A DNA stretch of 48,262 nt from an uncultured bacterium (GTDB lineage Bacteria; CSSED10-310; CAZUFC01), in NCBI GenBank assembly GCA_964619725.1, contig CAZUFC010000063.1:1-48262 (forward strand). The letters are read 5' to 3'. Both the position numbers and the translations under genes were made by a program. The notes below the pieces were generated by a model. That model was not told the DNA's origin. It saw only the letters and a list, made by a program, of their open reading frames with translations, and did no database searches. Shown here one piece after another: positions 1 to 48,262 of this stretch. Within the stretch, counting starts at the first letter, position 1; each line of letters begins with the position of its first letter.

Positions 1-113
1 TCAGGTGGTAAACTTATTTCCAGAATCGCCGGCAACTTTCACCGGAATACGCACTCCACCATTACTCCCATTGAATTCAAAATATTTATTCCGCTTCTCT
101 CGCAAATTTTCCC

Positions 114-142
114 TTGCTTTAATATCGCATTTGTATTATAAG
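114..142 (+). promoter_or_regulatory. Candidate sigma70-type promoter for the BMC/deoC/comE operon
   Basis: TTGCTT (114-119), 17-nt spacer, TATAAG (137-142), about 145 nt upstream of the first ATG. Imperfect consensus match only. Confidence 0.35.
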
Positions 143-288
143 TGTTTTGTTTGAAGCCGACTGACGAACACCTTAGTTCCGGACGACGGCTGGTTGATAT
201 CGAGAATGGCGTTGAGCAATAACGTTCACGGATAACATTGTTTTCACAATGATATTCAAAAAATTCGAAAGGTGGTGAAATTCACAGA

Positions 289-573
289 ATGGAAGCTCTG
301 GGAATGATTGAAACAAAAGGACTTATTGGTTTAATTGAATCTTCTGATGCAATGGTCAAAGCAGCAAAAGTGGTTCTTGTCGGGTATGAAAAAATCGGCG
401 GAGGATATGTCACGGCGTTGGTCCGAGGGGACGTCGCAGCGTGTAAGGCGGCAACGGATGCAGGAGCGGCGGCAGCCCAGAAGGTCGGCGAATTAGTGTC
501 TGTGCATGTAATTCCTAGACCTCATGTGAGCCTGGACGATATTTTCCCCATTAAATTGAAAGAACAGGAATAA
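289..573 (+). CDS. Bacterial microcompartment shell hexamer (BMC-H, EutM/PduA/CcmK family)
   Basis: 94 aa with hallmark motifs [34 protein letters not shown]. Confidence 0.97.
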
Positions 574-665
574 TCGGCACATAATCTAAAACGCTTTTTC
601 AATGTCATATCGTTGAAAAAGCGGATTTTGCTTTAACGAAATTTTGCTGTAATGAATTTGATACT

Positions 666-1562
666 ATGAACGAACATGATTTACCCAAAGACCAACTGGT
701 TGAGATTATTACAAAGATTACCAGGCAAGTGCTGCAACAGTATGGTTCGACTTTAAACGATGCTTCTGAGATTATTGTGGAGCCTTGCGATTGCAGCGGC
801 GTCGACCTGTCTGAGTGTACGAGTTGCGGATTGTGCATTGTTCGTCGGAATGACGTAAAGGAAGTATTGGATTCCGGTGCGGACCGGCTTGGCGCTAAAC
901 CGGGCATTAAAGACATTGACGGGTCATTAGGGTCCTATATTGATCACACTTTGTTGAAGCCCGATTCCACTGAAAAGGACCTGAAAACTTTATGCGACGA
1001 AGCCTTGAAGTACCGTTTTGCGGCTGTCTGCGTGAATCCGGCGAACGTGAATTATTGTGTTGAACGGTTGAAAGGATCGCCGATTAAGGTCGCCGCTGTC
1101 GTCGGTTTTCCCCTGGGAGCTACGACTACGTCCATAAAAGCGGCTGAAACACGCGAAGCCGTATTGAACGGAGCAAAAGAAATCGACATGGTCATAAATA
1201 TAGGGGCGCTGAAAAACGGGGATTACCAGACTGTATACGAGGATATTAAATCCGTGGTAAATGCGGCCGGAGGCAATGTGGTCAAGGTTATTCTGGAAAC
1301 GGCTCTTTTGGACGAAGAGGGCAAAATAGCAGGTTGCGTTTTATCGAAAGCAGCCGGCGCTCATTACGTTAAAACTTCGACCGGTTTCGGGCCGGGCGGT
1401 GCGACCACTGACGATGTTGTTCTCATGAGAAGAATTGTCGGCCCATCAATGGGGGTCAAAGCATCGGGAGGCATAAGAGATCAGAAGACAGCTCAGAATA
1501 TGTTGAAAGCCGGGGCCACTCGCATCGGAGCCAGCGCTTCGGTAGCCATTGTACAAAGTTAA
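666..1562 (+). CDS. deoC: Deoxyribose-phosphate aldolase with N-terminal extension (putative encapsulation peptide plus Cys-rich segment)
   Basis: IDHTLLKP, VGFPLGA, EIDMVINIG, VKVILET, VKTSTGF (Schiff-base Lys), GVKASGGIR, GATRIGAS. About 85 extra N-terminal residues. Confidence 0.96.
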   Translation: MNEHDLPKDQLVEIITKITRQVLQQYGSTLNDASEIIVEPCDCSGVDLSECTSCGLCIVRRNDVKEVLDSGADRLGAKPGIKDIDGSLGSYIDHTLLKPDSTEKDLKTLCDEALKYRFAAVCVNPANVNYCVERLKGSPIKVAAVVGFPLGATTTSIKAAETREAVLNGAKEIDMVINIGALKNGDYQTVYEDIKSVVNAAGGNVVKVILETALLDEEGKIAGCVLSKAAGAHYVKTSTGFGPGGATTDDVVLMRRIVGPSMGVKASGGIRDQKTAQNMLKAGATRIGASASVAIVQS

Positions 1563-1589
1563 TAAATCATCATTAGAACCGGGCCTGAC

Positions 1590-2894
1590 GTGGATACATA
1601 TGATATCATCTTAAAAAAAAGAGACGGCGGGAACCTGTCTGCTGGAGAATTGGATTTTATGATTAAAGGCATCGTTTCCAGCCGCATACCGGATTATCAG
1701 ATAGCCGCCTTTCTGATGGCCGTTTTCATTCGCGGAATGTCAAGGCAGGAAACGATTGATTTGACGTGCTCTATGATGAAATCAGGCGAAGAGATTATCC
1801 CGGATGAATTGGGTCCCGTTACTGCGGATAAGCATAGTACCGGCGGCGTAGGAGACAAAGTCAGCATTCCGCTGGCGCCGTTGGTCGCGTCAGCCGGCGT
1901 ACGAGTGCCTATGATGTCCGGAAGAGGACTGGGGCACACGGGCGGAACGCTCGACAAGCTGGAATCCATTCCAGGATTTTCCTGCATAATGAACAAAAGA
2001 AAATTCATCGAGGCAATGGAAACCGTCGGAGCTGCCATTATCGGCCAAACCGAAAAACTCGTGCCCGCCGACAAAAAGCTTTACGCTTTAAGAGACGTCA
2101 CAGCCACTATCGATTCCATTCCCCTGATCGCCGCCAGTATCATGAGCAAAAAAATTGCAGCGGGTCCCAGGGCAATCGTTTTCGACGTTAAAATAGGCTC
2201 CGGGTCTTTTTTGAAGTATCCTGGCAAGGCGGCCGAATTAGCTGAACTGATGATCGATATTGGTTCTGGGCTTAACAGGAATGTCAGCGCATATATTACT
2301 CAAATGGATCAACCTCTGGGCCGTTGCGTAGGTAATGCTCTCGAAATTAAAGAGTCGATCCTGTTCCTGAAAGGCGAAGGCCCGGAAGATTTAAAGGAAA
2401 TCGTATTTAAACTTGGCGCTGAGATGCTTCTTCTGTCCGGAAAATCAAGCGATTTGAATAGCGCTGAAAAAATTCTCGACGAATGCCTCGCTTCCGGACA
2501 AGCCCTTCAGAAATTTCAGGAAATGATTCAGAACCAGGGCGGCGACACCTCGGTTATAGATGATGCCGGTAAACTGCCTTCCGCTGAAAAGGTCACAATA
2601 CTGGAATCTCCTGAATCCGGTTATATTGAAAAATGCGATGCTCTACAAATCGGACGAACGGGCGTGTCGTTGGGGGCCGGCAGAGAGAGGATGGACTCAG
2701 TTGTCGATCCATCTGTCGGATTCGTTTTAAACGCCAAAAAATACGATTATATCGAGAAGGGCGAACCGTTGTTGGAAATTCACCACTCCGCCGATTTGCC
2801 TGAAAGTTTTTTCTCTCGACTGAGAAGCGCTTACAGCTTTTCTGAGGTCGAACCGACAAAAGAACCTCTCATCATTAAAAGAATAGCCGGCTGA
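1590..2894 (+). CDS. pdp: Pyrimidine-nucleoside/thymidine phosphorylase
   Basis: IILKKRDG, PDYQIAAFLMA, DKHSTGGVGDK, SGRGLGHTGGTLDKLESIPG, ADKKLYALRDVTAT, SIMSKK. GTG start. Confidence 0.96.
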   Translation: MDTYDIILKKRDGGNLSAGELDFMIKGIVSSRIPDYQIAAFLMAVFIRGMSRQETIDLTCSMMKSGEEIIPDELGPVTADKHSTGGVGDKVSIPLAPLVASAGVRVPMMSGRGLGHTGGTLDKLESIPGFSCIMNKRKFIEAMETVGAAIIGQTEKLVPADKKLYALRDVTATIDSIPLIAASIMSKKIAAGPRAIVFDVKIGSGSFLKYPGKAAELAELMIDIGSGLNRNVSAYITQMDQPLGRCVGNALEIKESILFLKGEGPEDLKEIVFKLGAEMLLLSGKSSDLNSAEKILDECLASGQALQKFQEMIQNQGGDTSVIDDAGKLPSAEKVTILESPESGYIEKCDALQIGRTGVSLGAGRERMDSVVDPSVGFVLNAKKYDYIEKGEPLLEIHHSADLPESFFSRLRSAYSFSEVEPTKEPLIIKRIAG

Positions 2895-2896
2895 AA

Positions 2897-3148
2897 ATGA
2901 AAGAAAAACACCTCCTTATTCTTATTCTTATCGCTTTTGCGGGCGGCGCTCTCGTATTATTGGTGAACGAAAACTATCGAATTGAAAAAAATCTCATGGG
3001 AAATTCTGATTATTGCCCGGATATTGAAATTTCAGAAGAAGAAGTAAAGGAAGAATCGGAAAGAAGAAATCGTTCTTCAGAGAGCGAAAATTATGAAGAG
3101 ACGATTGACGATACCGATGAAGACAACCCAAATTTGAGATATTATTGA
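2897..3148 (+). CDS. Small protein with N-terminal transmembrane/signal helix and acidic tail; function unknown
   Basis: Fills the pdp-comEC gap (2-nt and 15-nt spacers). Hydrophobic LLILILIAFAGGALVLLV followed by an E/D-rich tail. Confidence 0.7.
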   Translation: MKEKHLLILILIAFAGGALVLLVNENYRIEKNLMGNSDYCPDIEISEEEVKEESERRNRSSESENYEETIDDTDEDNPNLRYY

Positions 3149-3163
3149 TTTTGTTTACCCGCA

Positions 3164-6007
3164 ATGATTAAAGCGGTTCAAATTCTAACGCCTGCGTTCA
3201 TAGCCGGGATACTTGTTGCCCGTTTCACCGATATCCCGGAGTTATCGCTGATTCCTGTTTTTTTCGTTAGCGCATTTTTTCTATTGATGTCGCTGATCTT
3301 CTATTTAAAGGGAAAAAGTTATCAGTTTTTCCTGATCTTCCCTGCTTTTCTCGGCGGCGCATACAACCTGCAATATCACATGGCGACTGATGTCCCGGGC
3401 CACCTCGCCTTATACCTTGAAGAGAGCTCCTTTAAGAAAAACACGGCTGCGGTCGGCACCATCACGGCAGAACCCGAAATACGGGAAAGATACACGCTGC
3501 TTGAGCTGACGCCTGAATACATTAAAAAAAATTATCAGGACAGCAAAATTCTCATCAGTCGTGGAAAAATAGCGGTACGCATTTATCCGAGCATCGGTGA
3601 TTTATTCTATCAGTTGTCTTATGGCGATAAAATATTAATTAAAGACGTCGCATTGACTCCGCCCCCGGAACCGAATAATCCCGGATTGTTTAACTATAGC
3701 GAGTATCTGTCCAACAGAAACTTTTTTTCTCAGGTCAGCATTCGAAATTCCTGGCAAATAGAAAAAATGGGCGTCGGTGATTTTAATTTTCTCGTTCGTT
3801 TTGCTCTGTCCGTTAAAAATAATATTTTACAAACTATAAAGAAGACAATGCCTTTTCCGGAATCGACGTTTCTCGGAGGAGTGCTTCTGGGGCTGAGATT
3901 CGGTTTGCCGGGAGATATCGTTGACCAGTTTCGCGCGGCCGGCGTTTCGCACGTTCTGGCCGTATCGGGTCTCCACGTAACGATCATCACGGCCCTGTTC
4001 ATGGGCATATTTTCCATGATGAAAATGCCGAAACGGGCGGCAGGACCTATAATTATTTTCTTTCTGATTATTTTTACTCTTATAACGGGTGCGCGACCCT
4101 CCACAGTCAGGGCCGCCATAATGAACAGTCTGGGCCTTATCTTATACTACATCATCGGACGCGGAATTAAATCTTCCCTGCTTTTCGCTATCTCCGCCTC
4201 CGCTCTGTTGATTCTATTGAACAATCCCCTGATTCTCGGTGAAGCTTCTTTTCTATTTTCTTTCACCGCCGTACTTTCCTTGGGACTCCTGACCAACCCC
4301 GTATCCCGCTTTATGAAAAGAAGACTCAGGTCTCCCGCCTCATTCGCTGTTTTGTTCTTTGCCGTTTACCTTATCGGCGCGTTTATTACTGACAGCCGCT
4401 TTTACTTGCATCCTCCCAATGCCTTCTGGATATTGCTCGCTCTTATACCGCTTTCCTTTTTTATACAAAAATTCACCCATATTCGTTTTACTTTTGATCA
4501 CTTGCCCTTTTGGCTTCGCTCCTTTGTTGCAGCCCAGGCCGCCATTCAACTGGGAATGGCTCCCTTGACGGCTCAATTTTTCAACCGGGTATCCGTTTCT
4601 GCGCCGATTGCCAATTTTGTCGCCATACCGCTGATAGGCGTTATCGTGCAAATCGGTCTTATAGCCGGTCTCCTGGCTTTTATCCCAGTCGTCGGAATCT
4701 ATTTAGCTCTTATTCTTAACGCCTTCAACTGGTTATGCGTTAAATTTTTTCTGGGTACGGCTGCATTCTTCTCGAACAATTTTCCCTATCCGAGGCTTAC
4801 TCCACCAGGATTGGAATTTTTCCTGATCTATTTCTTCATTCTTTTCCTCTTCATGAATAGAGAAAAAATCATTTACGGAACCAGAGAGTATTTTCCGGTG
4901 TGGAAGAAACTTCTCAAAACCAGCAGGCGCATTAGATTACAAACCGTCACAGGCTGCATCCTTCTGGCGATTATCGCCGCTTCCGGCGCGAAACTAGCGC
5001 TTTCCCAGCAGGAAGAACCGCTTCGCATTCTGTTCATTGATCCCCGATCTTTCAATGTCGGTAAAGGCAGCTCCGTCCTGGTGCAAACTCCTGCCGGAAA
5101 GTCTATCCTGATTGATGGAGCAACCAGAAGGGCTTCTTTTTACGACAGAATCGTCGATTTCGATCTCGGTGAAAGATTATTAACTCCTTTGCTTTTGAAA
5201 AAAAACATCTCTACGCTTGATCTGGTCGTTCTTACGAATCCCCTGCCGCAAAATATCGGGGGTTTGATTTCGGTTGTAAAAAATTTTAGAATTTTATTGG
5301 AGGCGGATAGTCTTCCGGTCGATGAAATTCCCGACAGAAAATTGTCCCTCGAAGACATCGCTGCTGCCGAAGACGATCCGGCGCTTGAATATTTGTCGCC
5401 CGAAGAGGTTTCAATGATGCTTGACGATTTAAATGATTATTTTGAACTCCTGGGTTATTCCGATACGCGCCGATTACGACTGACGGAAGGTATGACTTTA
5501 TACAGCGAATCCCTTGATTCTGGAAAAACGCTTACGATAGATGTCCTTAATCCCCCCGCTGATCCTGATATCCTTACAGGTATTAAAAACAGAAGCATCG
5601 TTCTCCAGATCAATTATGGTGAACTCAGCGTCCTCCTGCCAAGCAATATTAACGAAGCCGCAGAATCCAGACTCGTGGAAAAATACGGCGCTGAACTAAG
5701 AAGCCAGGTCTTGCTCGTCCCGGATAACGGAAGCCGTGATGCCAGTTCTTTGCCATTCATTAATGCCGTTTCTCCTGAAGTAGCCATATTCCAATATAAA
5801 TATGAACGATATGCCAATCGTTACTTCAAGCGCAACTGGCAAAAATACAGCGAAAAAGGCATTACATGCTTCAGAACAGATAAATCAGGCGCCGTGTCTC
5901 TATTTTCCGACGGCTCAACAATGCGTCTTGAAACTGTTTTTCAACCTTCGTTCATCAAATCAGAATCCCAAGATAGCCCAGCAAATGAATGGAACTTCGA
6001 ATTATGA
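3164..6007 (+). CDS. comEC: ComEC/Rec2 DNA-uptake channel (OB-like N domain, Competence domain, degenerate MBL domain)
   Basis: PNNPGLFNY, FRAAGVSHVLAVSGLHV, TGARPSTVRAAIM, SFLFSFTAV, many TM helices, C-terminal MBL-fold remnants (SILIDG, FRTDKSGAV). Confidence 0.93.
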   Translation: MIKAVQILTPAFIAGILVARFTDIPELSLIPVFFVSAFFLLMSLIFYLKGKSYQFFLIFPAFLGGAYNLQYHMATDVPGHLALYLEESSFKKNTAAVGTITAEPEIRERYTLLELTPEYIKKNYQDSKILISRGKIAVRIYPSIGDLFYQLSYGDKILIKDVALTPPPEPNNPGLFNYSEYLSNRNFFSQVSIRNSWQIEKMGVGDFNFLVRFALSVKNNILQTIKKTMPFPESTFLGGVLLGLRFGLPGDIVDQFRAAGVSHVLAVSGLHVTIITALFMGIFSMMKMPKRAAGPIIIFFLIIFTLITGARPSTVRAAIMNSLGLILYYIIGRGIKSSLLFAISASALLILLNNPLILGEASFLFSFTAVLSLGLLTNPVSRFMKRRLRSPASFAVLFFAVYLIGAFITDSRFYLHPPNAFWILLALIPLSFFIQKFTHIRFTFDHLPFWLRSFVAAQAAIQLGMAPLTAQFFNRVSVSAPIANFVAIPLIGVIVQIGLIAGLLAFIPVVGIYLALILNAFNWLCVKFFLGTAAFFSNNFPYPRLTPPGLEFFLIYFFILFLFMNREKIIYGTREYFPVWKKLLKTSRRIRLQTVTGCILLAIIAASGAKLALSQQEEPLRILFIDPRSFNVGKGSSVLVQTPAGKSILIDGATRRASFYDRIVDFDLGERLLTPLLLKKNISTLDLVVLTNPLPQNIGGLISVVKNFRILLEADSLPVDEIPDRKLSLEDIAAAEDDPALEYLSPEEVSMMLDDLNDYFELLGYSDTRRLRLTEGMTLYSESLDSGKTLTIDVLNPPADPDILTGIKNRSIVLQINYGELSVLLPSNINEAAESRLVEKYGAELRSQVLLVPDNGSRDASSLPFINAVSPEVAIFQYKYERYANRYFKRNWQKYSEKGITCFRTDKSGAVSLFSDGSTMRLETVFQPSFIKSESQDSPANEWNFEL

Positions 6008-6720
6008 AATTCAAAGTCCAGCACCTGTTTCTGTTATTTATTTCTCTAGTCGGCTTCTTTACGGGTCTGTGGTTTTTAATTCAGCAAAGCGTAGTTGAAA
6101 CAGTCGTCGTAGTTCATGCCGTTGGTCCAGATTTCGATGAAATTTCGTTGGATTATCCCTGGGGGACCCCTCCTCCCTCTACCGCAGAACCCGCATACAC
6201 GCCCTTAACGAAATTGTCGAATGAAGAGCTGGAGGAATTTCGAGAAAAATTCAAAATAAACGTTAACGAGGGTTCTGCCGAAGAGTTAATGAAATTGAAA
6301 GGAGTCGGACCTGCTACAGCGGCTGACATCATTGAATACAGACGAACGAAAGGTCCCTTCAGAAGCATCCGGGATTTAGCGAAAGTCAAAGGCATTGGGG
6401 CAAAAACGCTGGCTAAATTCGCAGACGACATAACTGTCGGACACCCTGAAGACATTACTTTTCCGCAACCCGATGAAAGAAAAAAATCATCGAGGAGCAC
6501 GGCAAGCGGCAGCGTTTCCGTCACGGAAAAAATTAATATAAATACAGCCGGTTCGGCTGAACTGCAAAAATTACCTCGTGTAGGACCCAAGACAGCAGAA
6601 AAGATAATTCAATACAGAGAAGAAAACGGGCCGTTCCTTCGAAAAGAGGACATAAAGAAAATCAAAGGAATCGGTCCTAAAACATTCGAAAACATGAAAG
6701 AGATCATAGAGGTGGATTAG
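6004..6720 (+). CDS. comEA: ComEA-family DNA receptor, membrane-anchored, two tandem helix-hairpin-helix domains
   Basis: KINVN...LKGVGPATA..IIEYR...GPF...KVKGIG and KININTA...LPRVGPKTAEKIIQYR...GPF...IKGIGPKT. Start placed at 6004 (ATGA overlap with the comEC stop); the ORF track starts at 5989. Confidence 0.92.
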   Translation: MKFKVQHLFLLFISLVGFFTGLWFLIQQSVVETVVVVHAVGPDFDEISLDYPWGTPPPSTAEPAYTPLTKLSNEELEEFREKFKINVNEGSAEELMKLKGVGPATAADIIEYRRTKGPFRSIRDLAKVKGIGAKTLAKFADDITVGHPEDITFPQPDERKKSSRSTASGSVSVTEKININTAGSAELQKLPRVGPKTAEKIIQYREENGPFLRKEDIKKIKGIGPKTFENMKEIIEVD

Positions 6721-6830
6721 AGTTTTTTTCAAACAAAAAGATCATCCAATTATGTTGATTTTTCTTGATGAAAAAAGTCCGTTTATTTTCGATCATCAAG
6801 AGAATCTCCGATTGAAAAGGAGAAACGACA

Positions 6831-7817
6831 ATGAATGAAAATAAAAATTACCCTGTGGTCGAGGACCCGGGTTTCTTTTCTAAAAGCCTTATCCCTGTGT
6901 TGATTTTCTTTATCGCTGCTGTGATTTTGTTCGGCTTATCTTTTCTCAGGGGAGATGAAAATCCGTCAACAGCAGCGGCGGACGAAATCATAGAGACAGA
7001 GAAATCGACTGAACAGTCCCGTATGATCGTGAATTTTCTCGATATAGGAGAAGGAGACAGCATACTGATCCAAAGTCCAAGCGGGAAAAACATTCTCATA
7101 GACGGGGGAATGGGCTCGTCGGAATATTCTCACTTCGATGCGGGGGAAAATGTTATAGTTCCCATGCTTCACAATCGGAATATAGAAGTTCTTGACATTG
7201 TAATCTCCACGCACCAGCATTTCGATCATATCGGAGGATTGATAAGCGTTCTTCGTTCCTTTCCCGTAAAAAAGTATATTGACAACAAATTTGCTTTTGG
7301 AACTGAAAGTTACGCTGAACTTTTACAGATAGTAAAAGAGAAAAATATCCCCTATGAGAAAGGAGTCGCGGGAGATATTATAGATATTGACCCGAATATA
7401 TGGATCCAAATTCTTCACCCAGTCGAAGACAGTTATTTCAAAGGGACGCGTTCCGATGCCAACAACAACTCAATCGTCATGAAACTCATCTATCACAAAA
7501 TAGATTTCCTTTTGACCGGCGACGTTGAAACCGTCGCTGAGCAGACTCTACTGGAATACGGTCAAGCATTGAAAAGCTTCTTTTTAAAAGTCCCGCATCA
7601 TGGCTCGGAAACGTCTACTTCATCTCTTTTTCTCAAGACAGTCGATCCGAAAGTAGCCATTATTCCTTCAGGAGAAGGAAATCGTCACGGCCATCCAGAT
7701 TCGGTAGTCGTTAACCGTTTGCGGGATTACGGCGTGAAAATTTACAGAACCGACTATCACGGAACCATCTCGGTCATAACCGACGGATTCGGTTATAAAA
7801 TAATTACGGAAAAATGA
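6831..7817 (+). CDS. Stand-alone ComEC-like metallo-beta-lactamase-fold hydrolase (putative nuclease) with N-terminal TM anchor
   Basis: FLDIGEGDS, ILIDGG, STHQHFDHIGG, NNNSIV, LLTGD, KVPHHGS, NRHGHP, YRTDYHGTI. AGGAG RBS upstream. Confidence 0.9.
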   Translation: MNENKNYPVVEDPGFFSKSLIPVLIFFIAAVILFGLSFLRGDENPSTAAADEIIETEKSTEQSRMIVNFLDIGEGDSILIQSPSGKNILIDGGMGSSEYSHFDAGENVIVPMLHNRNIEVLDIVISTHQHFDHIGGLISVLRSFPVKKYIDNKFAFGTESYAELLQIVKEKNIPYEKGVAGDIIDIDPNIWIQILHPVEDSYFKGTRSDANNNSIVMKLIYHKIDFLLTGDVETVAEQTLLEYGQALKSFFLKVPHHGSETSTSSLFLKTVDPKVAIIPSGEGNRHGHPDSVVVNRLRDYGVKIYRTDYHGTISVITDGFGYKIITEK

Positions 7818-9118
7818 TTTTTCTTCCTTATGTTCTCAGCATATCCGCCGTCGTCTTCCTCATTAACTTTTACTTTATGGTTCAATACCTGCGAACCAGG
7901 ACAGACGACGCTGATGTAAAATCTGCTTCCAATCTCTCCTCCATCAGCGGCTTGCCCTATTTACCCGAAGAGTCATCAGATACTGACGAACCTGAAACTT
8001 CTCCATATGCCTTTCAGGAAAATCAGAAAACAACCGTCATTTCTCAACCGACCGAAAAACATCTGGATTTAATGCCTGTCAATGAAGGAGAAAAGGACTT
8101 AATCGTCACTCATTCGGACTTTGACGGATTCATTTCCGGCGCTTTATTACAAAGAAAACTCGGCAAAAAAGCGGAAATTTCCTTCAGTTCCCCATTGAGA
8201 ATCGGAAAAGACCTGACTAAATCATCGCTCCAGCTTCCTTTCTATAATCGAATATTCGTCGCCGACATTAGACTGAATCCTTCGTTTGAAAAAGAGGTCG
8301 AACTTTTTTTGAAAAATGCCGCCAATAATAACGTTTCTGTGTTTTGGTACGATCATCACATCTGGGCGGCTTCATCCTTTTCGATCCTCAAAAGTCACTG
8401 TGAGGATTGCATTGTAGATACTAATTTTAAAACGGCTGCCGAAATTATCCAGCGCCGTTTGTTTCAAAAGGATGAATATTCTGAACGGCTGATTCATTTT
8501 ATAAAGGGTAAAACAATTAAATCCGATCCCGATTGGGACGAGGATATACGCTTCTTGTTGTCGGAATTGCAAACGCGTCTTCCCGTTGAAATGAAACAAG
8601 GCGTCATATCAAAACTGGCTTTCAACGAACCCCTTGAGACAGCCGAAAAGCGTTTAATCAAAAATGGACGCAAGAGAAGCATTTTCACCGAAAGGATAGC
8701 CCGAAAAAAACACCTGACTGTAATCACTCACAGAAAAAGGAAATTCATCATCATTGATTTAAGAACATTCCGCTATGAACAAACTGAGTCTGGACAGAGG
8801 CTGTACGTCATTGAAAAGAAAAAACCGGAATCCGTCGTCGGAATGAAAGCATGTCGAGAACATGATGCTGACTTCGCTCTGATTCTCTGGTCAAATGAAC
8901 GATTTTCACTCTACCAGGGAATCGATAAATCGGTAGACTTTTCTCAGCTTTTCGGCATTCAAAAATTCGCAAAGTATCCGGTTAAGATCAGAGGGCATTC
9001 CTATGCTGCAGGCGGAGAAATTTCAATAAATTTTATAACTAAGGTAAGATTAATTTTTAATTGGAGCCTTCCAAGTGAAATTCTTGCGCTGATCGATGGA
9101 TTAAAAGAAAATTTTTAA
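7814..9118 (+). CDS. DHH-family phosphoesterase-like protein with N-terminal membrane anchor
   Basis: THSDFDG, VADI, WYDHH and C-terminal RGHSYAAGG (DHHA1-like). ATGA overlap with the upstream gene. Confidence 0.75.
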   Translation: MIFLPYVLSISAVVFLINFYFMVQYLRTRTDDADVKSASNLSSISGLPYLPEESSDTDEPETSPYAFQENQKTTVISQPTEKHLDLMPVNEGEKDLIVTHSDFDGFISGALLQRKLGKKAEISFSSPLRIGKDLTKSSLQLPFYNRIFVADIRLNPSFEKEVELFLKNAANNNVSVFWYDHHIWAASSFSILKSHCEDCIVDTNFKTAAEIIQRRLFQKDEYSERLIHFIKGKTIKSDPDWDEDIRFLLSELQTRLPVEMKQGVISKLAFNEPLETAEKRLIKNGRKRSIFTERIARKKHLTVITHRKRKFIIIDLRTFRYEQTESGQRLYVIEKKKPESVVGMKACREHDADFALILWSNERFSLYQGIDKSVDFSQLFGIQKFAKYPVKIRGHSYAAGGEISINFITKVRLIFNWSLPSEILALIDGLKENF

Positions 9119-9138
9119 ATTTTGCCACGGAGACGAGA

Positions 9139-9684
9139 ATGGCTTCTGATTTTGACAGAATAGAATCCGTCGTTTTTTCCGAAAAGCAGATATCCCGAAG
9201 AATCAATGAACTTGGCCGACAAATTTCGGAAGATTACAGAGATAAATTTCCTCTTCTCATCGGCATACTTAGAGGAGCTTTTATTTTTTTAGCCGATCTG
9301 GCCCGTGCAATCCACATACCATGTACTTTCGACTTCATGGCAGTGAGCAGCTACGGATCGAAGACGAAAACCTCCGGGGTCGTTCGGATTTTGAAAGACC
9401 TGAACGAGCACATCCAGGACAGACATGTCATTTTGGTAGAAGATATCATAGATACGGGATTAACCCTGGATTATTTGATCCGCATACTCAAAGCTCGACA
9501 TCCCGCCAGTCTGAAAACATGCGCATTACTTGATAAAAAAGAATGCAGAAAAGCAGATATTCAGGCCGACTATACCGGATTTACGGTACCTGATGCCTTT
9601 ATGGTGGGTTACGGTCTGGATTTGGATCAGTCATTCCGTAATTTGCCTTATGTAGGCATATACAACGAAAACGCAGACGCATAA
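9139..9684 (+). CDS. hpt: Hypoxanthine(-guanine) phosphoribosyltransferase
   Basis: ILRGAFIFLADL, VSSYG, VILVEDIIDTGLTL (PRPP-binding motif), VGYGLD, RNLPY. Confidence 0.96.
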   Translation: MASDFDRIESVVFSEKQISRRINELGRQISEDYRDKFPLLIGILRGAFIFLADLARAIHIPCTFDFMAVSSYGSKTKTSGVVRILKDLNEHIQDRHVILVEDIIDTGLTLDYLIRILKARHPASLKTCALLDKKECRKADIQADYTGFTVPDAFMVGYGLDLDQSFRNLPYVGIYNENADA

Positions 9685-9712
9685 AAAGAATGCTTAAGGA
9701 GAATGAACCCGT

Positions 9713-11437
9713 ATGAGTTTGGAGAAACGCCTTCAGGTTGCAAGAGGATTAAGAAAAGCAGACCTGGTATTAAAAAACGCTCGAATAGTGAATTTGTTCA
9801 ATTACGAATGCATACCAGGAGATGTGGCTGTTCACAAGGGCAGAGTTGCAGGAATCGGTCGCTACAACGGAGTGGAGGAAGTAGATTTACAGGATCGTTA
9901 TCTTGCTCCCGGCCTGGTAGACGGACATGTTCACGTAGAAAGCTCTCTCGTTACAATCCGGGAATTTTCTAAAGCCGTCAGTTCGCGTGGAACGACGACA
10001 TGTATAATAGACCCGCATGAAATCGCCAATGTCATGGGACTAGAGGGAATTAATTATATGCTCAAATCCAGCAAATACAATCCCGTAGACATTTTTCTCA
10101 TGTTGCCCTCATGCGTGCCCTCGACCCATATGGAAACCGCCGGCGCTGAACTAAGGGCGATTGATCTTCTGCCTCTACTCCCTAATCCCTGGGTTTTAGG
10201 AATGGGCGAAATGATGAACTATATGGGCGTAATCAATGCCGATCCGGAAGTTTTGGAGAAAATAAAGATCGCTGAATCTAAAACAGTAGACGGCCATGCT
10301 CCTTCATTATCCTCGAACAATCTCTGTGCTTATGTTTCCGTCGGCATACGTTCCGATCATGAATGCACTACTCTGGAAGAAGCACAAGAAAAATTGCGCC
10401 TGGGGATGCATGTGATGATCAGGGAAGGCTCTTCTTCAAAAAACATGGAATCCATAATACCTTTGGTGAATCGCGGCAACGCTGAAAATTTTTCCCTGGT
10501 AACGGACGACAGGAATCCCAGAGACCTTTATGAAGAAGGTCACATTGACGCGCTCCTTAGAAAATCTGTGCAGAAATGCGGACTCGAACCTTTATTGGCT
10601 CTTAGGCTTGCGTCCCTCAGCACATGTCGGTATTTCGGATTACGGGACCGCGGAGCGATCGCTCCTGGCTACCTGGCTGATATGGTTGTTTTTGAGGACC
10701 TCCAGGATTTTGCAATCAAAATGGTACTGAAAAACGGCGAAATCATCCTCCAGGACGGAAAGCTGCTGTGGAATAAACCTCAAGCTCCTTTACCCCGTCT
10801 TCGCAGCTCAGTGAACACGAAATGGCTTAAAGTATCGGACTTTGAGATACCTTCCTCAGGCGACAAAGCCCGCATTATCGGAGTAATTCCTGGTCAAATA
10901 CTGACGGATCAAATAATCGACAACCCATTGATTGAAAAAGGCAAAGTCCTCTCCGACACCGACAGGGATATTTTAAAACTGGCTGTTATTGAAAGGCATA
11001 CAGGCTCATCAAATATCGGGCTCGGACTGGTCAAAGGATTCGGATTGAAAAACGGTGCGCTGGCCGGAACAATCGCCCATGATTCTCACAACCTGGTCGC
11101 AGTGGGAACGAATGATGAAGATATTTTCAACGCAGCCGTTCAGGTCATCAAAGATCAAGGAGGGCTTGCCGTTTCGATCAATAATAAAATCGCTGCCTCG
11201 CTTCCCTTGCCTATCGCCGGGTTAATGTCGGATCGCCCCCTGGAAGAAGTCGTAAATAATGTCTTTGATCTCATGAAAATCGCTAAATCTCTGGGTTGTA
11301 ATCTTCCAGACCCCTTCATGGCCCTTTCTTTTACTTCTTTGCCCGTTATACCGTCCTTGAAATTAACCGACAAAGGATTGGTGGACGTCAACCGTTTTGA
11401 ATTCGTTGACCTCTTCTTAAAGCCTGATCAGAAATGA
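9713..11437 (+). CDS. ade: Adenine deaminase
   Basis: DGHVHVESS, DPHEIANVMG, GEMMN, DGHAP, SDHEC, IREGS, VTDD, AHDSHN. Confidence 0.95.
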   Translation: MSLEKRLQVARGLRKADLVLKNARIVNLFNYECIPGDVAVHKGRVAGIGRYNGVEEVDLQDRYLAPGLVDGHVHVESSLVTIREFSKAVSSRGTTTCIIDPHEIANVMGLEGINYMLKSSKYNPVDIFLMLPSCVPSTHMETAGAELRAIDLLPLLPNPWVLGMGEMMNYMGVINADPEVLEKIKIAESKTVDGHAPSLSSNNLCAYVSVGIRSDHECTTLEEAQEKLRLGMHVMIREGSSSKNMESIIPLVNRGNAENFSLVTDDRNPRDLYEEGHIDALLRKSVQKCGLEPLLALRLASLSTCRYFGLRDRGAIAPGYLADMVVFEDLQDFAIKMVLKNGEIILQDGKLLWNKPQAPLPRLRSSVNTKWLKVSDFEIPSSGDKARIIGVIPGQILTDQIIDNPLIEKGKVLSDTDRDILKLAVIERHTGSSNIGLGLVKGFGLKNGALAGTIAHDSHNLVAVGTNDEDIFNAAVQVIKDQGGLAVSINNKIAASLPLPIAGLMSDRPLEEVVNNVFDLMKIAKSLGCNLPDPFMALSFTSLPVIPSLKLTDKGLVDVNRFEFVDLFLKPDQK

Positions 11438-12411
11438 AGGGCTTGATCTTTAAAAATAACCGTCTGCAACTCGTCCGCAATCTTCCTCTGCCTCAACTGA
11501 AAAATGATGACGCACTCATTCATATTAAGCTCGCAGGTATTTGTAAAACCGATCAGGCTATTTACGAAGGCTATATGAACTTCGAAGGCGTTCTCGGACA
11601 CGAATTCGTAGGCGTCGTCAAGGATGCCCGCAATAAGGACTGGGTTGGAAAAAGAGTCGTCGGTGAAATAAACATCGGCTGCAATTCCTGCGAATACTGT
11701 CAAAATAACATGTCAAGACACTGCCTCTCACGCTCTACCATTGGAATACTCGACCACGACGGGTGCTTCGCCGAATTCCTGTCACTCCCTGTTCAAAACC
11801 TGCATGCCGTTCCCCCTGATCTCCCTGATGAGGCAGCAGTGTTTACTGAACCCCTGGCCGCCGCTCTTGAAATCCTGGAACAGCGCCATGTGGAACCCGA
11901 TCACAATGTACTCGTTATCGGCGACGGAAATCTCGGCTTCCTTATCGCACTCACCCTCGTTTTAACAGGCTGCAGACTCATTATTGCAGGAAAACACGAA
12001 CAAAAATTGTCCGTCTTTCGTAAATCAATTAAAAATGTTGAAATTCTCAACTCCAGCTTAAATGTAAATTTGCTCGAGGAGCTCCAAAATAGTATGGATA
12101 TTGTGGTGGAGGCTTCCGGCTCCTGTTCCGGACTCCTCTCCGCGATCAAGGCCGTAAAGCCTAGGGGCACAATAATTTTGAAAAGTACCTATAACAAAAA
12201 TTCTTCAATCGATCTCACTCCTTTTATGGTCGATGAAATTTGCCTGCTTGGTTCTCGTTGCGGACCCTTTAAACCCGCTGTTCGACTCCTGGCTGAGGGA
12301 TTAATTGATCCCATCCCCTGGATTCAAAAAATATACCCTCTTGATCAAGCTGAGAAAGCTTTTTGTGAGATGCAGGAGACAAGCTCAAAAAAAATTCTGC
12401 TCAGAATCTGA
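11434..12411 (+). CDS. Zn-dependent medium-chain dehydrogenase (alcohol/threonine dehydrogenase-like)
   Basis: AGICKTD, GHEFVG, structural Zn motif CNSCEYC...C, EPLAA, Rossmann GDGNLG. ATGA overlap with ade. Confidence 0.9.
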   Translation: MKGLIFKNNRLQLVRNLPLPQLKNDDALIHIKLAGICKTDQAIYEGYMNFEGVLGHEFVGVVKDARNKDWVGKRVVGEINIGCNSCEYCQNNMSRHCLSRSTIGILDHDGCFAEFLSLPVQNLHAVPPDLPDEAAVFTEPLAAALEILEQRHVEPDHNVLVIGDGNLGFLIALTLVLTGCRLIIAGKHEQKLSVFRKSIKNVEILNSSLNVNLLEELQNSMDIVVEASGSCSGLLSAIKAVKPRGTIILKSTYNKNSSIDLTPFMVDEICLLGSRCGPFKPAVRLLAEGLIDPIPWIQKIYPLDQAEKAFCEMQETSSKKILLRI

Positions 12412-12497
12412 TCATCAAGCTCACTATCTTTATGGCATGTCCATAAAGCCATTTTTAGACAATCTGATAAAGTTAAAACACATCTCCTCGTAATTAT

Positions 12498-12545
12498 TTG
12501 TTCCGCTTGCGACAGCGATACCGATCCCGACCCCAATACCTGAAC
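12498..12545 (+). repeat. Degenerate hexamer array (CGAYNN-like), copy 1
   Basis: ttgttc cgcttg cgacag cgatac cgatcc cgaccc caatac ctgaac. Confidence 0.5.
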
Positions 12546-12712
12546 AACCTGGTATGAATGAAAAAAAGATGGGTGATTTCGCCAGGCAGATATTTGTGGG
12601 ACATGGTAAGTTTCTTATGAGGATTTCAATCAGTCAAAATTTCTATGAAAAAGTGTAACCCCAGATCGATCAGTCCCGAAAAAAGCGTGTTACCTTTGGA
12701 CATATAATTCAA

Positions 12713-12758
12713 AGCAGCATATGACTTTAAGACTTAATCCTTCAAATCATATGCTGCT
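12713..12758 (-). terminator. Stem-loop, probable terminator of the 12786-15950 gene (possibly bidirectional)
   Basis: AGCAGCATATGA (12713-12724) and TCATATGCTGCT (12747-12758) form a perfect 12-bp inverted repeat between convergent genes. The U-tract is short. Confidence 0.6.
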
Positions 12759-12785
12759 CAAAAAACTAAAACAGCTTACTCGTTT

Positions 12786-15700
12786 TTATTTCTTTTTTTG
12801 AATCAACTTTGAATCCGCGCTTTTTCCACCGCCGGCGCTCGGGTGTTGCGACCTGAATTGATGCTGAACAACCGCTAAATCCCTGATGGGTCCGTAAAAC
12901 GGACAGTAGATGCTGTCATGCTCCTTCATTGAAATCATGAATTGCTTATCTTTATCAGTATCTCCCAGATAAATCGTTGATTTGTACCGCATCTGGTCCG
13001 GGTGGAAATCACAATGCACTCCTGAAACCGACGCCCCATGCCCTCCTATAAGATCATAGGGTATTTCTCCGTCCAGCAAGTTCATCTCTCCTAACTCGAA
13101 ACAATTCAAATCCATATTGTTTTCCAGTTGTTGCTGCAATACTATCCTTCCATCGTAACAGTAAAAAGCGTAGAAATTTTGTTCCGGAGGGAAGGAACCT
13201 TGATCTGACTCCGTTAAAACGAAAACGTCGTAAAGCGGGTCTTCAATAGGAGAGTAAAATGTTGCTGCTTCAATGTCTATCACCGGTTGCGAAACGATCT
13301 GATGATGAACCTCAAGCGGAGGCAACATATGCAATTTGTAATTTTCAAGGAAGCGGATATTAAAATTGGTTCCGAGTATGAAGTCATGAACAAAATTCGA
13401 TGCAAACAGGTTCGCTGAGCAGATTTTGGTGATCCGTTCTCCTTCTCGCCATCCGTGAAGGGTCCTTAAATTGATCATTGCGTTTTTCAAGAGTTGAAAG
13501 AATTTTTTTCCTTGCCTTTCAGGATCGGAAAGAAAAATTCTCAAATCAGTCGCTTCCCTGGGGTCTAAGTTGGGGTCCGGCGTCAACGCGGTCACGAGGT
13601 CTTCAAAAGCATCGACCTTATCGGAAGGATAATAATTCCCTACCTCCAAATCTACTAAACGATGGTCCTTTACATTGAAACTGTATTCTTCCAGGATGGA
13701 ACCCATGACGAATTCAGGAGGTGAACCGATTCTGTCCTGAATATCATAGGTAATAATCGAACATTCATAGACTGATTGATCGAGCGGATTCATTCCGACT
13801 ATGATTTCATTTCTTTTGTCATTGTCAACGTCACCTGTCGATATCGCAACGATATGAGCCGGGAGCATTTTCTGAGGATTCATCGGATCCTCTATCCTGG
13901 AAGGAACGAGAACAGCCCTTTTCAATTTCTCGGAATGATTGCATACGTAGTTTAAGCCTTCTCCTCCGGGTTCGGGAAATTTGCTGTCGAAAAGAAATAG
14001 GTTATGTTTATCGTCTGGAAATCCATAAACGCCTGATAGGGCATCAGTAGCTACGATAACGTCCAGCCTGTTGTCTTCGTCTCCTTTTAAATCTTCAACC
14101 GTAATAGAAACCACTTTACCGGAAATGGCAGGCGAATTGACCGGGTTACCCTGCGGCGTATCCGACAACAGGAGTCGTCCCCTTCTAACCCATTTTCCGT
14201 CTTCTTCAGGATCAGGATTGAAAAAGAAATTGTTGACGTAAAACACTCTCACGTCGGAAGAACCAGTCAAATTATTGTCGCTTCCCACGACCACTTCAGC
14301 AATAAACTCATATGGGAAAACGGTGGGGGTCGGAGTAGGCGTGGGCGTAAATGTAGGAGTGGGGGACAAGGTAGGCGTTGCTGTTGCAGTCGGAGTATCA
14401 GTCGGTGAAGGAGTATGAGTGGGAGTCAAAGTCGGCGTTTTTGTGGGCGTGGCTGTCGCTGTCGGCGGTTCAGGAGTGTAGGTGGGAGGGACAGGCGTCC
14501 ACGTGGGCAACTCCCAGTTCCCGTAATAAATCGTCGGCCAATCGAATGGCCCCAAATTTAACTCCACCTCAAGTCCAGTCGTACAATCCCATCCCGGATA
14601 CAGTTCTTCATAAAGGTAATAAATTCCTGTCGGAATCCCACTGAATGTTATCTGCCCGTTTTCCGTCGCGCCGCTGTTGAAAATCCCGCCTACATCCGTA
14701 TACATCGTAAACCACCAGTCATCCATCAAGGACTCACCTTCATCATACTCAGCATCTCCGTCCAAATCGTGAAACTTGTAAACCGTTACAGCAGGCAGTT
14801 TAATGTTACCAAACTCGACGACTTGTGATTGCGCCGGAGATAAATCAACTTCTCTGGATATCCCGTTCGTCGGCGACCAACCCGGAACTTCCTCTTCATA
14901 TACAGTATAAAACGATGCAGGCAGGTCACTGAAAACCGCATTCCCGTTGCTGTTGGTCAGCTTTTCCTGTATCAGTATGTCGCCTTCATACAGGAACATC
15001 TTCCATCCTTCTCTGCTGGGTTCGCCGTCCTGTTGGACTCCGTCGATATTATAATCGAGAAATTTATGAGCTACGATTGTCCCGCCTGCAAGCCACTCCG
15101 CAACTGCTTCGCAAAAAACAGAACCAGTTACCGGCTCCGCTAAAACCAATAACTGCTTCGGAGGTTCTACCGGTTCAAATCTCACTCCTTGAGGAAGTAA
15201 AAAATCAGCGCTCGCCTCGATATTTGCATCCGACGGTTCACCCGTATCATTCGTCAGAGTGAAATATCCTTCACCGTACTCGTTCGTCACTACTGACGGA
15301 GTATCCAGTATTCCAAAATCCGTCGTCAGGTCAACGGTCAAACCCTCAACCGGGTTACCGTCCTGAGTCGCCGTCACCGTAAACTCTACAACCGTATCCG
15401 GAAGCGTCACAGCTCCATAGGCAGGCGCTATCTCTAAATTCGGCGGGTCCTGAGGCAATATGCAGGGACTCGGCACTGAGTCAATAATATCAGCGGCACG
15501 ATTAGCAACATCCAAGGGTCCGCTTACTACAAATCCGTCCGAAAAATTCCAGATGGCCGCTTGTCGCGCAGCAGCCTCCACATTCGTCAAGCCCGGCTCC
15601 GGCGGATACTCGTTTAAAATATAAGTGATTTGACAAAACGTCGGTCCGTCGCTCACAAAAGTATCACCCACCTTGATCGTATTATTCAAATCAATGCAAA

Positions 15701-15950
15701 ACGCCGCTACTCTGTCCGGATTCCCTACCGGAATCTCTACTAACAGTACCCCGGCCCAAGCATCCTTCGGATCACCCTGTATGTTCATTCCCGCTCCCGT
15801 GGCGGCGAATTTCCCCGTCTCCTGCTTACTGCCGCCCATCTCCCCGGTTATGAAATATCCTTCCTCTCTCGTGTCCACCGGAACAGCCTTGACGGACGAA
15901 ACGAAAACAATTAAAATTAATGCAAACATAATTGTGGTTGTTGTTTTCAT
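12786..15950 (-). CDS. Large secreted/surface protein: thioester domain (TED)-like N-terminus, Ig-like segment, two SdrD-B/Cna-B-like repeats, Pro/Thr linker, C-terminal FG-GAP-like repeats
   Basis: Signal peptide. AFCIDL (C85) and RQAAIWNFSD match TED motifs. HKFLDYNIDG...FGN and YKFHDLDGD...YGN repeats, a (TP)n tract, and GDVDNDKRNEIIVG-type repeats follow. Confidence 0.75.
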   Translation of the reverse strand: MKTTTTIMFALILIVFVSSVKAVPVDTREEGYFITGEMGGSKQETGKFAATGAGMNIQGDPKDAWAGVLLVEIPVGNPDRVAAFCIDLNNTIKVGDTFVSDGPTFCQITYILNEYPPEPGLTNVEAAARQAAIWNFSDGFVVSGPLDVANRAADIIDSVPSPCILPQDPPNLEIAPAYGAVTLPDTVVEFTVTATQDGNPVEGLTVDLTTDFGILDTPSVVTNEYGEGYFTLTNDTGEPSDANIEASADFLLPQGVRFEPVEPPKQLLVLAEPVTGSVFCEAVAEWLAGGTIVAHKFLDYNIDGVQQDGEPSREGWKMFLYEGDILIQEKLTNSNGNAVFSDLPASFYTVYEEEVPGWSPTNGISREVDLSPAQSQVVEFGNIKLPAVTVYKFHDLDGDAEYDEGESLMDDWWFTMYTDVGGIFNSGATENGQITFSGIPTGIYYLYEELYPGWDCTTGLEVELNLGPFDWPTIYYGNWELPTWTPVPPTYTPEPPTATATPTKTPTLTPTHTPSPTDTPTATATPTLSPTPTFTPTPTPTPTVFPYEFIAEVVVGSDNNLTGSSDVRVFYVNNFFFNPDPEEDGKWVRRGRLLLSDTPQGNPVNSPAISGKVVSITVEDLKGDEDNRLDVIVATDALSGVYGFPDDKHNLFLFDSKFPEPGGEGLNYVCNHSEKLKRAVLVPSRIEDPMNPQKMLPAHIVAISTGDVDNDKRNEIIVGMNPLDQSVYECSIITYDIQDRIGSPPEFVMGSILEEYSFNVKDHRLVDLEVGNYYPSDKVDAFEDLVTALTPDPNLDPREATDLRIFLSDPERQGKKFFQLLKNAMINLRTLHGWREGERITKICSANLFASNFVHDFILGTNFNIRFLENYKLHMLPPLEVHHQIVSQPVIDIEAATFYSPIEDPLYDVFVLTESDQGSFPPEQNFYAFYCYDGRIVLQQQLENNMDLNCFELGEMNLLDGEIPYDLIGGHGASVSGVHCDFHPDQMRYKSTIYLGDTDKDKQFMISMKEHDSIYCPFYGPIRDLAVVQHQFRSQHPSAGGGKSADSKLIQKKK
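14320..14510 (-). repeat. Pro/Thr-rich low-complexity linker (coding)
   Basis: Encodes PTWTPVPPTYTPEPPTATATPTKTPTLTPTHTPSPTDTPTATATPTLSPTPTFTPTPTPTPT. Confidence 0.9.
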
Positions 15951-16399
15951 CTTACCCTATCCCCTATCAAAGTTAAAAGTTACCCCCCTCATTCAGAGCG
16001 AATGTCCTTATCCGCCTCTGACAACCATCCATGAAAGCAATTTCGCAAACCGCCGGCGATTTTTCTCAAAGCAAACCAATAGCCTCTTCTATTTGTTGAT
16101 TTTTTTACCCAGATTGTCACCCGATTGAACTTTACCCAAAAAGCGGAATTACTTCCAGTACTCGTTATACTAAAACAAATTTTTTTGTCAAATGATAACG
16201 TGAAAAAAAATCAAATAATTTTACTCTTCTTTCGTTTTTGTGCGTCGATCATCGTTGATTTTCAACACAGAGTCCGATTTTGTTTCTCAAAGCTGCCTTT
16301 AATAATTCTTCACAACGATCCCGCAGTCACTTTTCAAATTTCGGCATTGATCAAAAATGGGTCTTTTGAAGTTACAATTCGACAGAATATCCCATCATT

Positions 16400-16453
16400 T
16401 TGTTACGATTTCGATCCCTATTGTGACCCCGGTATCTACCCCGATTACTGAAA
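16400..16453 (+). repeat. Degenerate hexamer array (CGAYNN-like), copy 2
   Basis: ttgtta cgattt cgatcc ctattg tgaccc cggtat ctaccc cgatta ctgaaa. Same start and end words as copy 1. Confidence 0.45.
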
Positions 16454-16517
16454 CAAACTGTCAAAAGTCTTGAAAGAATTGCAATCCCGATTTGATCAGT
16501 CCCAAAATTTCAGATAT

Positions 16518-18737
16518 TTATTCGTTTCCCCGACGAGCGTATTGCACTTGCGGATATTTTGTTCTTCTGTGGTCCGTACCGATAACGGCCTGAGTTATCG
16601 CACGGGCCACAACAGCAAGTTCTGCAGATGTAATGTCGCACTCGTCAAATTGGCCGTCTAAATATTTGTTTCGAATAACTTCATTGATGATGTTTTTCGC
16701 CTTATCTTCAGTAATGCTGGGCAGAACGCGGGAAATCGCTTCAACGCTGTCTGCAACCATGACGATAGCCGATTCCTTGGTTTGAGGTTTCTTTCCCGGG
16801 TAACGGAAGAATTCTTCTGAAATTTCTTTATTCATCTCATCACGCCTGAACTTGTAAAAAAAAGATTCCATCATTGTCGTTCCGTGATGCTCCTCAATGA
16901 ACTGAATGATTTCCTCCGGCAATCCGTATTTCTTTCCTATTTTCGCGCCTTCAGTGACGTGCGATTTTATGATCTGAATGCTTTTGTGCGGCGAAAGTTT
17001 ACTATGCGGATTCGTTTTATTATTGATGTTCTCAAGAAAATATTCCGGTTTAAAAAGCTTTCCGACGTCATGGTAATATCCGCCGACTCTCGCCAGCAAG
17101 GCATCCGCTTTAACCTTATCTGCGGCAAAACCTGCCAGATTGCCTACCGACACAGAATGATGGTAAGTTCCCGGCGCTTTCTCCAATAAAATTTTCATTA
17201 GCGGAGTATTGAAATCGGAGAGTTCCAATAATTTAAATTCCGTGGTCAGATCGAATATTTTCTCCAGGAACGGCATTAATAAAATGCCAAGATTCCATAA
17301 CAATCCATTGATCACGGCTTCAACAGAAATCTTCATCAGTTCAGCGCTCAAAGGCTGATTTTCAATTATTTGAAAACAGGCGGCCAGGAATCCCTGGAGA
17401 GCGGCCAGAAGAAGTGAAAAGAGGAATAAATCAGCCATCTTCTTGAATCGCAATGCGGCGAAAAGCGACAAAAAACAGCTGATCATGTAGAAAAGCATAA
17501 CGGACAGTGAGTATTCATTCAAAATCACAATGGCGAAACCGGTTAAAAAACCCGAAACAAGCGCTATCCTTCTGTCTATTAGCATGGCCGTGAGAAACGT
17601 CCCCATCCCTACAGGAATGATGTAACCGCTGGCATCCGTTAACAGAAATACGGTCTTGGAAAAAGCTAGAAAAATAAAAAATATGGTCGTCAAGATCAGA
17701 AACGTGTTTTTTTTCTGGAAAACTTCCGGATTGAATTTTTTATAATAAGCCCCAAAAGCCAGCCCCACTGCTAAAAAGGGTACCAGCGAAACCAGAAATC
17801 GCATCCACCATGGCGTAATTCTTTCGGATAAACAAAATTCAATTTTTATTTTGTCCTCCGGCGTAACTAGCTTACCCTTTGGGATCAGCACGTCCCCTTT
17901 TTCATAATAAACCAGGCCCAATTCGTTTTTCCTCTGCTTTCGGGGGTCCAACGTCTCATTGTCCCGGCTGTAATCCAGCGTAGGAAGTATCAACTCCCCG
18001 ACATTATCCGCCAGCATGGTCACGAAAGGTGTTGACACTTTCATTTCCATGTTCGTCATCAACTCACTCATTTCCTTTTTTATTTCCTGTTTGGCTTCCG
18101 TCATCGAATAAATATCGACTAAGGGAATGGTCCTGATCATATGGTCCTCTTCCCCGTGCCGTATGCGAATGAAAGTATATCTTTCTTTCAATTCGTTGCT
18201 GATTACACCCTTCTCCAATATATTACGCATAATTCGTACAATAATCTCCGAAATACCCTGAAAGTTCTTCAAATACAGCAATTCATTCAAAGGCGCAGTC
18301 GGTGCATCCCGCCCGAACAATTCGCTTAGTTTTTCTACTTTTTTATTGTGAGATAAATTTTCGGCGTTCTGAATATCGATTATTTTATCTAAAAATTTCC
18401 GGGTCTTCTCGATTCGATGTTGGTACCGAGCTTCATTAAAATTGAAAAAGGGATGATATGAAATGGCATTTTCCTCTTCCAGCTTTTCAAAAGCCTTTTC
18501 TTCATTATAAACGAAATCGTAAGGAGCACGGTAAGTCCTGAATGCCGGAACATTCTCAGGAGGGGTCTCCAGAGGAAAAAAAAATACATCTAAAAAAGAA
18601 AACAGCAAAATTATTCCGATCACTGCGACGCCGCTGCCTATCCTTACCTTCCTTAATGAAACCTTCTTCTTCTGTTGAGCGCTTACCTCTTTGGACAACT
18701 CCGGCAACTCCGGTAATTCAAGCATATCATTTTTCAT
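16518..18737 (-). CDS. 7TM receptor with intracellular HD hydrolase domain (PgpH-like cyclic-dinucleotide phosphodiesterase family)
   Basis: N-terminal TM, large extracytoplasmic domain, TM bundle, then LLELSD, APGTYHHS, YYHDVGK, EEHHGT, FRYPGKKP, ADSVEA. Confidence 0.88.
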   Translation of the reverse strand: MKNDMLELPELPELSKEVSAQQKKKVSLRKVRIGSGVAVIGIILLFSFLDVFFFPLETPPENVPAFRTYRAPYDFVYNEEKAFEKLEEENAISYHPFFNFNEARYQHRIEKTRKFLDKIIDIQNAENLSHNKKVEKLSELFGRDAPTAPLNELLYLKNFQGISEIIVRIMRNILEKGVISNELKERYTFIRIRHGEEDHMIRTIPLVDIYSMTEAKQEIKKEMSELMTNMEMKVSTPFVTMLADNVGELILPTLDYSRDNETLDPRKQRKNELGLVYYEKGDVLIPKGKLVTPEDKIKIEFCLSERITPWWMRFLVSLVPFLAVGLAFGAYYKKFNPEVFQKKNTFLILTTIFFIFLAFSKTVFLLTDASGYIIPVGMGTFLTAMLIDRRIALVSGFLTGFAIVILNEYSLSVMLFYMISCFLSLFAALRFKKMADLFLFSLLLAALQGFLAACFQIIENQPLSAELMKISVEAVINGLLWNLGILLMPFLEKIFDLTTEFKLLELSDFNTPLMKILLEKAPGTYHHSVSVGNLAGFAADKVKADALLARVGGYYHDVGKLFKPEYFLENINNKTNPHSKLSPHKSIQIIKSHVTEGAKIGKKYGLPEEIIQFIEEHHGTTMMESFFYKFRRDEMNKEISEEFFRYPGKKPQTKESAIVMVADSVEAISRVLPSITEDKAKNIINEVIRNKYLDGQFDECDITSAELAVVARAITQAVIGTDHRRTKYPQVQYARRGNE

Positions 18738-18744
18738 GAAGAAG

Positions 18745-19383
18745 TTATCCTTTCACATTCCAATTGAGTTTAACTTCGCCCAGAAGGGAACGAAAATTCA
18801 ATCGGAAGAAATCTATCTCAGGACTAATGATCCGATTGCCGCCGGTCGTATCAACTCGTGGAAATTTTACACTGTATGTTCTTTGCCATTTCGATATAAA
18901 GGGATAAAACAGCCATTTCTCCCCAGCATTGATCTCAATCTCCGTCAATCCCGCAGGAAAAATCTCAACTCCCTCACTGTTCGACAACGTTATCTTCCAA
19001 TAGGGATTGAATCCCTTGAAATCCAACCACTCCTCATTACTGCAATATGCTGAAAAAACGAATTCGTGGTATTCATAATATTCTCTCTTCTCACGATCCC
19101 TTATCGTTTGCTGCTCAAACTCCGTCAAACCCTTCCGCTCGGTAAGTTCTCTCAAATAGGCTTCCCGCACTTCCCAGGACCGGTAAGTTGCTGAAACATC
19201 CAAAATCGTAATGAACCTTCGGACGGCCGTTCTCGAACGAGTCCATTTATCTATCGACTCTCTATAGGAAATATCTGAAGAAGGCATATCCTCCACATGG
19301 TAAATCCCTACCGGAGAACGACAACAAGACAGCGCCGTCAACAATATGACGACGATTGACAATGTTTTCCTCTTGAAATTCAT
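18745..19383 (-). CDS. Putative lipoprotein, function unknown
   Basis: MNFKRKTLSIVVILLTALSC has a signal peptide with a lipobox-like Cys. 3-nt and 7-nt spacers to its neighbours. Confidence 0.7.
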   Translation of the reverse strand: MNFKRKTLSIVVILLTALSCCRSPVGIYHVEDMPSSDISYRESIDKWTRSRTAVRRFITILDVSATYRSWEVREAYLRELTERKGLTEFEQQTIRDREKREYYEYHEFVFSAYCSNEEWLDFKGFNPYWKITLSNSEGVEIFPAGLTEIEINAGEKWLFYPFISKWQRTYSVKFPRVDTTGGNRIISPEIDFFRLNFRSLLGEVKLNWNVKG

Positions 19384-19386
19384 CTG

Positions 19387-20082
19387 TTATTCGGAAAGTA
19401 CTTCCTTCTGCCTTCCCTGAAAGTCATACCACCTGTAAGATCTAACATCTTCCTCTATTCGGAATAATTCCAACGGTAAATCAGTTTCCCGCTCTAATTT
19501 ATTGAAATCAAATCGATTCACATTACCCAACTCGTCATAGACCGAAAGCCCCCCCAACTCCTTTTCATTATTGACCATTATCCTTATTTTCGCAACTTGT
19601 TCCCTGGGTTTTTCAGGAATTAAAATGAAAAATAATCCCTCCCCGGAGGATTCCTCCTTCTCCTCCTTCACTTCAAAGACGTCGCTTATATCGTAAGATT
19701 CAAGGAACAAAGTGAAAGGCATTCGTTCATCAAAAACCTTATCCAAAGAATCATGATGCACTTGCTTATCTTCCGGCAAGACCATCCATATTTCTTCGCC
19801 GTCGCTGATGATCCAATATTTTTCAGGACTCAGGTATTCCCATCTCAAATTCAGCGGTTTTTTATAATATATTTTCCCTTCTGCGGTTTGCGCGTCATCC
19901 GCAACAGCACTGAAAATCGTCTGTTTAAAATGCAGCACAAACGTTTCTTCCTCCAGAAAGGATGCTTTGAACTGTTTCAACCTTTGCAGCCCATCTTCTT
20001 CAGAGCTAACGGCAGTAACGTTTAAAAAGAGCCCAACCAGGGCAAAGAGGAGAAAAACAATTAGAGTTGGCGACTTTTTCAA
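19387..20082 (-). CDS. lolA: Outer-membrane lipoprotein carrier LolA-like
   Basis: Signal peptide; FKQ, AEGKIYYKKPLNLRWEY..P, IISDGEEIW; directly downstream of ftsK (conserved synteny). Confidence 0.85.
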   Translation of the reverse strand: MKKSPTLIVFLLFALVGLFLNVTAVSSEEDGLQRLKQFKASFLEEETFVLHFKQTIFSAVADDAQTAEGKIYYKKPLNLRWEYLSPEKYWIISDGEEIWMVLPEDKQVHHDSLDKVFDERMPFTLFLESYDISDVFEVKEEKEESSGEGLFFILIPEKPREQVAKIRIMVNNEKELGGLSVYDELGNVNRFDFNKLERETDLPLELFRIEEDVRSYRWYDFQGRQKEVLSE

Positions 20083-20084
20083 TT

Positions 20085-22487
20085 TTATTCCATCCTTTCC
20101 CTTTCGAATTCTTCCAGATAACTTTCATCCACGAGAAGTTCTCTGGGTTTGCTTCCGTCGAAAGGACCCACGATGCCGTTTAATTCCATGGCATCTATGA
20201 GTCTGGCGGCTCTGGCATGTCCGATCTTCAGTCTTCGCTGCAGCAGAGAAATGGAGGCGATTCCTGTAGAAATAACCAGTCGCAGGGCAGGCTGATAAAG
20301 TTCATCATCTTCCAATACCCCGCTGTGAAATTCTGCAGCTTTTTTGAATATGGGTTCTTCGTTCTCCGGTTTCTTCTGTTTTCGAAGAAACTCAACCATA
20401 CGCTTGACCTCAGCCTCTGAAATATAAGCGCCGTGTATTCTTTGCAACTTTGACGTTCTCGGCGGCAGGAAAAGCATATCTCCGTTTCCTACAAGTTTTT
20501 CGGCGCCGTTCCTGTCCAGGATGGTCCTGGAATCAGTTTTAGAAGCCACCTGGAATGCGATCCTGCACGGCATATTGGCCTTGATCAATCCGGTAATGAC
20601 ATCCACGGAAGGTCTTTGAGTAGCCAGGATAAGATGTATGCCGGCGGCCCGCGCCATTTGCGTCAATCGGGCGATGAAATCCTCAACTTCACGGGAGGAA
20701 ACCATCATCAAATCGGCCAATTCATCAACTATAATCACCAAATAAGCTAATTTATCCGGAAGTTCATCCTTGTTCTCCGTTTCCTGACTCAAAGCAGACA
20801 GTTTTTTATTGAATTGCGCAATGTTCCTCACTCCGAATTTCGCCATTAACCTGTAACGTTTCTCCATTTCTCCCACTGCCCACTCCAGAGCCTCAGGCGC
20901 CATGTTGGTGTCTGTCACGACAGGCGCTCTCATATGAGGTATTCCGTTAAAATCGGATAATTCCAGCATCTTTGGATCGATCAGTAAAAATCTGAGTAGA
21001 TCCGGAGGGGCGCTGAAAAGAAAACTTGTCAGGATGGAATTGATGCAAACGCTTTTACCCGAACCGGTAGAACCGGCGATCAGCAAATGAGGCATTTTCG
21101 TCAGGTCAGTAACGACCGGATTCCCGATAGTATCTTTTCCCAATGCTATCCTGAGAGGCGAAACCAGCTTGTGAAAAGCATCAGAATTTATGATTTCCTT
21201 CAAATAAACTGTTTCCCTTTGTTTATTGGGAATTTCTATTCCAACCACGGATTTTCCCGGTACCGGAGCGACTCGGGGCACGAAACTCGCCTTCAGCGCC
21301 AGGGCCAGGTCATCTGATAAGTTTATGATTTTGCTGATTTTAATGCCCGGGGCCGGTTCAAATTCATAGCATGTAACCACTGGACCAGGAAGAACTTGTT
21401 TCACATTTCCCTCTATCTTGAAGTCGCTTAATTTTTTTTCCAGTTTTTTTGAATTGCTTATCATCTCCTGTTCAGTCTGCTCGCTGTCCAAGAACACGGG
21501 ATCATCCAAAAAGTTCAATTCAGGGAGGGAATATTCTCCATTTCCCCCGTTTTCCATAGGGCCGCCATTACCAATCTTTTGCTTTTGATCTTCCGTGAAC
21601 AATTCACTCTGAACCGGAAGCCCAATATTGACTTCGACATTATCGCAAGAAAGCGTCTCATCCTCCTCTTCATCGCTTTCCTTTTCTTTTTTCTTTTTCT
21701 CAATCTCGAAACCTGATTTCTGTTTGACGATCGGTATTTCCTTTAATTCAGCTTTTCGTTTTTTTCTGATGCTGTGCCATTCGCTCAATTTTTCCTTCAG
21801 CAAGCTCAGAAACTTTGTTATTCCCCTGAATATGCCGCAAAAAAACTTGTAAGCGGCCTGCACGGATTTCCTTATAACACCGCTGACTCCCTTAAGGAAG
21901 CTTGTGAGTGAAAAATCGGTCAATGCAATGAGACCGATTAACCCGAAAGTAATTAAAACAACGAAAGCCCCGAATTTACTGAACCAGGAGATCAGTTTTT
22001 CTGTCGCTATAAGTCCCAGTATACCGCCTATGTTTTGCGCCGAACCGGGTTTCCCTCCAAGAGACAATTGAATAAAGACGGTTGCGAAGATTAAAAAGAA
22101 AAATGCGCCTGTAATTCGCAGGAATATACGCCTTGAACTATTTTTCAACAAGAGGGCTCCGGCCGAAAAAAGCATGAAAAAGGGAATTAAAAACGCTCCG
22201 TAACCGACATATTTATCGAAAAATTGAGAAAGCTCCGCTCCTGCATTACCGCATAAATTCTTAATTGACCGATGCTCATCAGCTTTAATAACGCCGGTAT
22301 CGGTCAGTTTGTAGGAAAACAAACACAGAAAGAGAAATACTGCGGCTCCAAGGAGCACAACGGCGCATACTTCTCTCAACCATCTGCTTCGGTGAAAATC
22401 AACCGTCGTCCTGTAGAGCCCCGTAATGCTCGTCCCTTTTTTCCTTTTTTTTCTTCTATTATTCTTTTTTTTCTTTTTTGAACTCAT
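20085..22487 (-). CDS. ftsK: DNA translocase FtsK/SpoIIIE
   Basis: N-terminal TM region, GPVVTCYE, PHLLIAGSTGSGKS (Walker A), IVDELADLMM, ATQRPSVDVITG, gamma domain LQRRLKIGHARAARLID. Confidence 0.97.
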   Translation of the reverse strand: MSSKKKKKNNRRKKRKKGTSITGLYRTTVDFHRSRWLREVCAVVLLGAAVFLFLCLFSYKLTDTGVIKADEHRSIKNLCGNAGAELSQFFDKYVGYGAFLIPFFMLFSAGALLLKNSSRRIFLRITGAFFFLIFATVFIQLSLGGKPGSAQNIGGILGLIATEKLISWFSKFGAFVVLITFGLIGLIALTDFSLTSFLKGVSGVIRKSVQAAYKFFCGIFRGITKFLSLLKEKLSEWHSIRKKRKAELKEIPIVKQKSGFEIEKKKKEKESDEEEDETLSCDNVEVNIGLPVQSELFTEDQKQKIGNGGPMENGGNGEYSLPELNFLDDPVFLDSEQTEQEMISNSKKLEKKLSDFKIEGNVKQVLPGPVVTCYEFEPAPGIKISKIINLSDDLALALKASFVPRVAPVPGKSVVGIEIPNKQRETVYLKEIINSDAFHKLVSPLRIALGKDTIGNPVVTDLTKMPHLLIAGSTGSGKSVCINSILTSFLFSAPPDLLRFLLIDPKMLELSDFNGIPHMRAPVVTDTNMAPEALEWAVGEMEKRYRLMAKFGVRNIAQFNKKLSALSQETENKDELPDKLAYLVIIVDELADLMMVSSREVEDFIARLTQMARAAGIHLILATQRPSVDVITGLIKANMPCRIAFQVASKTDSRTILDRNGAEKLVGNGDMLFLPPRTSKLQRIHGAYISEAEVKRMVEFLRKQKKPENEEPIFKKAAEFHSGVLEDDELYQPALRLVISTGIASISLLQRRLKIGHARAARLIDAMELNGIVGPFDGSKPRELLVDESYLEEFERERME

Positions 22488-22645
22488 ATCTTGACTCGCC
22501 TTCTCAAGGCAGGTCCTTTCCGAATGATTGATTATATTAGTCTTACGTTAACTCGTCAAATAGTTCTTCCATATTTGGAAAGAACTGCTGGAACTTATTT
22601 TGCCGAAGACTTTATCTTGAAACCAAAACTTGACCTGGACCCAAC

Positions 22646-22654
22646 TGCTATAAT
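22646..22654 (+). promoter_or_regulatory. Extended -10 promoter element
   Basis: TGCTATAAT matches TGnTATAAT, 45 nt upstream of the GTG at 22700. Confidence 0.5.
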
Positions 22655-22699
22655 ATATATGTTTGCTGTTTCAATTTCATTGCCCAGAGCAGGAAGCAA

Positions 22700-25564
22700 G
22701 TGAATTTATCCGGCATTTCAAGAAATCGATCTTTTCAGTTTTTCCTTCTCCTCCTTTTTTTTCTTTTCGCAACAATCTTAATGACATGGCCGACGGTTCT
22801 CCATTTTAACTCCAGCTTGCCCGGCCAGGGAGGAGACAGCGCAATTTTTGCCTGGAACCTATGGTGGTTCGATCATTCAACCATAAATCCGGAGAAAAGC
22901 GTTTTTGAAACTAGAATGATCTTCCATCCGTTGAAGAATTCCCTGGCTTTTCACACCCTCTGTCTGTTCAATTCTGCATTAACGTTCTCTGTCAGGAATT
23001 ACATGACCATCCAGGCTCGTTATAATCTTATCCTTTTCTTCACTTTTTGCGTCAGCGGCATCGGGGTTTATTTGTTTGCCAGGGAAACCGGCGCATCAAA
23101 AACAGGCGCTCTCCTGGCCGGCTTTATCTTCACATTCGCTCCTTTCCGTTCAGCAAGAGCCCTGGGACATATCAATCTTCTCAGTACTGAATTCATCCCC
23201 TTCTTCCTCCTATTTTTCCGACGTACCCTTTTAAAAAAACAGAGCATAGTCAATACATTTCTTGCAGCCTTTTTCCTCGGCCTTACCGCCTACTGCTCCT
23301 ACTACTACGCCTTCTTTCTTTTCATAATTATCTTATTCTCTTTCCTGAATTTCCCTCTATTAAAATCCCTGACTCCTCATAAAAGTAAATTCGATTTATG
23401 GGCGTTTATTTTCGCTCTGCTGAGTATCGGACTCTGCGCCATTCCCCTTTTTACAAATGGAATAAGATGGGAAATCGGACCGGCAACATTAAGGCTATCC
23501 AGCTTTCGGGGTCCCCAGAGGCTCCTCCTCGTTGCTTTGATCCTGAAAATTTTTTCCTATACGACTTACCTCATTCGAAGAAAAAAGGCATGGAAGAATT
23601 ATACTGAAGCGCTGGTTTCGATTCTGGTCATCACATCTTTATTCGTCATATTTATCCTGCCGTTAAGCGCAGCCATGCTGAAAGCGCTCTCGAATCAATC
23701 CGACGCCTTCTTCAAAAAGGATTATTATCTCTCTCTCTACTATTCCCTGGATGCATCGGTTTTTTTCATTCCCTCGCCGCAGCACTGCCTGTTGCATTTT
23801 TGGACCCATCCCTTCTACCAGAAACTGGGAGGCGGCATTGAACAATCAGGATTCATCGGTTATATCGCCATAATATTTTCTCTTCTCGGGTTTCTATTGC
23901 ATCGCCGAAAAAAAACGGAAATACGTTTTATGGCGTGGATGGTTTTGACTTTCCTCCTTTTATCCCTTGGACCGTTGCTGAAATTCAAAGGGGAAATATT
24001 AACCGGCGGGAACCCAAAAGACTTTTTCATCCTTCCTTTCCATTTTTTCCTTAAGATACCGATTTTATGGGGATTACGGATTCCAAGCCGCTTCATAGTT
24101 ATAGCTGTTTTTTATATCAGCATACTGGCCGGTTTGGGCTGGACCGCATGGGAGAAGAGAAAGTCATATCGTCAAATTTATGCGGCAATTGCAATAATAC
24201 TGATAATCCTTGAATATTGTACAATTCCTTATCCAATGGAAAAAAAAGAAAAACCGTCGACATACGAAAAAATAAGGAACGACGCCACTGAGAAAGCCAT
24301 TCTTGAAATTCCTCTTGGTTTCTACAGCGGCGCCAGACTCCTGGGTATAGCCAACTCCGGAGCTCAATTCCGACAAATCTTTCACCGTCATGCGATAATC
24401 GGAGGTCATGTTTCACGAATTCCACCATGGAAGCTGGATTATTTCCGGCGAATTCCACTGATTCAAGCTGTATTATATCTTCAGGACGAAAAAAAAGCAT
24501 TAACGCCGCCTGAATATTTTCTTACTGCTGAGCCGGAAAATCTGGTGGAAACCCTTAAGAGGAACGCCTTCTTTTTAAACCTCGGTTACATTATCGTCAG
24601 AAAGGACATAATGCCCCCTGACGTCATTCCCGGTCTGAGAGGCCTGATCAAGGATATATTGAATTTCAAGCTGATCAAAGAAGACGAAAAGGCGGAAATT
24701 TGGAAATCGGCTGAAACAGAACCAGGAAATCAAACTATTTGTCGCTTTCCAGCACATCCCTTGCAAAATTATTTGTGTCTTAATCCATACTTTGAGGTGC
24801 GTGACGATTCAGAAGGCAAATATGTTTATCCCTTAAAAAACGAAATGACGTTCCTGTTGCCAGTCGGATCAGAGCCTATAAATTCAATCTCGTTAGAATT
24901 AAAATATTTGAATGAGAAACCAGGTTCTTTCGCTAATCTGAACGCTTTTCTTGAGGACGAACTTATCGGCCGGACGCACGTGTACGATAGATGGACGGAA
25001 ATCGAGTTCAATGTGCGGCCGGACGTGAAGGGAAGACATTTACGCCTGACCTGGTCTTCCGGGAATGCCGAATTTATGAAGACGAAATTAGGGCATTTGG
25101 ATATTCAAAAACGATTATTAGTCTTCAGCTCTCATTTAAGCGCAGGACTCAAACCCTTCATCAGAAAAGATTCCAAGGACATGATCCGACCAAAACGAGG
25201 ATATAATTTGGTCGTTCTTTCTCCAGATACGCTCGAAGCGACGAAGAGCGGCTCTTTTTTTCAAAATATCTGGGAAGGTGAAATTGAGGGTTTGATTGAT
25301 TTTATTGAAGCGATCCCGAGCGGACACATCGTTATGATGTGTTACTGGGACGACAGCGATTGCAAGTTATTTCAGGAATTGGCTCAGGCGCTTCAACAAT
25401 TAGGCGGAACAGTGAACCCCTGGACCTATAAATTCGGCTGCTACTCCATGATAGGTATAAAAGATTCTCCTCCTGGAACCGCCATTGAGCGCTTCGATCA
25501 AGTATTCGCTTTTGTGGAAACTCAACCTGATTCCGTCGGAATAAGAAAAATGTGCGTAGAATAA
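22700..25564 (+). CDS. Polytopic membrane protein, GT-C/YfhO-like glycosyltransferase candidate, with C-terminal ILEI/PANDER-like domain
   Basis: More than 10 hydrophobic helices, GGD after TM1, FAPFR, LSLGP, LRIPSRF, AILEIP. C-terminal RGYNLVVL...FIEAIPSGHIV...DD...LGG...YSMIGIK. Confidence 0.65.
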   Translation: MNLSGISRNRSFQFFLLLLFFLFATILMTWPTVLHFNSSLPGQGGDSAIFAWNLWWFDHSTINPEKSVFETRMIFHPLKNSLAFHTLCLFNSALTFSVRNYMTIQARYNLILFFTFCVSGIGVYLFARETGASKTGALLAGFIFTFAPFRSARALGHINLLSTEFIPFFLLFFRRTLLKKQSIVNTFLAAFFLGLTAYCSYYYAFFLFIIILFSFLNFPLLKSLTPHKSKFDLWAFIFALLSIGLCAIPLFTNGIRWEIGPATLRLSSFRGPQRLLLVALILKIFSYTTYLIRRKKAWKNYTEALVSILVITSLFVIFILPLSAAMLKALSNQSDAFFKKDYYLSLYYSLDASVFFIPSPQHCLLHFWTHPFYQKLGGGIEQSGFIGYIAIIFSLLGFLLHRRKKTEIRFMAWMVLTFLLLSLGPLLKFKGEILTGGNPKDFFILPFHFFLKIPILWGLRIPSRFIVIAVFYISILAGLGWTAWEKRKSYRQIYAAIAIILIILEYCTIPYPMEKKEKPSTYEKIRNDATEKAILEIPLGFYSGARLLGIANSGAQFRQIFHRHAIIGGHVSRIPPWKLDYFRRIPLIQAVLYLQDEKKALTPPEYFLTAEPENLVETLKRNAFFLNLGYIIVRKDIMPPDVIPGLRGLIKDILNFKLIKEDEKAEIWKSAETEPGNQTICRFPAHPLQNYLCLNPYFEVRDDSEGKYVYPLKNEMTFLLPVGSEPINSISLELKYLNEKPGSFANLNAFLEDELIGRTHVYDRWTEIEFNVRPDVKGRHLRLTWSSGNAEFMKTKLGHLDIQKRLLVFSSHLSAGLKPFIRKDSKDMIRPKRGYNLVVLSPDTLEATKSGSFFQNIWEGEIEGLIDFIEAIPSGHIVMMCYWDDSDCKLFQELAQALQQLGGTVNPWTYKFGCYSMIGIKDSPPGTAIERFDQVFAFVETQPDSVGIRKMCVE

Positions 25565-25589
25565 TCAAACTCGTGAACCGTCTGGCACA

Positions 25590-27332
25590 TCAGTCGACAG
25601 TTCCTTCCATTGTCAGACAAGCGTCCGCGAGGATATCCCTCCAGGGAGAGCCCATCGCCTCTACTTTTTTACGATACGTTTTCGCTTCGTGGAATAGTTT
25701 CTGTCTTTCCAGCAGGATAATCAGATTTATATAGGCTGGAGCGAATTCGGGGTCGTTTTTTACTGCTTTAAGATACGCGGATTCCGCTTTTCTCGTTTTT
25801 TTCAAGGCAGCCAGGGTTCTTCCAAGATTGTTGAGATATCTGGCATTATCTGAATCGGAGTCGATCGCTGCATTGAAGTGATCCAGCGCCCTTTGGAAAT
25901 CTTTTTTTTTGAAAGCGATCAGTCCGAGATTATTTCTGACGACTGGATTGCGTGGATCAACATTAATGATGCCTGATAATATCGATTCAGCTTTATCGTA
26001 GTTTCCTCTTTCAACCAAATCCGCTGCGTTTTCAATTCGACCGATATACGGCGTCATTTCAAAAGTCGAAGGTCCATATCCCTTCCCATTCATCTCATCG
26101 TAAGCAAAATGCCTTCGCGAATAACCCAAACTCTTCAGTCGTTCGATCGTTTCCCGGCTCAATACGGCTTTTTCACTTTTTTTCCTCATTTCAAGAGCTG
26201 ATTCGAAAGCCGTTTTTTTTTCATACATCAAAAGCGGATTTTCGTGTCCGATATCGCAAATCTGTCCAGGGTCATCAATTATATTGTACAGTTTCTGTTT
26301 TCCTGACATCATCCATATCCAATGTCTCGTCAAATAACCGTAAACAGGCGCCCACCCATATCTTTCAAAAGGAAAAACAGACTCAAGATAAATCTCATCG
26401 CTTCCTTTCAAGTATTTCGATTTGATGATCGATTGGAAATCCGGGACAACTTCTCCGTTTCCAAACAAATCAATCAACGCTCGCCCGACGTCTGAAAGCA
26501 TAACTGCCCTTGATGCCGCTCTTCCCGTCTCAGAGCGGTCGGTTTTTCCGATAATCAGCGGGACCCTCAGACATGTGTCGTACAAAAGGAATCCATGTTG
26601 AGGTTCTCCGTGCTCCCAAAGGTCTTCACCATGGTCTCCCGCAATGATATAGACAATATTTTTTTTGAAGTCATCTCCAATAGCTGAAAGTAATAATCGC
26701 CTTAATTCGCGGTCAACGTAATCGACTTCGTTCTGATATCTTATCTGCAGTTCTGAATTTTCCTTGATGGGGGGCACATAAGGTTCATGAGGATCAAAAT
26801 AGTGGACCCACAGAAAATAATCATATTGTTTGAAAGAATCAATCATTTGGATCGCCCTGTCTGTAACTTCTTCTGCTTTCCGTTCAATCATCCCGTCAGT
26901 GAAATCGTCGTCGTAGCGCATAAATCCCTTATTCAGTCCGAAGATCGATTTCAAAGGATACCCCCCGATCACTGCGGCTGTTCGATAACCAGCCCGGCGC
27001 ATTACATCAGCTACAGTCACGACCGGCTGTTTTAAAATATAAGCTGCGTTGGCTCTCACCCCATGATCCAAAACAGATGTCCCAGTCATAAGCCCTGCAT
27101 GAGCAGGCAATGTGAGGGGTACGTCTGTTCTGCAATAGATGAATAATCGACTGCTTTTAGAGAGAAAATCGAGCGTCGGCGTTCTCGCTCGCGGATTCCC
27201 ATAGCAGCCCAATGCATCGCATCGGCACGTATCAATCGTGACCAGTATGACTGAAACCCGGCCCGCTTCCCCAGAAACAATCCGCCCCTGAAATAAAACC
27301 AGGCAAAGAACCAAAACGGCTTTTCTGATCAT
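25590..27332 (-). CDS. Secreted sulfatase/alkaline-phosphatase-superfamily hydrolase with C-terminal TPRs
   Basis: VILVTIDTCRCD, PLTLPAHAGLMTG, FLWVHYFDPHEPY, AGDHGE, RVPLI, LKSLGY; TPR motifs (NNLG...A...F). Confidence 0.88.
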   Translation of the reverse strand: MIRKAVLVLCLVLFQGRIVSGEAGRVSVILVTIDTCRCDALGCYGNPRARTPTLDFLSKSSRLFIYCRTDVPLTLPAHAGLMTGTSVLDHGVRANAAYILKQPVVTVADVMRRAGYRTAAVIGGYPLKSIFGLNKGFMRYDDDFTDGMIERKAEEVTDRAIQMIDSFKQYDYFLWVHYFDPHEPYVPPIKENSELQIRYQNEVDYVDRELRRLLLSAIGDDFKKNIVYIIAGDHGEDLWEHGEPQHGFLLYDTCLRVPLIIGKTDRSETGRAASRAVMLSDVGRALIDLFGNGEVVPDFQSIIKSKYLKGSDEIYLESVFPFERYGWAPVYGYLTRHWIWMMSGKQKLYNIIDDPGQICDIGHENPLLMYEKKTAFESALEMRKKSEKAVLSRETIERLKSLGYSRRHFAYDEMNGKGYGPSTFEMTPYIGRIENAADLVERGNYDKAESILSGIINVDPRNPVVRNNLGLIAFKKKDFQRALDHFNAAIDSDSDNARYLNNLGRTLAALKKTRKAESAYLKAVKNDPEFAPAYINLIILLERQKLFHEAKTYRKKVEAMGSPWRDILADACLTMEGTVD

Positions 27333-27438
27333 CGAGATAAACCCTTCAATGCTGAATTAACAAACCGTATGGATGAAAATTTTCTTCTGGAAAATAAATT
27401 TCTTCACCGTCCGGCATCCTCTCCCTATTTTGTCGGCT

Positions 27439-28668
27439 CTACTGGCTGCTCTCGATCGCCTTGATGAATTCCTGTATTTTTTCTTTGTCTTCAGCTTTCG
27501 GCTCCAATTGCAGATAAGTCTTCAGGTGCGGCAATGCCTGCTTGTTCTTTTTCATTTTCAAATAACAGTAAGCAATCGCTTTATGCGCTTCAGACATTTG
27601 AGGTTTCTTCTCCAGAGTAATGTTGAAAGCCGTCGCCGCTTTTTCAAATTTTTCCTCTCTGAAATAATTCACGCCCAAATTGTAATAAACTGCCGGCTCC
27701 TTTTCGCCCATAGATTCTCTCGTCTTCAACAGCTCTTCTGCCTTCTCGGCTTCCCCGGATTCACTGTACAAAGCGATTAATTCCTCGTACGCCTCATCAT
27801 CCTCGGGAGTCAGTAAAATGAGATGATCGAGTACATCGATAAGTTCCTCCTTCATTCCCTTCTTTTTATAAATAGCCGCCAGATTTCTGTAAATATCCGG
27901 CCATTCTTTCGATACATGGGCTTCGCTTTTGAAAGCATGTAATGCCCGATCCAACTCATTATTCTCGTAAGCTATCTTGCCCAGGTAAAACCAGGCGCCC
28001 TGAATATCCGAATCAATTTCTGCCGCTTTCCTGAAATGACTCTCAGCCTGGGCGTTCCTGCTCTTCTCATACTCCATTACCCCCATTAAATAATGCGCTG
28101 CCGCGTTTTCCGGGGATTTTTTCAGGATATCCTTCAGTTTGATTTCAGCCTTTTCAAATTCTTCGGACTGAATTAATTCCTGAATCTCAAGCAGATAGCT
28201 TGTCTTGTCTTTTTCGGCGGCAAGCGAAAAACCGGAGGATTTTTCTTTTCCCTTTTCCACGACCGTCAGTATTAAATAAATGTCCTGGGAAGTTTTAACT
28301 TCGAAAAGGGGAGATTTTCCATCGGCTTCGACAGGCAACCTCTGCTCCAGGAGCGTAATTCCAGAAGCAGATTTCACAGTCAATTTCGTCGAATAAAGCG
28401 CATATTCCTCTGACAAGGGTCGAATCTGATATTTGCCTGTTTCGAATACGCGAATTTTAAAATTTCCTTTTTTATCGCTTTTCGTCTTCCTGCCCCCCCG
28501 AACGGCATGCTCAATTTCTAAAGATAACCTGGGGACTTCTTCTCCTTCCAATGTTTTGACTTTTCCTTCTATCACTACACTCTGACCGCATACTGAAGAA
28601 AAAAAGCATAAACATTCCGCCAAAATGAATGTGAAAAAAATTAACACGGCGGTTTTCTTTAATGACAT
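27439..28668 (-). CDS. Secreted TPR protein with N-terminal carboxypeptidase-regulatory-like beta domain
   Basis: Signal peptide; IEGKVKTLEGEEVP...KSDKKGNF; repeats AHYLMG, AWFYLG, VYYNLG; ends YLQLEP. Confidence 0.85.
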   Translation of the reverse strand: MSLKKTAVLIFFTFILAECLCFFSSVCGQSVVIEGKVKTLEGEEVPRLSLEIEHAVRGGRKTKSDKKGNFKIRVFETGKYQIRPLSEEYALYSTKLTVKSASGITLLEQRLPVEADGKSPLFEVKTSQDIYLILTVVEKGKEKSSGFSLAAEKDKTSYLLEIQELIQSEEFEKAEIKLKDILKKSPENAAAHYLMGVMEYEKSRNAQAESHFRKAAEIDSDIQGAWFYLGKIAYENNELDRALHAFKSEAHVSKEWPDIYRNLAAIYKKKGMKEELIDVLDHLILLTPEDDEAYEELIALYSESGEAEKAEELLKTRESMGEKEPAVYYNLGVNYFREEKFEKAATAFNITLEKKPQMSEAHKAIAYCYLKMKKNKQALPHLKTYLQLEPKAEDKEKIQEFIKAIESSQ

Positions 28669-28737
28669 TATTTTTCACCCCTTTGTGAAGCATCTATTCC
28701 TGAATAAAAGAAAATGTGATGCTTCAGGTAACATGGA

Positions 28738-28781
28738 ATATCATAAGAAAGGGGGCAAGCCGCACCCCTTTCTTATGATAT
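28738..28781 (-). terminator. Long stem-loop immediately downstream of the TonB-dependent receptor gene
   Basis: ATATCATAAGAAAGGGG, 10-nt loop, CCCCTTTCTTATGATAT: perfect 17-bp inverted repeat 6 nt after the stop codon. Confidence 0.75.
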
Positions 28782-28787
28782 CATATA

Positions 28788-31646
28788 CTAGAAACTGTAA
28801 GTCAGCGTCAATCTGGCGCTTCTCGGCGATTGTCTCTTCAGCACCTCGCCGAACGAATCCGTATCCTCCTGGATATAAGAAACGGGAGTATCGTTATCCG
28901 TAATATTGAAGACGTCGATTTTAGCGCCAATGGTCTGATCCCTGTAAACTCTGAAATTATATGCCAATGACAGATCGATCCAGTAAATCGACGGCATTTC
29001 ACGGCTACCTCTCTCTTCAGGAAATGTTAAATAACCGCCGTAAGCCTCCTGGAAACCTCTTTTTTGCCAATGATAACCCGAGTTCCATTCGACTCCGAGG
29101 CCGACGACCAATCCGAACTGGGTCCGATAGGAAGAATTCAGCATGATCTGATGATCTACGCTGTATGGCAGATGCCCATACCAGCCGTCATCGCCATCTA
29201 AACCGCCGAGTCCGCCCAGCAACTCAGCCCAAAACTCAGCATCTTCATCATATTCCGTGCCGTCCGGGTCATAAGGCGGTCTGTCGCCGAAAACGCCGAC
29301 GTTGTTTCCGCTTCCCCAGGACGACTGATAGCCGCCTCTCTCAAACTGCCCCGGCGTGGTTCCTTTTGCCTCAGACCATACATAAGCCAATTGAAAGTTG
29401 ACGTTTTCCGTTGGACGACCGAGAAGCTCCAGCTCAACCGCCTTGTAATCTCTCTTTTTTCTGTCGAAATTTATCACATACCAGTCATCAATATTATAAG
29501 CGACGTCTTCAATCAGGTCCCGCGTCCAGCCTTGAACATATCTGGCCTTGGCTGCATATTTCCGCATGAAAATCCTATCAAATTCAACCAGTATCTCATC
29601 TTTGTAATAGGGCTTCAAATCATCATCATAGAGAATCGGGTCTGCCGTCGGGTCCTGAGTCCAGGACGGTTCGCCGGGATTGAAAGTGTCAGGTTCGCCG
29701 TCATCGTCAGTGTCTTCCCAGGTTCCCCAGTTATTCGGGTCCATCTCGTCTCCCGGAGTAAACGTTCCGCCGGTGTAAGGGTTTCCAGGTCCTCCATACT
29801 GATAACGGTCGAATGAATAAGGATTAGAAGTATTGCCCCATTCCGCCAGACTCGTGCTGACCACGTCATAAAATCTTCCAGCCCCTACTTTTACTACGTT
29901 TTGACCGTCTCGGGTCACGTCCCAGGCTGCAGTCAATCGCGGCGCCAAGGTGTCTCCAATCCCGAAAGAAAACAACTCATCACCCTCATTGTTCAATACT
30001 TCCTGATTGTCGAACCTGAATCCTGCCATTACATTCAAATACTCCAGAGGACTCCACTTGTCGCGGATATAAAATCCGAAACCCTTCGTTTCGTTCTCCA
30101 CTTTCGCTCCCGAATAATCGTAATAAATGTACGGTACGCCCCCGTCATACACAAACTCCGAACCACCCGCCATTCTTTCGGGAAACAAATCACTGTCGCT
30201 CCCCGTGAAATGGAGGTCTCGCGTGCTCTCCGTCGCATGATACGATAATCCGCCTTTTATCTCGTGATCACCATACATATCATCAAGATATTGAGTTACC
30301 TCAACCAGGAAATCATTGCGTCCTCTTGTCAGTATGTCTTCATTATCGTAATTGTTCCATTTCTCCGTGGTCGATACGTCTCTATACTGAGCTGCGCTTA
30401 AATCACCGCTCATCGGAACATCGGAAATCTCCCGATCTATAAATCCATACTTCGCCTCCAATATCGTCGATGACGTCACTATCGACTTGTAATTCAAACG
30501 AAAACGCTTCTGGTCATACTCAATCTCGCCGCGGGCTTCTTCTCTGCGCGATTCGTCTATGCCTACCTGATCCTCCGTCGTTTCGTCAAATGTTCCACTG
30601 AAGCTTAATGTGTTATTCGGATTGATTCCTAACGTCAGTTTTCCAAAAACGTTGTTCTTTTCCTCCTTCTTGTTCGCACCTTCTATTGTTACGCCCTCCG
30701 CAGGTTCCATATCCTCATACTTGTCCGTCACGTCAAATCTGTTGTAAGATACGAAAAACCACAGCCTGTCCTTTACCACCGGACCGCCTATATTAAAATA
30801 CGGCCTCAAATCCGTGTAATCGCGATTTACAGCCCATTTCGAATCCTTTTCCTCACCCGCAAGCAAATCAGACTCATAAAGCATAGCCAACTCTCCGCTG
30901 AAATCATTGCCTCCGCTCTTCGTGACCACGTTCACCGTACCGCCCAATGAACGACCATATTCCGGACTGAACCCGTCCGTTATGATCTGAATCTCCTCAA
31001 TGGCGTCATAATTCAAAGGCGTTCCAGTTGACTTCACCGCCGGGTCTCGTACCGATAACCCGTCAATTAAATAATTGTTGCCGTACTGGCCTTCTCCCCG
31101 AATGCTCGGATATCCGTCGACCGTTCCGTCTACCGTATCAATCCTTACTCCTGTCACGCCAGGAACGAATTTAGTCAAATCCCTGAAACTGCGCGATGAG
31201 GAAGGTATTACTGATAAATCTTCTGATGAAATTCGTACGCTCAAATCTGCCGATTCCTTTTCAACCAGAGGAGCTGAAGCTTCCACCACAATCACATCCT
31301 TCACAGCCGTTTCCTTCATCTCCACTTCAATCGGCGTCGTCATTCCCAACCTGACCGGTATGTTTGTACTCTGCAAAGGAGCAAATCCCATCAGCTCGCA
31401 CGTCAGCTTGTACGAACCTACCGGCAATAAAGGAAATCTAAAAACTCCATCTTCATTCGTTTCCGTCGTTCTCGTCCCCTGAAGCTTCCTTCCTTCTACA
31501 GTCACCAATACTCCCGGCAACGGATCGCCGTTACCATCGACTATTTTTCCCGAAATAATCCCCGTCTCCGCTGCAAATACGCTTGATGCCATTAAACATA
31601 ATGTCGATATCAGCAAAATTATTCTTATCTTCTTTCCTCTTCTCAT
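28788..31646 (-). CDS. TonB-dependent outer-membrane receptor (Oar-like) with N-terminal carboxypeptidase-regulatory-like domain
   Basis: Signal peptide; GIISGKIVD..GDPLPGV; plug motifs NNYLIDG, IEEIQI, PEYGRSLGGTVNVVTKSG; GGPVVKDRLWFF; C-terminal LTLTYSF. Confidence 0.92.
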   Translation of the reverse strand: MRRGKKIRIILLISTLCLMASSVFAAETGIISGKIVDGNGDPLPGVLVTVEGRKLQGTRTTETNEDGVFRFPLLPVGSYKLTCELMGFAPLQSTNIPVRLGMTTPIEVEMKETAVKDVIVVEASAPLVEKESADLSVRISSEDLSVIPSSSRSFRDLTKFVPGVTGVRIDTVDGTVDGYPSIRGEGQYGNNYLIDGLSVRDPAVKSTGTPLNYDAIEEIQIITDGFSPEYGRSLGGTVNVVTKSGGNDFSGELAMLYESDLLAGEEKDSKWAVNRDYTDLRPYFNIGGPVVKDRLWFFVSYNRFDVTDKYEDMEPAEGVTIEGANKKEEKNNVFGKLTLGINPNNTLSFSGTFDETTEDQVGIDESRREEARGEIEYDQKRFRLNYKSIVTSSTILEAKYGFIDREISDVPMSGDLSAAQYRDVSTTEKWNNYDNEDILTRGRNDFLVEVTQYLDDMYGDHEIKGGLSYHATESTRDLHFTGSDSDLFPERMAGGSEFVYDGGVPYIYYDYSGAKVENETKGFGFYIRDKWSPLEYLNVMAGFRFDNQEVLNNEGDELFSFGIGDTLAPRLTAAWDVTRDGQNVVKVGAGRFYDVVSTSLAEWGNTSNPYSFDRYQYGGPGNPYTGGTFTPGDEMDPNNWGTWEDTDDDGEPDTFNPGEPSWTQDPTADPILYDDDLKPYYKDEILVEFDRIFMRKYAAKARYVQGWTRDLIEDVAYNIDDWYVINFDRKKRDYKAVELELLGRPTENVNFQLAYVWSEAKGTTPGQFERGGYQSSWGSGNNVGVFGDRPPYDPDGTEYDEDAEFWAELLGGLGGLDGDDGWYGHLPYSVDHQIMLNSSYRTQFGLVVGLGVEWNSGYHWQKRGFQEAYGGYLTFPEERGSREMPSIYWIDLSLAYNFRVYRDQTIGAKIDVFNITDNDTPVSYIQEDTDSFGEVLKRQSPRSARLTLTYSF

Positions 31647-31790
31647 TTATTGCCCTCCCTATGATTCCGTTTTCTCTCCGTTATGATTTCTTATCCTCCC
31701 AATCCCCTCCTTTGCCCTGGTATCGCTTCACCCCCCTTCGAATTATGATTTTCACGCCGTTTATGCGTGCATTACCCGTAAATTACATTC

Positions 31791-31819
31791 TTGATATCAA
31801 AAAAACATCATATTGTCAA
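31791..31819 (-). promoter_or_regulatory. Candidate sigma70-type promoter for the receptor gene
   Basis: Minus strand TTGACA, 17-nt spacer, TATCAA preceded by TGn. The -10 element is imperfect. Confidence 0.35.
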
Positions 31820-32004
31820 TATACTCCGTTATTCTTTAAATATTCGATAATTTGTCCGCCTTCTCCTCGTATCGGCTGAAAAATTTTTACGGGCGGAATA
31901 TCCCTTTAAAATGATCATAAAATAAATGATCGTCTAAGCCCATACAGCAATCCCATCTTCTCTGATTTAAAGGAGCACGGATTACCGTTGCCGTTTGCGA
32001 GTAC

Positions 32005-32039
32005 AAAAAAAGAAGTCCGCTGTTCTCAGCGGACTTCTT
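32005..32039 (-). terminator. Rho-independent terminator of the ribosomal superoperon
   Basis: AAGAAGTCCGCTG-ttct-CAGCGGACTTCTT (13-bp stem) followed by a T-run on the minus strand, downstream of rplQ. Confidence 0.85.
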
Positions 32040-32234
32040 ATTTTCAATTGTTCTATTTCAGTAATTTGCGCTTTATGAAGTCTTCATACGGAGTCAATCT
32101 TGAATTGACCCATCGCTCATTTCACTTATTTGCATCTCCTCAAATCGCCGTTCCGCATCAACTTTTTGTCTGACGCAATATGGAATAAGGAATTTCACCT
32201 GAAATTAACGCATCTGATTTTAATCAGGAGTAAA

Positions 32235-32663
32235 TCAGCGTTTCAAACCCTTTTTAAGCTTGTCTGTAAAACCTTCTTTTTTAACGGGTTGTTTTTCTGT
32301 TTTCTCCGCTTTCTCTGTAAGCTCTAAAATGGCCATGGGGGCAGCATCGCCTATTCTTCTTCCGATTTTAGTAATTCTGGTGTATCCCCCTTTTCTCTCC
32401 TCGAATCTCGGCGCTATATCCTCAAATAACTTGCTGACGATGTCTTTGCTTTTCAATTCTCGGAGAACCTGCCTGCGGGCATGTAAACTACCCTGCTTGG
32501 CCTTGGTGATCAGCGATTCAGAGTACCTTTGTGTAAATTTTGCTTTGCTCAGAGTAGTGACTATGGTCTCATGTTCAAAGAGCGAAGCGCTCATGTTTCT
32601 GAGCATAGCCTTCCGATGAGCGGGACTTCTGTTAAGCTTAGTGCGTAGTTTTCTATGTCGCAT
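32235..32663 (-). CDS. rplQ: 50S ribosomal protein L17
   Basis: MRHRK...[21 protein letters not shown]. Confidence 0.98.
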
Positions 32664-32765
32664 TTTAATAACCTCTTGCGAAACTGTTCAAAATCGAAGA
32701 TATTCTTTTTATTCCTCAATCCCTATGAAGGTAAAAGACGATCGACGATTCCTCATTAAGGCGAC

Positions 32766-33812
32766 CTATGAATTTTCAATTTCTTCCTCGGTCTGCTCAT
32801 CAGATTCACTTTCCATTTGTTCATTCTGTTCTTCATCTTTCGCAGGTAACCCAAACTCGGAAACGTCCATGTTGAAACTCAAATTCATGCTGGTCAGGAG
32901 CTCTTTAATTTCATTAAGCGATTTTCTTCCGAAGTTTCTCGTTTTGAGCATTTCCTGTTCTGATTTCTGGACCAGATCGGCAATATTTCTGATATTGGCG
33001 TTGGCCAAACAATTCTGAGAACGAACGGACAATTCCAGTTCATCCACAGGTCTTAAAAGATTTTCTCTCATCTTCTCGAATTCTTCATCCACAACCTCTT
33101 CTTCTTCTTCGGGCTGCTCTTCGTATTTTGTGAACAAGGAAAGCTGGTCGCGTAAAACTGCTGCAGCGACGCTGACGGCATTTTCCGGAGTAATGGTACC
33201 GTCAGTGAAGACTTCAAGAATCAACTTATCATAATCAGTAGAGTAACCGACGCGCGTTTTTTCGACTTTAAAATCCACCCTTTTGACAGGAGAAAATATT
33301 GCATCCATTGGAATTGTCCCGATCGGCTGATCCTCTTCGACATTCTGGTCTGCAGGGACGTATCCTCTCCCTTTCTTCACCTTTAATTCCATGTGAAAAC
33401 GAGCGCCTTTATCCAATTCCGCTATATGCAGACCACGATTCATGATTTTTATTTCAGGCGGATGTACCAGGTCATCAGCAGTAATTTCACCTGGTCCTTC
33501 GGCGTCGACGGTCATGTTACGGGGCTTGTTTCCGTTCATCTCCAGTCTGACGTCTTTAAGATTCAAAATTATATCCGTAACGTCCTCTACAACATCCGGA
33601 ATCGTAGAGAATTCATGCAAAACTCCGTCAATTTTTACAGAAACAATGGCTGCTCCCTGGATGGAAGATAAGAGTACCCGTCGTAAAGCATTTCCGAGGG
33701 TAATTCCATACCCTCTTTCGAGGGGCTCCGCAATAAACTTTGCGTAAGTATCGGTCATTGTATCTGTTTCACAATTTAAACGTTTCGGTCTCTGTAGACC
33801 TTTCCATTGCAT
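32766..33812 (-). CDS. rpoA: RNA polymerase alpha subunit
   Basis: [43 protein letters not shown]. Confidence 0.99.
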
Positions 33813-33903
33813 AAGTAACTACCCTCCTCAAGTGAGATTGGCCGTCATGCTTTTGGACAATCGAATTTTTCTATTCCTCTCAGCATCTCAAGAAACATAC
33901 CTG

Positions 33904-34524
33904 TTATTTTGAATAAAGCTCTACAATGAGCTGTTCCTGGACAGGCGTGACAATGTCTTCTCTGACAGGCAGGCGCTTAAGGACTGCAGTCATTTTATCC
34001 TCATCCACATCCAACCATTCAGGCCTGTCGCTGCCGGCCTGTAACGCCATGTTTATTTGCCCATTATTCTTGCTTCTGGGATGAACCTCTATCTTGGCTC
34101 CCTCTTTAATTAAAGCAGAGGGAATATTCACCTTCTTTTTGTCGACCGAAAAGTGTCCATGTCGGACTAACTGTCGAGCCTGACTTCTCGATGACGCGAA
34201 GCCTGCCCTGTAGATTACGTTATCAAATCTCCTTTCCAGCAAAATGAGGAGATTATCGCCGGTTATTCCCTTCTGTCTTTCTGCTTCACGGAAAAACCTT
34301 CTGAACTGCTTTTCCATCATTCCGTAAGTCTTGCGAACTTTCTGCTTCTCTCTTAATTGAATGCCGTAATCAGTCGTTTTCGGTCTTCTCTGGCCATGCT
34401 GGCCAGGCGCATATCCTCTTCTCTCGAAGGCGCATCTATCTGTATAACATCTGCGTCCTTTTAAAAATAATTTTTCGCCTTCTCTGCGACATATTCTACA
34501 ACTTGGTCCGGTATATCTTGCCAC
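33904..34524 (-). CDS. rpsD: 30S ribosomal protein S4 (Zn-motif type)
   Basis: MARYTGPSCRICRREG, QLREKQK, IVELYSK. Confidence 0.99.
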   Translation of the reverse strand: MARYTGPSCRICRREGEKLFLKGRRCYTDRCAFERRGYAPGQHGQRRPKTTDYGIQLREKQKVRKTYGMMEKQFRRFFREAERQKGITGDNLLILLERRFDNVIYRAGFASSRSQARQLVRHGHFSVDKKKVNIPSALIKEGAKIEVHPRSKNNGQINMALQAGSDRPEWLDVDEDKMTAVLKRLPVREDIVTPVQEQLIVELYSK

Positions 34525-34584
34525 TAACTGTTCCCCCTTATTGTATAGAACAATTTTTACATTCTGTTTCCATCGCCATTTTCT

Positions 34585-34983
34585 TTACACCCGTCTTCTT
34601 TTAGGCGGCCTGCAGCCGTTATGGGGAATGGGAGTAACATCCTTAATCGCTTTTACTTCCAAGCCAGCAGCCTGAAGAGAACGAATGGCTGACTCCCTGC
34701 CCGCTCCCGGACCCTTAACGTAAACTTCAACTTCACGAAGCCCCATGTCCAGGGCCTTTTGAGCTGCTGAACGAGCCACCAGTTGAGCGGCGAAAGGCGT
34801 GCTTTTTCGAGAGCCTTTGTATCCCAGAGAACCGGCGCTGGCCCAAGCCAACGCATTACCCATCATATCCGTTATCGTTACAATGGTATTATTGAAAGTC
34901 GACTGAACGTGCGCTATCCCCTGAAATACATCGCGTCTCTTCTCTTTTTTCTTTGTTGTTCTTCTTCTCTGTTGCTTTGCCAT
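34585..34983 (-). CDS. rpsK: 30S ribosomal protein S11
   Basis: [36 protein letters not shown] at 34983 preferred over TTG at 34986. Confidence 0.98.
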
Positions 34984-35026
34984 CAATACCTCTCTTATTA
35001 TTCCTTTAGCTCATGTCTTAATTTTT

Positions 35027-35401
35027 TCATCTCTTGCGTTTTCTGTCGCCGAGTTTCCTCTTATGTCCCTTCCTCGTTCTCGCATTCGTTCTTGTTCTCT
35101 GTCCCCTCACAGGCAACGAACGTCGATGCCTGAATCCCCTGTAACATCCAATCTCCATTAATCTCTTTATGCTCATACTGTATTCTTGACGAAGCGATCC
35201 CTCAACCTTAAAATTACGCTCAATTTCTCGACGCAACCGGCTTACCTGCTCTTCAGTCAAATCCTTTACCGTAATGGATGGGTCAACTCCTGTCGTATTC
35301 AGTATCTTTCTCGACGATGAAAATCCGATACCGTAAATCCGAGTGAGGGCTACTTCTATTCTTTTGTTTCTAGGTAAATCAACACCAGCTATGCGAGCCA
35401 A
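35027..35401 (-). CDS. rpsM: 30S ribosomal protein S13
   Basis: [27 protein letters not shown]. Confidence 0.99.
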
Positions 35402-35485
35402 CTCAACCTCCTTTAGCTAAATTTCTTGAAAAATCAATAACATAGTACGCTTCAGCGTTTTTTTGTAATGATTTACTTTGAGATT

Positions 35486-35599
35486 TCATGCCTGTTTCTG
35501 TTTATGCCTTGGGTTTTCGCAAATAACCATTACTCTACCTTTTCTTCGAATTATCTTGCATTTTTCGCAACGTTTCTTTATCGAAGCCTTAACCTTCAC
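35486..35599 (-). CDS. rpmJ: 50S ribosomal protein L36 (absent from the ORF track)
   Basis: Hand translation from [40 protein letters not shown]. Canonical position between infA and rpsM; AGGAG RBS. Confidence 0.97.
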
Positions 35600-35635
35600 T
35601 TTCTACTCCTTAACCTTTCAGGTCGCTCCAATAGG

Positions 35636-35854
35636 CTACTTCGCCCTGTAAGTTATTCTCCCTCTGCTTAAATCATAAGGGGAAAGCTCCACCCTGACTC
35701 TGTCCCCCGGCAAAATACGTATGAAATATTTGCGCATCTTTCCGGAAATGTGAGCCAGAACCTTATGTCCGTTTTCAAGTTCAACCCGAAACATAGCATT
35801 CGGTAAAGCTTCCGTCACAATTCCTTCTACAACGATGGCATCTTCTTTTTCCAT
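35636..35854 (-). CDS. infA: Translation initiation factor IF-1
   Basis: [32 protein letters not shown]. Confidence 0.98.
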
Positions 35855-36642
35855 CAATCAATCTCCCATTGGAACAACTTGTCGTTATCAATACACTCCA
35901 TAGCGCTTAAAATACAGGGACCGTTTTGCGTAACCGCGACAGAATGTTCAAAATGAGCCGAAAGACCTCCGTCGGCAGTTACAGCCGTCCATCTGTCTGA
36001 AAGCAACCTAACATCAAAAGTACCAATCGTTACCATCGGTTCTATGGCCAATACCATACCCGGCCTTAATTTCTCCCTGCGCATTTTATCATAATAATTC
36101 GGTATCTGCGGAGGTTCGTGCAGCTTTCTTCCGATCCCGTGTCCCACGAAATCTCTTACGACATTATATCCGCGCGATTCCACGAATTCCTGAATTGCCC
36201 TTGATATGTCGTTGATCCTGTTTCCGGTCTTGACCATTTCAATTCCAATTTTTAAGGATTCCTGAGTCACCATCAGCAACTTCCGCGCGGTTTCCGTAAC
36301 ATTGCCCACAGGAATGGTTATAGCGGCATCGCCGAAGTATCCGTCATACTTAACGCCGAAGTCAATGCTGACTATGTCTCCTTCTTGTAACCGTCTTCTT
36401 GATGGGATTCCATGTACGATCTCTTCGTTCACCGAAACGCATAAGGCGCTGGGGAATCCCATGTAATTTTTGAACGCAGCCACAGCTCCGTGTTTGCGCA
36501 AAATTTTTTCCGCAGCTCTCTCAAGCTCGATGGTCATTATCCCAGGTTTGACGATTTTTTTCAACCGGCATAAAGTTTCCGCCACAATTCTATTGGCGAA
36601 TTTCATTTTTTCAATTTCCCTGGGGGATTTTACTACAACCAT
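35854..36642 (-). CDS. map: Methionine aminopeptidase type I
   Basis: [38 protein letters not shown]. Confidence 0.98.
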
Positions 36643-36651
36643 AATTAAATC

Positions 36652-37314
36652 TCAGGAATCAGAAACCATACCTAGCATGGTCTCTTTGATCTCCTGCTTT
36701 CCTCTCGCTCCGTCGACTTCACGGAGAATGCCTTTTTCCTGATAATATTCAATCAACGGAAAAGTATCGGCGTAATAAACATTGAGCCTCTGTTGAATAG
36801 TTTCCTTTTTGTCGTCGGTCCTCTGTATCAGTTTCCCCCCGCACATATCACAGACGCCGGATTTTTGAGGAGGAGCGAATTCGATGTGATACATATGCCC
36901 ACACTGATCGCAAACTCTTCTGCCTGCCAGCCTTCGGAATATCTCTTCCTTATTGATCCTGATATAAAAGACTAAATTTATCGGACATCCTCTTTGATCC
37001 AGAAAATTGTCCAGTTCAACCGCTTGCTTCGTGTTTCTGGGGAATCCGTCAAAAATAAAGCCTTTCCCGCAATCGATGGATTTCAGTTTTTCCTTTACTA
37101 AAGCAATCATGACGTCATCACAGACCAGTAGTCCTCTGGTAATAAAATCTTCGGCTTTTTTGCCCAATTCTGTTTGTTTTTTTATATGGCTTCTCAAAAT
37201 ATCACCGGTGGAAATTTGCGGTATCGATAAATTTTTGGCTAAAAACCGAGCCTGAGTTCCTTTTCCTGCACCCGGCGGTCCAAGTAAAATCAGATTTCTC
37301 GGTTTCTTGGTCAA
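36652..37314 (-). CDS. adk: Adenylate kinase (Zn-lid type)
   Basis: GPPGAGKGTQA, DGFPR, lid motifs CDQC and CDMC. Confidence 0.98.
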   Translation of the reverse strand: MTKKPRNLILLGPPGAGKGTQARFLAKNLSIPQISTGDILRSHIKKQTELGKKAEDFITRGLLVCDDVMIALVKEKLKSIDCGKGFIFDGFPRNTKQAVELDNFLDQRGCPINLVFYIRINKEEIFRRLAGRRVCDQCGHMYHIEFAPPQKSGVCDMCGGKLIQRTDDKKETIQQRLNVYYADTFPLIEYYQEKGILREVDGARGKQEIKETMLGMVSDS

Positions 37315-37325
37315 AAAAACACCTG

Positions 37326-38642
37326 TTATCCTCTCCTGCTTCTTATTTTACCATCCTTCATAAAGCCGCGGTAATGTCTCATGACCAGATGCGATTCAAT
37401 CTGTTGTACCGTATCCAGGCCGACGCCGACGACGATAAGCAAGGCCGTTCCGCCGAAATAGAAAGGAATTCCGAAACTTTGAATGAGGAACATGGGAAGA
37501 ACGGAAATCAAAGACAGGAATACTGCGCCTACGAAAGTAATACGAGTCAGAGTTCTGTCGATAAAGTTAGCGGTATTTTTGCCCGGCCTGATCCCCGGTA
37601 TGTTTCCTCCGTATTTTCTCATATTGTCGGCGAGATCGGTCGGATTGAAGATAATAGCCGTATAAAAGTAAGTAAAGAAGATGATCAGCAGAACGTAAAT
37701 GATGTTGTAAAGCCAGGTGCCTGGCGCCAAACTGTCCGTAACTGCGTTTGCCCAGCCCCCTGTCTGTCCGCTGCCGATGAATTTCAGTATTGTTGCAGGA
37801 AACATAATCAGCGAAGAAGCGAAAATAACTGGTATCACCCCTGCAGTGTTAATTCGGAGAGGAATATGCGTGCTGGCTCCGCCAACGATCTTTCTTCCGA
37901 CGACTTTTTTGGGATATTGAACAGGTATTTTTCTGTGAGCCTGCTGCATAACGACGACGCCTGCGACAACCATAATGATGACCACAGCGATGGCGCCCAG
38001 CGTCCATAATTTGAGTTCACCGGTGCCGAGTTGCTGTATGGTATTGAAGACGGCAGCAGGGAGTCGCGCCACGATTCCTGCGGTAATGATCAAAGAAATC
38101 CCGTTTCCTATGCCCCGTTCGGAAATTTGTTCTCCGAGCCACATTATAAAGGCCGTTCCAGCCGTCAAGGTAATGACCGTCATGAATCTGAACGCCCAGC
38201 CGGGATTAAGCACGAATGCGCCTCCCTGCATGCTTTCCAGTCCCAAACTTATTCCAAGCGACTGAATGATACTCAGGACTACGGTCCCGTATCTTGTATA
38301 TTGAGTAATCTTTTTACGCCCCTGCTCGCCTTCTTTAGAAAGTCTTTCAAGATAAGGAACCACGACGGTCAGCAACTGCAGTATAATCGAAGCGCTGATG
38401 TACGGCATAATCCCCAGAGTAAAAACGGTCAGTTGAGAAAAAGCGCCTCCCGAGAACATGTCGAAGAAGCCTAGAATTGTGCCTTTTGCGGCTTTCTCAA
38501 TAAATGCCGCCAGAGCTACCGTATTTATACCGGGTGTCGGAACATGCGCTCCGATCCTATATACGGCCAGCATCGCGAAAGTGAATAATATTCGCTTTTT
38601 TAATTCAGGAATCTTAAAAACATTACCGAATGAACCCAACAC
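37326..38642 (-). CDS. secY: Preprotein translocase SecY
   Basis: LGIMPYISASII, WLGEQISERGIGNGIS, IPGIRPG, FGGTALLI. Confidence 0.99.
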   Translation of the reverse strand: MLGSFGNVFKIPELKKRILFTFAMLAVYRIGAHVPTPGINTVALAAFIEKAAKGTILGFFDMFSGGAFSQLTVFTLGIMPYISASIILQLLTVVVPYLERLSKEGEQGRKKITQYTRYGTVVLSIIQSLGISLGLESMQGGAFVLNPGWAFRFMTVITLTAGTAFIMWLGEQISERGIGNGISLIITAGIVARLPAAVFNTIQQLGTGELKLWTLGAIAVVIIMVVAGVVVMQQAHRKIPVQYPKKVVGRKIVGGASTHIPLRINTAGVIPVIFASSLIMFPATILKFIGSGQTGGWANAVTDSLAPGTWLYNIIYVLLIIFFTYFYTAIIFNPTDLADNMRKYGGNIPGIRPGKNTANFIDRTLTRITFVGAVFLSLISVLPMFLIQSFGIPFYFGGTALLIVVGVGLDTVQQIESHLVMRHYRGFMKDGKIRSRRG

Positions 38643-38644
38643 GG

Positions 38645-39091
38645 CTAAATCACCTCAACCTTTCCGCCCGCATCCTCAATCTTTTTCCTGGCATTCTCAC
38701 TGAATCTATCGGCTTTCACCACAACAGCTCGGTCTATTTCTCCATTTCCGAGTATTTTTATACCGTGACACTTTCTTGGAAACTTTCCAGCCTTACGCAA
38801 CAACTCAGGCGTTATTTCGTTCTCATCGGAAAATTCGGCCAAATCCCCGATATTTAGAATGGCCCAAACTTTTCTGTTGGGATTCTTGAATCCCCTTTTC
38901 GGCAATCGTCTCTGCAAAGGCATCTGGCCGCCTTCAAACCATAAAGGGGTGCCTCCGCCCGACCTTGCATTTTGTCCTTTAGACCCTTTACCGGCGGTTT
39001 TTCCAATTCCTGAACCTGCGCCGCGGCCCACTCGTTTTCTTTTCTTTCGAGAACCCTCTGGAATCCTTAAATTATTCAAACCCATTTCCAC
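38645..39091 (-). CDS. rplO: 50S ribosomal protein L15
   Basis: [26 protein letters not shown]. Start may be the ATG at 39085. Confidence 0.98.
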
Positions 39092-39134
39092 ATCCTCTTT
39101 TTCTGGGAAAACAACAACTTAAAGTGTTAACTCG

Positions 39135-39329
39135 TTATAGATTGTGGTCAATTTCTTCGACCTTGACTAGGTGTAAAACCTTGGCCGCCATTCCTCTTAT
39201 TGAAGGAACATTTTTGTGTATCTTCGAATGATGCAATTTTCTCAACCCGAGACTCCGTAAAATTCTCCTTTGCTTTTCGGGTCTTCTAATCGCACTTTTT
39301 TTCAACGTGATGCGTAAATGTGTTTTCAT
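39135..39329 (-). CDS. rpmD: 50S ribosomal protein L30
   Basis: ITLKKSAI, LGLRKL, IRGM..KVLHLV; canonical position. Confidence 0.96.
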   Translation of the reverse strand: MKTHLRITLKKSAIRRPEKQRRILRSLGLRKLHHSKIHKNVPSIRGMAAKVLHLVKVEEIDHNL

Positions 39330-39360
39330 CGTTCACCTTCATTCGTCTCGGATAAAACAC

Positions 39361-39867
39361 CTAATTTGTAATTTCTTCTGTAGACTTGCCCCTCAGCCTG
39401 GCGACTTCTTCAGCGCTCTTGAGCGACTTTAAAGCTTCCATAGTCGCTTTAACGACATTGATCTGGTTTGAAGTGCCCAGAGACTTCGTCAGAATATCCT
39501 GAATGCCTGTAACTTCCAACACCGATCTGACCGGACCTCCGGCTATAACGCCCGTGCCTTTGGCCGCTGGTTTCAATAAAACTCTCCCCGCGCTGAAACG
39601 TCCTATAACCTGATGAGGAATAGTCGTCCCTTTCAAATTAACGGAAATCATATTCTTTTTGGCCCTTTCGAAACCCTTTTTAATAGCATCGGGCACTTCT
39701 TTGGCTTTTCCGTTAGCTATTCCAACGCGTCCTTTTCCATCTCCGACAACCACCACCGCGCTGAAACTGAATTTTCTACCGCCCTTTACCACTTTAGCGA
39801 CGCGATTGATGTACACGACCTTCTCTTTAAATTCAACTTCCTCTTCTCGCATTGATTTGAAATCCAA
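39361..39867 (-). CDS. rpsE: 30S ribosomal protein S5
   Basis: [24 protein letters not shown]. Confidence 0.98.
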
Positions 39868-39957
39868 CCGGATAACCTCCTTAATTATGCTTCGTTATCA
39901 AACAATCGGCATTGAATCGCAATAAATCTGAAGTTAGCTCCTTCTTCATCGCGCTGA

Positions 39958-40329
39958 CTAAAAAACAAGGCCTTTCTCCCTGGCGCCGTCAGCCAGAGCT
40001 TTGACCCGACCGTGATAAGCAAAGCCGCCCTTGTCGAACGCAAGCTTCTTTATTCCTTTTTCCAACGCTTTTTCAGCAATAGCCGCTCCAACCATTGCAG
40101 CTACAGCCGTTTTTCCGCCTTCCGGTCTGGCATCCCTCACGCCGGGATCAAGCGATGAACTGGCGACAAGCGTTTGGCCGTTTGAATCGTCAATTATCTG
40201 AGCATAAATGTGTTTTGTGCTTTTATAAACAGAAAACCTGGGCCGTTCTTCCGTCCCGAAAATTTTCTTTTTTGACCGCATTTTCCTGCGCCAATATCTT
40301 ATTTCTCTCTGGGATTTTGGCATGCGCAT
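39958..40329 (-). CDS. rplR: 50S ribosomal protein L18
   Basis: [35 protein letters not shown]. Confidence 0.98.
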
Positions 40330-40353
40330 TATTCTCTCCTCCTGTCACTCCGA

Positions 40354-40902
40354 TCAAGCTCCGACTTTTCCTTCTTTTATACGGACAACCTCATCGACAT
40401 AACGTATTCCCTTGCCCTTATACGGTTCCACTGATCTAAATCCTCGAATCTTAGCAGCTACGCTTCCCACAAGCTCCTTATCGATCCCTTTCACGTCAAT
40501 CCTGGTATTTTTTTCCGGAGTAGCGCCTAATTGCAGCTCTATTCCATCAGGAATCGAAAAGTCAATCGGATTGGAATAACCAAGATTCAATTGTAAACTT
40601 CGTCCCTTAAGCGCAGCTCTATATCCTACTCCTCTGATTTCCAGCGTTTTGCTGAATCCATGTGAGACGCCAATGATCATATTGTTGATAAGTGATCTGA
40701 CTAAACCCTGGAGCGCCTTTTGTTTTTTATCTTCAGTTCGCTTCACCACAGAAATTTCGCTGTCGCTGAGCTCAATGTCAATAGTCTGTTCAAATTTTTT
40801 CTTTAGGCTTCCTTTTGGTCCGTCTACTATGATCCAACTATCCTCTCTTTTTACCTTGACGCCCTCAGGTATCACAATCGGTTTTCTTCCAATTCTCGAC
40901 AT
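40354..40902 (-). CDS. rplF: 50S ribosomal protein L6
   Basis: MSRIGRKP, GVGYRA, EPYKGKGIRY. Confidence 0.99.
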   Translation of the reverse strand: MSRIGRKPIVIPEGVKVKREDSWIIVDGPKGSLKKKFEQTIDIELSDSEISVVKRTEDKKQKALQGLVRSLINNMIIGVSHGFSKTLEIRGVGYRAALKGRSLQLNLGYSNPIDFSIPDGIELQLGATPEKNTRIDVKGIDKELVGSVAAKIRGFRSVEPYKGKGIRYVDEVVRIKEGKVGA

Positions 40903-40935
40903 GCTTCATTCCCCCTTGTCGCGGCTGCGCCCGCC

Positions 40936-41334
40936 TCACGCAATATAGCAAAGCACTTCGCCGCCGATGTGTCTTTTCCTCGCTTCCTTACCGGTCATAA
41001 CGCCCTGTGACGTCGACAGAATACTGATCCCCAATCCTCCTAAAACCTCAGGAATATCGTCAGCGCCCGTGTAAATTCTTCGTCCCGGTTTGCTGACCTT
41101 TTTCAGCATGGAAATAACATGCTTGTCTTCGCCGTCATATTTCATCTTTACGCGGATTATACCCTGCTTGTTGTCCTCAATTTTCTTGAAATCCTGGATA
41201 TAGCCCTCATCCTTCAGTATTTCTGCAATTCTTAAATGAGTATTTGAACATGGGATGTCCACATTTTTTTGCAGTATAATATTGGCGTTTCTTATCCGAG
41301 AAAGCATATCGGCTAAAGGATCGCTCATACTCAT
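40936..41334 (-). CDS. rpsH: 30S ribosomal protein S8
   Basis: DPLADMLSRIRNA, SKPGRRIY, GGEVLCY. Confidence 0.99.
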   Translation of the reverse strand: MSMSDPLADMLSRIRNANIILQKNVDIPCSNTHLRIAEILKDEGYIQDFKKIEDNKQGIIRVKMKYDGEDKHVISMLKKVSKPGRRIYTGADDIPEVLGGLGISILSTSQGVMTGKEARKRHIGGEVLCYIA

Positions 41335-41391
41335 ATATCATTTCCTCCTGAATCGAATGCTCCCGTCAATAATCGAGGGAGAATTTGTTCT

Positions 41392-41577
41392 TTACCAACT
41401 CGCCTTGATAACGCCGGGTATTTCTCCATTGGACGCCAGTTCCCTGAAGCATATCCGGCAAAGACCGAACTTTCGCAGATAGCCGCGGGACCTTCCGCAC
41501 TTTCTGCAACGATTGTATTCCCGGACTTTGAACTTTTTTGATTTCTTCCATTTTTCTATTAATGCCTTTTTCGCCAT
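41392..41577 (-). CDS. rpsZ: 30S ribosomal protein S14, type Z (Zn-binding)
   Basis: 61 aa; RCRKCGR...GLCRICFRE...IPGVIKASW. Confidence 0.97.
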
Positions 41578-41601
41578 TTATTCGGACTCCTAATCAACAA
41601 A

Positions 41602-42141
41602 TTAATTCCTGAACGGCATGCCCATTTTTTTCAGCAGAGCCTTCGCTTCTTCATCCGTTTCAGCCGTCGTAACGATCGTCACAGAAAAACCTCTGATCGA
41701 GTCGACCTTGTCGTAATCTATTTCCGGAAAAATTATCTGCTCGGCAATGCCTAAAGAATAATTACCGCGACCGTCGAATGATTTGCCCGACACTCCTCTG
41801 AAATCTCTTACGCGAGGCAGGGCTACATTTACTAAACGATCAAAAAAATCGTACATTCTTCTCCTGCGCAAGGTAACCGTTAATCCTATCGCCATCCCTT
41901 TCCGGATTTTAAAGCCGGCAATCGATTTTTTCGCTCTCGTTATAACCGGTTTCTGTCCGGAAATAATAGCCAGATCATTTGACCCTGACTCCAACAACTT
42001 CGCATTTTGAACGGCTTCGCCAATGCCCATGTTAAGCACAATCTTTTCAATCATTGGGATGGCTAATTTGTTTTTATAATTGAATTGCTTGTGCAAAGCC
42101 GGCGCCGCTTCATTTTTATAAAATTCTTTCATCCTGCTCAT
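41602..42141 (-). CDS. rplE: 50S ribosomal protein L5
   Basis: [25 protein letters not shown]. Confidence 0.99.
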
Positions 42142-42182
42142 GCCGATTGATCTCCTTCAACAATTGACTTTTCGTATCGTCA

Positions 42183-42506
42183 TCAGTCGAGTATTTCCCC
42201 GCATTGCTTGCAAACCCTAACCTTTTTGCCGCTGGTCAGCGTTTTTCTACCGACGCGCGTCGGTTGGTTGCATTTGCCGCAGACAACCATAACGTTAGAA
42301 GCGTTAATCGGCGCTTCCTTCTCGATGACGCCTCCTTGCTTTTGAGTCTGCGTCGGCTTTTGCGATCTCTTAATAAAATTCACTTTCTCCACGATGATCT
42401 GGTTTTTATCAGGTATGGTTTTTAAAACTTTACCCTTTTTGTCTCTGGCTTTGCCCGAGATTACCTTTACAATATCGTTCTTTTTTATATTCAATCGATT
42501 AGCCAT
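42183..42506 (-). CDS. rplX: 50S ribosomal protein L24
   Basis: IKKNDIVKVISG, EAPINASNV. Confidence 0.98.
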   Translation of the reverse strand: MANRLNIKKNDIVKVISGKARDKKGKVLKTIPDKNQIIVEKVNFIKRSQKPTQTQKQGGVIEKEAPINASNVMVVCGKCNQPTRVGRKTLTSGKKVRVCKQCGEILD

Positions 42507-42534
42507 TCGCTCAATCCTCCCTACCGGGCGTACG

Positions 42535-42903
42535 TTAAATAACCTCCGGCGCCAAGGATATAATTTTCATAAATTTTTTTTCTCTAAGTTCCCGAGCCAC
42601 AGGACCGAAGACGCGCGTACCGATAGGTTCGTTCTGATTGTTGATCAGGACAGCAGAATTACAATCGAATTTAATATAAGAACCATCTTTTCTTTTCGCT
42701 TCCTTCTTTGTTCTAACGACCACAGCCCGGGCAACGTCACCCTTTTTAACATTCCCCCCAGGCGAGCATTCTTTGATGGAAACGACAATAATGTCTCCCA
42801 AAGAAGCCCATCTTCGTTTAGTTCCCCCAAGCACTTTAATGCACTGAACACGTCTGGCTCCGGAATTATCCGCAACATCCAGCTTTGTCATCATTCGTAT
42901 CAT
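42535..42903 (-). CDS. rplN: 50S ribosomal protein L14
   Basis: [26 protein letters not shown]. Start moved to the ATG at 42903. Confidence 0.98.
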
Positions 42904-42948
42904 TGTTCTCACCTTCTTCAAAAAATCCTCTGAAGAGGAATCAATAGA

Positions 42949-43206
42949 TCATTTAGCTTTTTCAATAATTTCAACAACGCGCCACCGTTTGGTCTTACTC
43001 AACGGTCTGGTTTCTTCGATGCGGATTTTATCGCCCACTGAGCATTCGTTATTTTCATCATGGGCTTTGAATCGCTTTCTTTTACGAACAATAGTCACGT
43101 ATCTCGGATGCCTGAAAATACGCTCAACCTCAACTACAACTGTTTTCTCCATTTTATTGCTAATGACAATGCCCACTCGCTTTTTTTTAATTTTAGTTTT
43201 TTCCAT
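42949..43206 (-). CDS. rpsQ: 30S ribosomal protein S17
   Basis: [25 protein letters not shown]. Confidence 0.98.
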
Positions 43207-43237
43207 GACGTCTCCTTGTCAAATCAAATCCGAATCA

Positions 43238-43453
43238 TTACTTTGATTCTTCTTCCAGCTCCTCGCGCCGTTTTTCATTCTCAACAGTCAACAGTCTGGC
43301 AATATCCCTTCTCATATCCCTGATTTTCATGTTGTTCTCGAGGTCAGCAATCGTTTTCTGAAATCGAAGTCGGAAGTATTCGTCTTTGAGTTCCCGCAAT
43401 TTCTGATCACGCTCATCTTTGGTCATCTCTCGAATTTCCGAAGCCTTAATCAT
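43238..43453 (-). CDS. rpmC: 50S ribosomal protein L29
   Basis: KASEIREM, LRFQ, RRDIARLLT. Confidence 0.97.
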   Translation of the reverse strand: MIKASEIREMTKDERDQKLRELKDEYFRLRFQKTIADLENNMKIRDMRRDIARLLTVENEKRREELEEESK

Positions 43454-43869
43454 TATAAAAACTCCTTGGCCGAGACAAACTTCGTTTTGATGGGCAACTT
43501 GTGACCTGCCAGCGTCATCGCTTTTCGTGCAAGCTCTTCGTCAACGCCTTCGAGTTCATACAAAATTCTGCCGCGCTTTACGACGGCGACCCAATGATCC
43601 AAGGCGCCTTTGCCTTTTCCCATCCTGGTTTCCGCAGGTTTGCTGGTAATGGGTTTGTCAGGAAAAATACGAATCCAAATTTTTCCGCCTCTTCTAACCG
43701 TCCTGGTCATGGAAATTCTGGCAGCTTCAATCTGACGATCCGTTATCCATCCTCCTTCTAAAGCTTTCAGTCCGTAGGAACCGAAAGCCAGTCCCGTTCC
43801 CCCTTTGGAATACCCCTTTATTGTTCCTTTTTGTTGTTTTCTGTATTTGGTTTTCTTTGGCTGCAACAT
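43453..43869 (-). CDS. rplP: 50S ribosomal protein L16
   Basis: [24 protein letters not shown]. Confidence 0.99.
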
Positions 43870-44654
43870 CAGATTTTCTCCACTCTTCTGCGTCTGGGTT
43901 TTCTGGCTCCGTCATGTTCCGGCGAACTGTCTTTTCTGGGCCCCCTGGGACCTCCTTTTCTTCTTCCCGGCGGAGAAGTAACCCCTGCGTCGCCTGATGG
44001 AACCGTAGCCACATCCTCAGATAAGTCTTTAACGTCTTTTTCACCCTTAAAAATCCATACTTTTACGCCGATCGTTCCATAAGTGGTTTTCGATTCGGCA
44101 AAACCATAATCAATCTCTGCTCTCAATGTATGCAGAGGGACGCGCCCTTCCAGGTATTCTTCTCTTCGAGCCATTTCAGCTCCGCCCAAACGGCCTCCGC
44201 AACTTACCTTGATGCCTTTGGCTCCGAACCTTAATGCTGAGATGACCGCCTTTTTCATAGCGCGCCTGAACGCCACGCGACGCTCGAGCTGCAGCGCAAT
44301 TCCCTCTGCGACAAGCTGAGCATCCAGTTCCGCGTTTTTAACTTCAATAATATTAATATAAACCTGTCGATCAGTCATCTTTTGCAGGTCCCTTTTAATC
44401 CGATCGACTTCAGCTCCTTTTTTTCCTATGATGATGCCTGGTTTTGCCGTATGAACATTTATCCTAACCTGCTCCGCTGCTCTTTCAATTTCAATCCTCG
44501 ATATCCCGGCATGATACAGGTTAGTTTTGATGAATTTTTTTATTTTTAAATCCTCGTGCAGCAGATCAGCATAATTCTTACCGGCGTACCAACGTGAATT
44601 CCAGGTGCTGACGATTCCCAATCTGAGTCCGATAGGATTTACTTTCTGTCCCAA
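43869..44654 (-). CDS. rpsC: 30S ribosomal protein S3 with C-terminal extension
   Basis: [25 protein letters not shown] start at 44654 with GGAGG RBS. Confidence 0.98.
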
Positions 44655-44691
44655 ATCTTCACCTCCCAATCGCTTTCCTTCACATTCCTTT

Positions 44692-45033
44692 TCATTCTTC
44701 CATTCCCTTTAAAATGACTTTTATATGACTTGTACGTTTCCGAATTCTAGTCGAACGTCCCAACGCTCTGACCTGAAATCTCCTTAAAGTCGGCCCCTCA
44801 TTTACTTGAATTTCGGAAATCCTCAATTCATCAATGTTGCCGATATTTCGATTTTCAGCGTTGGCTACGGCAGACATAACGATTTTTTCCAAAATACGCG
44901 AAGCTTTTTTTGGAGTATATTTCAGTATCAAAATCGCTTCTTCCACAGAGCGACCTTTAATCAAATCCGCAACCATACGCGCTTTTCTAGGAGAAATCCT
45001 AATGAATCTCCCCAATGCTTTGGTTTCTGCCAT
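44692..45033 (-). CDS. rplV: 50S ribosomal protein L22
   Basis: [28 protein letters not shown] at 45033. Confidence 0.98.
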
Positions 45034-45077
45034 CGTCACATCCCTTTGCTCTTATCTGCCGCCTCCCGCAGCAAATG

Positions 45078-45368
45078 TTAAACTCTCTTCTTGGCTGCTC
45101 GTTCCGCTTTCGTTCCCGCATGGCTGCGAAACGTCCTCGTCGTTGCAAATTCTCCGAACTTGTGTCCTACCAGGTTCTCAGAAATGTAAACGGGTATGAA
45201 CCTTTTACCATTGTGAACCGCGACGGTATGACCTACGAATTCCGGAGTAATAGTTGAACGTCGAGACCAAGTTTTCAGCATTTTCTTTTGCCCGGAGGCA
45301 TTCATAGCCTCAACTTTCATAGCTAAATGCTCATCAATAAATGGTCCCTTTTTTATGGATCTGGCCAC
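45078..45368 (-). CDS. rpsS: 30S ribosomal protein S19
   Basis: [26 protein letters not shown] start at 45368. Confidence 0.98.
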
Positions 45369-45385
45369 AAACAACCTCCCCTGAT

Positions 45386-46213
45386 CTATTTCACTTTCCG
45401 TCTTTTAAGAATGTAAATGTCTGACTGTTTTTTTCCTCTTGTCTTATGCCCCTTTGTCGAAACGCCCCATGGCGTCACAGGATGTCTTCCGCCTGAGGAT
45501 TTTCCTTCGCCGCCGCCGTGCGGATGATCAATAGGATTCATAGCAACGCCGCGAACTTTTGGTCTCCTTCCCAACCAGCGATTTTTCCCGGCTTTGCCCA
45601 AGGAAAGAATTTCATGCTTTTCATTTCCGATTTGTCCGATGCTCGCCGAACATTTCTGACTGACCATCCGAACTTCACCGGAAGGCAGCCTCAAGTGAGC
45701 GAACCCTTTTTCCTTAGCGACCAGTTGCGCGTAAGTTCCTGCGCTTCGTACTATCTGGCCGCCCTTTCCGGGTTTAAGTTCTATATTATGAATAATCGTG
45801 CCTAACGGGATTTCCTTCATCGGTAAATTGTTGCCGACCTTTACGTCGCTGCCTGATCCCGCCGTAATTTCATCATTCACCTGTAATCCTTTGGGCGCCA
45901 ATATATAACGTTTTTCACCGTCTTTGTAGAAAATCAACGCTATTCTCGACGACCGATTCGGGTCATATTCTATCGTAGCTACTCTACCCGGTATTCCCGC
46001 CTTGTCTCGTTTGAAATCGATCTCCCGATACCGCCTTTTATGTCCGCCGCCGCGACGTCGACATGTCATATGCCCGTGATTGTTTCTGCCGCCTTTTTTG
46101 GACAATTTCTTAACAAGTTTTTTATTCGGCTTGTCTTTCGTCAGCTCTTCGAAAGTCGAAACAGTCTGAAATCGTCTTCCAGGCGATGTCGGTTTGAATG
46201 CTTTATTTTCCAT
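45386..46213 (-). CDS. rplB: 50S ribosomal protein L2
   Basis: [24 protein letters not shown]. Confidence 0.99.
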
Positions 46214-46243
46214 TTTATAATCCTCTAACCGCAGGGGAACTCA

Positions 46244-46537
46244 TTACATTCCCTCGAAGAACTCAATGGTGTCACCTTTTTTTAGCGTAACAATGGCCTT
46301 TTTCCAGCTTGATCTGCGACCTTCGAAACGCCCCAATCTCTTTTTCTTTCCTCTCATATTGATCGTCCTGACTTTCGTTACGTGGACATCAAATATATTT
46401 TCTATCGCCTTTTTGATTGATATCTTGTCCGCTTCTCTGTCTACCACGAAAACAACCTTGTTCTGATCTTCTTTCATGTTAGTTGCTTTCTCAGTAATGA
46501 CAGGGCGGCGAATTATGCTGTATGGGTCCTGTTTCAT
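46244..46537 (-). CDS. rplW: 50S ribosomal protein L23
   Basis: PVITEKA, WKKAIVTL. ATG at 46537 overlaps the rplD stop (ATGA). Confidence 0.97.
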   Translation of the reverse strand: MKQDPYSIIRRPVITEKATNMKEDQNKVVFVVDREADKISIKKAIENIFDVHVTKVRTINMRGKKKRLGRFEGRRSSWKKAIVTLKKGDTIEFFEGM

Positions 46538-47160
46538 GAACTTAACCTTTCTTCCACTCGCTGAATGCACGGCTGAAAGAAGATTACCTTTTCATGTCTG
46601 AGCACGTCCGTCACATTTAATCCTTCAACGGGCAACACGTCGATAAGCGGCGAATTTCGAATAGATTTTCCAATCTTCTTTCGATTATCCGGTAAAATAA
46701 CCAGAGAAGACTTGTTGCCGTTAATCTCCAAAAATTTCGGCAAAACTTCTTTCGTACTTATTTTCTCGATATCAAAATCCTGTAATACGAGCAAATTTCC
46801 GCTGTTGAGTTTTTCAGAAAGAACCATTCTTAAGGCGGCTTTTCTGACTTTTTTCGGCGGTTTAAAGCCGTAATTTCTCGGATGAGGCCCGAAAATCACT
46901 CCTCCTCCGACTTTCAAGGGTGAACGGAGACTTCCGCTTCGAGCTCTACCTGTACCTTTTTGCCTGTATAGTTTTCTACCGGATTTACGCACTTCTTTTC
47001 TGGTTTTGGTCGATGCGGTTCCCCTTCTTTTCAACGCAGCCTGCATTCTTACGACTTCCTGCACAACATACTGGTTCATCGGAACATTAAAAATCTCGTC
47101 TTTCAACGTAATCTGCTCCACAACCTCATTCTCGCTGTTGACGATATTGACACTGGGCAT
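46534..47160 (-). CDS. rplD: 50S ribosomal protein L4
   Basis: RQKGTGRARSGS, GGGVIFGP. Confidence 0.99.
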   Translation of the reverse strand: MPSVNIVNSENEVVEQITLKDEIFNVPMNQYVVQEVVRMQAALKRRGTASTKTRKEVRKSGRKLYRQKGTGRARSGSLRSPLKVGGGVIFGPHPRNYGFKPPKKVRKAALRMVLSEKLNSGNLLVLQDFDIEKISTKEVLPKFLEINGNKSSLVILPDNRKKIGKSIRNSPLIDVLPVEGLNVTDVLRHEKVIFFQPCIQRVEERLSS

Positions 47161-47176
47161 GGGAATTCACCTCGCT

Positions 47177-47803
47177 TTATGATTTCTTTATGACCGTAAC
47201 GTAATTGCCATTATGTCCCGGTACAGCGCCTTGAATGAGTAACCTGCCCTTGCCGGCTTCTACTCTGACTATTTTCAGGTTCTTAACCGTGACGTTCTTT
47301 CTGCCGGATCTTCCCGGCATCCCTGTTCCTTTCCACGTTCGGGCCGGAAACGCGGCAGCTCCGATACTTCCTCCGTGACGAAAGTATTCGTGAGTACCAT
47401 GCGATTTTTTGGAACCTTTAAATCCGTGTCTTTTCATAACGCCCGTAAAACCTCTTCCTTTGCTTATCCCCTTTACATCGACCGTTTCGCCTACTTCAAA
47501 GATTTCGCTGGTTATCTCCTGCCCTTCCTTGTAGTCGCTTGTCTTCGCTACCCGGAATTCTTTCAAAATCTTGCAAGGATCAACTTTAATGCGTCTGTAA
47601 TGACCTAAAAGAGGAAGTAAGGTCTGCTTCTCTTTTTTTCTTTCATACCCTAACTGAAGCGCGTTGTAACCTTCCTTCTCCTCGGTTTTTATCTGGATGA
47701 CCCTCGAAGGTTCCATTTCTATAACGGTCACGGGCAGCATTTCTCCCGATTCCATGAAAATACTTGTCATTCCGAGTTTTTTTCCGATCAATCCCAATGC
47801 CAT
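47177..47803 (-). CDS. rplC: 50S ribosomal protein L3
   Basis: GKKLGMT, SKGRGFTGVMKRH, GAVPG. Confidence 0.99.
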   Translation of the reverse strand: MALGLIGKKLGMTSIFMESGEMLPVTVIEMEPSRVIQIKTEEKEGYNALQLGYERKKEKQTLLPLLGHYRRIKVDPCKILKEFRVAKTSDYKEGQEITSEIFEVGETVDVKGISKGRGFTGVMKRHGFKGSKKSHGTHEYFRHGGSIGAAAFPARTWKGTGMPGRSGRKNVTVKNLKIVRVEAGKGRLLIQGAVPGHNGNYVTVIKKS

Positions 47804-47863
47804 TTTATGTTCCTCTGTTTTCTGTCTAAGCTTGTACGATTTCTTTAATCCCGATGCTTCAGC

Positions 47864-48172
47864 TTAAAGTTTAATTTCAACGTCAACGCCTGAAGGCAAC
47901 TCGAGTTTCATCAGGTTGTCAACGGTTTGCTGGGTCGGTTCTATAATATCAATCAGGCGTTTATGAGTTCGAATCTCGAATTGTTCTCTTGATTTCTTGT
48001 CAACGTGCGGAGACCTCAGAACCGTATAACGATTGATTCTAGTCGGCAATGGAATAGGACCCAAAACATTGGCTCCGCTTCTTCTTGCCGTTTCAACGAT
48101 TTCTCCAGTCGATTGATCAAGCAATTTATGATCGTAAGCTTTAAGTTTAATTCGGATTTTTTGTTCGGCCAT
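47864..48172 (-). CDS. rpsJ: 30S ribosomal protein S10
   Basis: [30 protein letters not shown]. Confidence 0.99.
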
Positions 48173-48199
48173 GAGTTACCTTCTACTGCCTCTTTCGAT

Positions 48200-48262
48200 T
48201 TATTCAACAATTTCAGTGACAACGCCGGCGCCGACGGTTTTCCCGCCTTCACGAACGGCGAA
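48200..48262 (-). CDS. tuf: Elongation factor Tu, C-terminal end (truncated by the window edge)
   Basis: Hand translation FAVREGGKTVGAGVVTEIVE-stop matches the EF-Tu C-terminus, directly upstream of rpsJ. Confidence 0.95.
   Translation of the reverse strand, partial: FAVREGGKTVGAGVVTEIVE

Follow-up and report, generated by a model that had tools for sequence, protein, structure and literature searches.

A second, altered ComEC within a conserved cluster of nuclease and deoxyribose-degradation genes suggests DNA import for catabolism in an uncultured bacterium

Introduction

Why should the genes of a DNA-import apparatus lie on one strand with genes for nucleoside cleavage, deoxyribose degradation and a microcompartment shell protein? 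The question is raised by a stretch of 48,262 nucleotides (the window) from an uncultured bacterium of a poorly known phylum. The original prediction was that a single unit spans DNA capture, hydrolysis, base salvage and compartmentalised sugar catabolism, that is, competence for nutrition, and that no operon joining these parts had been described. On the latter point our literature search agrees, having found no paper that links them.

Results

Layout of the cluster

The ORF listing of the window, which begins where its contig begins, confirms 11 co-oriented ORFs on the + strand between 289 and 12411. These and two hairpins found by a pattern scan are as follows.

289..573, +, BMC-H shell protein, single BMC domain, EutM-like (PF00936, 95.6 bits)
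592..623, +, terminator-like hairpin with a 13-pair stem, between BMC-H and deoC
666..1562, +, deoxyribose-phosphate aldolase DeoC (TIGR00126, 285 bits, cut-off 117, residues 88-297)
1590..2894, +, pyrimidine-nucleoside (thymidine) phosphorylase Pdp/DeoA (TIGR02644, 533.6 bits, cut-off 409; three Pfam domains)
2897..3148, +, small protein of 83 aa, hydrophobic segment at residues 3-27 and acidic tail
3164..6007, +, ComEC2, a long ComEC paralogue of 947 aa (PF03772, 132.6 bits; PF13567, 68.5 bits)
5989..6720, +, ComEA-like DNA-binding protein (PF12836, 155.1 bits, two HHH_3 stretches; alternative start 6004)
6831..7817, +, stand-alone MBL-fold hydrolase of the ComEC C-terminal-domain type (PF00753, 70.1 bits)
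7814..9118, +, predicted DHH/DHHA1-fold phosphoesterase p434 (TM helix, disordered linker, catalytic domains)
9139..9684, +, hypoxanthine phosphoribosyltransferase, hpt (TIGR01203, 217.8 bits, cut-off 150)
9713..11437, +, adenine deaminase, ade (TIGR01178, 639.3 bits, cut-off 472.5)
11434..12411, +, Zn-dependent medium-chain dehydrogenase (PF08240, ADH_N, 71.7 bits), in ATGA overlap with ade
12428-12448, terminator-like hairpin after the dehydrogenase gene

From the coordinates, the spacers between ORFs are 92, 27, 2, 15, 110, 20 and 28 nt, within the predicted range of 2-110 nt. Three ATGA overlaps had also been proposed. Those of MBL/DHH (7814-7817) and ade/dehydrogenase (11434-11437) are present in the sequence, but that of comEC/comEA (6004-6007) needs ComEA to start at its second ATG; from the first in-frame ATG (5989) the overlap is 19 nt and is not ATGA. 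The hairpin at 592..623 is possibly an attenuator, a weak candidate by its sequence; terminator-like sites in total are not above shuffles (12 found compared to 14.3 expected). In three relatives (G003, G008 and G004) a divergent gene on the opposite strand lies upstream of BMC-H. A search for RNA runs containing the stretch found none.

A second ComEC beside a canonical pair

The two com genes had been taken for competence machinery, and the domains of that machinery are kept. ComEC2 consists of an OB/DUF4131 domain, the Competence channel domain and a C-terminal MBL-like domain, and ComEA of an N-terminal hydrophobic segment, a membrane anchor by hydropathy, followed by two helix-hairpin-helix modules. 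However, the metal-ligand positions of the MBL-like domain are replaced in the alignment, and ComEC2 belongs to a distinct clade of long proteins (SH-like support 100, branch length 0.66). In a FastTree phylogeny with a midpoint root, for which loci were chosen by likeness to ComEC2, this clade has 49 rows, of which 43 have dead ligands and 6 lack data, compared to 57 rows, 54 of them with intact ligands, on the other side. ComEC2 scores 171.1 bits against TIGR00361, below the cut-off of 190.05, and ComEA 151 bits against TIGR01259, where the cut-off is 152.35.

A check for a separate, transformation-type comEC was positive: contig C10 of the same genome carries a canonical pair. Its ComEA has 169 aa and a single HHH_3, and the neighbouring ComEC, at 783 aa (Competence 190 bits, Lactamase_B 64.8), keeps its metal ligands intact. 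Nine relatives have a canonical ComEC of ~800 aa. DprA has 3 matches elsewhere in the genome; within the window no dprA, comF, recA or pilin gene was found, as first noted, among the 21 largest ORFs, the set that was scanned.

Conservation in the phylum and beyond

Gene order proved to be conserved in relatives. Of the 14 genomes examined from the phylum, 11 have the order DeoC-Pdp-ComEC2-ComEA on one strand, and these represent seven family codes, a count to be read as coming from kin and not from independent observations. BMC-H precedes it in 7 genomes. A stand-alone intact MBL gene comes next in 9 of the 11, followed in 8 of these 9 by a membrane-anchored DHH-fold esterase. ComEC2 itself was found in 12 of the 14 genomes, and p434-like proteins in the same 12, with neither in the other 2. 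Identity across relatives is 30-41% for ComEC2 and 48-52% for Pdp. When loci from different family codes are compared, they have 2-7 core ORFs in common but 0-1 flanking ORFs; the sole flanking ORF in common, which comes right behind the DHH gene, encodes a cytidine/deoxycytidine deaminase (PF00383, 65-70 bits in the 4 loci scanned), an addition seen in five relatives. Seven relatives have a PD-(D/E)XK nuclease (Cas4/AddB type) between MBL and DHH, which the relatives' query did not find in this genome (90.9% completeness).

Pdp and ComEC2 are neighbours in 11 of the phylum's genomes and also in two loci from outside the searched relatives, L058 and L073. The order in both, on one strand, is Pdp-ComEC2-ComEA-MBL-DHH-DeoB-PNP-DEDD exonuclease, with ComEC2 of 1271 and 1280 aa, respectively, an intact MBL and a p434-like DHH protein. 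DeoB scores 480 and 495 bits (TIGR01696, cut-off 341) and PNP 338 and 342 bits (NF006054, cut-off 218), and the DEDD exonuclease is DnaQ-type. Judged from sequence, these loci are an independent recruitment of ComEC2 to nucleoside-catabolic genes. Neither the PD-(D/E)XK nor the DEDD exonucleases have a hydrophobic segment. The stand-alone MBL is degenerate in some lineages outside the phylum (L057, L059, L064, L060, L071 and L079), and most ComEC2 loci of Verrucomicrobiota and Kiritimatiellota have no ComEA, MBL or deo neighbour; thus the ComEC2 clade is not uniformly tied to catabolic genes.

In relatives the cluster has more genes for nucleases and nucleoside catabolism around it than here, with PD-(D/E)XK and cytidine deaminase in some and DeoB, PNP and DEDD in L058 and L073. 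No cultured organism is among those with known record names.

Nucleases and small proteins

The stand-alone MBL protein aligns to positions 438-663 of TIGR00361, and its six ligand positions are intact in 8 aligned copies and in 9/9 phylum relatives scored. It is a candidate nuclease and has a hydrophobic segment at residues 13-43. Topology, taken from hydropathy and charge alone, predicts that both the MBL and the DHH proteins are membrane-anchored.

At default settings p434 has no match in Pfam or NCBIfam, and it reaches only E 0.017 and 15.9 bits against Pfam DHH (cut-off 28.1). The label of DHH phosphoesterase is nevertheless borne out: conserved motifs, transitive matches and the modelled fold all identify p434 as a DHH/DHHA1 protein. 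Near-invariant residues among 39 sequences are H100, D102, D104, D151, D180-H181-H182, D315 and G394-H395; the AF2 model has a pLDDT of 88.3, and its top Foldseek matches are PAP phosphatase, NrnA, RecJ and GdpP, with E values as low as 1.9e-10. This is a rare family, with 14 representatives matching at E <= 1e-30 out of 1.84 billion; some members are fused to UvrD helicase or to nuclease domains of PD-(D/E)XK type (NucS/YhcG-type). We regard p434 as a candidate ssDNA exonuclease.

The 83-aa protein has no family match in Pfam or NCBIfam, and blastp finds relatives at the equivalent position in 5 loci (L041, L045, L046, L047 and L048). Neither a 5'-nucleotidase nor a nucleoside transporter turned up among the genes of the cluster.

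A variable tail

The claim that base salvage forms part of the unit does not extend to its conserved part. The hpt, ade and dehydrogenase genes have no match in 15 + 80 (=95) related loci; they are adjacent to the cluster only in this genome, and base salvage therefore lies outside the conserved unit. For the dehydrogenase all NCBIfam matches are sub-cut-off, the best being threonine dehydrogenase (125 bits compared to 380).

DeoC and the microcompartment

The gene at 666..1562 is the sole deoC match in the genome. Its product has an N-terminal extension of ~87 aa (666-926) consisting of an amphipathic helix of encapsulation-peptide type and then a Cys-rich linker. BMC-H scores 159.4 bits against NF012018 EutM (cut-off 133), and copies in 6 relatives, 76-91% identical, also lie upstream of deoC. 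The BMC-H gene is a satellite to shell genes sited elsewhere: other shell genes lie on contig C4, and the genome has three BMC-P genes and one BMC-T. It also encodes an extended RpiB, a deoB on another contig than the cluster, and an acetylating aldehyde dehydrogenase on contig C48 that has an amphipathic helix at its C-terminus (TIGR02518, 640.5 bits, cut-off 620.1). The genes for shell proteins and enzymes are spread over at least four contigs (C63, C4 at two sites, C48 and C114), and no main locus uniting BMC-H and BMC-P was seen in this genome.

The proposed coupling of the cluster to a microcompartment holds in part. BMC-H and the targeting-type helix of DeoC are both in 7/7 BMC-bearing genomes and neither is in 4/4 BMC-less ones. 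However, four relatives keep the deo-com cluster with BMC genes nowhere in the genome, so the link is optional, or modular.

Discussion

A second, altered import channel beside nucleases and deoxyribose degradation suggests that DNA is eaten rather than recombined. We think that the cluster is probably a DNA-import apparatus dedicated to catabolism and salvage, apart from the canonical transformation pair. As first put, the nutritional reading gains strong comparative support from the conserved order and the second comEC; it loses in that this comEC is atypical, and that neither the salvage tail nor the microcompartment is core. In ordinary transformation, too, imported DNA is degraded and reused if it fails to recombine. 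Adjacency alone cannot separate food from salvage after uptake.

The proposed path, each step of which we infer from family membership and gene context, would run as follows. ComEA, by its anchor and two HhH modules, would hold duplex DNA outside the cytoplasmic membrane, where the stand-alone MBL hydrolase may degrade one strand, standing in for the dead MBL domain of ComEC2. The other strand would pass through the Competence-domain channel of ComEC2 and meet the membrane-tethered DHH-fold esterase and, in relatives, a cytoplasmic PD-(D/E)XK or DEDD exonuclease as well. These would cut it to mononucleotides, with no hand-over to DprA and RecA. After dephosphorylation by some nucleotidase, Pdp would free bases and deoxyribose-1-phosphate, joined at this step in relatives by cytidine deaminase or PNP, and the DeoB encoded elsewhere in the genome would yield deoxyribose-5-phosphate. 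DeoC, presumably taken into the microcompartment by its N-terminal helix, would cleave this into glyceraldehyde-3-phosphate plus acetaldehyde, and the helix-bearing acetylating aldehyde dehydrogenase could convert acetaldehyde to acetyl-CoA. In this genome adenine may additionally reach IMP via Ade and Hpt.

The same genes might instead scavenge nucleotides, bases or phosphate, and not carbon and energy, or DNA might be digested outside the membrane with ComEC2 admitting short products. Hpt and Ade in the window do make IMP from adenine; cytidine deaminase, Pdp and PNP are equally salvage and catabolic enzymes; four relatives do without any microcompartment; and the dead MBL domain and extra segments of ComEC2 mean that the channel protein has changed. 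We nonetheless find this unlikely. DeoC is catabolic and destroys deoxyribose. In 11 genomes the conserved part of the cluster opens with its gene, which is also the only deoC of this genome; the targeting helix of DeoC and the BMC-H that goes with it suggest acetaldehyde handling, i.e. carbon flow. Short-product import is also at odds with cytoplasmic PD-(D/E)XK and DEDD exonucleases, sensible only if polymeric DNA enters the cytoplasm.

That this is an ordinary natural-transformation locus beside deo genes, its order common by descent within one phylum and not by function, we hold to be quite improbable. The retained OB/DUF4131, Competence and HhH domains, the restriction of all 11 full-order genomes to one phylum and the DprA matches elsewhere would fit. 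Against this, the genome has a separate canonical comEA-comEC pair, as nine relatives have a canonical ComEC; ComEC2 and the canonical proteins fall in separate clades, that of ComEC2 having dead MBL ligands; the core is conserved and the flanks are not; in a second lineage ComEC2 is joined to other deo genes (deoB, PNP); and around it stand genes for nucleases and deaminases instead of DprA, ComF or RecA.

A barrier to foreign DNA, with a ComEC-like channel coupled to destructive nucleases and deo genes tidying the products, might be read from the nuclease-rich context (MBL, PD-(D/E)XK of Cas4/AddB type, DHH, DEDD), the UvrD fusions of p434-like domains and weak, sub-cut-off matches of the MBL protein to Avs1a and 6A-MBL defence-system MBL proteins, but it is highly improbable, as excluding DNA needs no import channel, no match to any NCBIfam defence family is above cut-off, and the recruitment of four classes of nucleoside-catabolic genes across lineages is unexpected for defence.

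Comparison with known systems

Import for catabolism would build on familiar parts. Nuclease work on ComEC (PMC8579336, PMC12455585) concerns the natural-transformation machinery, and a survey of 2,373 proteomes gives a single Competence-domain protein in each except one strain (PMC6299819). As in the transformation systems of, for instance, Bacillus subtilis, the proteins here have channel domains with an MBL-fold C-terminus and an anchored HhH ComEA, and the com genes are adjacent and overlapping. They differ in that the MBL domain of ComEC2 is ligand-less and the intact MBL is a separate gene, in that ComEC2 (947 aa compared to 783 aa for the canonical protein) is a second copy in a separate clade, and in that the neighbours are nucleases and deo genes.

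The physiology resembles that reportedly proposed by Palchevskiy and Finkel in 2006 for Escherichia coli, DNA as a nutrient taken up via competence-gene homologues. Competence-type uptake proteins would serve nutrition in both. The E. coli com homologues are scattered and are not known to be linked to deo genes or a microcompartment, whereas here the genes for uptake, nucleases, nucleoside cleavage and the aldolase are brought together in a single conserved cluster, centred on a dedicated ComEC paralogue.

Microcompartments of the sugar-phosphate-utilisation (SPU) and HO types have been proposed to burn DNA breakdown products, and HO-type genomes are described as having DeoC genes with EP-like N-terminal extensions remote from shell genes (Sutter et al. 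2021, PMC8217296; PMC11585597). The systems agree in the signature aldolase DeoC with its targeting-type extension, an RpiB-family partner, a BMC-P triplet and an acetylating aldehyde dehydrogenase, and differ in the dispersal of shell and enzyme genes seen here. The word "competence" has 0 occurrences in the main text of either paper.

For p434, the two-domain DHH/DHHA1 fold and DHH motifs are those of RecJ, NrnA and PAP-phosphatase; it differs in a sequence below the Pfam cut-off and in its N-terminal membrane anchor and disordered linker. The enterobacterial deo operon is deoC-deoA-deoB-deoD. Here too deoC and the gene of a deoA-type phosphorylase lie side by side on one strand, and L058 and L073 cluster a deoA-type gene with deoB and PNP, but in this cluster a module for DNA import and nucleases interrupts the deo genes or forms the centre around which they are built.

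Organisation of the cluster

Eleven co-oriented genes had been described in the original prediction, and the description holds in detail: eleven open reading frames lie on the forward strand between 289 and 12411, with gaps of 2–110 nt and three overlaps. The ATGA overlaps at 7814–7817 and 11434–11437 are read directly in the sequence, and that at 6004–6007 is valid if ComEA begins at its second ATG, the first being at 5989. Matches to Pfam and NCBIfam families give the following assignments.

Genes of the cluster in order (coordinates where used in the text, strand, assignment)
289–573, +, BMC-H shell protein of a bacterial microcompartment (BMC)
+, DeoC, with a match (TIGR00126, 285 bits) that begins only at residue 88
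+, pyrimidine-nucleoside phosphorylase Pdp, deoA-type
+, 83-aa protein with one hydrophobic segment and no family
3164–6007, +, ComEC-like protein of 947 aa (here ComEC2)
+, ComEA with two HhH modules
6831–7817, +, metallo-beta-lactamase-fold (MBL) hydrolase, matching the ComEC model over its C-terminal third
7814–9118, +, 434-aa protein (p434), no match above any Pfam or NCBIfam cut-off
+, Hpt
+, Ade
+, Zn-dependent dehydrogenase, whose specificity NCBIfam leaves unclear

A 13-pair hairpin with a T-rich tail (592–623) lies between the BMC-H gene and deoC, and may set how much shell protein is made relative to enzyme. A scan for promoter and terminator patterns gave nothing above shuffled sequences and is uninformative on operon structure, and a search of positions 1–13000 against Rfam (E ≤ 1) found no riboswitch, the two sub-threshold matches (RsaH and mir-15) being at chance level. 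The sequencing runs that contain the stretch are four DNA runs from one study, labelled as a microbial mat metagenome, with no RNA run among them; one of the four may be the source of the sequence.

Beyond the cluster the window carries genes of a housekeeping kind, coding for FtsK, LolA, a TonB-dependent receptor and RpoA. Convergent with the cluster, on the reverse strand (12786–15950), is a gene for a secreted-looking 1054-aa protein without clear family, in which Ig-like and SpaA-like stretches are accompanied by a linker rich in Pro and Thr. The genome (9.17 Mb in 344 contigs, 90.9% complete, 6.5% contaminated) has the window as the first 48 kb of its contig C63, which also has what looks like a ribosomal-protein operon, judged by the sizes of its reading frames. 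We set aside contamination as the origin of the cluster, as the same contig carries rpoA and the cluster recurs in related genomes.

Conservation within the phylum

We considered 14 genomes of the phylum CSSED10-310, counting that of the window. ComEC2 is found in 12 of these and was not found in the other two (G007, 86% complete, and G012, 78% complete); a p434-like protein is present in the same 12 and missing from the same two. The original prediction was to fall if gene order were not kept in relatives, and the order is kept: when the window proteins were compared by tblastn to 15 fetched loci, DeoC, Pdp, ComEC2 and ComEA were co-oriented and kept their order in 11 genomes (G000, G001, G003, G004, G005, G006, G008, G009, G010, G011 and G013). 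The contig of G002 stops 608 bp upstream of ComEC2. In nine of the 11 the next gene is the stand-alone MBL, the contig of G011 ending before it and G004 having a different gene at that place, and p434 follows the MBL in eight of these nine.

Seven relatives have a PD-(D/E)XK nuclease of about 550 aa, lacking a hydrophobic segment, between the MBL and p434 (PF12705, 187 bits in L047, the phylum member scanned), and a search of the window's own genome with one such protein as query did not find it. In five relatives p434 is followed by a cytidine/deoxycytidine deaminase, which matches PF00383 with 65–70 bits in the four loci scanned, the fifth (L044) being linked to them by blastp. Loci with different family codes have 2–7 core reading frames in common and 0–1 flanking frames, the one being this deaminase. 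Hpt, Ade and the dehydrogenase had no match in these 15 loci or in 80 further related ones, the one exception being weak matches to the dehydrogenase in five loci from Poribacteria. In every case the tail that varies belongs to nucleoside or base metabolism: Hpt and Ade in the window, Cdd in the five relatives, and DeoB, a purine-nucleoside phosphorylase (PNP) and an exonuclease in two loci from outside the relatives searched (L058 and L073).

A second, remodelled ComEC

Whether the genome has a second, transformation-type comEC was raised at the outset, and one is indeed present on contig C10, with a far better match to the Competence domain. This canonical copy (783 aa) has a Lactamase_B match above the cut-off, and adjoins a 169-aa ComEA with a single HhH. 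A survey of 2,373 proteomes reports one Competence-domain protein in each for all but one strain (PMC6299819), and against this background two diverged ComEC copies in one genome are unusual. The window's genome has three DprA-family matches (C2, C175 and C129), an unusual count, which could be paralogues or could come from the 6.5% contamination.

ComEC2 has the Competence channel domain (PF03772, 132.6 bits against a cut-off of 23, in two stretches), in which the block HVLAVSGLH is invariant across 14 ComEC2 sequences, and the N-terminal OB-fold/DUF4131 domain (PF13567, 68.5 bits, cut-off 31.6). It falls below the equivalog cut-off of TIGR00361 (171.1 versus 190.05 bits). Its C-terminal domain keeps a fold-level match to MBL, with the metal-ligand positions (HxHxDH and the later Asp/His) replaced. 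In an alignment with the stand-alone MBLs and the canonical copy, the canonical ComEC retains the ligands whereas in ComEC2 they are lost and an insert is present; the block equivalent to HxHxDH is replaced by other residues in the window protein and 13 relatives, and is kept in none of the 44 scored rows of the long ComEC clade. As many canonical ComECs carry HxDxDH, a strict H.H.DH pattern is unsuitable for scoring, so six positions were read one by one against the MBL alignment for all fetched loci. The ligands are kept in ComECs of about 780–860 aa and absent from the long proteins (821–1280 aa).

A FastTree phylogeny of 106 homologues, rooted at the midpoint and built from loci picked by likeness to ComEC2, has two groups separated with an SH-like support of 100 and a branch length of 0.66. 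The ComEC2 group has 49 rows, 43 with dead ligand sites and six without data, and the opposite group has 57, namely 54 intact, two without data and one dead, which places all 54 intact rows on the canonical side. The canonical copies from the window's genome and nine relatives form a group of their own on this intact side. A different arrangement is seen in three loci (L050 from G027, L071 and L079), where a long, dead-MBL ComEC2 is accompanied 4–6 kb downstream by a second ComEC-like gene of about 690–706 aa, which the tree places, on a long branch, on its canonical side. A PD-(D/E)XK nuclease is encoded between the two, as is a stand-alone MBL, which is intact in L050 but degenerate in the other two loci.

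Candidate nucleases and ComEA

The stand-alone MBL is a candidate nuclease, with HxHxDH and the later Asp/His ligands intact in the window and the seven others aligned to it (8/8), and all six ligand positions intact in each of nine phylum relatives scored. Prediction of a complex between it and the pseudo-MBL domain of ComEC2 was uninformative either way (score 0.00 against a mark of 0.32). The ComEA of the cluster matches PF12836 with 155.1 bits in two stretches, lies just below the cut-off of TIGR01259 (151 against 152.35 bits), and has a hydrophobic segment near its N-terminus.

The DHH domain of Pfam (PF01368) matches p434 with E 0.017 and 15.9 bits, under the gathering score of 28.1. Among 1.84 billion representatives, 125 relatives are found at E ≤ 0.001 and just 14 at E ≤ 1e-30, and remote relatives pass the Pfam cut-offs for DHH or DHHA1 in a set of ten scanned (for instance P0026 with 34.6 and P0029 with 33.8 bits). 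Residues H100, D102, D104, D151, D180, H181, H182, D315, G394 and H395 show full or at least 90% conservation across 39 sequences, and correspond to DHH motifs I–IV and the Gly-His motif of DHHA1. The AlphaFold2 model (pLDDT 88.3, pTM 0.80) shows two domains behind an N-terminal helix and a disordered linker; compared with the PDB by Foldseek it gives 71 chains at E ≤ 0.001, all those listed belonging to the DHH family and including PAP phosphatase, NrnA, RecJ, RecJ-Cdc45, PggH and GdpP, the lowest E being 1.9e-10. By its motifs and fold, p434 is a DHH-fold esterase of the two-domain DHH/DHHA1 kind. Its N-terminal segment is hydrophobic and followed by basic residues, from which we infer a membrane-tethered, probably cytoplasmic enzyme.

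Three of the ten relatives scanned are fusions: one to a UvrD helicase, one to a NucS_C-like stretch, and one of a YhcG PD-(D/E)XK stretch to DHH. The representative with the UvrD helicase (P0014) has 1175 aa, and in one genome of the phylum a p434-like domain (G002:C30:7191–8243) lies within a frame of 1177 aa, which points to DNA as the probable substrate of the family.

Links to the microcompartment

BMC-H precedes DeoC in seven genomes, and the same seven carry further BMC-domain genes; genome-wide, PF00936 had no match in four others (G006, G009, G010 and G011, which are 90, 92, 93 and 60% complete). The form of DeoC follows this division. All seven BMC-bearing genomes have an N-terminal extension of 70–100 aa on DeoC that starts with a conserved amphipathic helix; in all four genomes lacking BMC genes DeoC starts about 15–25 residues before the catalytic core, and none has the extension. 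We take the helix to be a candidate encapsulation peptide. After the helix the extension (666–926 in the window) has a Cys-rich linker in the window's genome, G001 and G004 (DeoC frames of L042 and L052), and a shorter linker in G013, G005, G003 and G008. The encapsulation-peptide reading of the helix agrees with a description in PMC8217296 of DeoC genes with similar peptide-like N-terminal extensions at remote locations in HO-type genomes. The deoC of the cluster is the only deoC match in its genome.

The shell genes are dispersed, with BMC-H at C63:289–573, three BMC-P genes at C4:101.5–102.4 kb and a BMC-T gene at C4:119.3–119.8 kb, and the split of the genome into 344 contigs may hide some linkage. 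We also weighed, and set aside, the loss of a main BMC locus beyond the start of the contig: in G003, G008 and G004 the gene preceding BMC-H is divergent. At the C4 sites (L135 and L136) the BMC-P triplet adjoins a threonine-dehydrogenase-like gene and an acetate-CoA ligase, and the PduT-like BMC-T, 17 kb away with housekeeping genes between, adjoins an RnfC-like flavoprotein and an ETF-quinone oxidoreductase. An acetylating acetaldehyde dehydrogenase on C48 (TIGR02518, 640.5 bits, cut-off 620.1) has a C-terminal amphipathic helix. The single RpiB of the genome (PF02502), on C114 and not adjoining deoC, has a C-terminal extension of about 120 aa with a weak match to the eut-associated TIGR02536 (36.5 bits, cut-off 152.6). 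The triose-phosphate isomerase (TIM) beside it has an N-terminal extension of about 60 aa and similar look (the pair lies at L139:3512–4297 and 4294–5262, reverse strand), and both may be targeted to the microcompartment. A deoB gene is found on contig C6.

Further ComEC2 loci

A scan of genome contigs with the ComEC2 alignment confirmed 582 stretches, of which 80 loci were kept; the same scan with a single ComEC2 protein as query found no relative. Two of them, L058 and L073, come from genomes outside the 60 relatives searched, and in both Pdp, ComEC2 (1271 or 1280 aa), ComEA, an intact MBL and a p434-like protein with the same anchor as that of the window lie on one strand, together with the phosphopentomutase DeoB, PNP and a DnaQ-type DEDD exonuclease; DeoC is on other contigs of these genomes. 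Elsewhere ComEC2 is found with ComEA and an intact MBL (L067 and L070, both from Riflebacteria, and L078), with ComEA and a degenerate MBL (L057, L059 and L064), or with PD-(D/E)XK and a degenerate MBL (L060, and L071 and L079 from Elusimicrobia). Most ComEC2 loci of Verrucomicrobiota and Kiritimatiellota have no ComEA, MBL or PD-(D/E)XK neighbour within the locus.

A proposed route from DNA to acetyl-CoA

Judged from gene context alone, the use of DNA as food is the best-supported explanation of the cluster, and we consider it probable. Each step of the route is suggested by family and context. ComEA would hold DNA outside the membrane, where the separate MBL would degrade one strand while the other is imported via ComEC2. 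The tethered DHH enzyme would cut this strand to nucleotides, in relatives probably with the help of PD-(D/E)XK or DEDD exonucleases, and a putative nucleotidase would turn these to nucleosides. Cdd, Pdp and PNP would then release bases and deoxyribose-1-phosphate, from which DeoB and DeoC would give glyceraldehyde-3-phosphate and acetaldehyde, the DeoC step presumably taking place inside shells where these are present, and the aldehyde dehydrogenase would convert acetaldehyde to acetyl-CoA.

The wider reading, that ComEC2 is a previously unrecognised class of DNA importer built for feeding, has in our view an even chance of being right as a whole. Here a long, dead-nuclease ComEC clade would span CSSED10-310, Riflebacteria, Elusimicrobiota and PVC lineages, partnered in the best-preserved clusters by an MBL nuclease out-sourced to its own gene and by a DHH exonuclease tethered to the membrane; the strand would be shredded at the channel exit and its deoxyribose burnt via DeoC, in some lineages inside a microcompartment. 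If true, this would be genomic proof of nutritional competence as a dedicated system, separate from transformation.

Whether DNA is taken up for food or for genes has been argued for decades, mostly from the physiology of a few model species. Here one genome has two ComEA/ComEC sets, one canonical and one remodelled, the latter hard-wired to nucleases, nucleoside phosphorylases, deaminases and deoxyribose aldolase, and the question becomes directly testable because both systems can be expressed, deleted and assayed side by side. The dead-nuclease clade with its partner MBL gene additionally bears on the division of labour among ComEC domains, and within the phylum one pathway occurs both with and without a microcompartment, which provides a natural comparison.

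Comparison with known systems

Compartments with DeoC have been proposed to use DNA breakdown products (Sutter et al. 2021, PMC8217296; a 2024 paper on the sugar-phosphate-utilisation (SPU) type, PMC11585597), and in the main texts of both the word competence does not occur. The cluster could be the missing upstream end of this pathway, as a source of deoxyribose phosphate. A study of Antarctic-lake genomes predicts BMCs "used for DNA degradation" in Auribacterota, with no uptake genes described, and a genome announcement on the phylum mentions none of these elements. We found no literature joining ComEC with microcompartments or deo genes, though supplementary drawings of satellite loci could exist; among the papers listed, the one with both "microcompartment" and "ComEC" was a Brochothrix transcriptome (PMC6856214).

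Two of the features that define the SPU type are present by sequence, namely a DeoC-family aldolase (PF01791) with an extension and an acylating aldehyde dehydrogenase, and no one main locus with BMC-H, BMC-P and enzymes together was seen in the fragmented genome. The cluster also differs from a deo operon, in which deoC, deoA, deoB and deoD lie together: the window holds deoC and the deoA-type pdp only, and in L058 and L073 pdp is found with deoB and PNP, deoC lying on other contigs. The parts are members of known families; the novelty lies in how they are combined, in a ComEC paralogue dedicated to the cluster and in a link to a microcompartment that is modular.

Follow-up and report, generated by a model that had tools for sequence, protein, structure and literature searches.

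The question raised by this locus is why a DNA-uptake channel protein would keep a nuclease domain from which every metal ligand is gone, when an intact nuclease domain of the same type is encoded close by. The window, by which we mean the whole analysed stretch of 48,262 nucleotides, belongs to a MAG (6.5% contamination) of an uncultured bacterium of the phylum CSSED10-310. It contains a same-strand cluster from 666 to 12411, in which neighbouring gene ends overlap or lie at most ~110 nt apart. This spacing suggests co-transcription, and a scan for promoters and terminators gave matches at chance level only. The features are listed below with their predicted functions.

666..1562, + strand: deoC, deoxyribose-phosphate aldolase (TIGR00126, 285 bits, cut-off 117.3; PF01791)
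1590..2894, + strand: pyrimidine-nucleoside (thymidine) phosphorylase, PyNP (TIGR02644, 533.6 bits, cut-off 409; three Pfam domains)
2897..3148, + strand: small ORF of 83 aa with an N-terminal hydrophobic helix and an acidic tail (no family match)
3164..6007, + strand: long ComEC, 947 aa, with OB fold, competence channel domain and ligand-less MBL domain (PF13567, PF03772)
5021..5962, + strand: pseudo-MBL C-terminal domain, ComEC residues 620-933 (BLASTP, AF2, Foldseek)
5237..5254, + strand: motif II remnant NPLPQN in place of HxHxDH, ComEC residues 692-697 (translation and alignment)
5303..5467, + strand: ~50-residue insertion in the pseudo-MBL domain, predicted helical (BLASTP gap, alignments, domain model)
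5989..6720, + strand: ComEA-like DNA receptor with an N-terminal hydrophobic helix and two HhH_3 modules (PF12836, 4.9e-46)
6831..7817, + strand: stand-alone ComEC-type MBL, 328 aa, with an N-terminal hydrophobic anchor and intact ligand motifs (PF00753, E 3.2e-19)
7814..9118, + strand: DHH-type phosphoesterase, 434 aa, with an N-terminal helix (motifs, AF2, Foldseek)
9139..9684, + strand: hypoxanthine(-guanine) phosphoribosyltransferase, HGPRT (TIGR01203, 217.8 bits, cut-off 150)
9713..11437, + strand: adenine deaminase (TIGR01178, 639 bits, cut-off 472.5)
11434..12411, + strand: Zn-dependent alcohol/threonine dehydrogenase-like protein, the final gene of the cluster (PF08240; NCBIfam matches all sub-threshold)

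The start of the ComEA-like gene overlaps the ComEC stop by 19 nt, and overlaps of 4 nt join the DHH-type gene to the stand-alone MBL gene and the dehydrogenase-like gene to that for adenine deaminase. In four relatives, weak homologues of the 83-aa ORF occupy the corresponding position, with 31-45% identity across stretches of 42-78 aa.

The long ComEC is recognized by the Pfam Competence domain PF03772 (E 2.3e-38, 132.6 bits, cut-off 23), which was also found by the genome search, and by PF13567 (DUF4131, OB fold; E 7.1e-19, 68.5 bits, cut-off 31.6). Against the NCBIfam equivalog TIGR00361 it scores 171.1 bits, under the cut-off of 190.05. Its orthologues are present in 9 of 13 genomes of the phylum, at 37-41% identity. 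The MBL domain of ComEC has been characterized as an Mn-dependent nuclease, loss of whose ligands lowers transformation (PMC8579336), and its ligands have been assigned to H598, D600, D602, H603 and D700 (PMC12455585). With ligand positions as defined in the latter source, the two-metal site (HxH/DxDH and the bridging Asp) is absent from the window's ComEC: NPLPQN stands for HxHxDH, with Leu at the second position of motif II, N828 stands for the bridging Asp, and every metal ligand is substituted. All four motif pairs that an earlier note on this DNA had set against each other are present in the translations, namely VVLTNPLPQNIGG (ComEC residues 688-700) versus VISTHQHFDHIGG (stand-alone MBL residues 124-136), LLPSNI (824-829) versus LLTGDV (227-232), VPDNGS (852-857) versus VPHHGS (254-259), and YERY (880-883) versus NRHGHP (284-289). 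Pfam Lactamase_B gave no match in ComEC, even at E 10.

Despite this loss, the pseudo-MBL domain is, according to its structural model, still of the MBL nuclease fold, which bears out the idea of a ligand-less yet folded domain on the channel. The AF2 model has a pLDDT of 89.2, and its best PDB match by Foldseek is the ComEC MBL domain of Moorella glycerini (9ic4; E 2.1e-24, TMt 0.86). After motif II, the domain carries an insertion of ~50 residues (ComEC residues ~714-768), with helices at 110-145 of the domain model and a conserved 'DP'; D738 is invariant across 11 orthologues. Judging by its ligand residues, this domain would be dead as a nuclease.

The stand-alone MBL matches Lactamase_B readily (PF00753, 70.1 bits, cut-off 22.7), and its ligand motifs D, HxHxDH (HQHFDH at 7212-7229), TGD, HHG and GHP are all intact, at positions that are invariant or nearly so across 34 orthologues. 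The earlier note was thus right that an intact paralogue lies near ComEC; as to position, it is the second gene downstream, with that for ComEA in between. Its best family match is to the C-terminal part of TIGR00361 (positions 438-663, 164 bits), and in 8 genomes of the phylum its orthologues lie beside the long ComEC gene. An N-terminal hydrophobic segment is found in all 52 surveyed stand-alone MBLs of at least 250 aa, which suggests that the protein is anchored in the membrane by its N-terminus, and the ligand residues predict an active nuclease. The ComEA-like protein matches PF12836 with 155 bits in two stretches and reaches 151.0 bits against TIGR01259 (cut-off 152.35).

The two MBL domains share 29% identity over 301 columns (BLASTP, E 2e-33). 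At this level they are clearly homologous, and the motif comparison is therefore one between equivalent positions and not between chance look-alikes. When 39 C-terminal domains of long ComECs were aligned together with 34 stand-alone MBLs, the latter had His, Asp and His at three motif II positions and the motif IV Asp in 34/34, whereas in motif II of the ComEC domains neither of the first two positions has His in any of the 39, Asp occurs in 2/39 and the last His in 2/39. Some dead domains retain single ligands, such as the motif IV Asp (9/39) or the His at the second HHG position (15/39). The maximum-likelihood tree does not show the two as sister paralogues, as had been supposed: in it the stand-alone MBLs fall in with the canonical ComEC domains, and the dead domains have a branch to themselves. 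Forcing dead and stand-alone domains together costs 19 lnL units and is not rejected (p-AU 0.099). The sub-clades of the two mirror one another in the tree, a pattern that indicates co-inheritance.

The long ComECs (~930-1280 aa) form a subfamily present in CSSED10-310, Riflebacteria, Elusimicrobia, a PVC group and other phyla. HxHxDH is missing in 14/14 long ComECs of relatives and kept in 12/12 neighbouring or related stand-alone MBLs, and the pattern H.[HD].DH occurs in none of the 71 long ComEC ORFs that include a C-terminal domain (79 loci, several phyla). In an exhaustive HMMER search, the motif is likewise found in none of the representatives P0028-P0121, which rank above the first canonical ComEC; canonical ComECs (~800 aa, motif present) begin at P0122. 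Among the 51 long-ComEC loci with at least 3.5 kb of downstream DNA, 44 encode an intact stand-alone MBL, which typically starts 0.6-0.9 kb past the ComEC stop and usually directly follows ComEA, itself present at 37/51. By contrast, neither a stand-alone MBL nor any catabolic gene was present at the 11 canonical ComEC loci from CSSED10-310 that served as control (~8 kb on each side); the co-occurrence survey proposed in the earlier note thus gave a strongly positive result. At five of the 51 loci the sole stand-alone MBL has no intact motif (four lack nearly all ligands, and that of L097 is partially substituted), and at two (L060, L064) it is missing; an adjacent active MBL is therefore not obligatory. 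Judging from this sequence distribution, ligand-less ComEC with a separate MBL is an old subfamily across several phyla, and its spread rules out a recent local duplication or local accident.

The window's genome also encodes a second, canonical ComEC of 783 aa with THKHPDH, TGD, HHGS and GHP, beside another ComEA. Both types coexist in other genomes of the phylum as well as in this 6.5%-contaminated MAG, canonical ComECs are intact in 10 of the 10 fetched from the phylum, and a shorter ComEC is also found in 4 of 5 genomes of other phyla with a long ComEC. Because a canonical ComEC with its own ComEA is present, the long-ComEC locus constitutes a second, paralogous uptake system.

What this system may serve is suggested by its neighbourhood. 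The curated cut-offs are exceeded by each of deoC, the pyrimidine-nucleoside phosphorylase, HGPRT and adenine deaminase, whereas the 434-aa protein stays under the Pfam DHH cut-off of 28.1 (E 0.017, 15.9 bits; an orthologue reaches 27.5). The signature motifs of the DHH family are DxD, D, DHH and G-H, and in the 434-aa protein H100, D102, D104, D151, D180-H181-H182 and G394-H395 show no variation, or at least 90% conservation, among 14 orthologues. For its AF2 model (pLDDT 83.4), the Foldseek matches listed with E 1e-10 to 1e-5 are DHH-family structures (moderate TM of 0.3-0.6), nearly all of them enzymes such as PAP phosphatase, NrnA, RecJ and GdpP, and a DHH/DHHA1 two-domain fold is supported by the model. 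The order deoC, PyNP, ComEC, ComEA, MBL, (PD-(D/E)XK), DHH is conserved in 8 genomes, deoC upstream of the long ComEC being kept in CSSED10-310 relatives. Relatives add a PD-(D/E)XK nuclease (PF12705, 2.5e-54), which is absent from the window's own operon, and a cytidine deaminase; neither a 5'-nucleotidase nor a phosphopentomutase was seen in the cluster. The earlier suggestion that the arrangement suits feeding gains support from this operon, with its deoC, PyNP, DHH phosphoesterase, HGPRT and adenine deaminase, and the catabolic gene cluster favours nutritional DNA uptake. Across the 51 long-ComEC loci, PyNP lies upstream at 16, deoC is found at 9, a DHH-like gene at 15 and a PD-(D/E)XK gene at 15, and most Riflebacteria loci consist of core ComEC, ComEA and MBL without catabolic genes. 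These genes are, by their distribution, lineage-specific, and the nutritional reading is therefore supported mainly for the CSSED10-310 and PVC-group loci.

Taken as a whole, the locus is probably, with only modest confidence, a second DNA-uptake module paralogous to the canonical ComEA/ComEC, with its nuclease acting in trans, for nutrition or nucleotide salvage. ComEA would retain double-stranded DNA arriving at the outer side of the cytoplasmic membrane, and the nuclease activity that is built into canonical ComEC in cis would here be supplied in trans by the free-standing MBL. The OB fold and MBL domain of ComEC have been described as periplasmic and as jointly forming the channel entrance (PMC13539106); the ligand-less domain may have been retained for its part in shaping the channel mouth, jointly with the OB fold, and in guiding DNA. 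The single strand reaching the cytoplasm would be degraded by the DHH-type phosphoesterase, in relatives also by the PD-(D/E)XK nuclease, and the products would pass to pyrimidine-nucleoside phosphorylase, deoxyribose-phosphate aldolase, adenine deaminase and HGPRT. The canonical ComEC would stay available for transformation.

The same anatomy could instead serve genetic transformation, which we regard as unlikely. In that case the long ComEC would open a second route to competence, used for instance under other conditions or with other types of DNA, and its closeness to nucleoside genes in some lineages would be incidental or would only help to recycle the degraded strand. The Riflebacteria loci without catabolic genes and the three DprA-family genes of the window's genome are in line with this. 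So is S. pneumoniae, which transforms with a ComEC MBL domain carrying Asn for His, Glu for Asp and Asn for the bridging Asp, the non-transported strand being degraded by EndA, which both sources describe simply as a membrane-bound endonuclease (PMC8579336, PMC12455585). Similar substitutions (N/S, E/Q, N/R, N/G) occur in long-ComEC domains; in the window's ComEC, however, the second motif II position is Leu and all ligands are gone. The separate nuclease here is a ComEC-type MBL of the same operon, whereas EndA is not known to be an MBL-fold protein. The window's system, moreover, is a second ComEC linked to nucleoside catabolism, beside a canonical channel that already has an intact nuclease and its own ComEA. 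The module's neighbours in CSSED10-310, arranged in a conserved order, are intracellular nucleases and nucleoside-degrading enzymes, which would destroy rather than protect incoming DNA, and none of these genes lies near canonical ComEC (11 loci).

More doubtful is a pseudoenzyme-enzyme pair, in which the ligand-less domain would mainly dock the stand-alone MBL as a heterodimer at the channel mouth. CPSF100 and IntS9 are inactive MBL subunits that hold their active partners CPSF73 and IntS11 in RNA 3'-end processing, and by analogy a ligand-poor MBL paralogue may be kept here beside an active one. Integrator and Ysh1 (CPSF-type) chains are among the distant Foldseek matches of the pseudo-MBL domain, the two genes are co-inherited across phyla with mirrored sub-clades, and the dead domain has a conserved lineage-specific insertion. 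The proteins here, by contrast, have no beta-CASP domain and belong to another branch of the superfamily, and their physical pairing is hypothetical. Since the stand-alone copy has no intact motif at 5/51 loci and is absent at 2, docking an active enzyme cannot be the sole reason for keeping the domain. It is very improbable that the stand-alone MBL leaves incoming DNA untouched and is instead another envelope phosphodiesterase or a defence nuclease, with the long ComEC working without any strand degradation: its partial PADLOC matches to the defence families LmuA (9e-26), RTasMBL and Avs1a, and the pneumococcal phosphorylcholine esterase Pce among the fold's closest non-ComEC structural relatives (Foldseek), stand against its best family match to the ComEC C-terminal domain, its grouping with canonical ComEC nuclease domains in the tree, its linkage in intact form to ComEC/ComEA at 44/51 loci, and a cluster that showed neither a protease nor an ATPase nor any other defence partner.

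The second, nutritional uptake module remains the preferred reading. Its ComEC resembles canonical ComEC/Rec2 (B. subtilis and Moorella type; TIGR00361) in three-domain order, MBL fold and adjoining ComEA gene, and differs in having no two-metal ligands, in the helical insertion, in being ~150 residues longer, in its sub-threshold TIGR00361 score, in coexisting with a canonical copy and in its link to a separate MBL gene. Split and reduced ComECs (Competence-only, OB + Competence) have been surveyed by Pimentel & Zhang 2018, with domains scored by Pfam matches (PMC6299819); under that scheme a window-type ComEC would count as 'DUF4131 + Competence', that is, without Lactamase_B, whereas its MBL domain still exists as a folded, conserved unit that PF00753 fails to detect. 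The available part of that survey addresses neither ligand state nor neighbouring stand-alone MBL genes (PMC6299819).

A broader reading, plausible to us but somewhat short of probable, is that long ComEC, ComEA and the trans-acting MBL make up a dedicated 'DNA-eating' importer, an old paralogue of the transformation channel in several mostly uncultured phyla. In such an importer the nuclease would be detached from the channel, and imported strands would go directly to intracellular nucleases and into the breakdown of nucleosides. If this is true, nutritional and genetic DNA uptake would be carried out by separate, recognizable machines in one cell.

From 666 to 12411 of the window, every gene lies on the + strand, with neighbouring ends that either overlap or stand no more than ~110 nt apart, and the cluster reads as follows.

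666-1562, + strand: deoC (TIGR00126, 285 bits)
1590-2894, + strand: pyrimidine-nucleoside phosphorylase, PyNP (TIGR02644, 534 bits)
2897-3148, + strand: small ORF of 83 aa with a hydrophobic N-terminus, matching no family
3164-6007, + strand: ComEC of 947 aa, with DUF4131 and Competence domains
5989-6720, + strand: ComEA-like protein with two HhH_3 modules
6831-7817, + strand: metallo-beta-lactamase (MBL)-fold protein of 328 aa (Lactamase_B)
7814-9118, + strand: 434-aa protein, putative DHH-type phosphoesterase (no family above cut-off; motifs and fold match)
9139-9684, + strand: HGPRT (TIGR01203, 218 bits)
9713-11437, + strand: adenine deaminase (TIGR01178, 639 bits)
11434-12411, + strand: Zn-dehydrogenase-like protein (PF08240)

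The small ORF immediately upstream of ComEC encodes a hydrophobic helix followed by an acidic tail, and four relatives have ORFs of 85-102 aa with weak similarity at this position. In the ComEA-like protein, the tandem HhH_3 modules (residues ~85-150 and 180-240) lie behind an N-terminal hydrophobic helix. Beyond the cluster, a 1054-aa protein encoded on the - strand (12786-15950), with weak matches to Big_1, SpaA, SdrD_B and a thioester (TED) domain, looks like an adhesin, and the rest of the window (16.5-48 kb) is coded mostly on the - strand. A scan for promoters and terminators found no more of them than expected from shuffled sequence.

It had been claimed in the earlier note that the C-terminal MBL domain of this ComEC has lost its metal ligands motif by motif, while the stand-alone MBL protein two genes away keeps them, and the alignment confirms this. 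The last ~330 residues of ComEC share 29% identity with the stand-alone MBL over 301 columns (E 2e-33), and the motif comparison therefore concerns homologous positions: NPLPQN in ComEC against HQHFDH in the stand-alone MBL at motif II, PSN against TGD at the bridging Asp, DNGS against HHGS at the HHG motif, and a position without His against GHP. Pfam Lactamase_B is matched at 3.2e-19 in the stand-alone MBL, and the same search of ComEC gave no match even at E 10. [quoted passage not shown] The domain has kept its fold and shows no decay. After motif II it carries an insertion of ~50 residues (~714-768), predicted to form three helices, in which D738 is invariant across 11 orthologues. An artefact or pseudogene is ruled out by the open frame, the confident model and the same-length, same-state orthologues in many genomes. 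As for the stand-alone protein, an N-terminal hydrophobic segment that could serve as its anchor is present in 52/52 such MBLs of at least 250 aa. A complex prediction for the dead domain (39-row alignment) and the stand-alone MBL (34-row alignment) scored 0.00, which gives no answer either way.

The genome to which the window belongs is a 9.17-Mb MAG (90.9% complete, 6.5% contamination), and on another contig it encodes a canonical ComEC of 783 aa with THKHPDH, TGD, HHGS and GHP, adjoining a 169-aa ComEA; the window ComEC is therefore a second, divergent paralogue and not the sole channel. MAG contamination as the source of the two types is ruled out, because nine other genomes of the phylum hold a full-length long ComEC together with a canonical one. 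The HxHxDH motif is intact in all 10 canonical ComECs fetched from the phylum. In other phyla, a shorter ComEC likewise accompanies the long form in 4/5 genomes, and the fifth has two long copies. Three genes of the DprA family (PF02481), each scoring above the cut-off, are also present in the window genome (contigs C2, C175 and C129), as are further ComEC-type MBL domains (C4:28178-28906, locus L136; C5 ~80319-81320, locus L137; C131 ~15314-16132). Of these MBL domains, one is a 310-aa stand-alone protein with intact HPHPDH and a very long branch, and the other two form part of longer open frames, of 958 aa (with HIDVDH) and of 1848 aa.

Ligand loss is a property of the long-ComEC subfamily as a whole. 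Among 13 genomes of the same phylum, nine contain a full-length orthologue (37-41% identity, about 930-1010 aa), two contain more divergent long ComECs, and two, with completeness of 86% and 78%, gave only weak canonical-type matches. In a MAFFT alignment, HxHxDH is not intact in any of 14 long ComECs (e.g. SCPNPNFSGG, TCPDAECSGG and TSFEFRHIGG), one of which retains 'DH' alone, and the residues at the former ligand positions vary between genomes; the motif is kept in 12/12 stand-alone MBLs. A locus search with the single ComEC protein found none, but an alignment query succeeded: a profile of 11 long ComECs recovered 79 loci in the species genomes of GTDB, whose records bear the labels CSSED10-310, Riflebacteria/Ozemobacteraceae, PVC group, Elusimicrobia, Hydrogenedentota, Sumerlaeota, Schekmanbacteria, Tritonobacter, Ignavibacteria and others. 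H.[HD].DH occurs in 0/71 long-ComEC ORFs in which the C-terminal domain is present, the remaining eight loci ending before it. In an exhaustive search of 1.84 billion representatives with this profile, the motif was absent from all those ranked above the first canonical ComEC (P0028-P0121; the MBL HMM detects no domain in 12 of them, and some are fragments), and from P0122 on the matches are ComECs of ~800 aa with intact motifs. A word-indexed protein search with the C-terminal domain returned only distant ComECs (21-37% identity), nearly all with PF00753. Column by column, a joint alignment gives the following counts.

Residues at the ligand columns in 34 stand-alone MBLs and 39 dead ComEC domains
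First motif-II His: His in 34/34 stand-alone; His in 0/39 dead
Second motif-II position: His in 26/34 and Asp in 8/34 stand-alone; His in 0/39 dead
Motif-II Asp: Asp in 34/34 stand-alone; Asp in 2/39 dead (Glu in 29/39)
Last motif-II His: His in 34/34 stand-alone; His in 2/39 dead
Bridging Asp (motif IV): Asp in 34/34 stand-alone; Asp in 9/39 dead

The earlier note had also called for a survey of whether ligand-less ComEC and a stand-alone MBL gene co-occur, and this association held. Loci were picked by likeness to the long-ComEC profile, dead domain included, and not by their neighbours; in 51 of the 79, the 3' end of ComEC is complete and followed by at least 3.5 kb of sequence. A stand-alone MBL with intact motifs is present in 44 of these 51, starting mostly 0.6-0.9 kb past the ComEC stop, and ComEA in 37; five have only a stand-alone MBL without the intact motif (L097, L110, L113, L120 and L121), and two have none (L060 and L064). 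In contrast, around 11 canonical ComEC genes from the phylum of the window, taken with ~8 kb to either side, no locus (0/11) has a stand-alone ComEC-type MBL, and none has deoC, PyNP, DHH-like or PD-(D/E)XK genes. No P value is given because related genomes are not independent. In eight genomes of the phylum, the order is deoC, PyNP, (small ORF), long ComEC, ComEA, MBL, PD-(D/E)XK nuclease and 434-aa homologue; in the ninth, the contig stops after ComEA and the MBL orthologue opens another contig. As a description, that ComECs with a pseudo-nuclease form a subfamily linked to an intact MBL encoded in trans is held with very high confidence.

Several loci depart from this arrangement. In G004, a Schekmanbacteria-labelled genome, a divergent long ComEC (L064/L043) with the partial site SSIEPDH, TGD and AHG may be an intermediate state; in L064, the 7 kb downstream of ComEC contain no MBL gene, and a stand-alone MBL orthologue, 40% identical, lies on another contig. 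In four Elusimicrobia-labelled loci (L110, L113, L120 and L121), ligands are lost both from the ComEC domain and from the adjacent MBL of 334-335 aa, where HxHxDH is replaced by, e.g., SPFPNY or SPDAGF; a PD-(D/E)XK nuclease gene adjoins, followed by a second ComEC-like gene in all but L113. Seven PVC-group-labelled loci (L057-L059, L061-L063 and L073) encode long ComECs of ~1263-1280 aa, with ~300 extra residues, and ComEA as two small ORFs, the module being flanked by PyNP and a DHH-like gene. One PVC-group genome holds two long copies on different contigs (L062 and L063), and a canonical ComEC was not found there. The Saccharibacteria-labelled L123 and L124 represent a different, split arrangement, in which ComEC takes the form of a 495-508-aa competence protein and a separate MBL of 293-296 aa, its motifs intact, follows after ~900 nt; in the tree, the MBLs of these two loci stand apart on a long branch.

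The earlier note further called for a tree to test whether the two domains are sister paralogues. An IQ-TREE analysis (LG+C20+F+G4 PMSF; 89 rows, 277 columns) covered 33 dead domains, 24 adjacent intact stand-alone MBLs, 26 canonical ComEC domains, three ligand-less stand-alone MBLs and three other stand-alone MBLs; the tree is unrooted, with dead domains on long branches and a bootstrap that had not fully settled. One branch (97/81) has every dead domain to one side of it, and the adjacent stand-alone MBLs, all 24, cluster with three canonical representatives (92/95), amid other canonical domains. The three ligand-less stand-alone MBLs, which come from the Elusimicrobia-labelled loci above, form their own clade (100/100). 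Forcing dead domains and adjacent stand-alone MBLs into one clade costs 18.98 lnL units (p-AU 0.099, superseding the p of 0.71 from a quick tree), so sister paralogy is not the best tree, yet it is not rejected. Sub-groups common to both parts of the tree, namely two Riflebacteria groups, the PVC group with Tritonobacter, CSSED10-310 and an Elusimicrobia group, indicate joint inheritance of the two genes.

Among the downstream genes, the 434-aa protein scores 15.9 bits against Pfam DHH and an orthologue 27.5 bits, both below the cut-off of 28.1. A PDB search with the single sequence gave nothing useful, and a profile search gave weak archaeal RecJ matches alone (E 0.006-0.016). The family was settled by a fold search with the AF2 model (pLDDT 83.4), whose listed matches, at E 1e-10 to 1e-5 and moderate TM-scores, come from the DHH family and are nearly all enzymes, such as PAP phosphatase, NrnA, RecJ, GdpP and PggH. 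H100, D102, D104, D151, D180-H181-H182 and G394-H395 are conserved across 14 orthologues, and by these motifs and the model fold the protein, which starts with a long hydrophobic helix, is classed as a putative DHH-type phosphoesterase. In relatives, a PD-(D/E)XK nuclease of 540-580 aa (PF12705, 2.5e-54) lies between the MBL and DHH genes and a cytidine deaminase behind the latter; the window lacks both and has HGPRT and adenine deaminase in their stead. PyNP occurs in 16 of the 51 long-ComEC loci, PD-(D/E)XK and DHH-like genes in 15 each, deoC in nine and cytidine deaminase in six. The core therefore consists of long ComEC, ComEA and MBL, to which particular lineages have added catabolic and nuclease genes, most strongly in CSSED10-310 and PVC-group loci.

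The nearest precedent is ComEC/EndA of Streptococcus pneumoniae, whose ComEC MBL domain carries Asn for His, Glu for Asp and Asn for the bridging Asp, the other strand being degraded by the membrane-bound nuclease EndA (PMC8579336, PMC12455585). In contrast to that system, the putative trans nuclease here belongs to the ComEC-type MBLs and is encoded in the operon, the window ComEC retains no ligand, the long ComEC is a conserved paralogous subfamily beside a canonical one, and the system is linked to catabolic genes. Full-text literature searches, with the supplements of the cited papers outside their scope, gave no account of the subfamily, the linked stand-alone MBL or the operon.

The ComEC C-terminal domain is established as a Mn-dependent nuclease whose ligand removal cuts transformation 10- to 100-fold (PMC8579336). 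In Moorella ComEC, the ligands are H598, D600, D602, H603 and D700, and most alanine substitutions abolish activity (PMC12455585). Cryo-EM places the OB fold and the MBL domain in the periplasm, in contact and forming the channel entrance (PMC13539106). From such published results and the anatomy of the locus, a chain of steps can be proposed. DNA would be bound by ComEA outside the cytoplasmic membrane, and the anchored stand-alone MBL would supply the nuclease in trans, while the ligand-less domain would be retained for structure at the channel mouth, its insertion possibly having a new role. The imported strand would be broken down by the DHH enzyme, and in relatives by the PD-(D/E)XK nuclease too, with products passed to PyNP, DeoC, adenine deaminase and HGPRT. 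For transformation, the cell would still have its canonical pair of ComEC and ComEA, together with the three DprA-family genes. We infer the topology, all activities and the nutritional purpose, and hold the whole chain, from ComEA to salvage, with modest confidence, as slightly better than an even prospect. What the earlier note observed is confirmed, and its reading as a subfunctionalisation suited to feeding is supported in part.

Censuses based on Pfam hits score the nuclease domain as 'lost' where it persists as a pseudoenzyme, and a ComEC domain-profile census of this kind (PMC6299819) would count long ComECs as lacking Lactamase_B. Half of all ComECs are said to have no nuclease domain, and the fate of the second strand is called unknown (PMC8579336); for the long-ComEC subfamily, a trans-encoded nuclease is one concrete answer. 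Whether bacteria import DNA as nutrition or as genetic material has long been disputed, and testing this has been difficult since a single machine appeared to do both. A recognisable second ComEC subfamily, marked by a ligand-less nuclease domain, a separately encoded nuclease, a canonical ComEC alongside and, in certain phyla, nuclease genes in one operon with genes for nucleoside breakdown, would give a genetic handle on nutritional uptake, and the test becomes concrete if a module-bearing organism can be grown.
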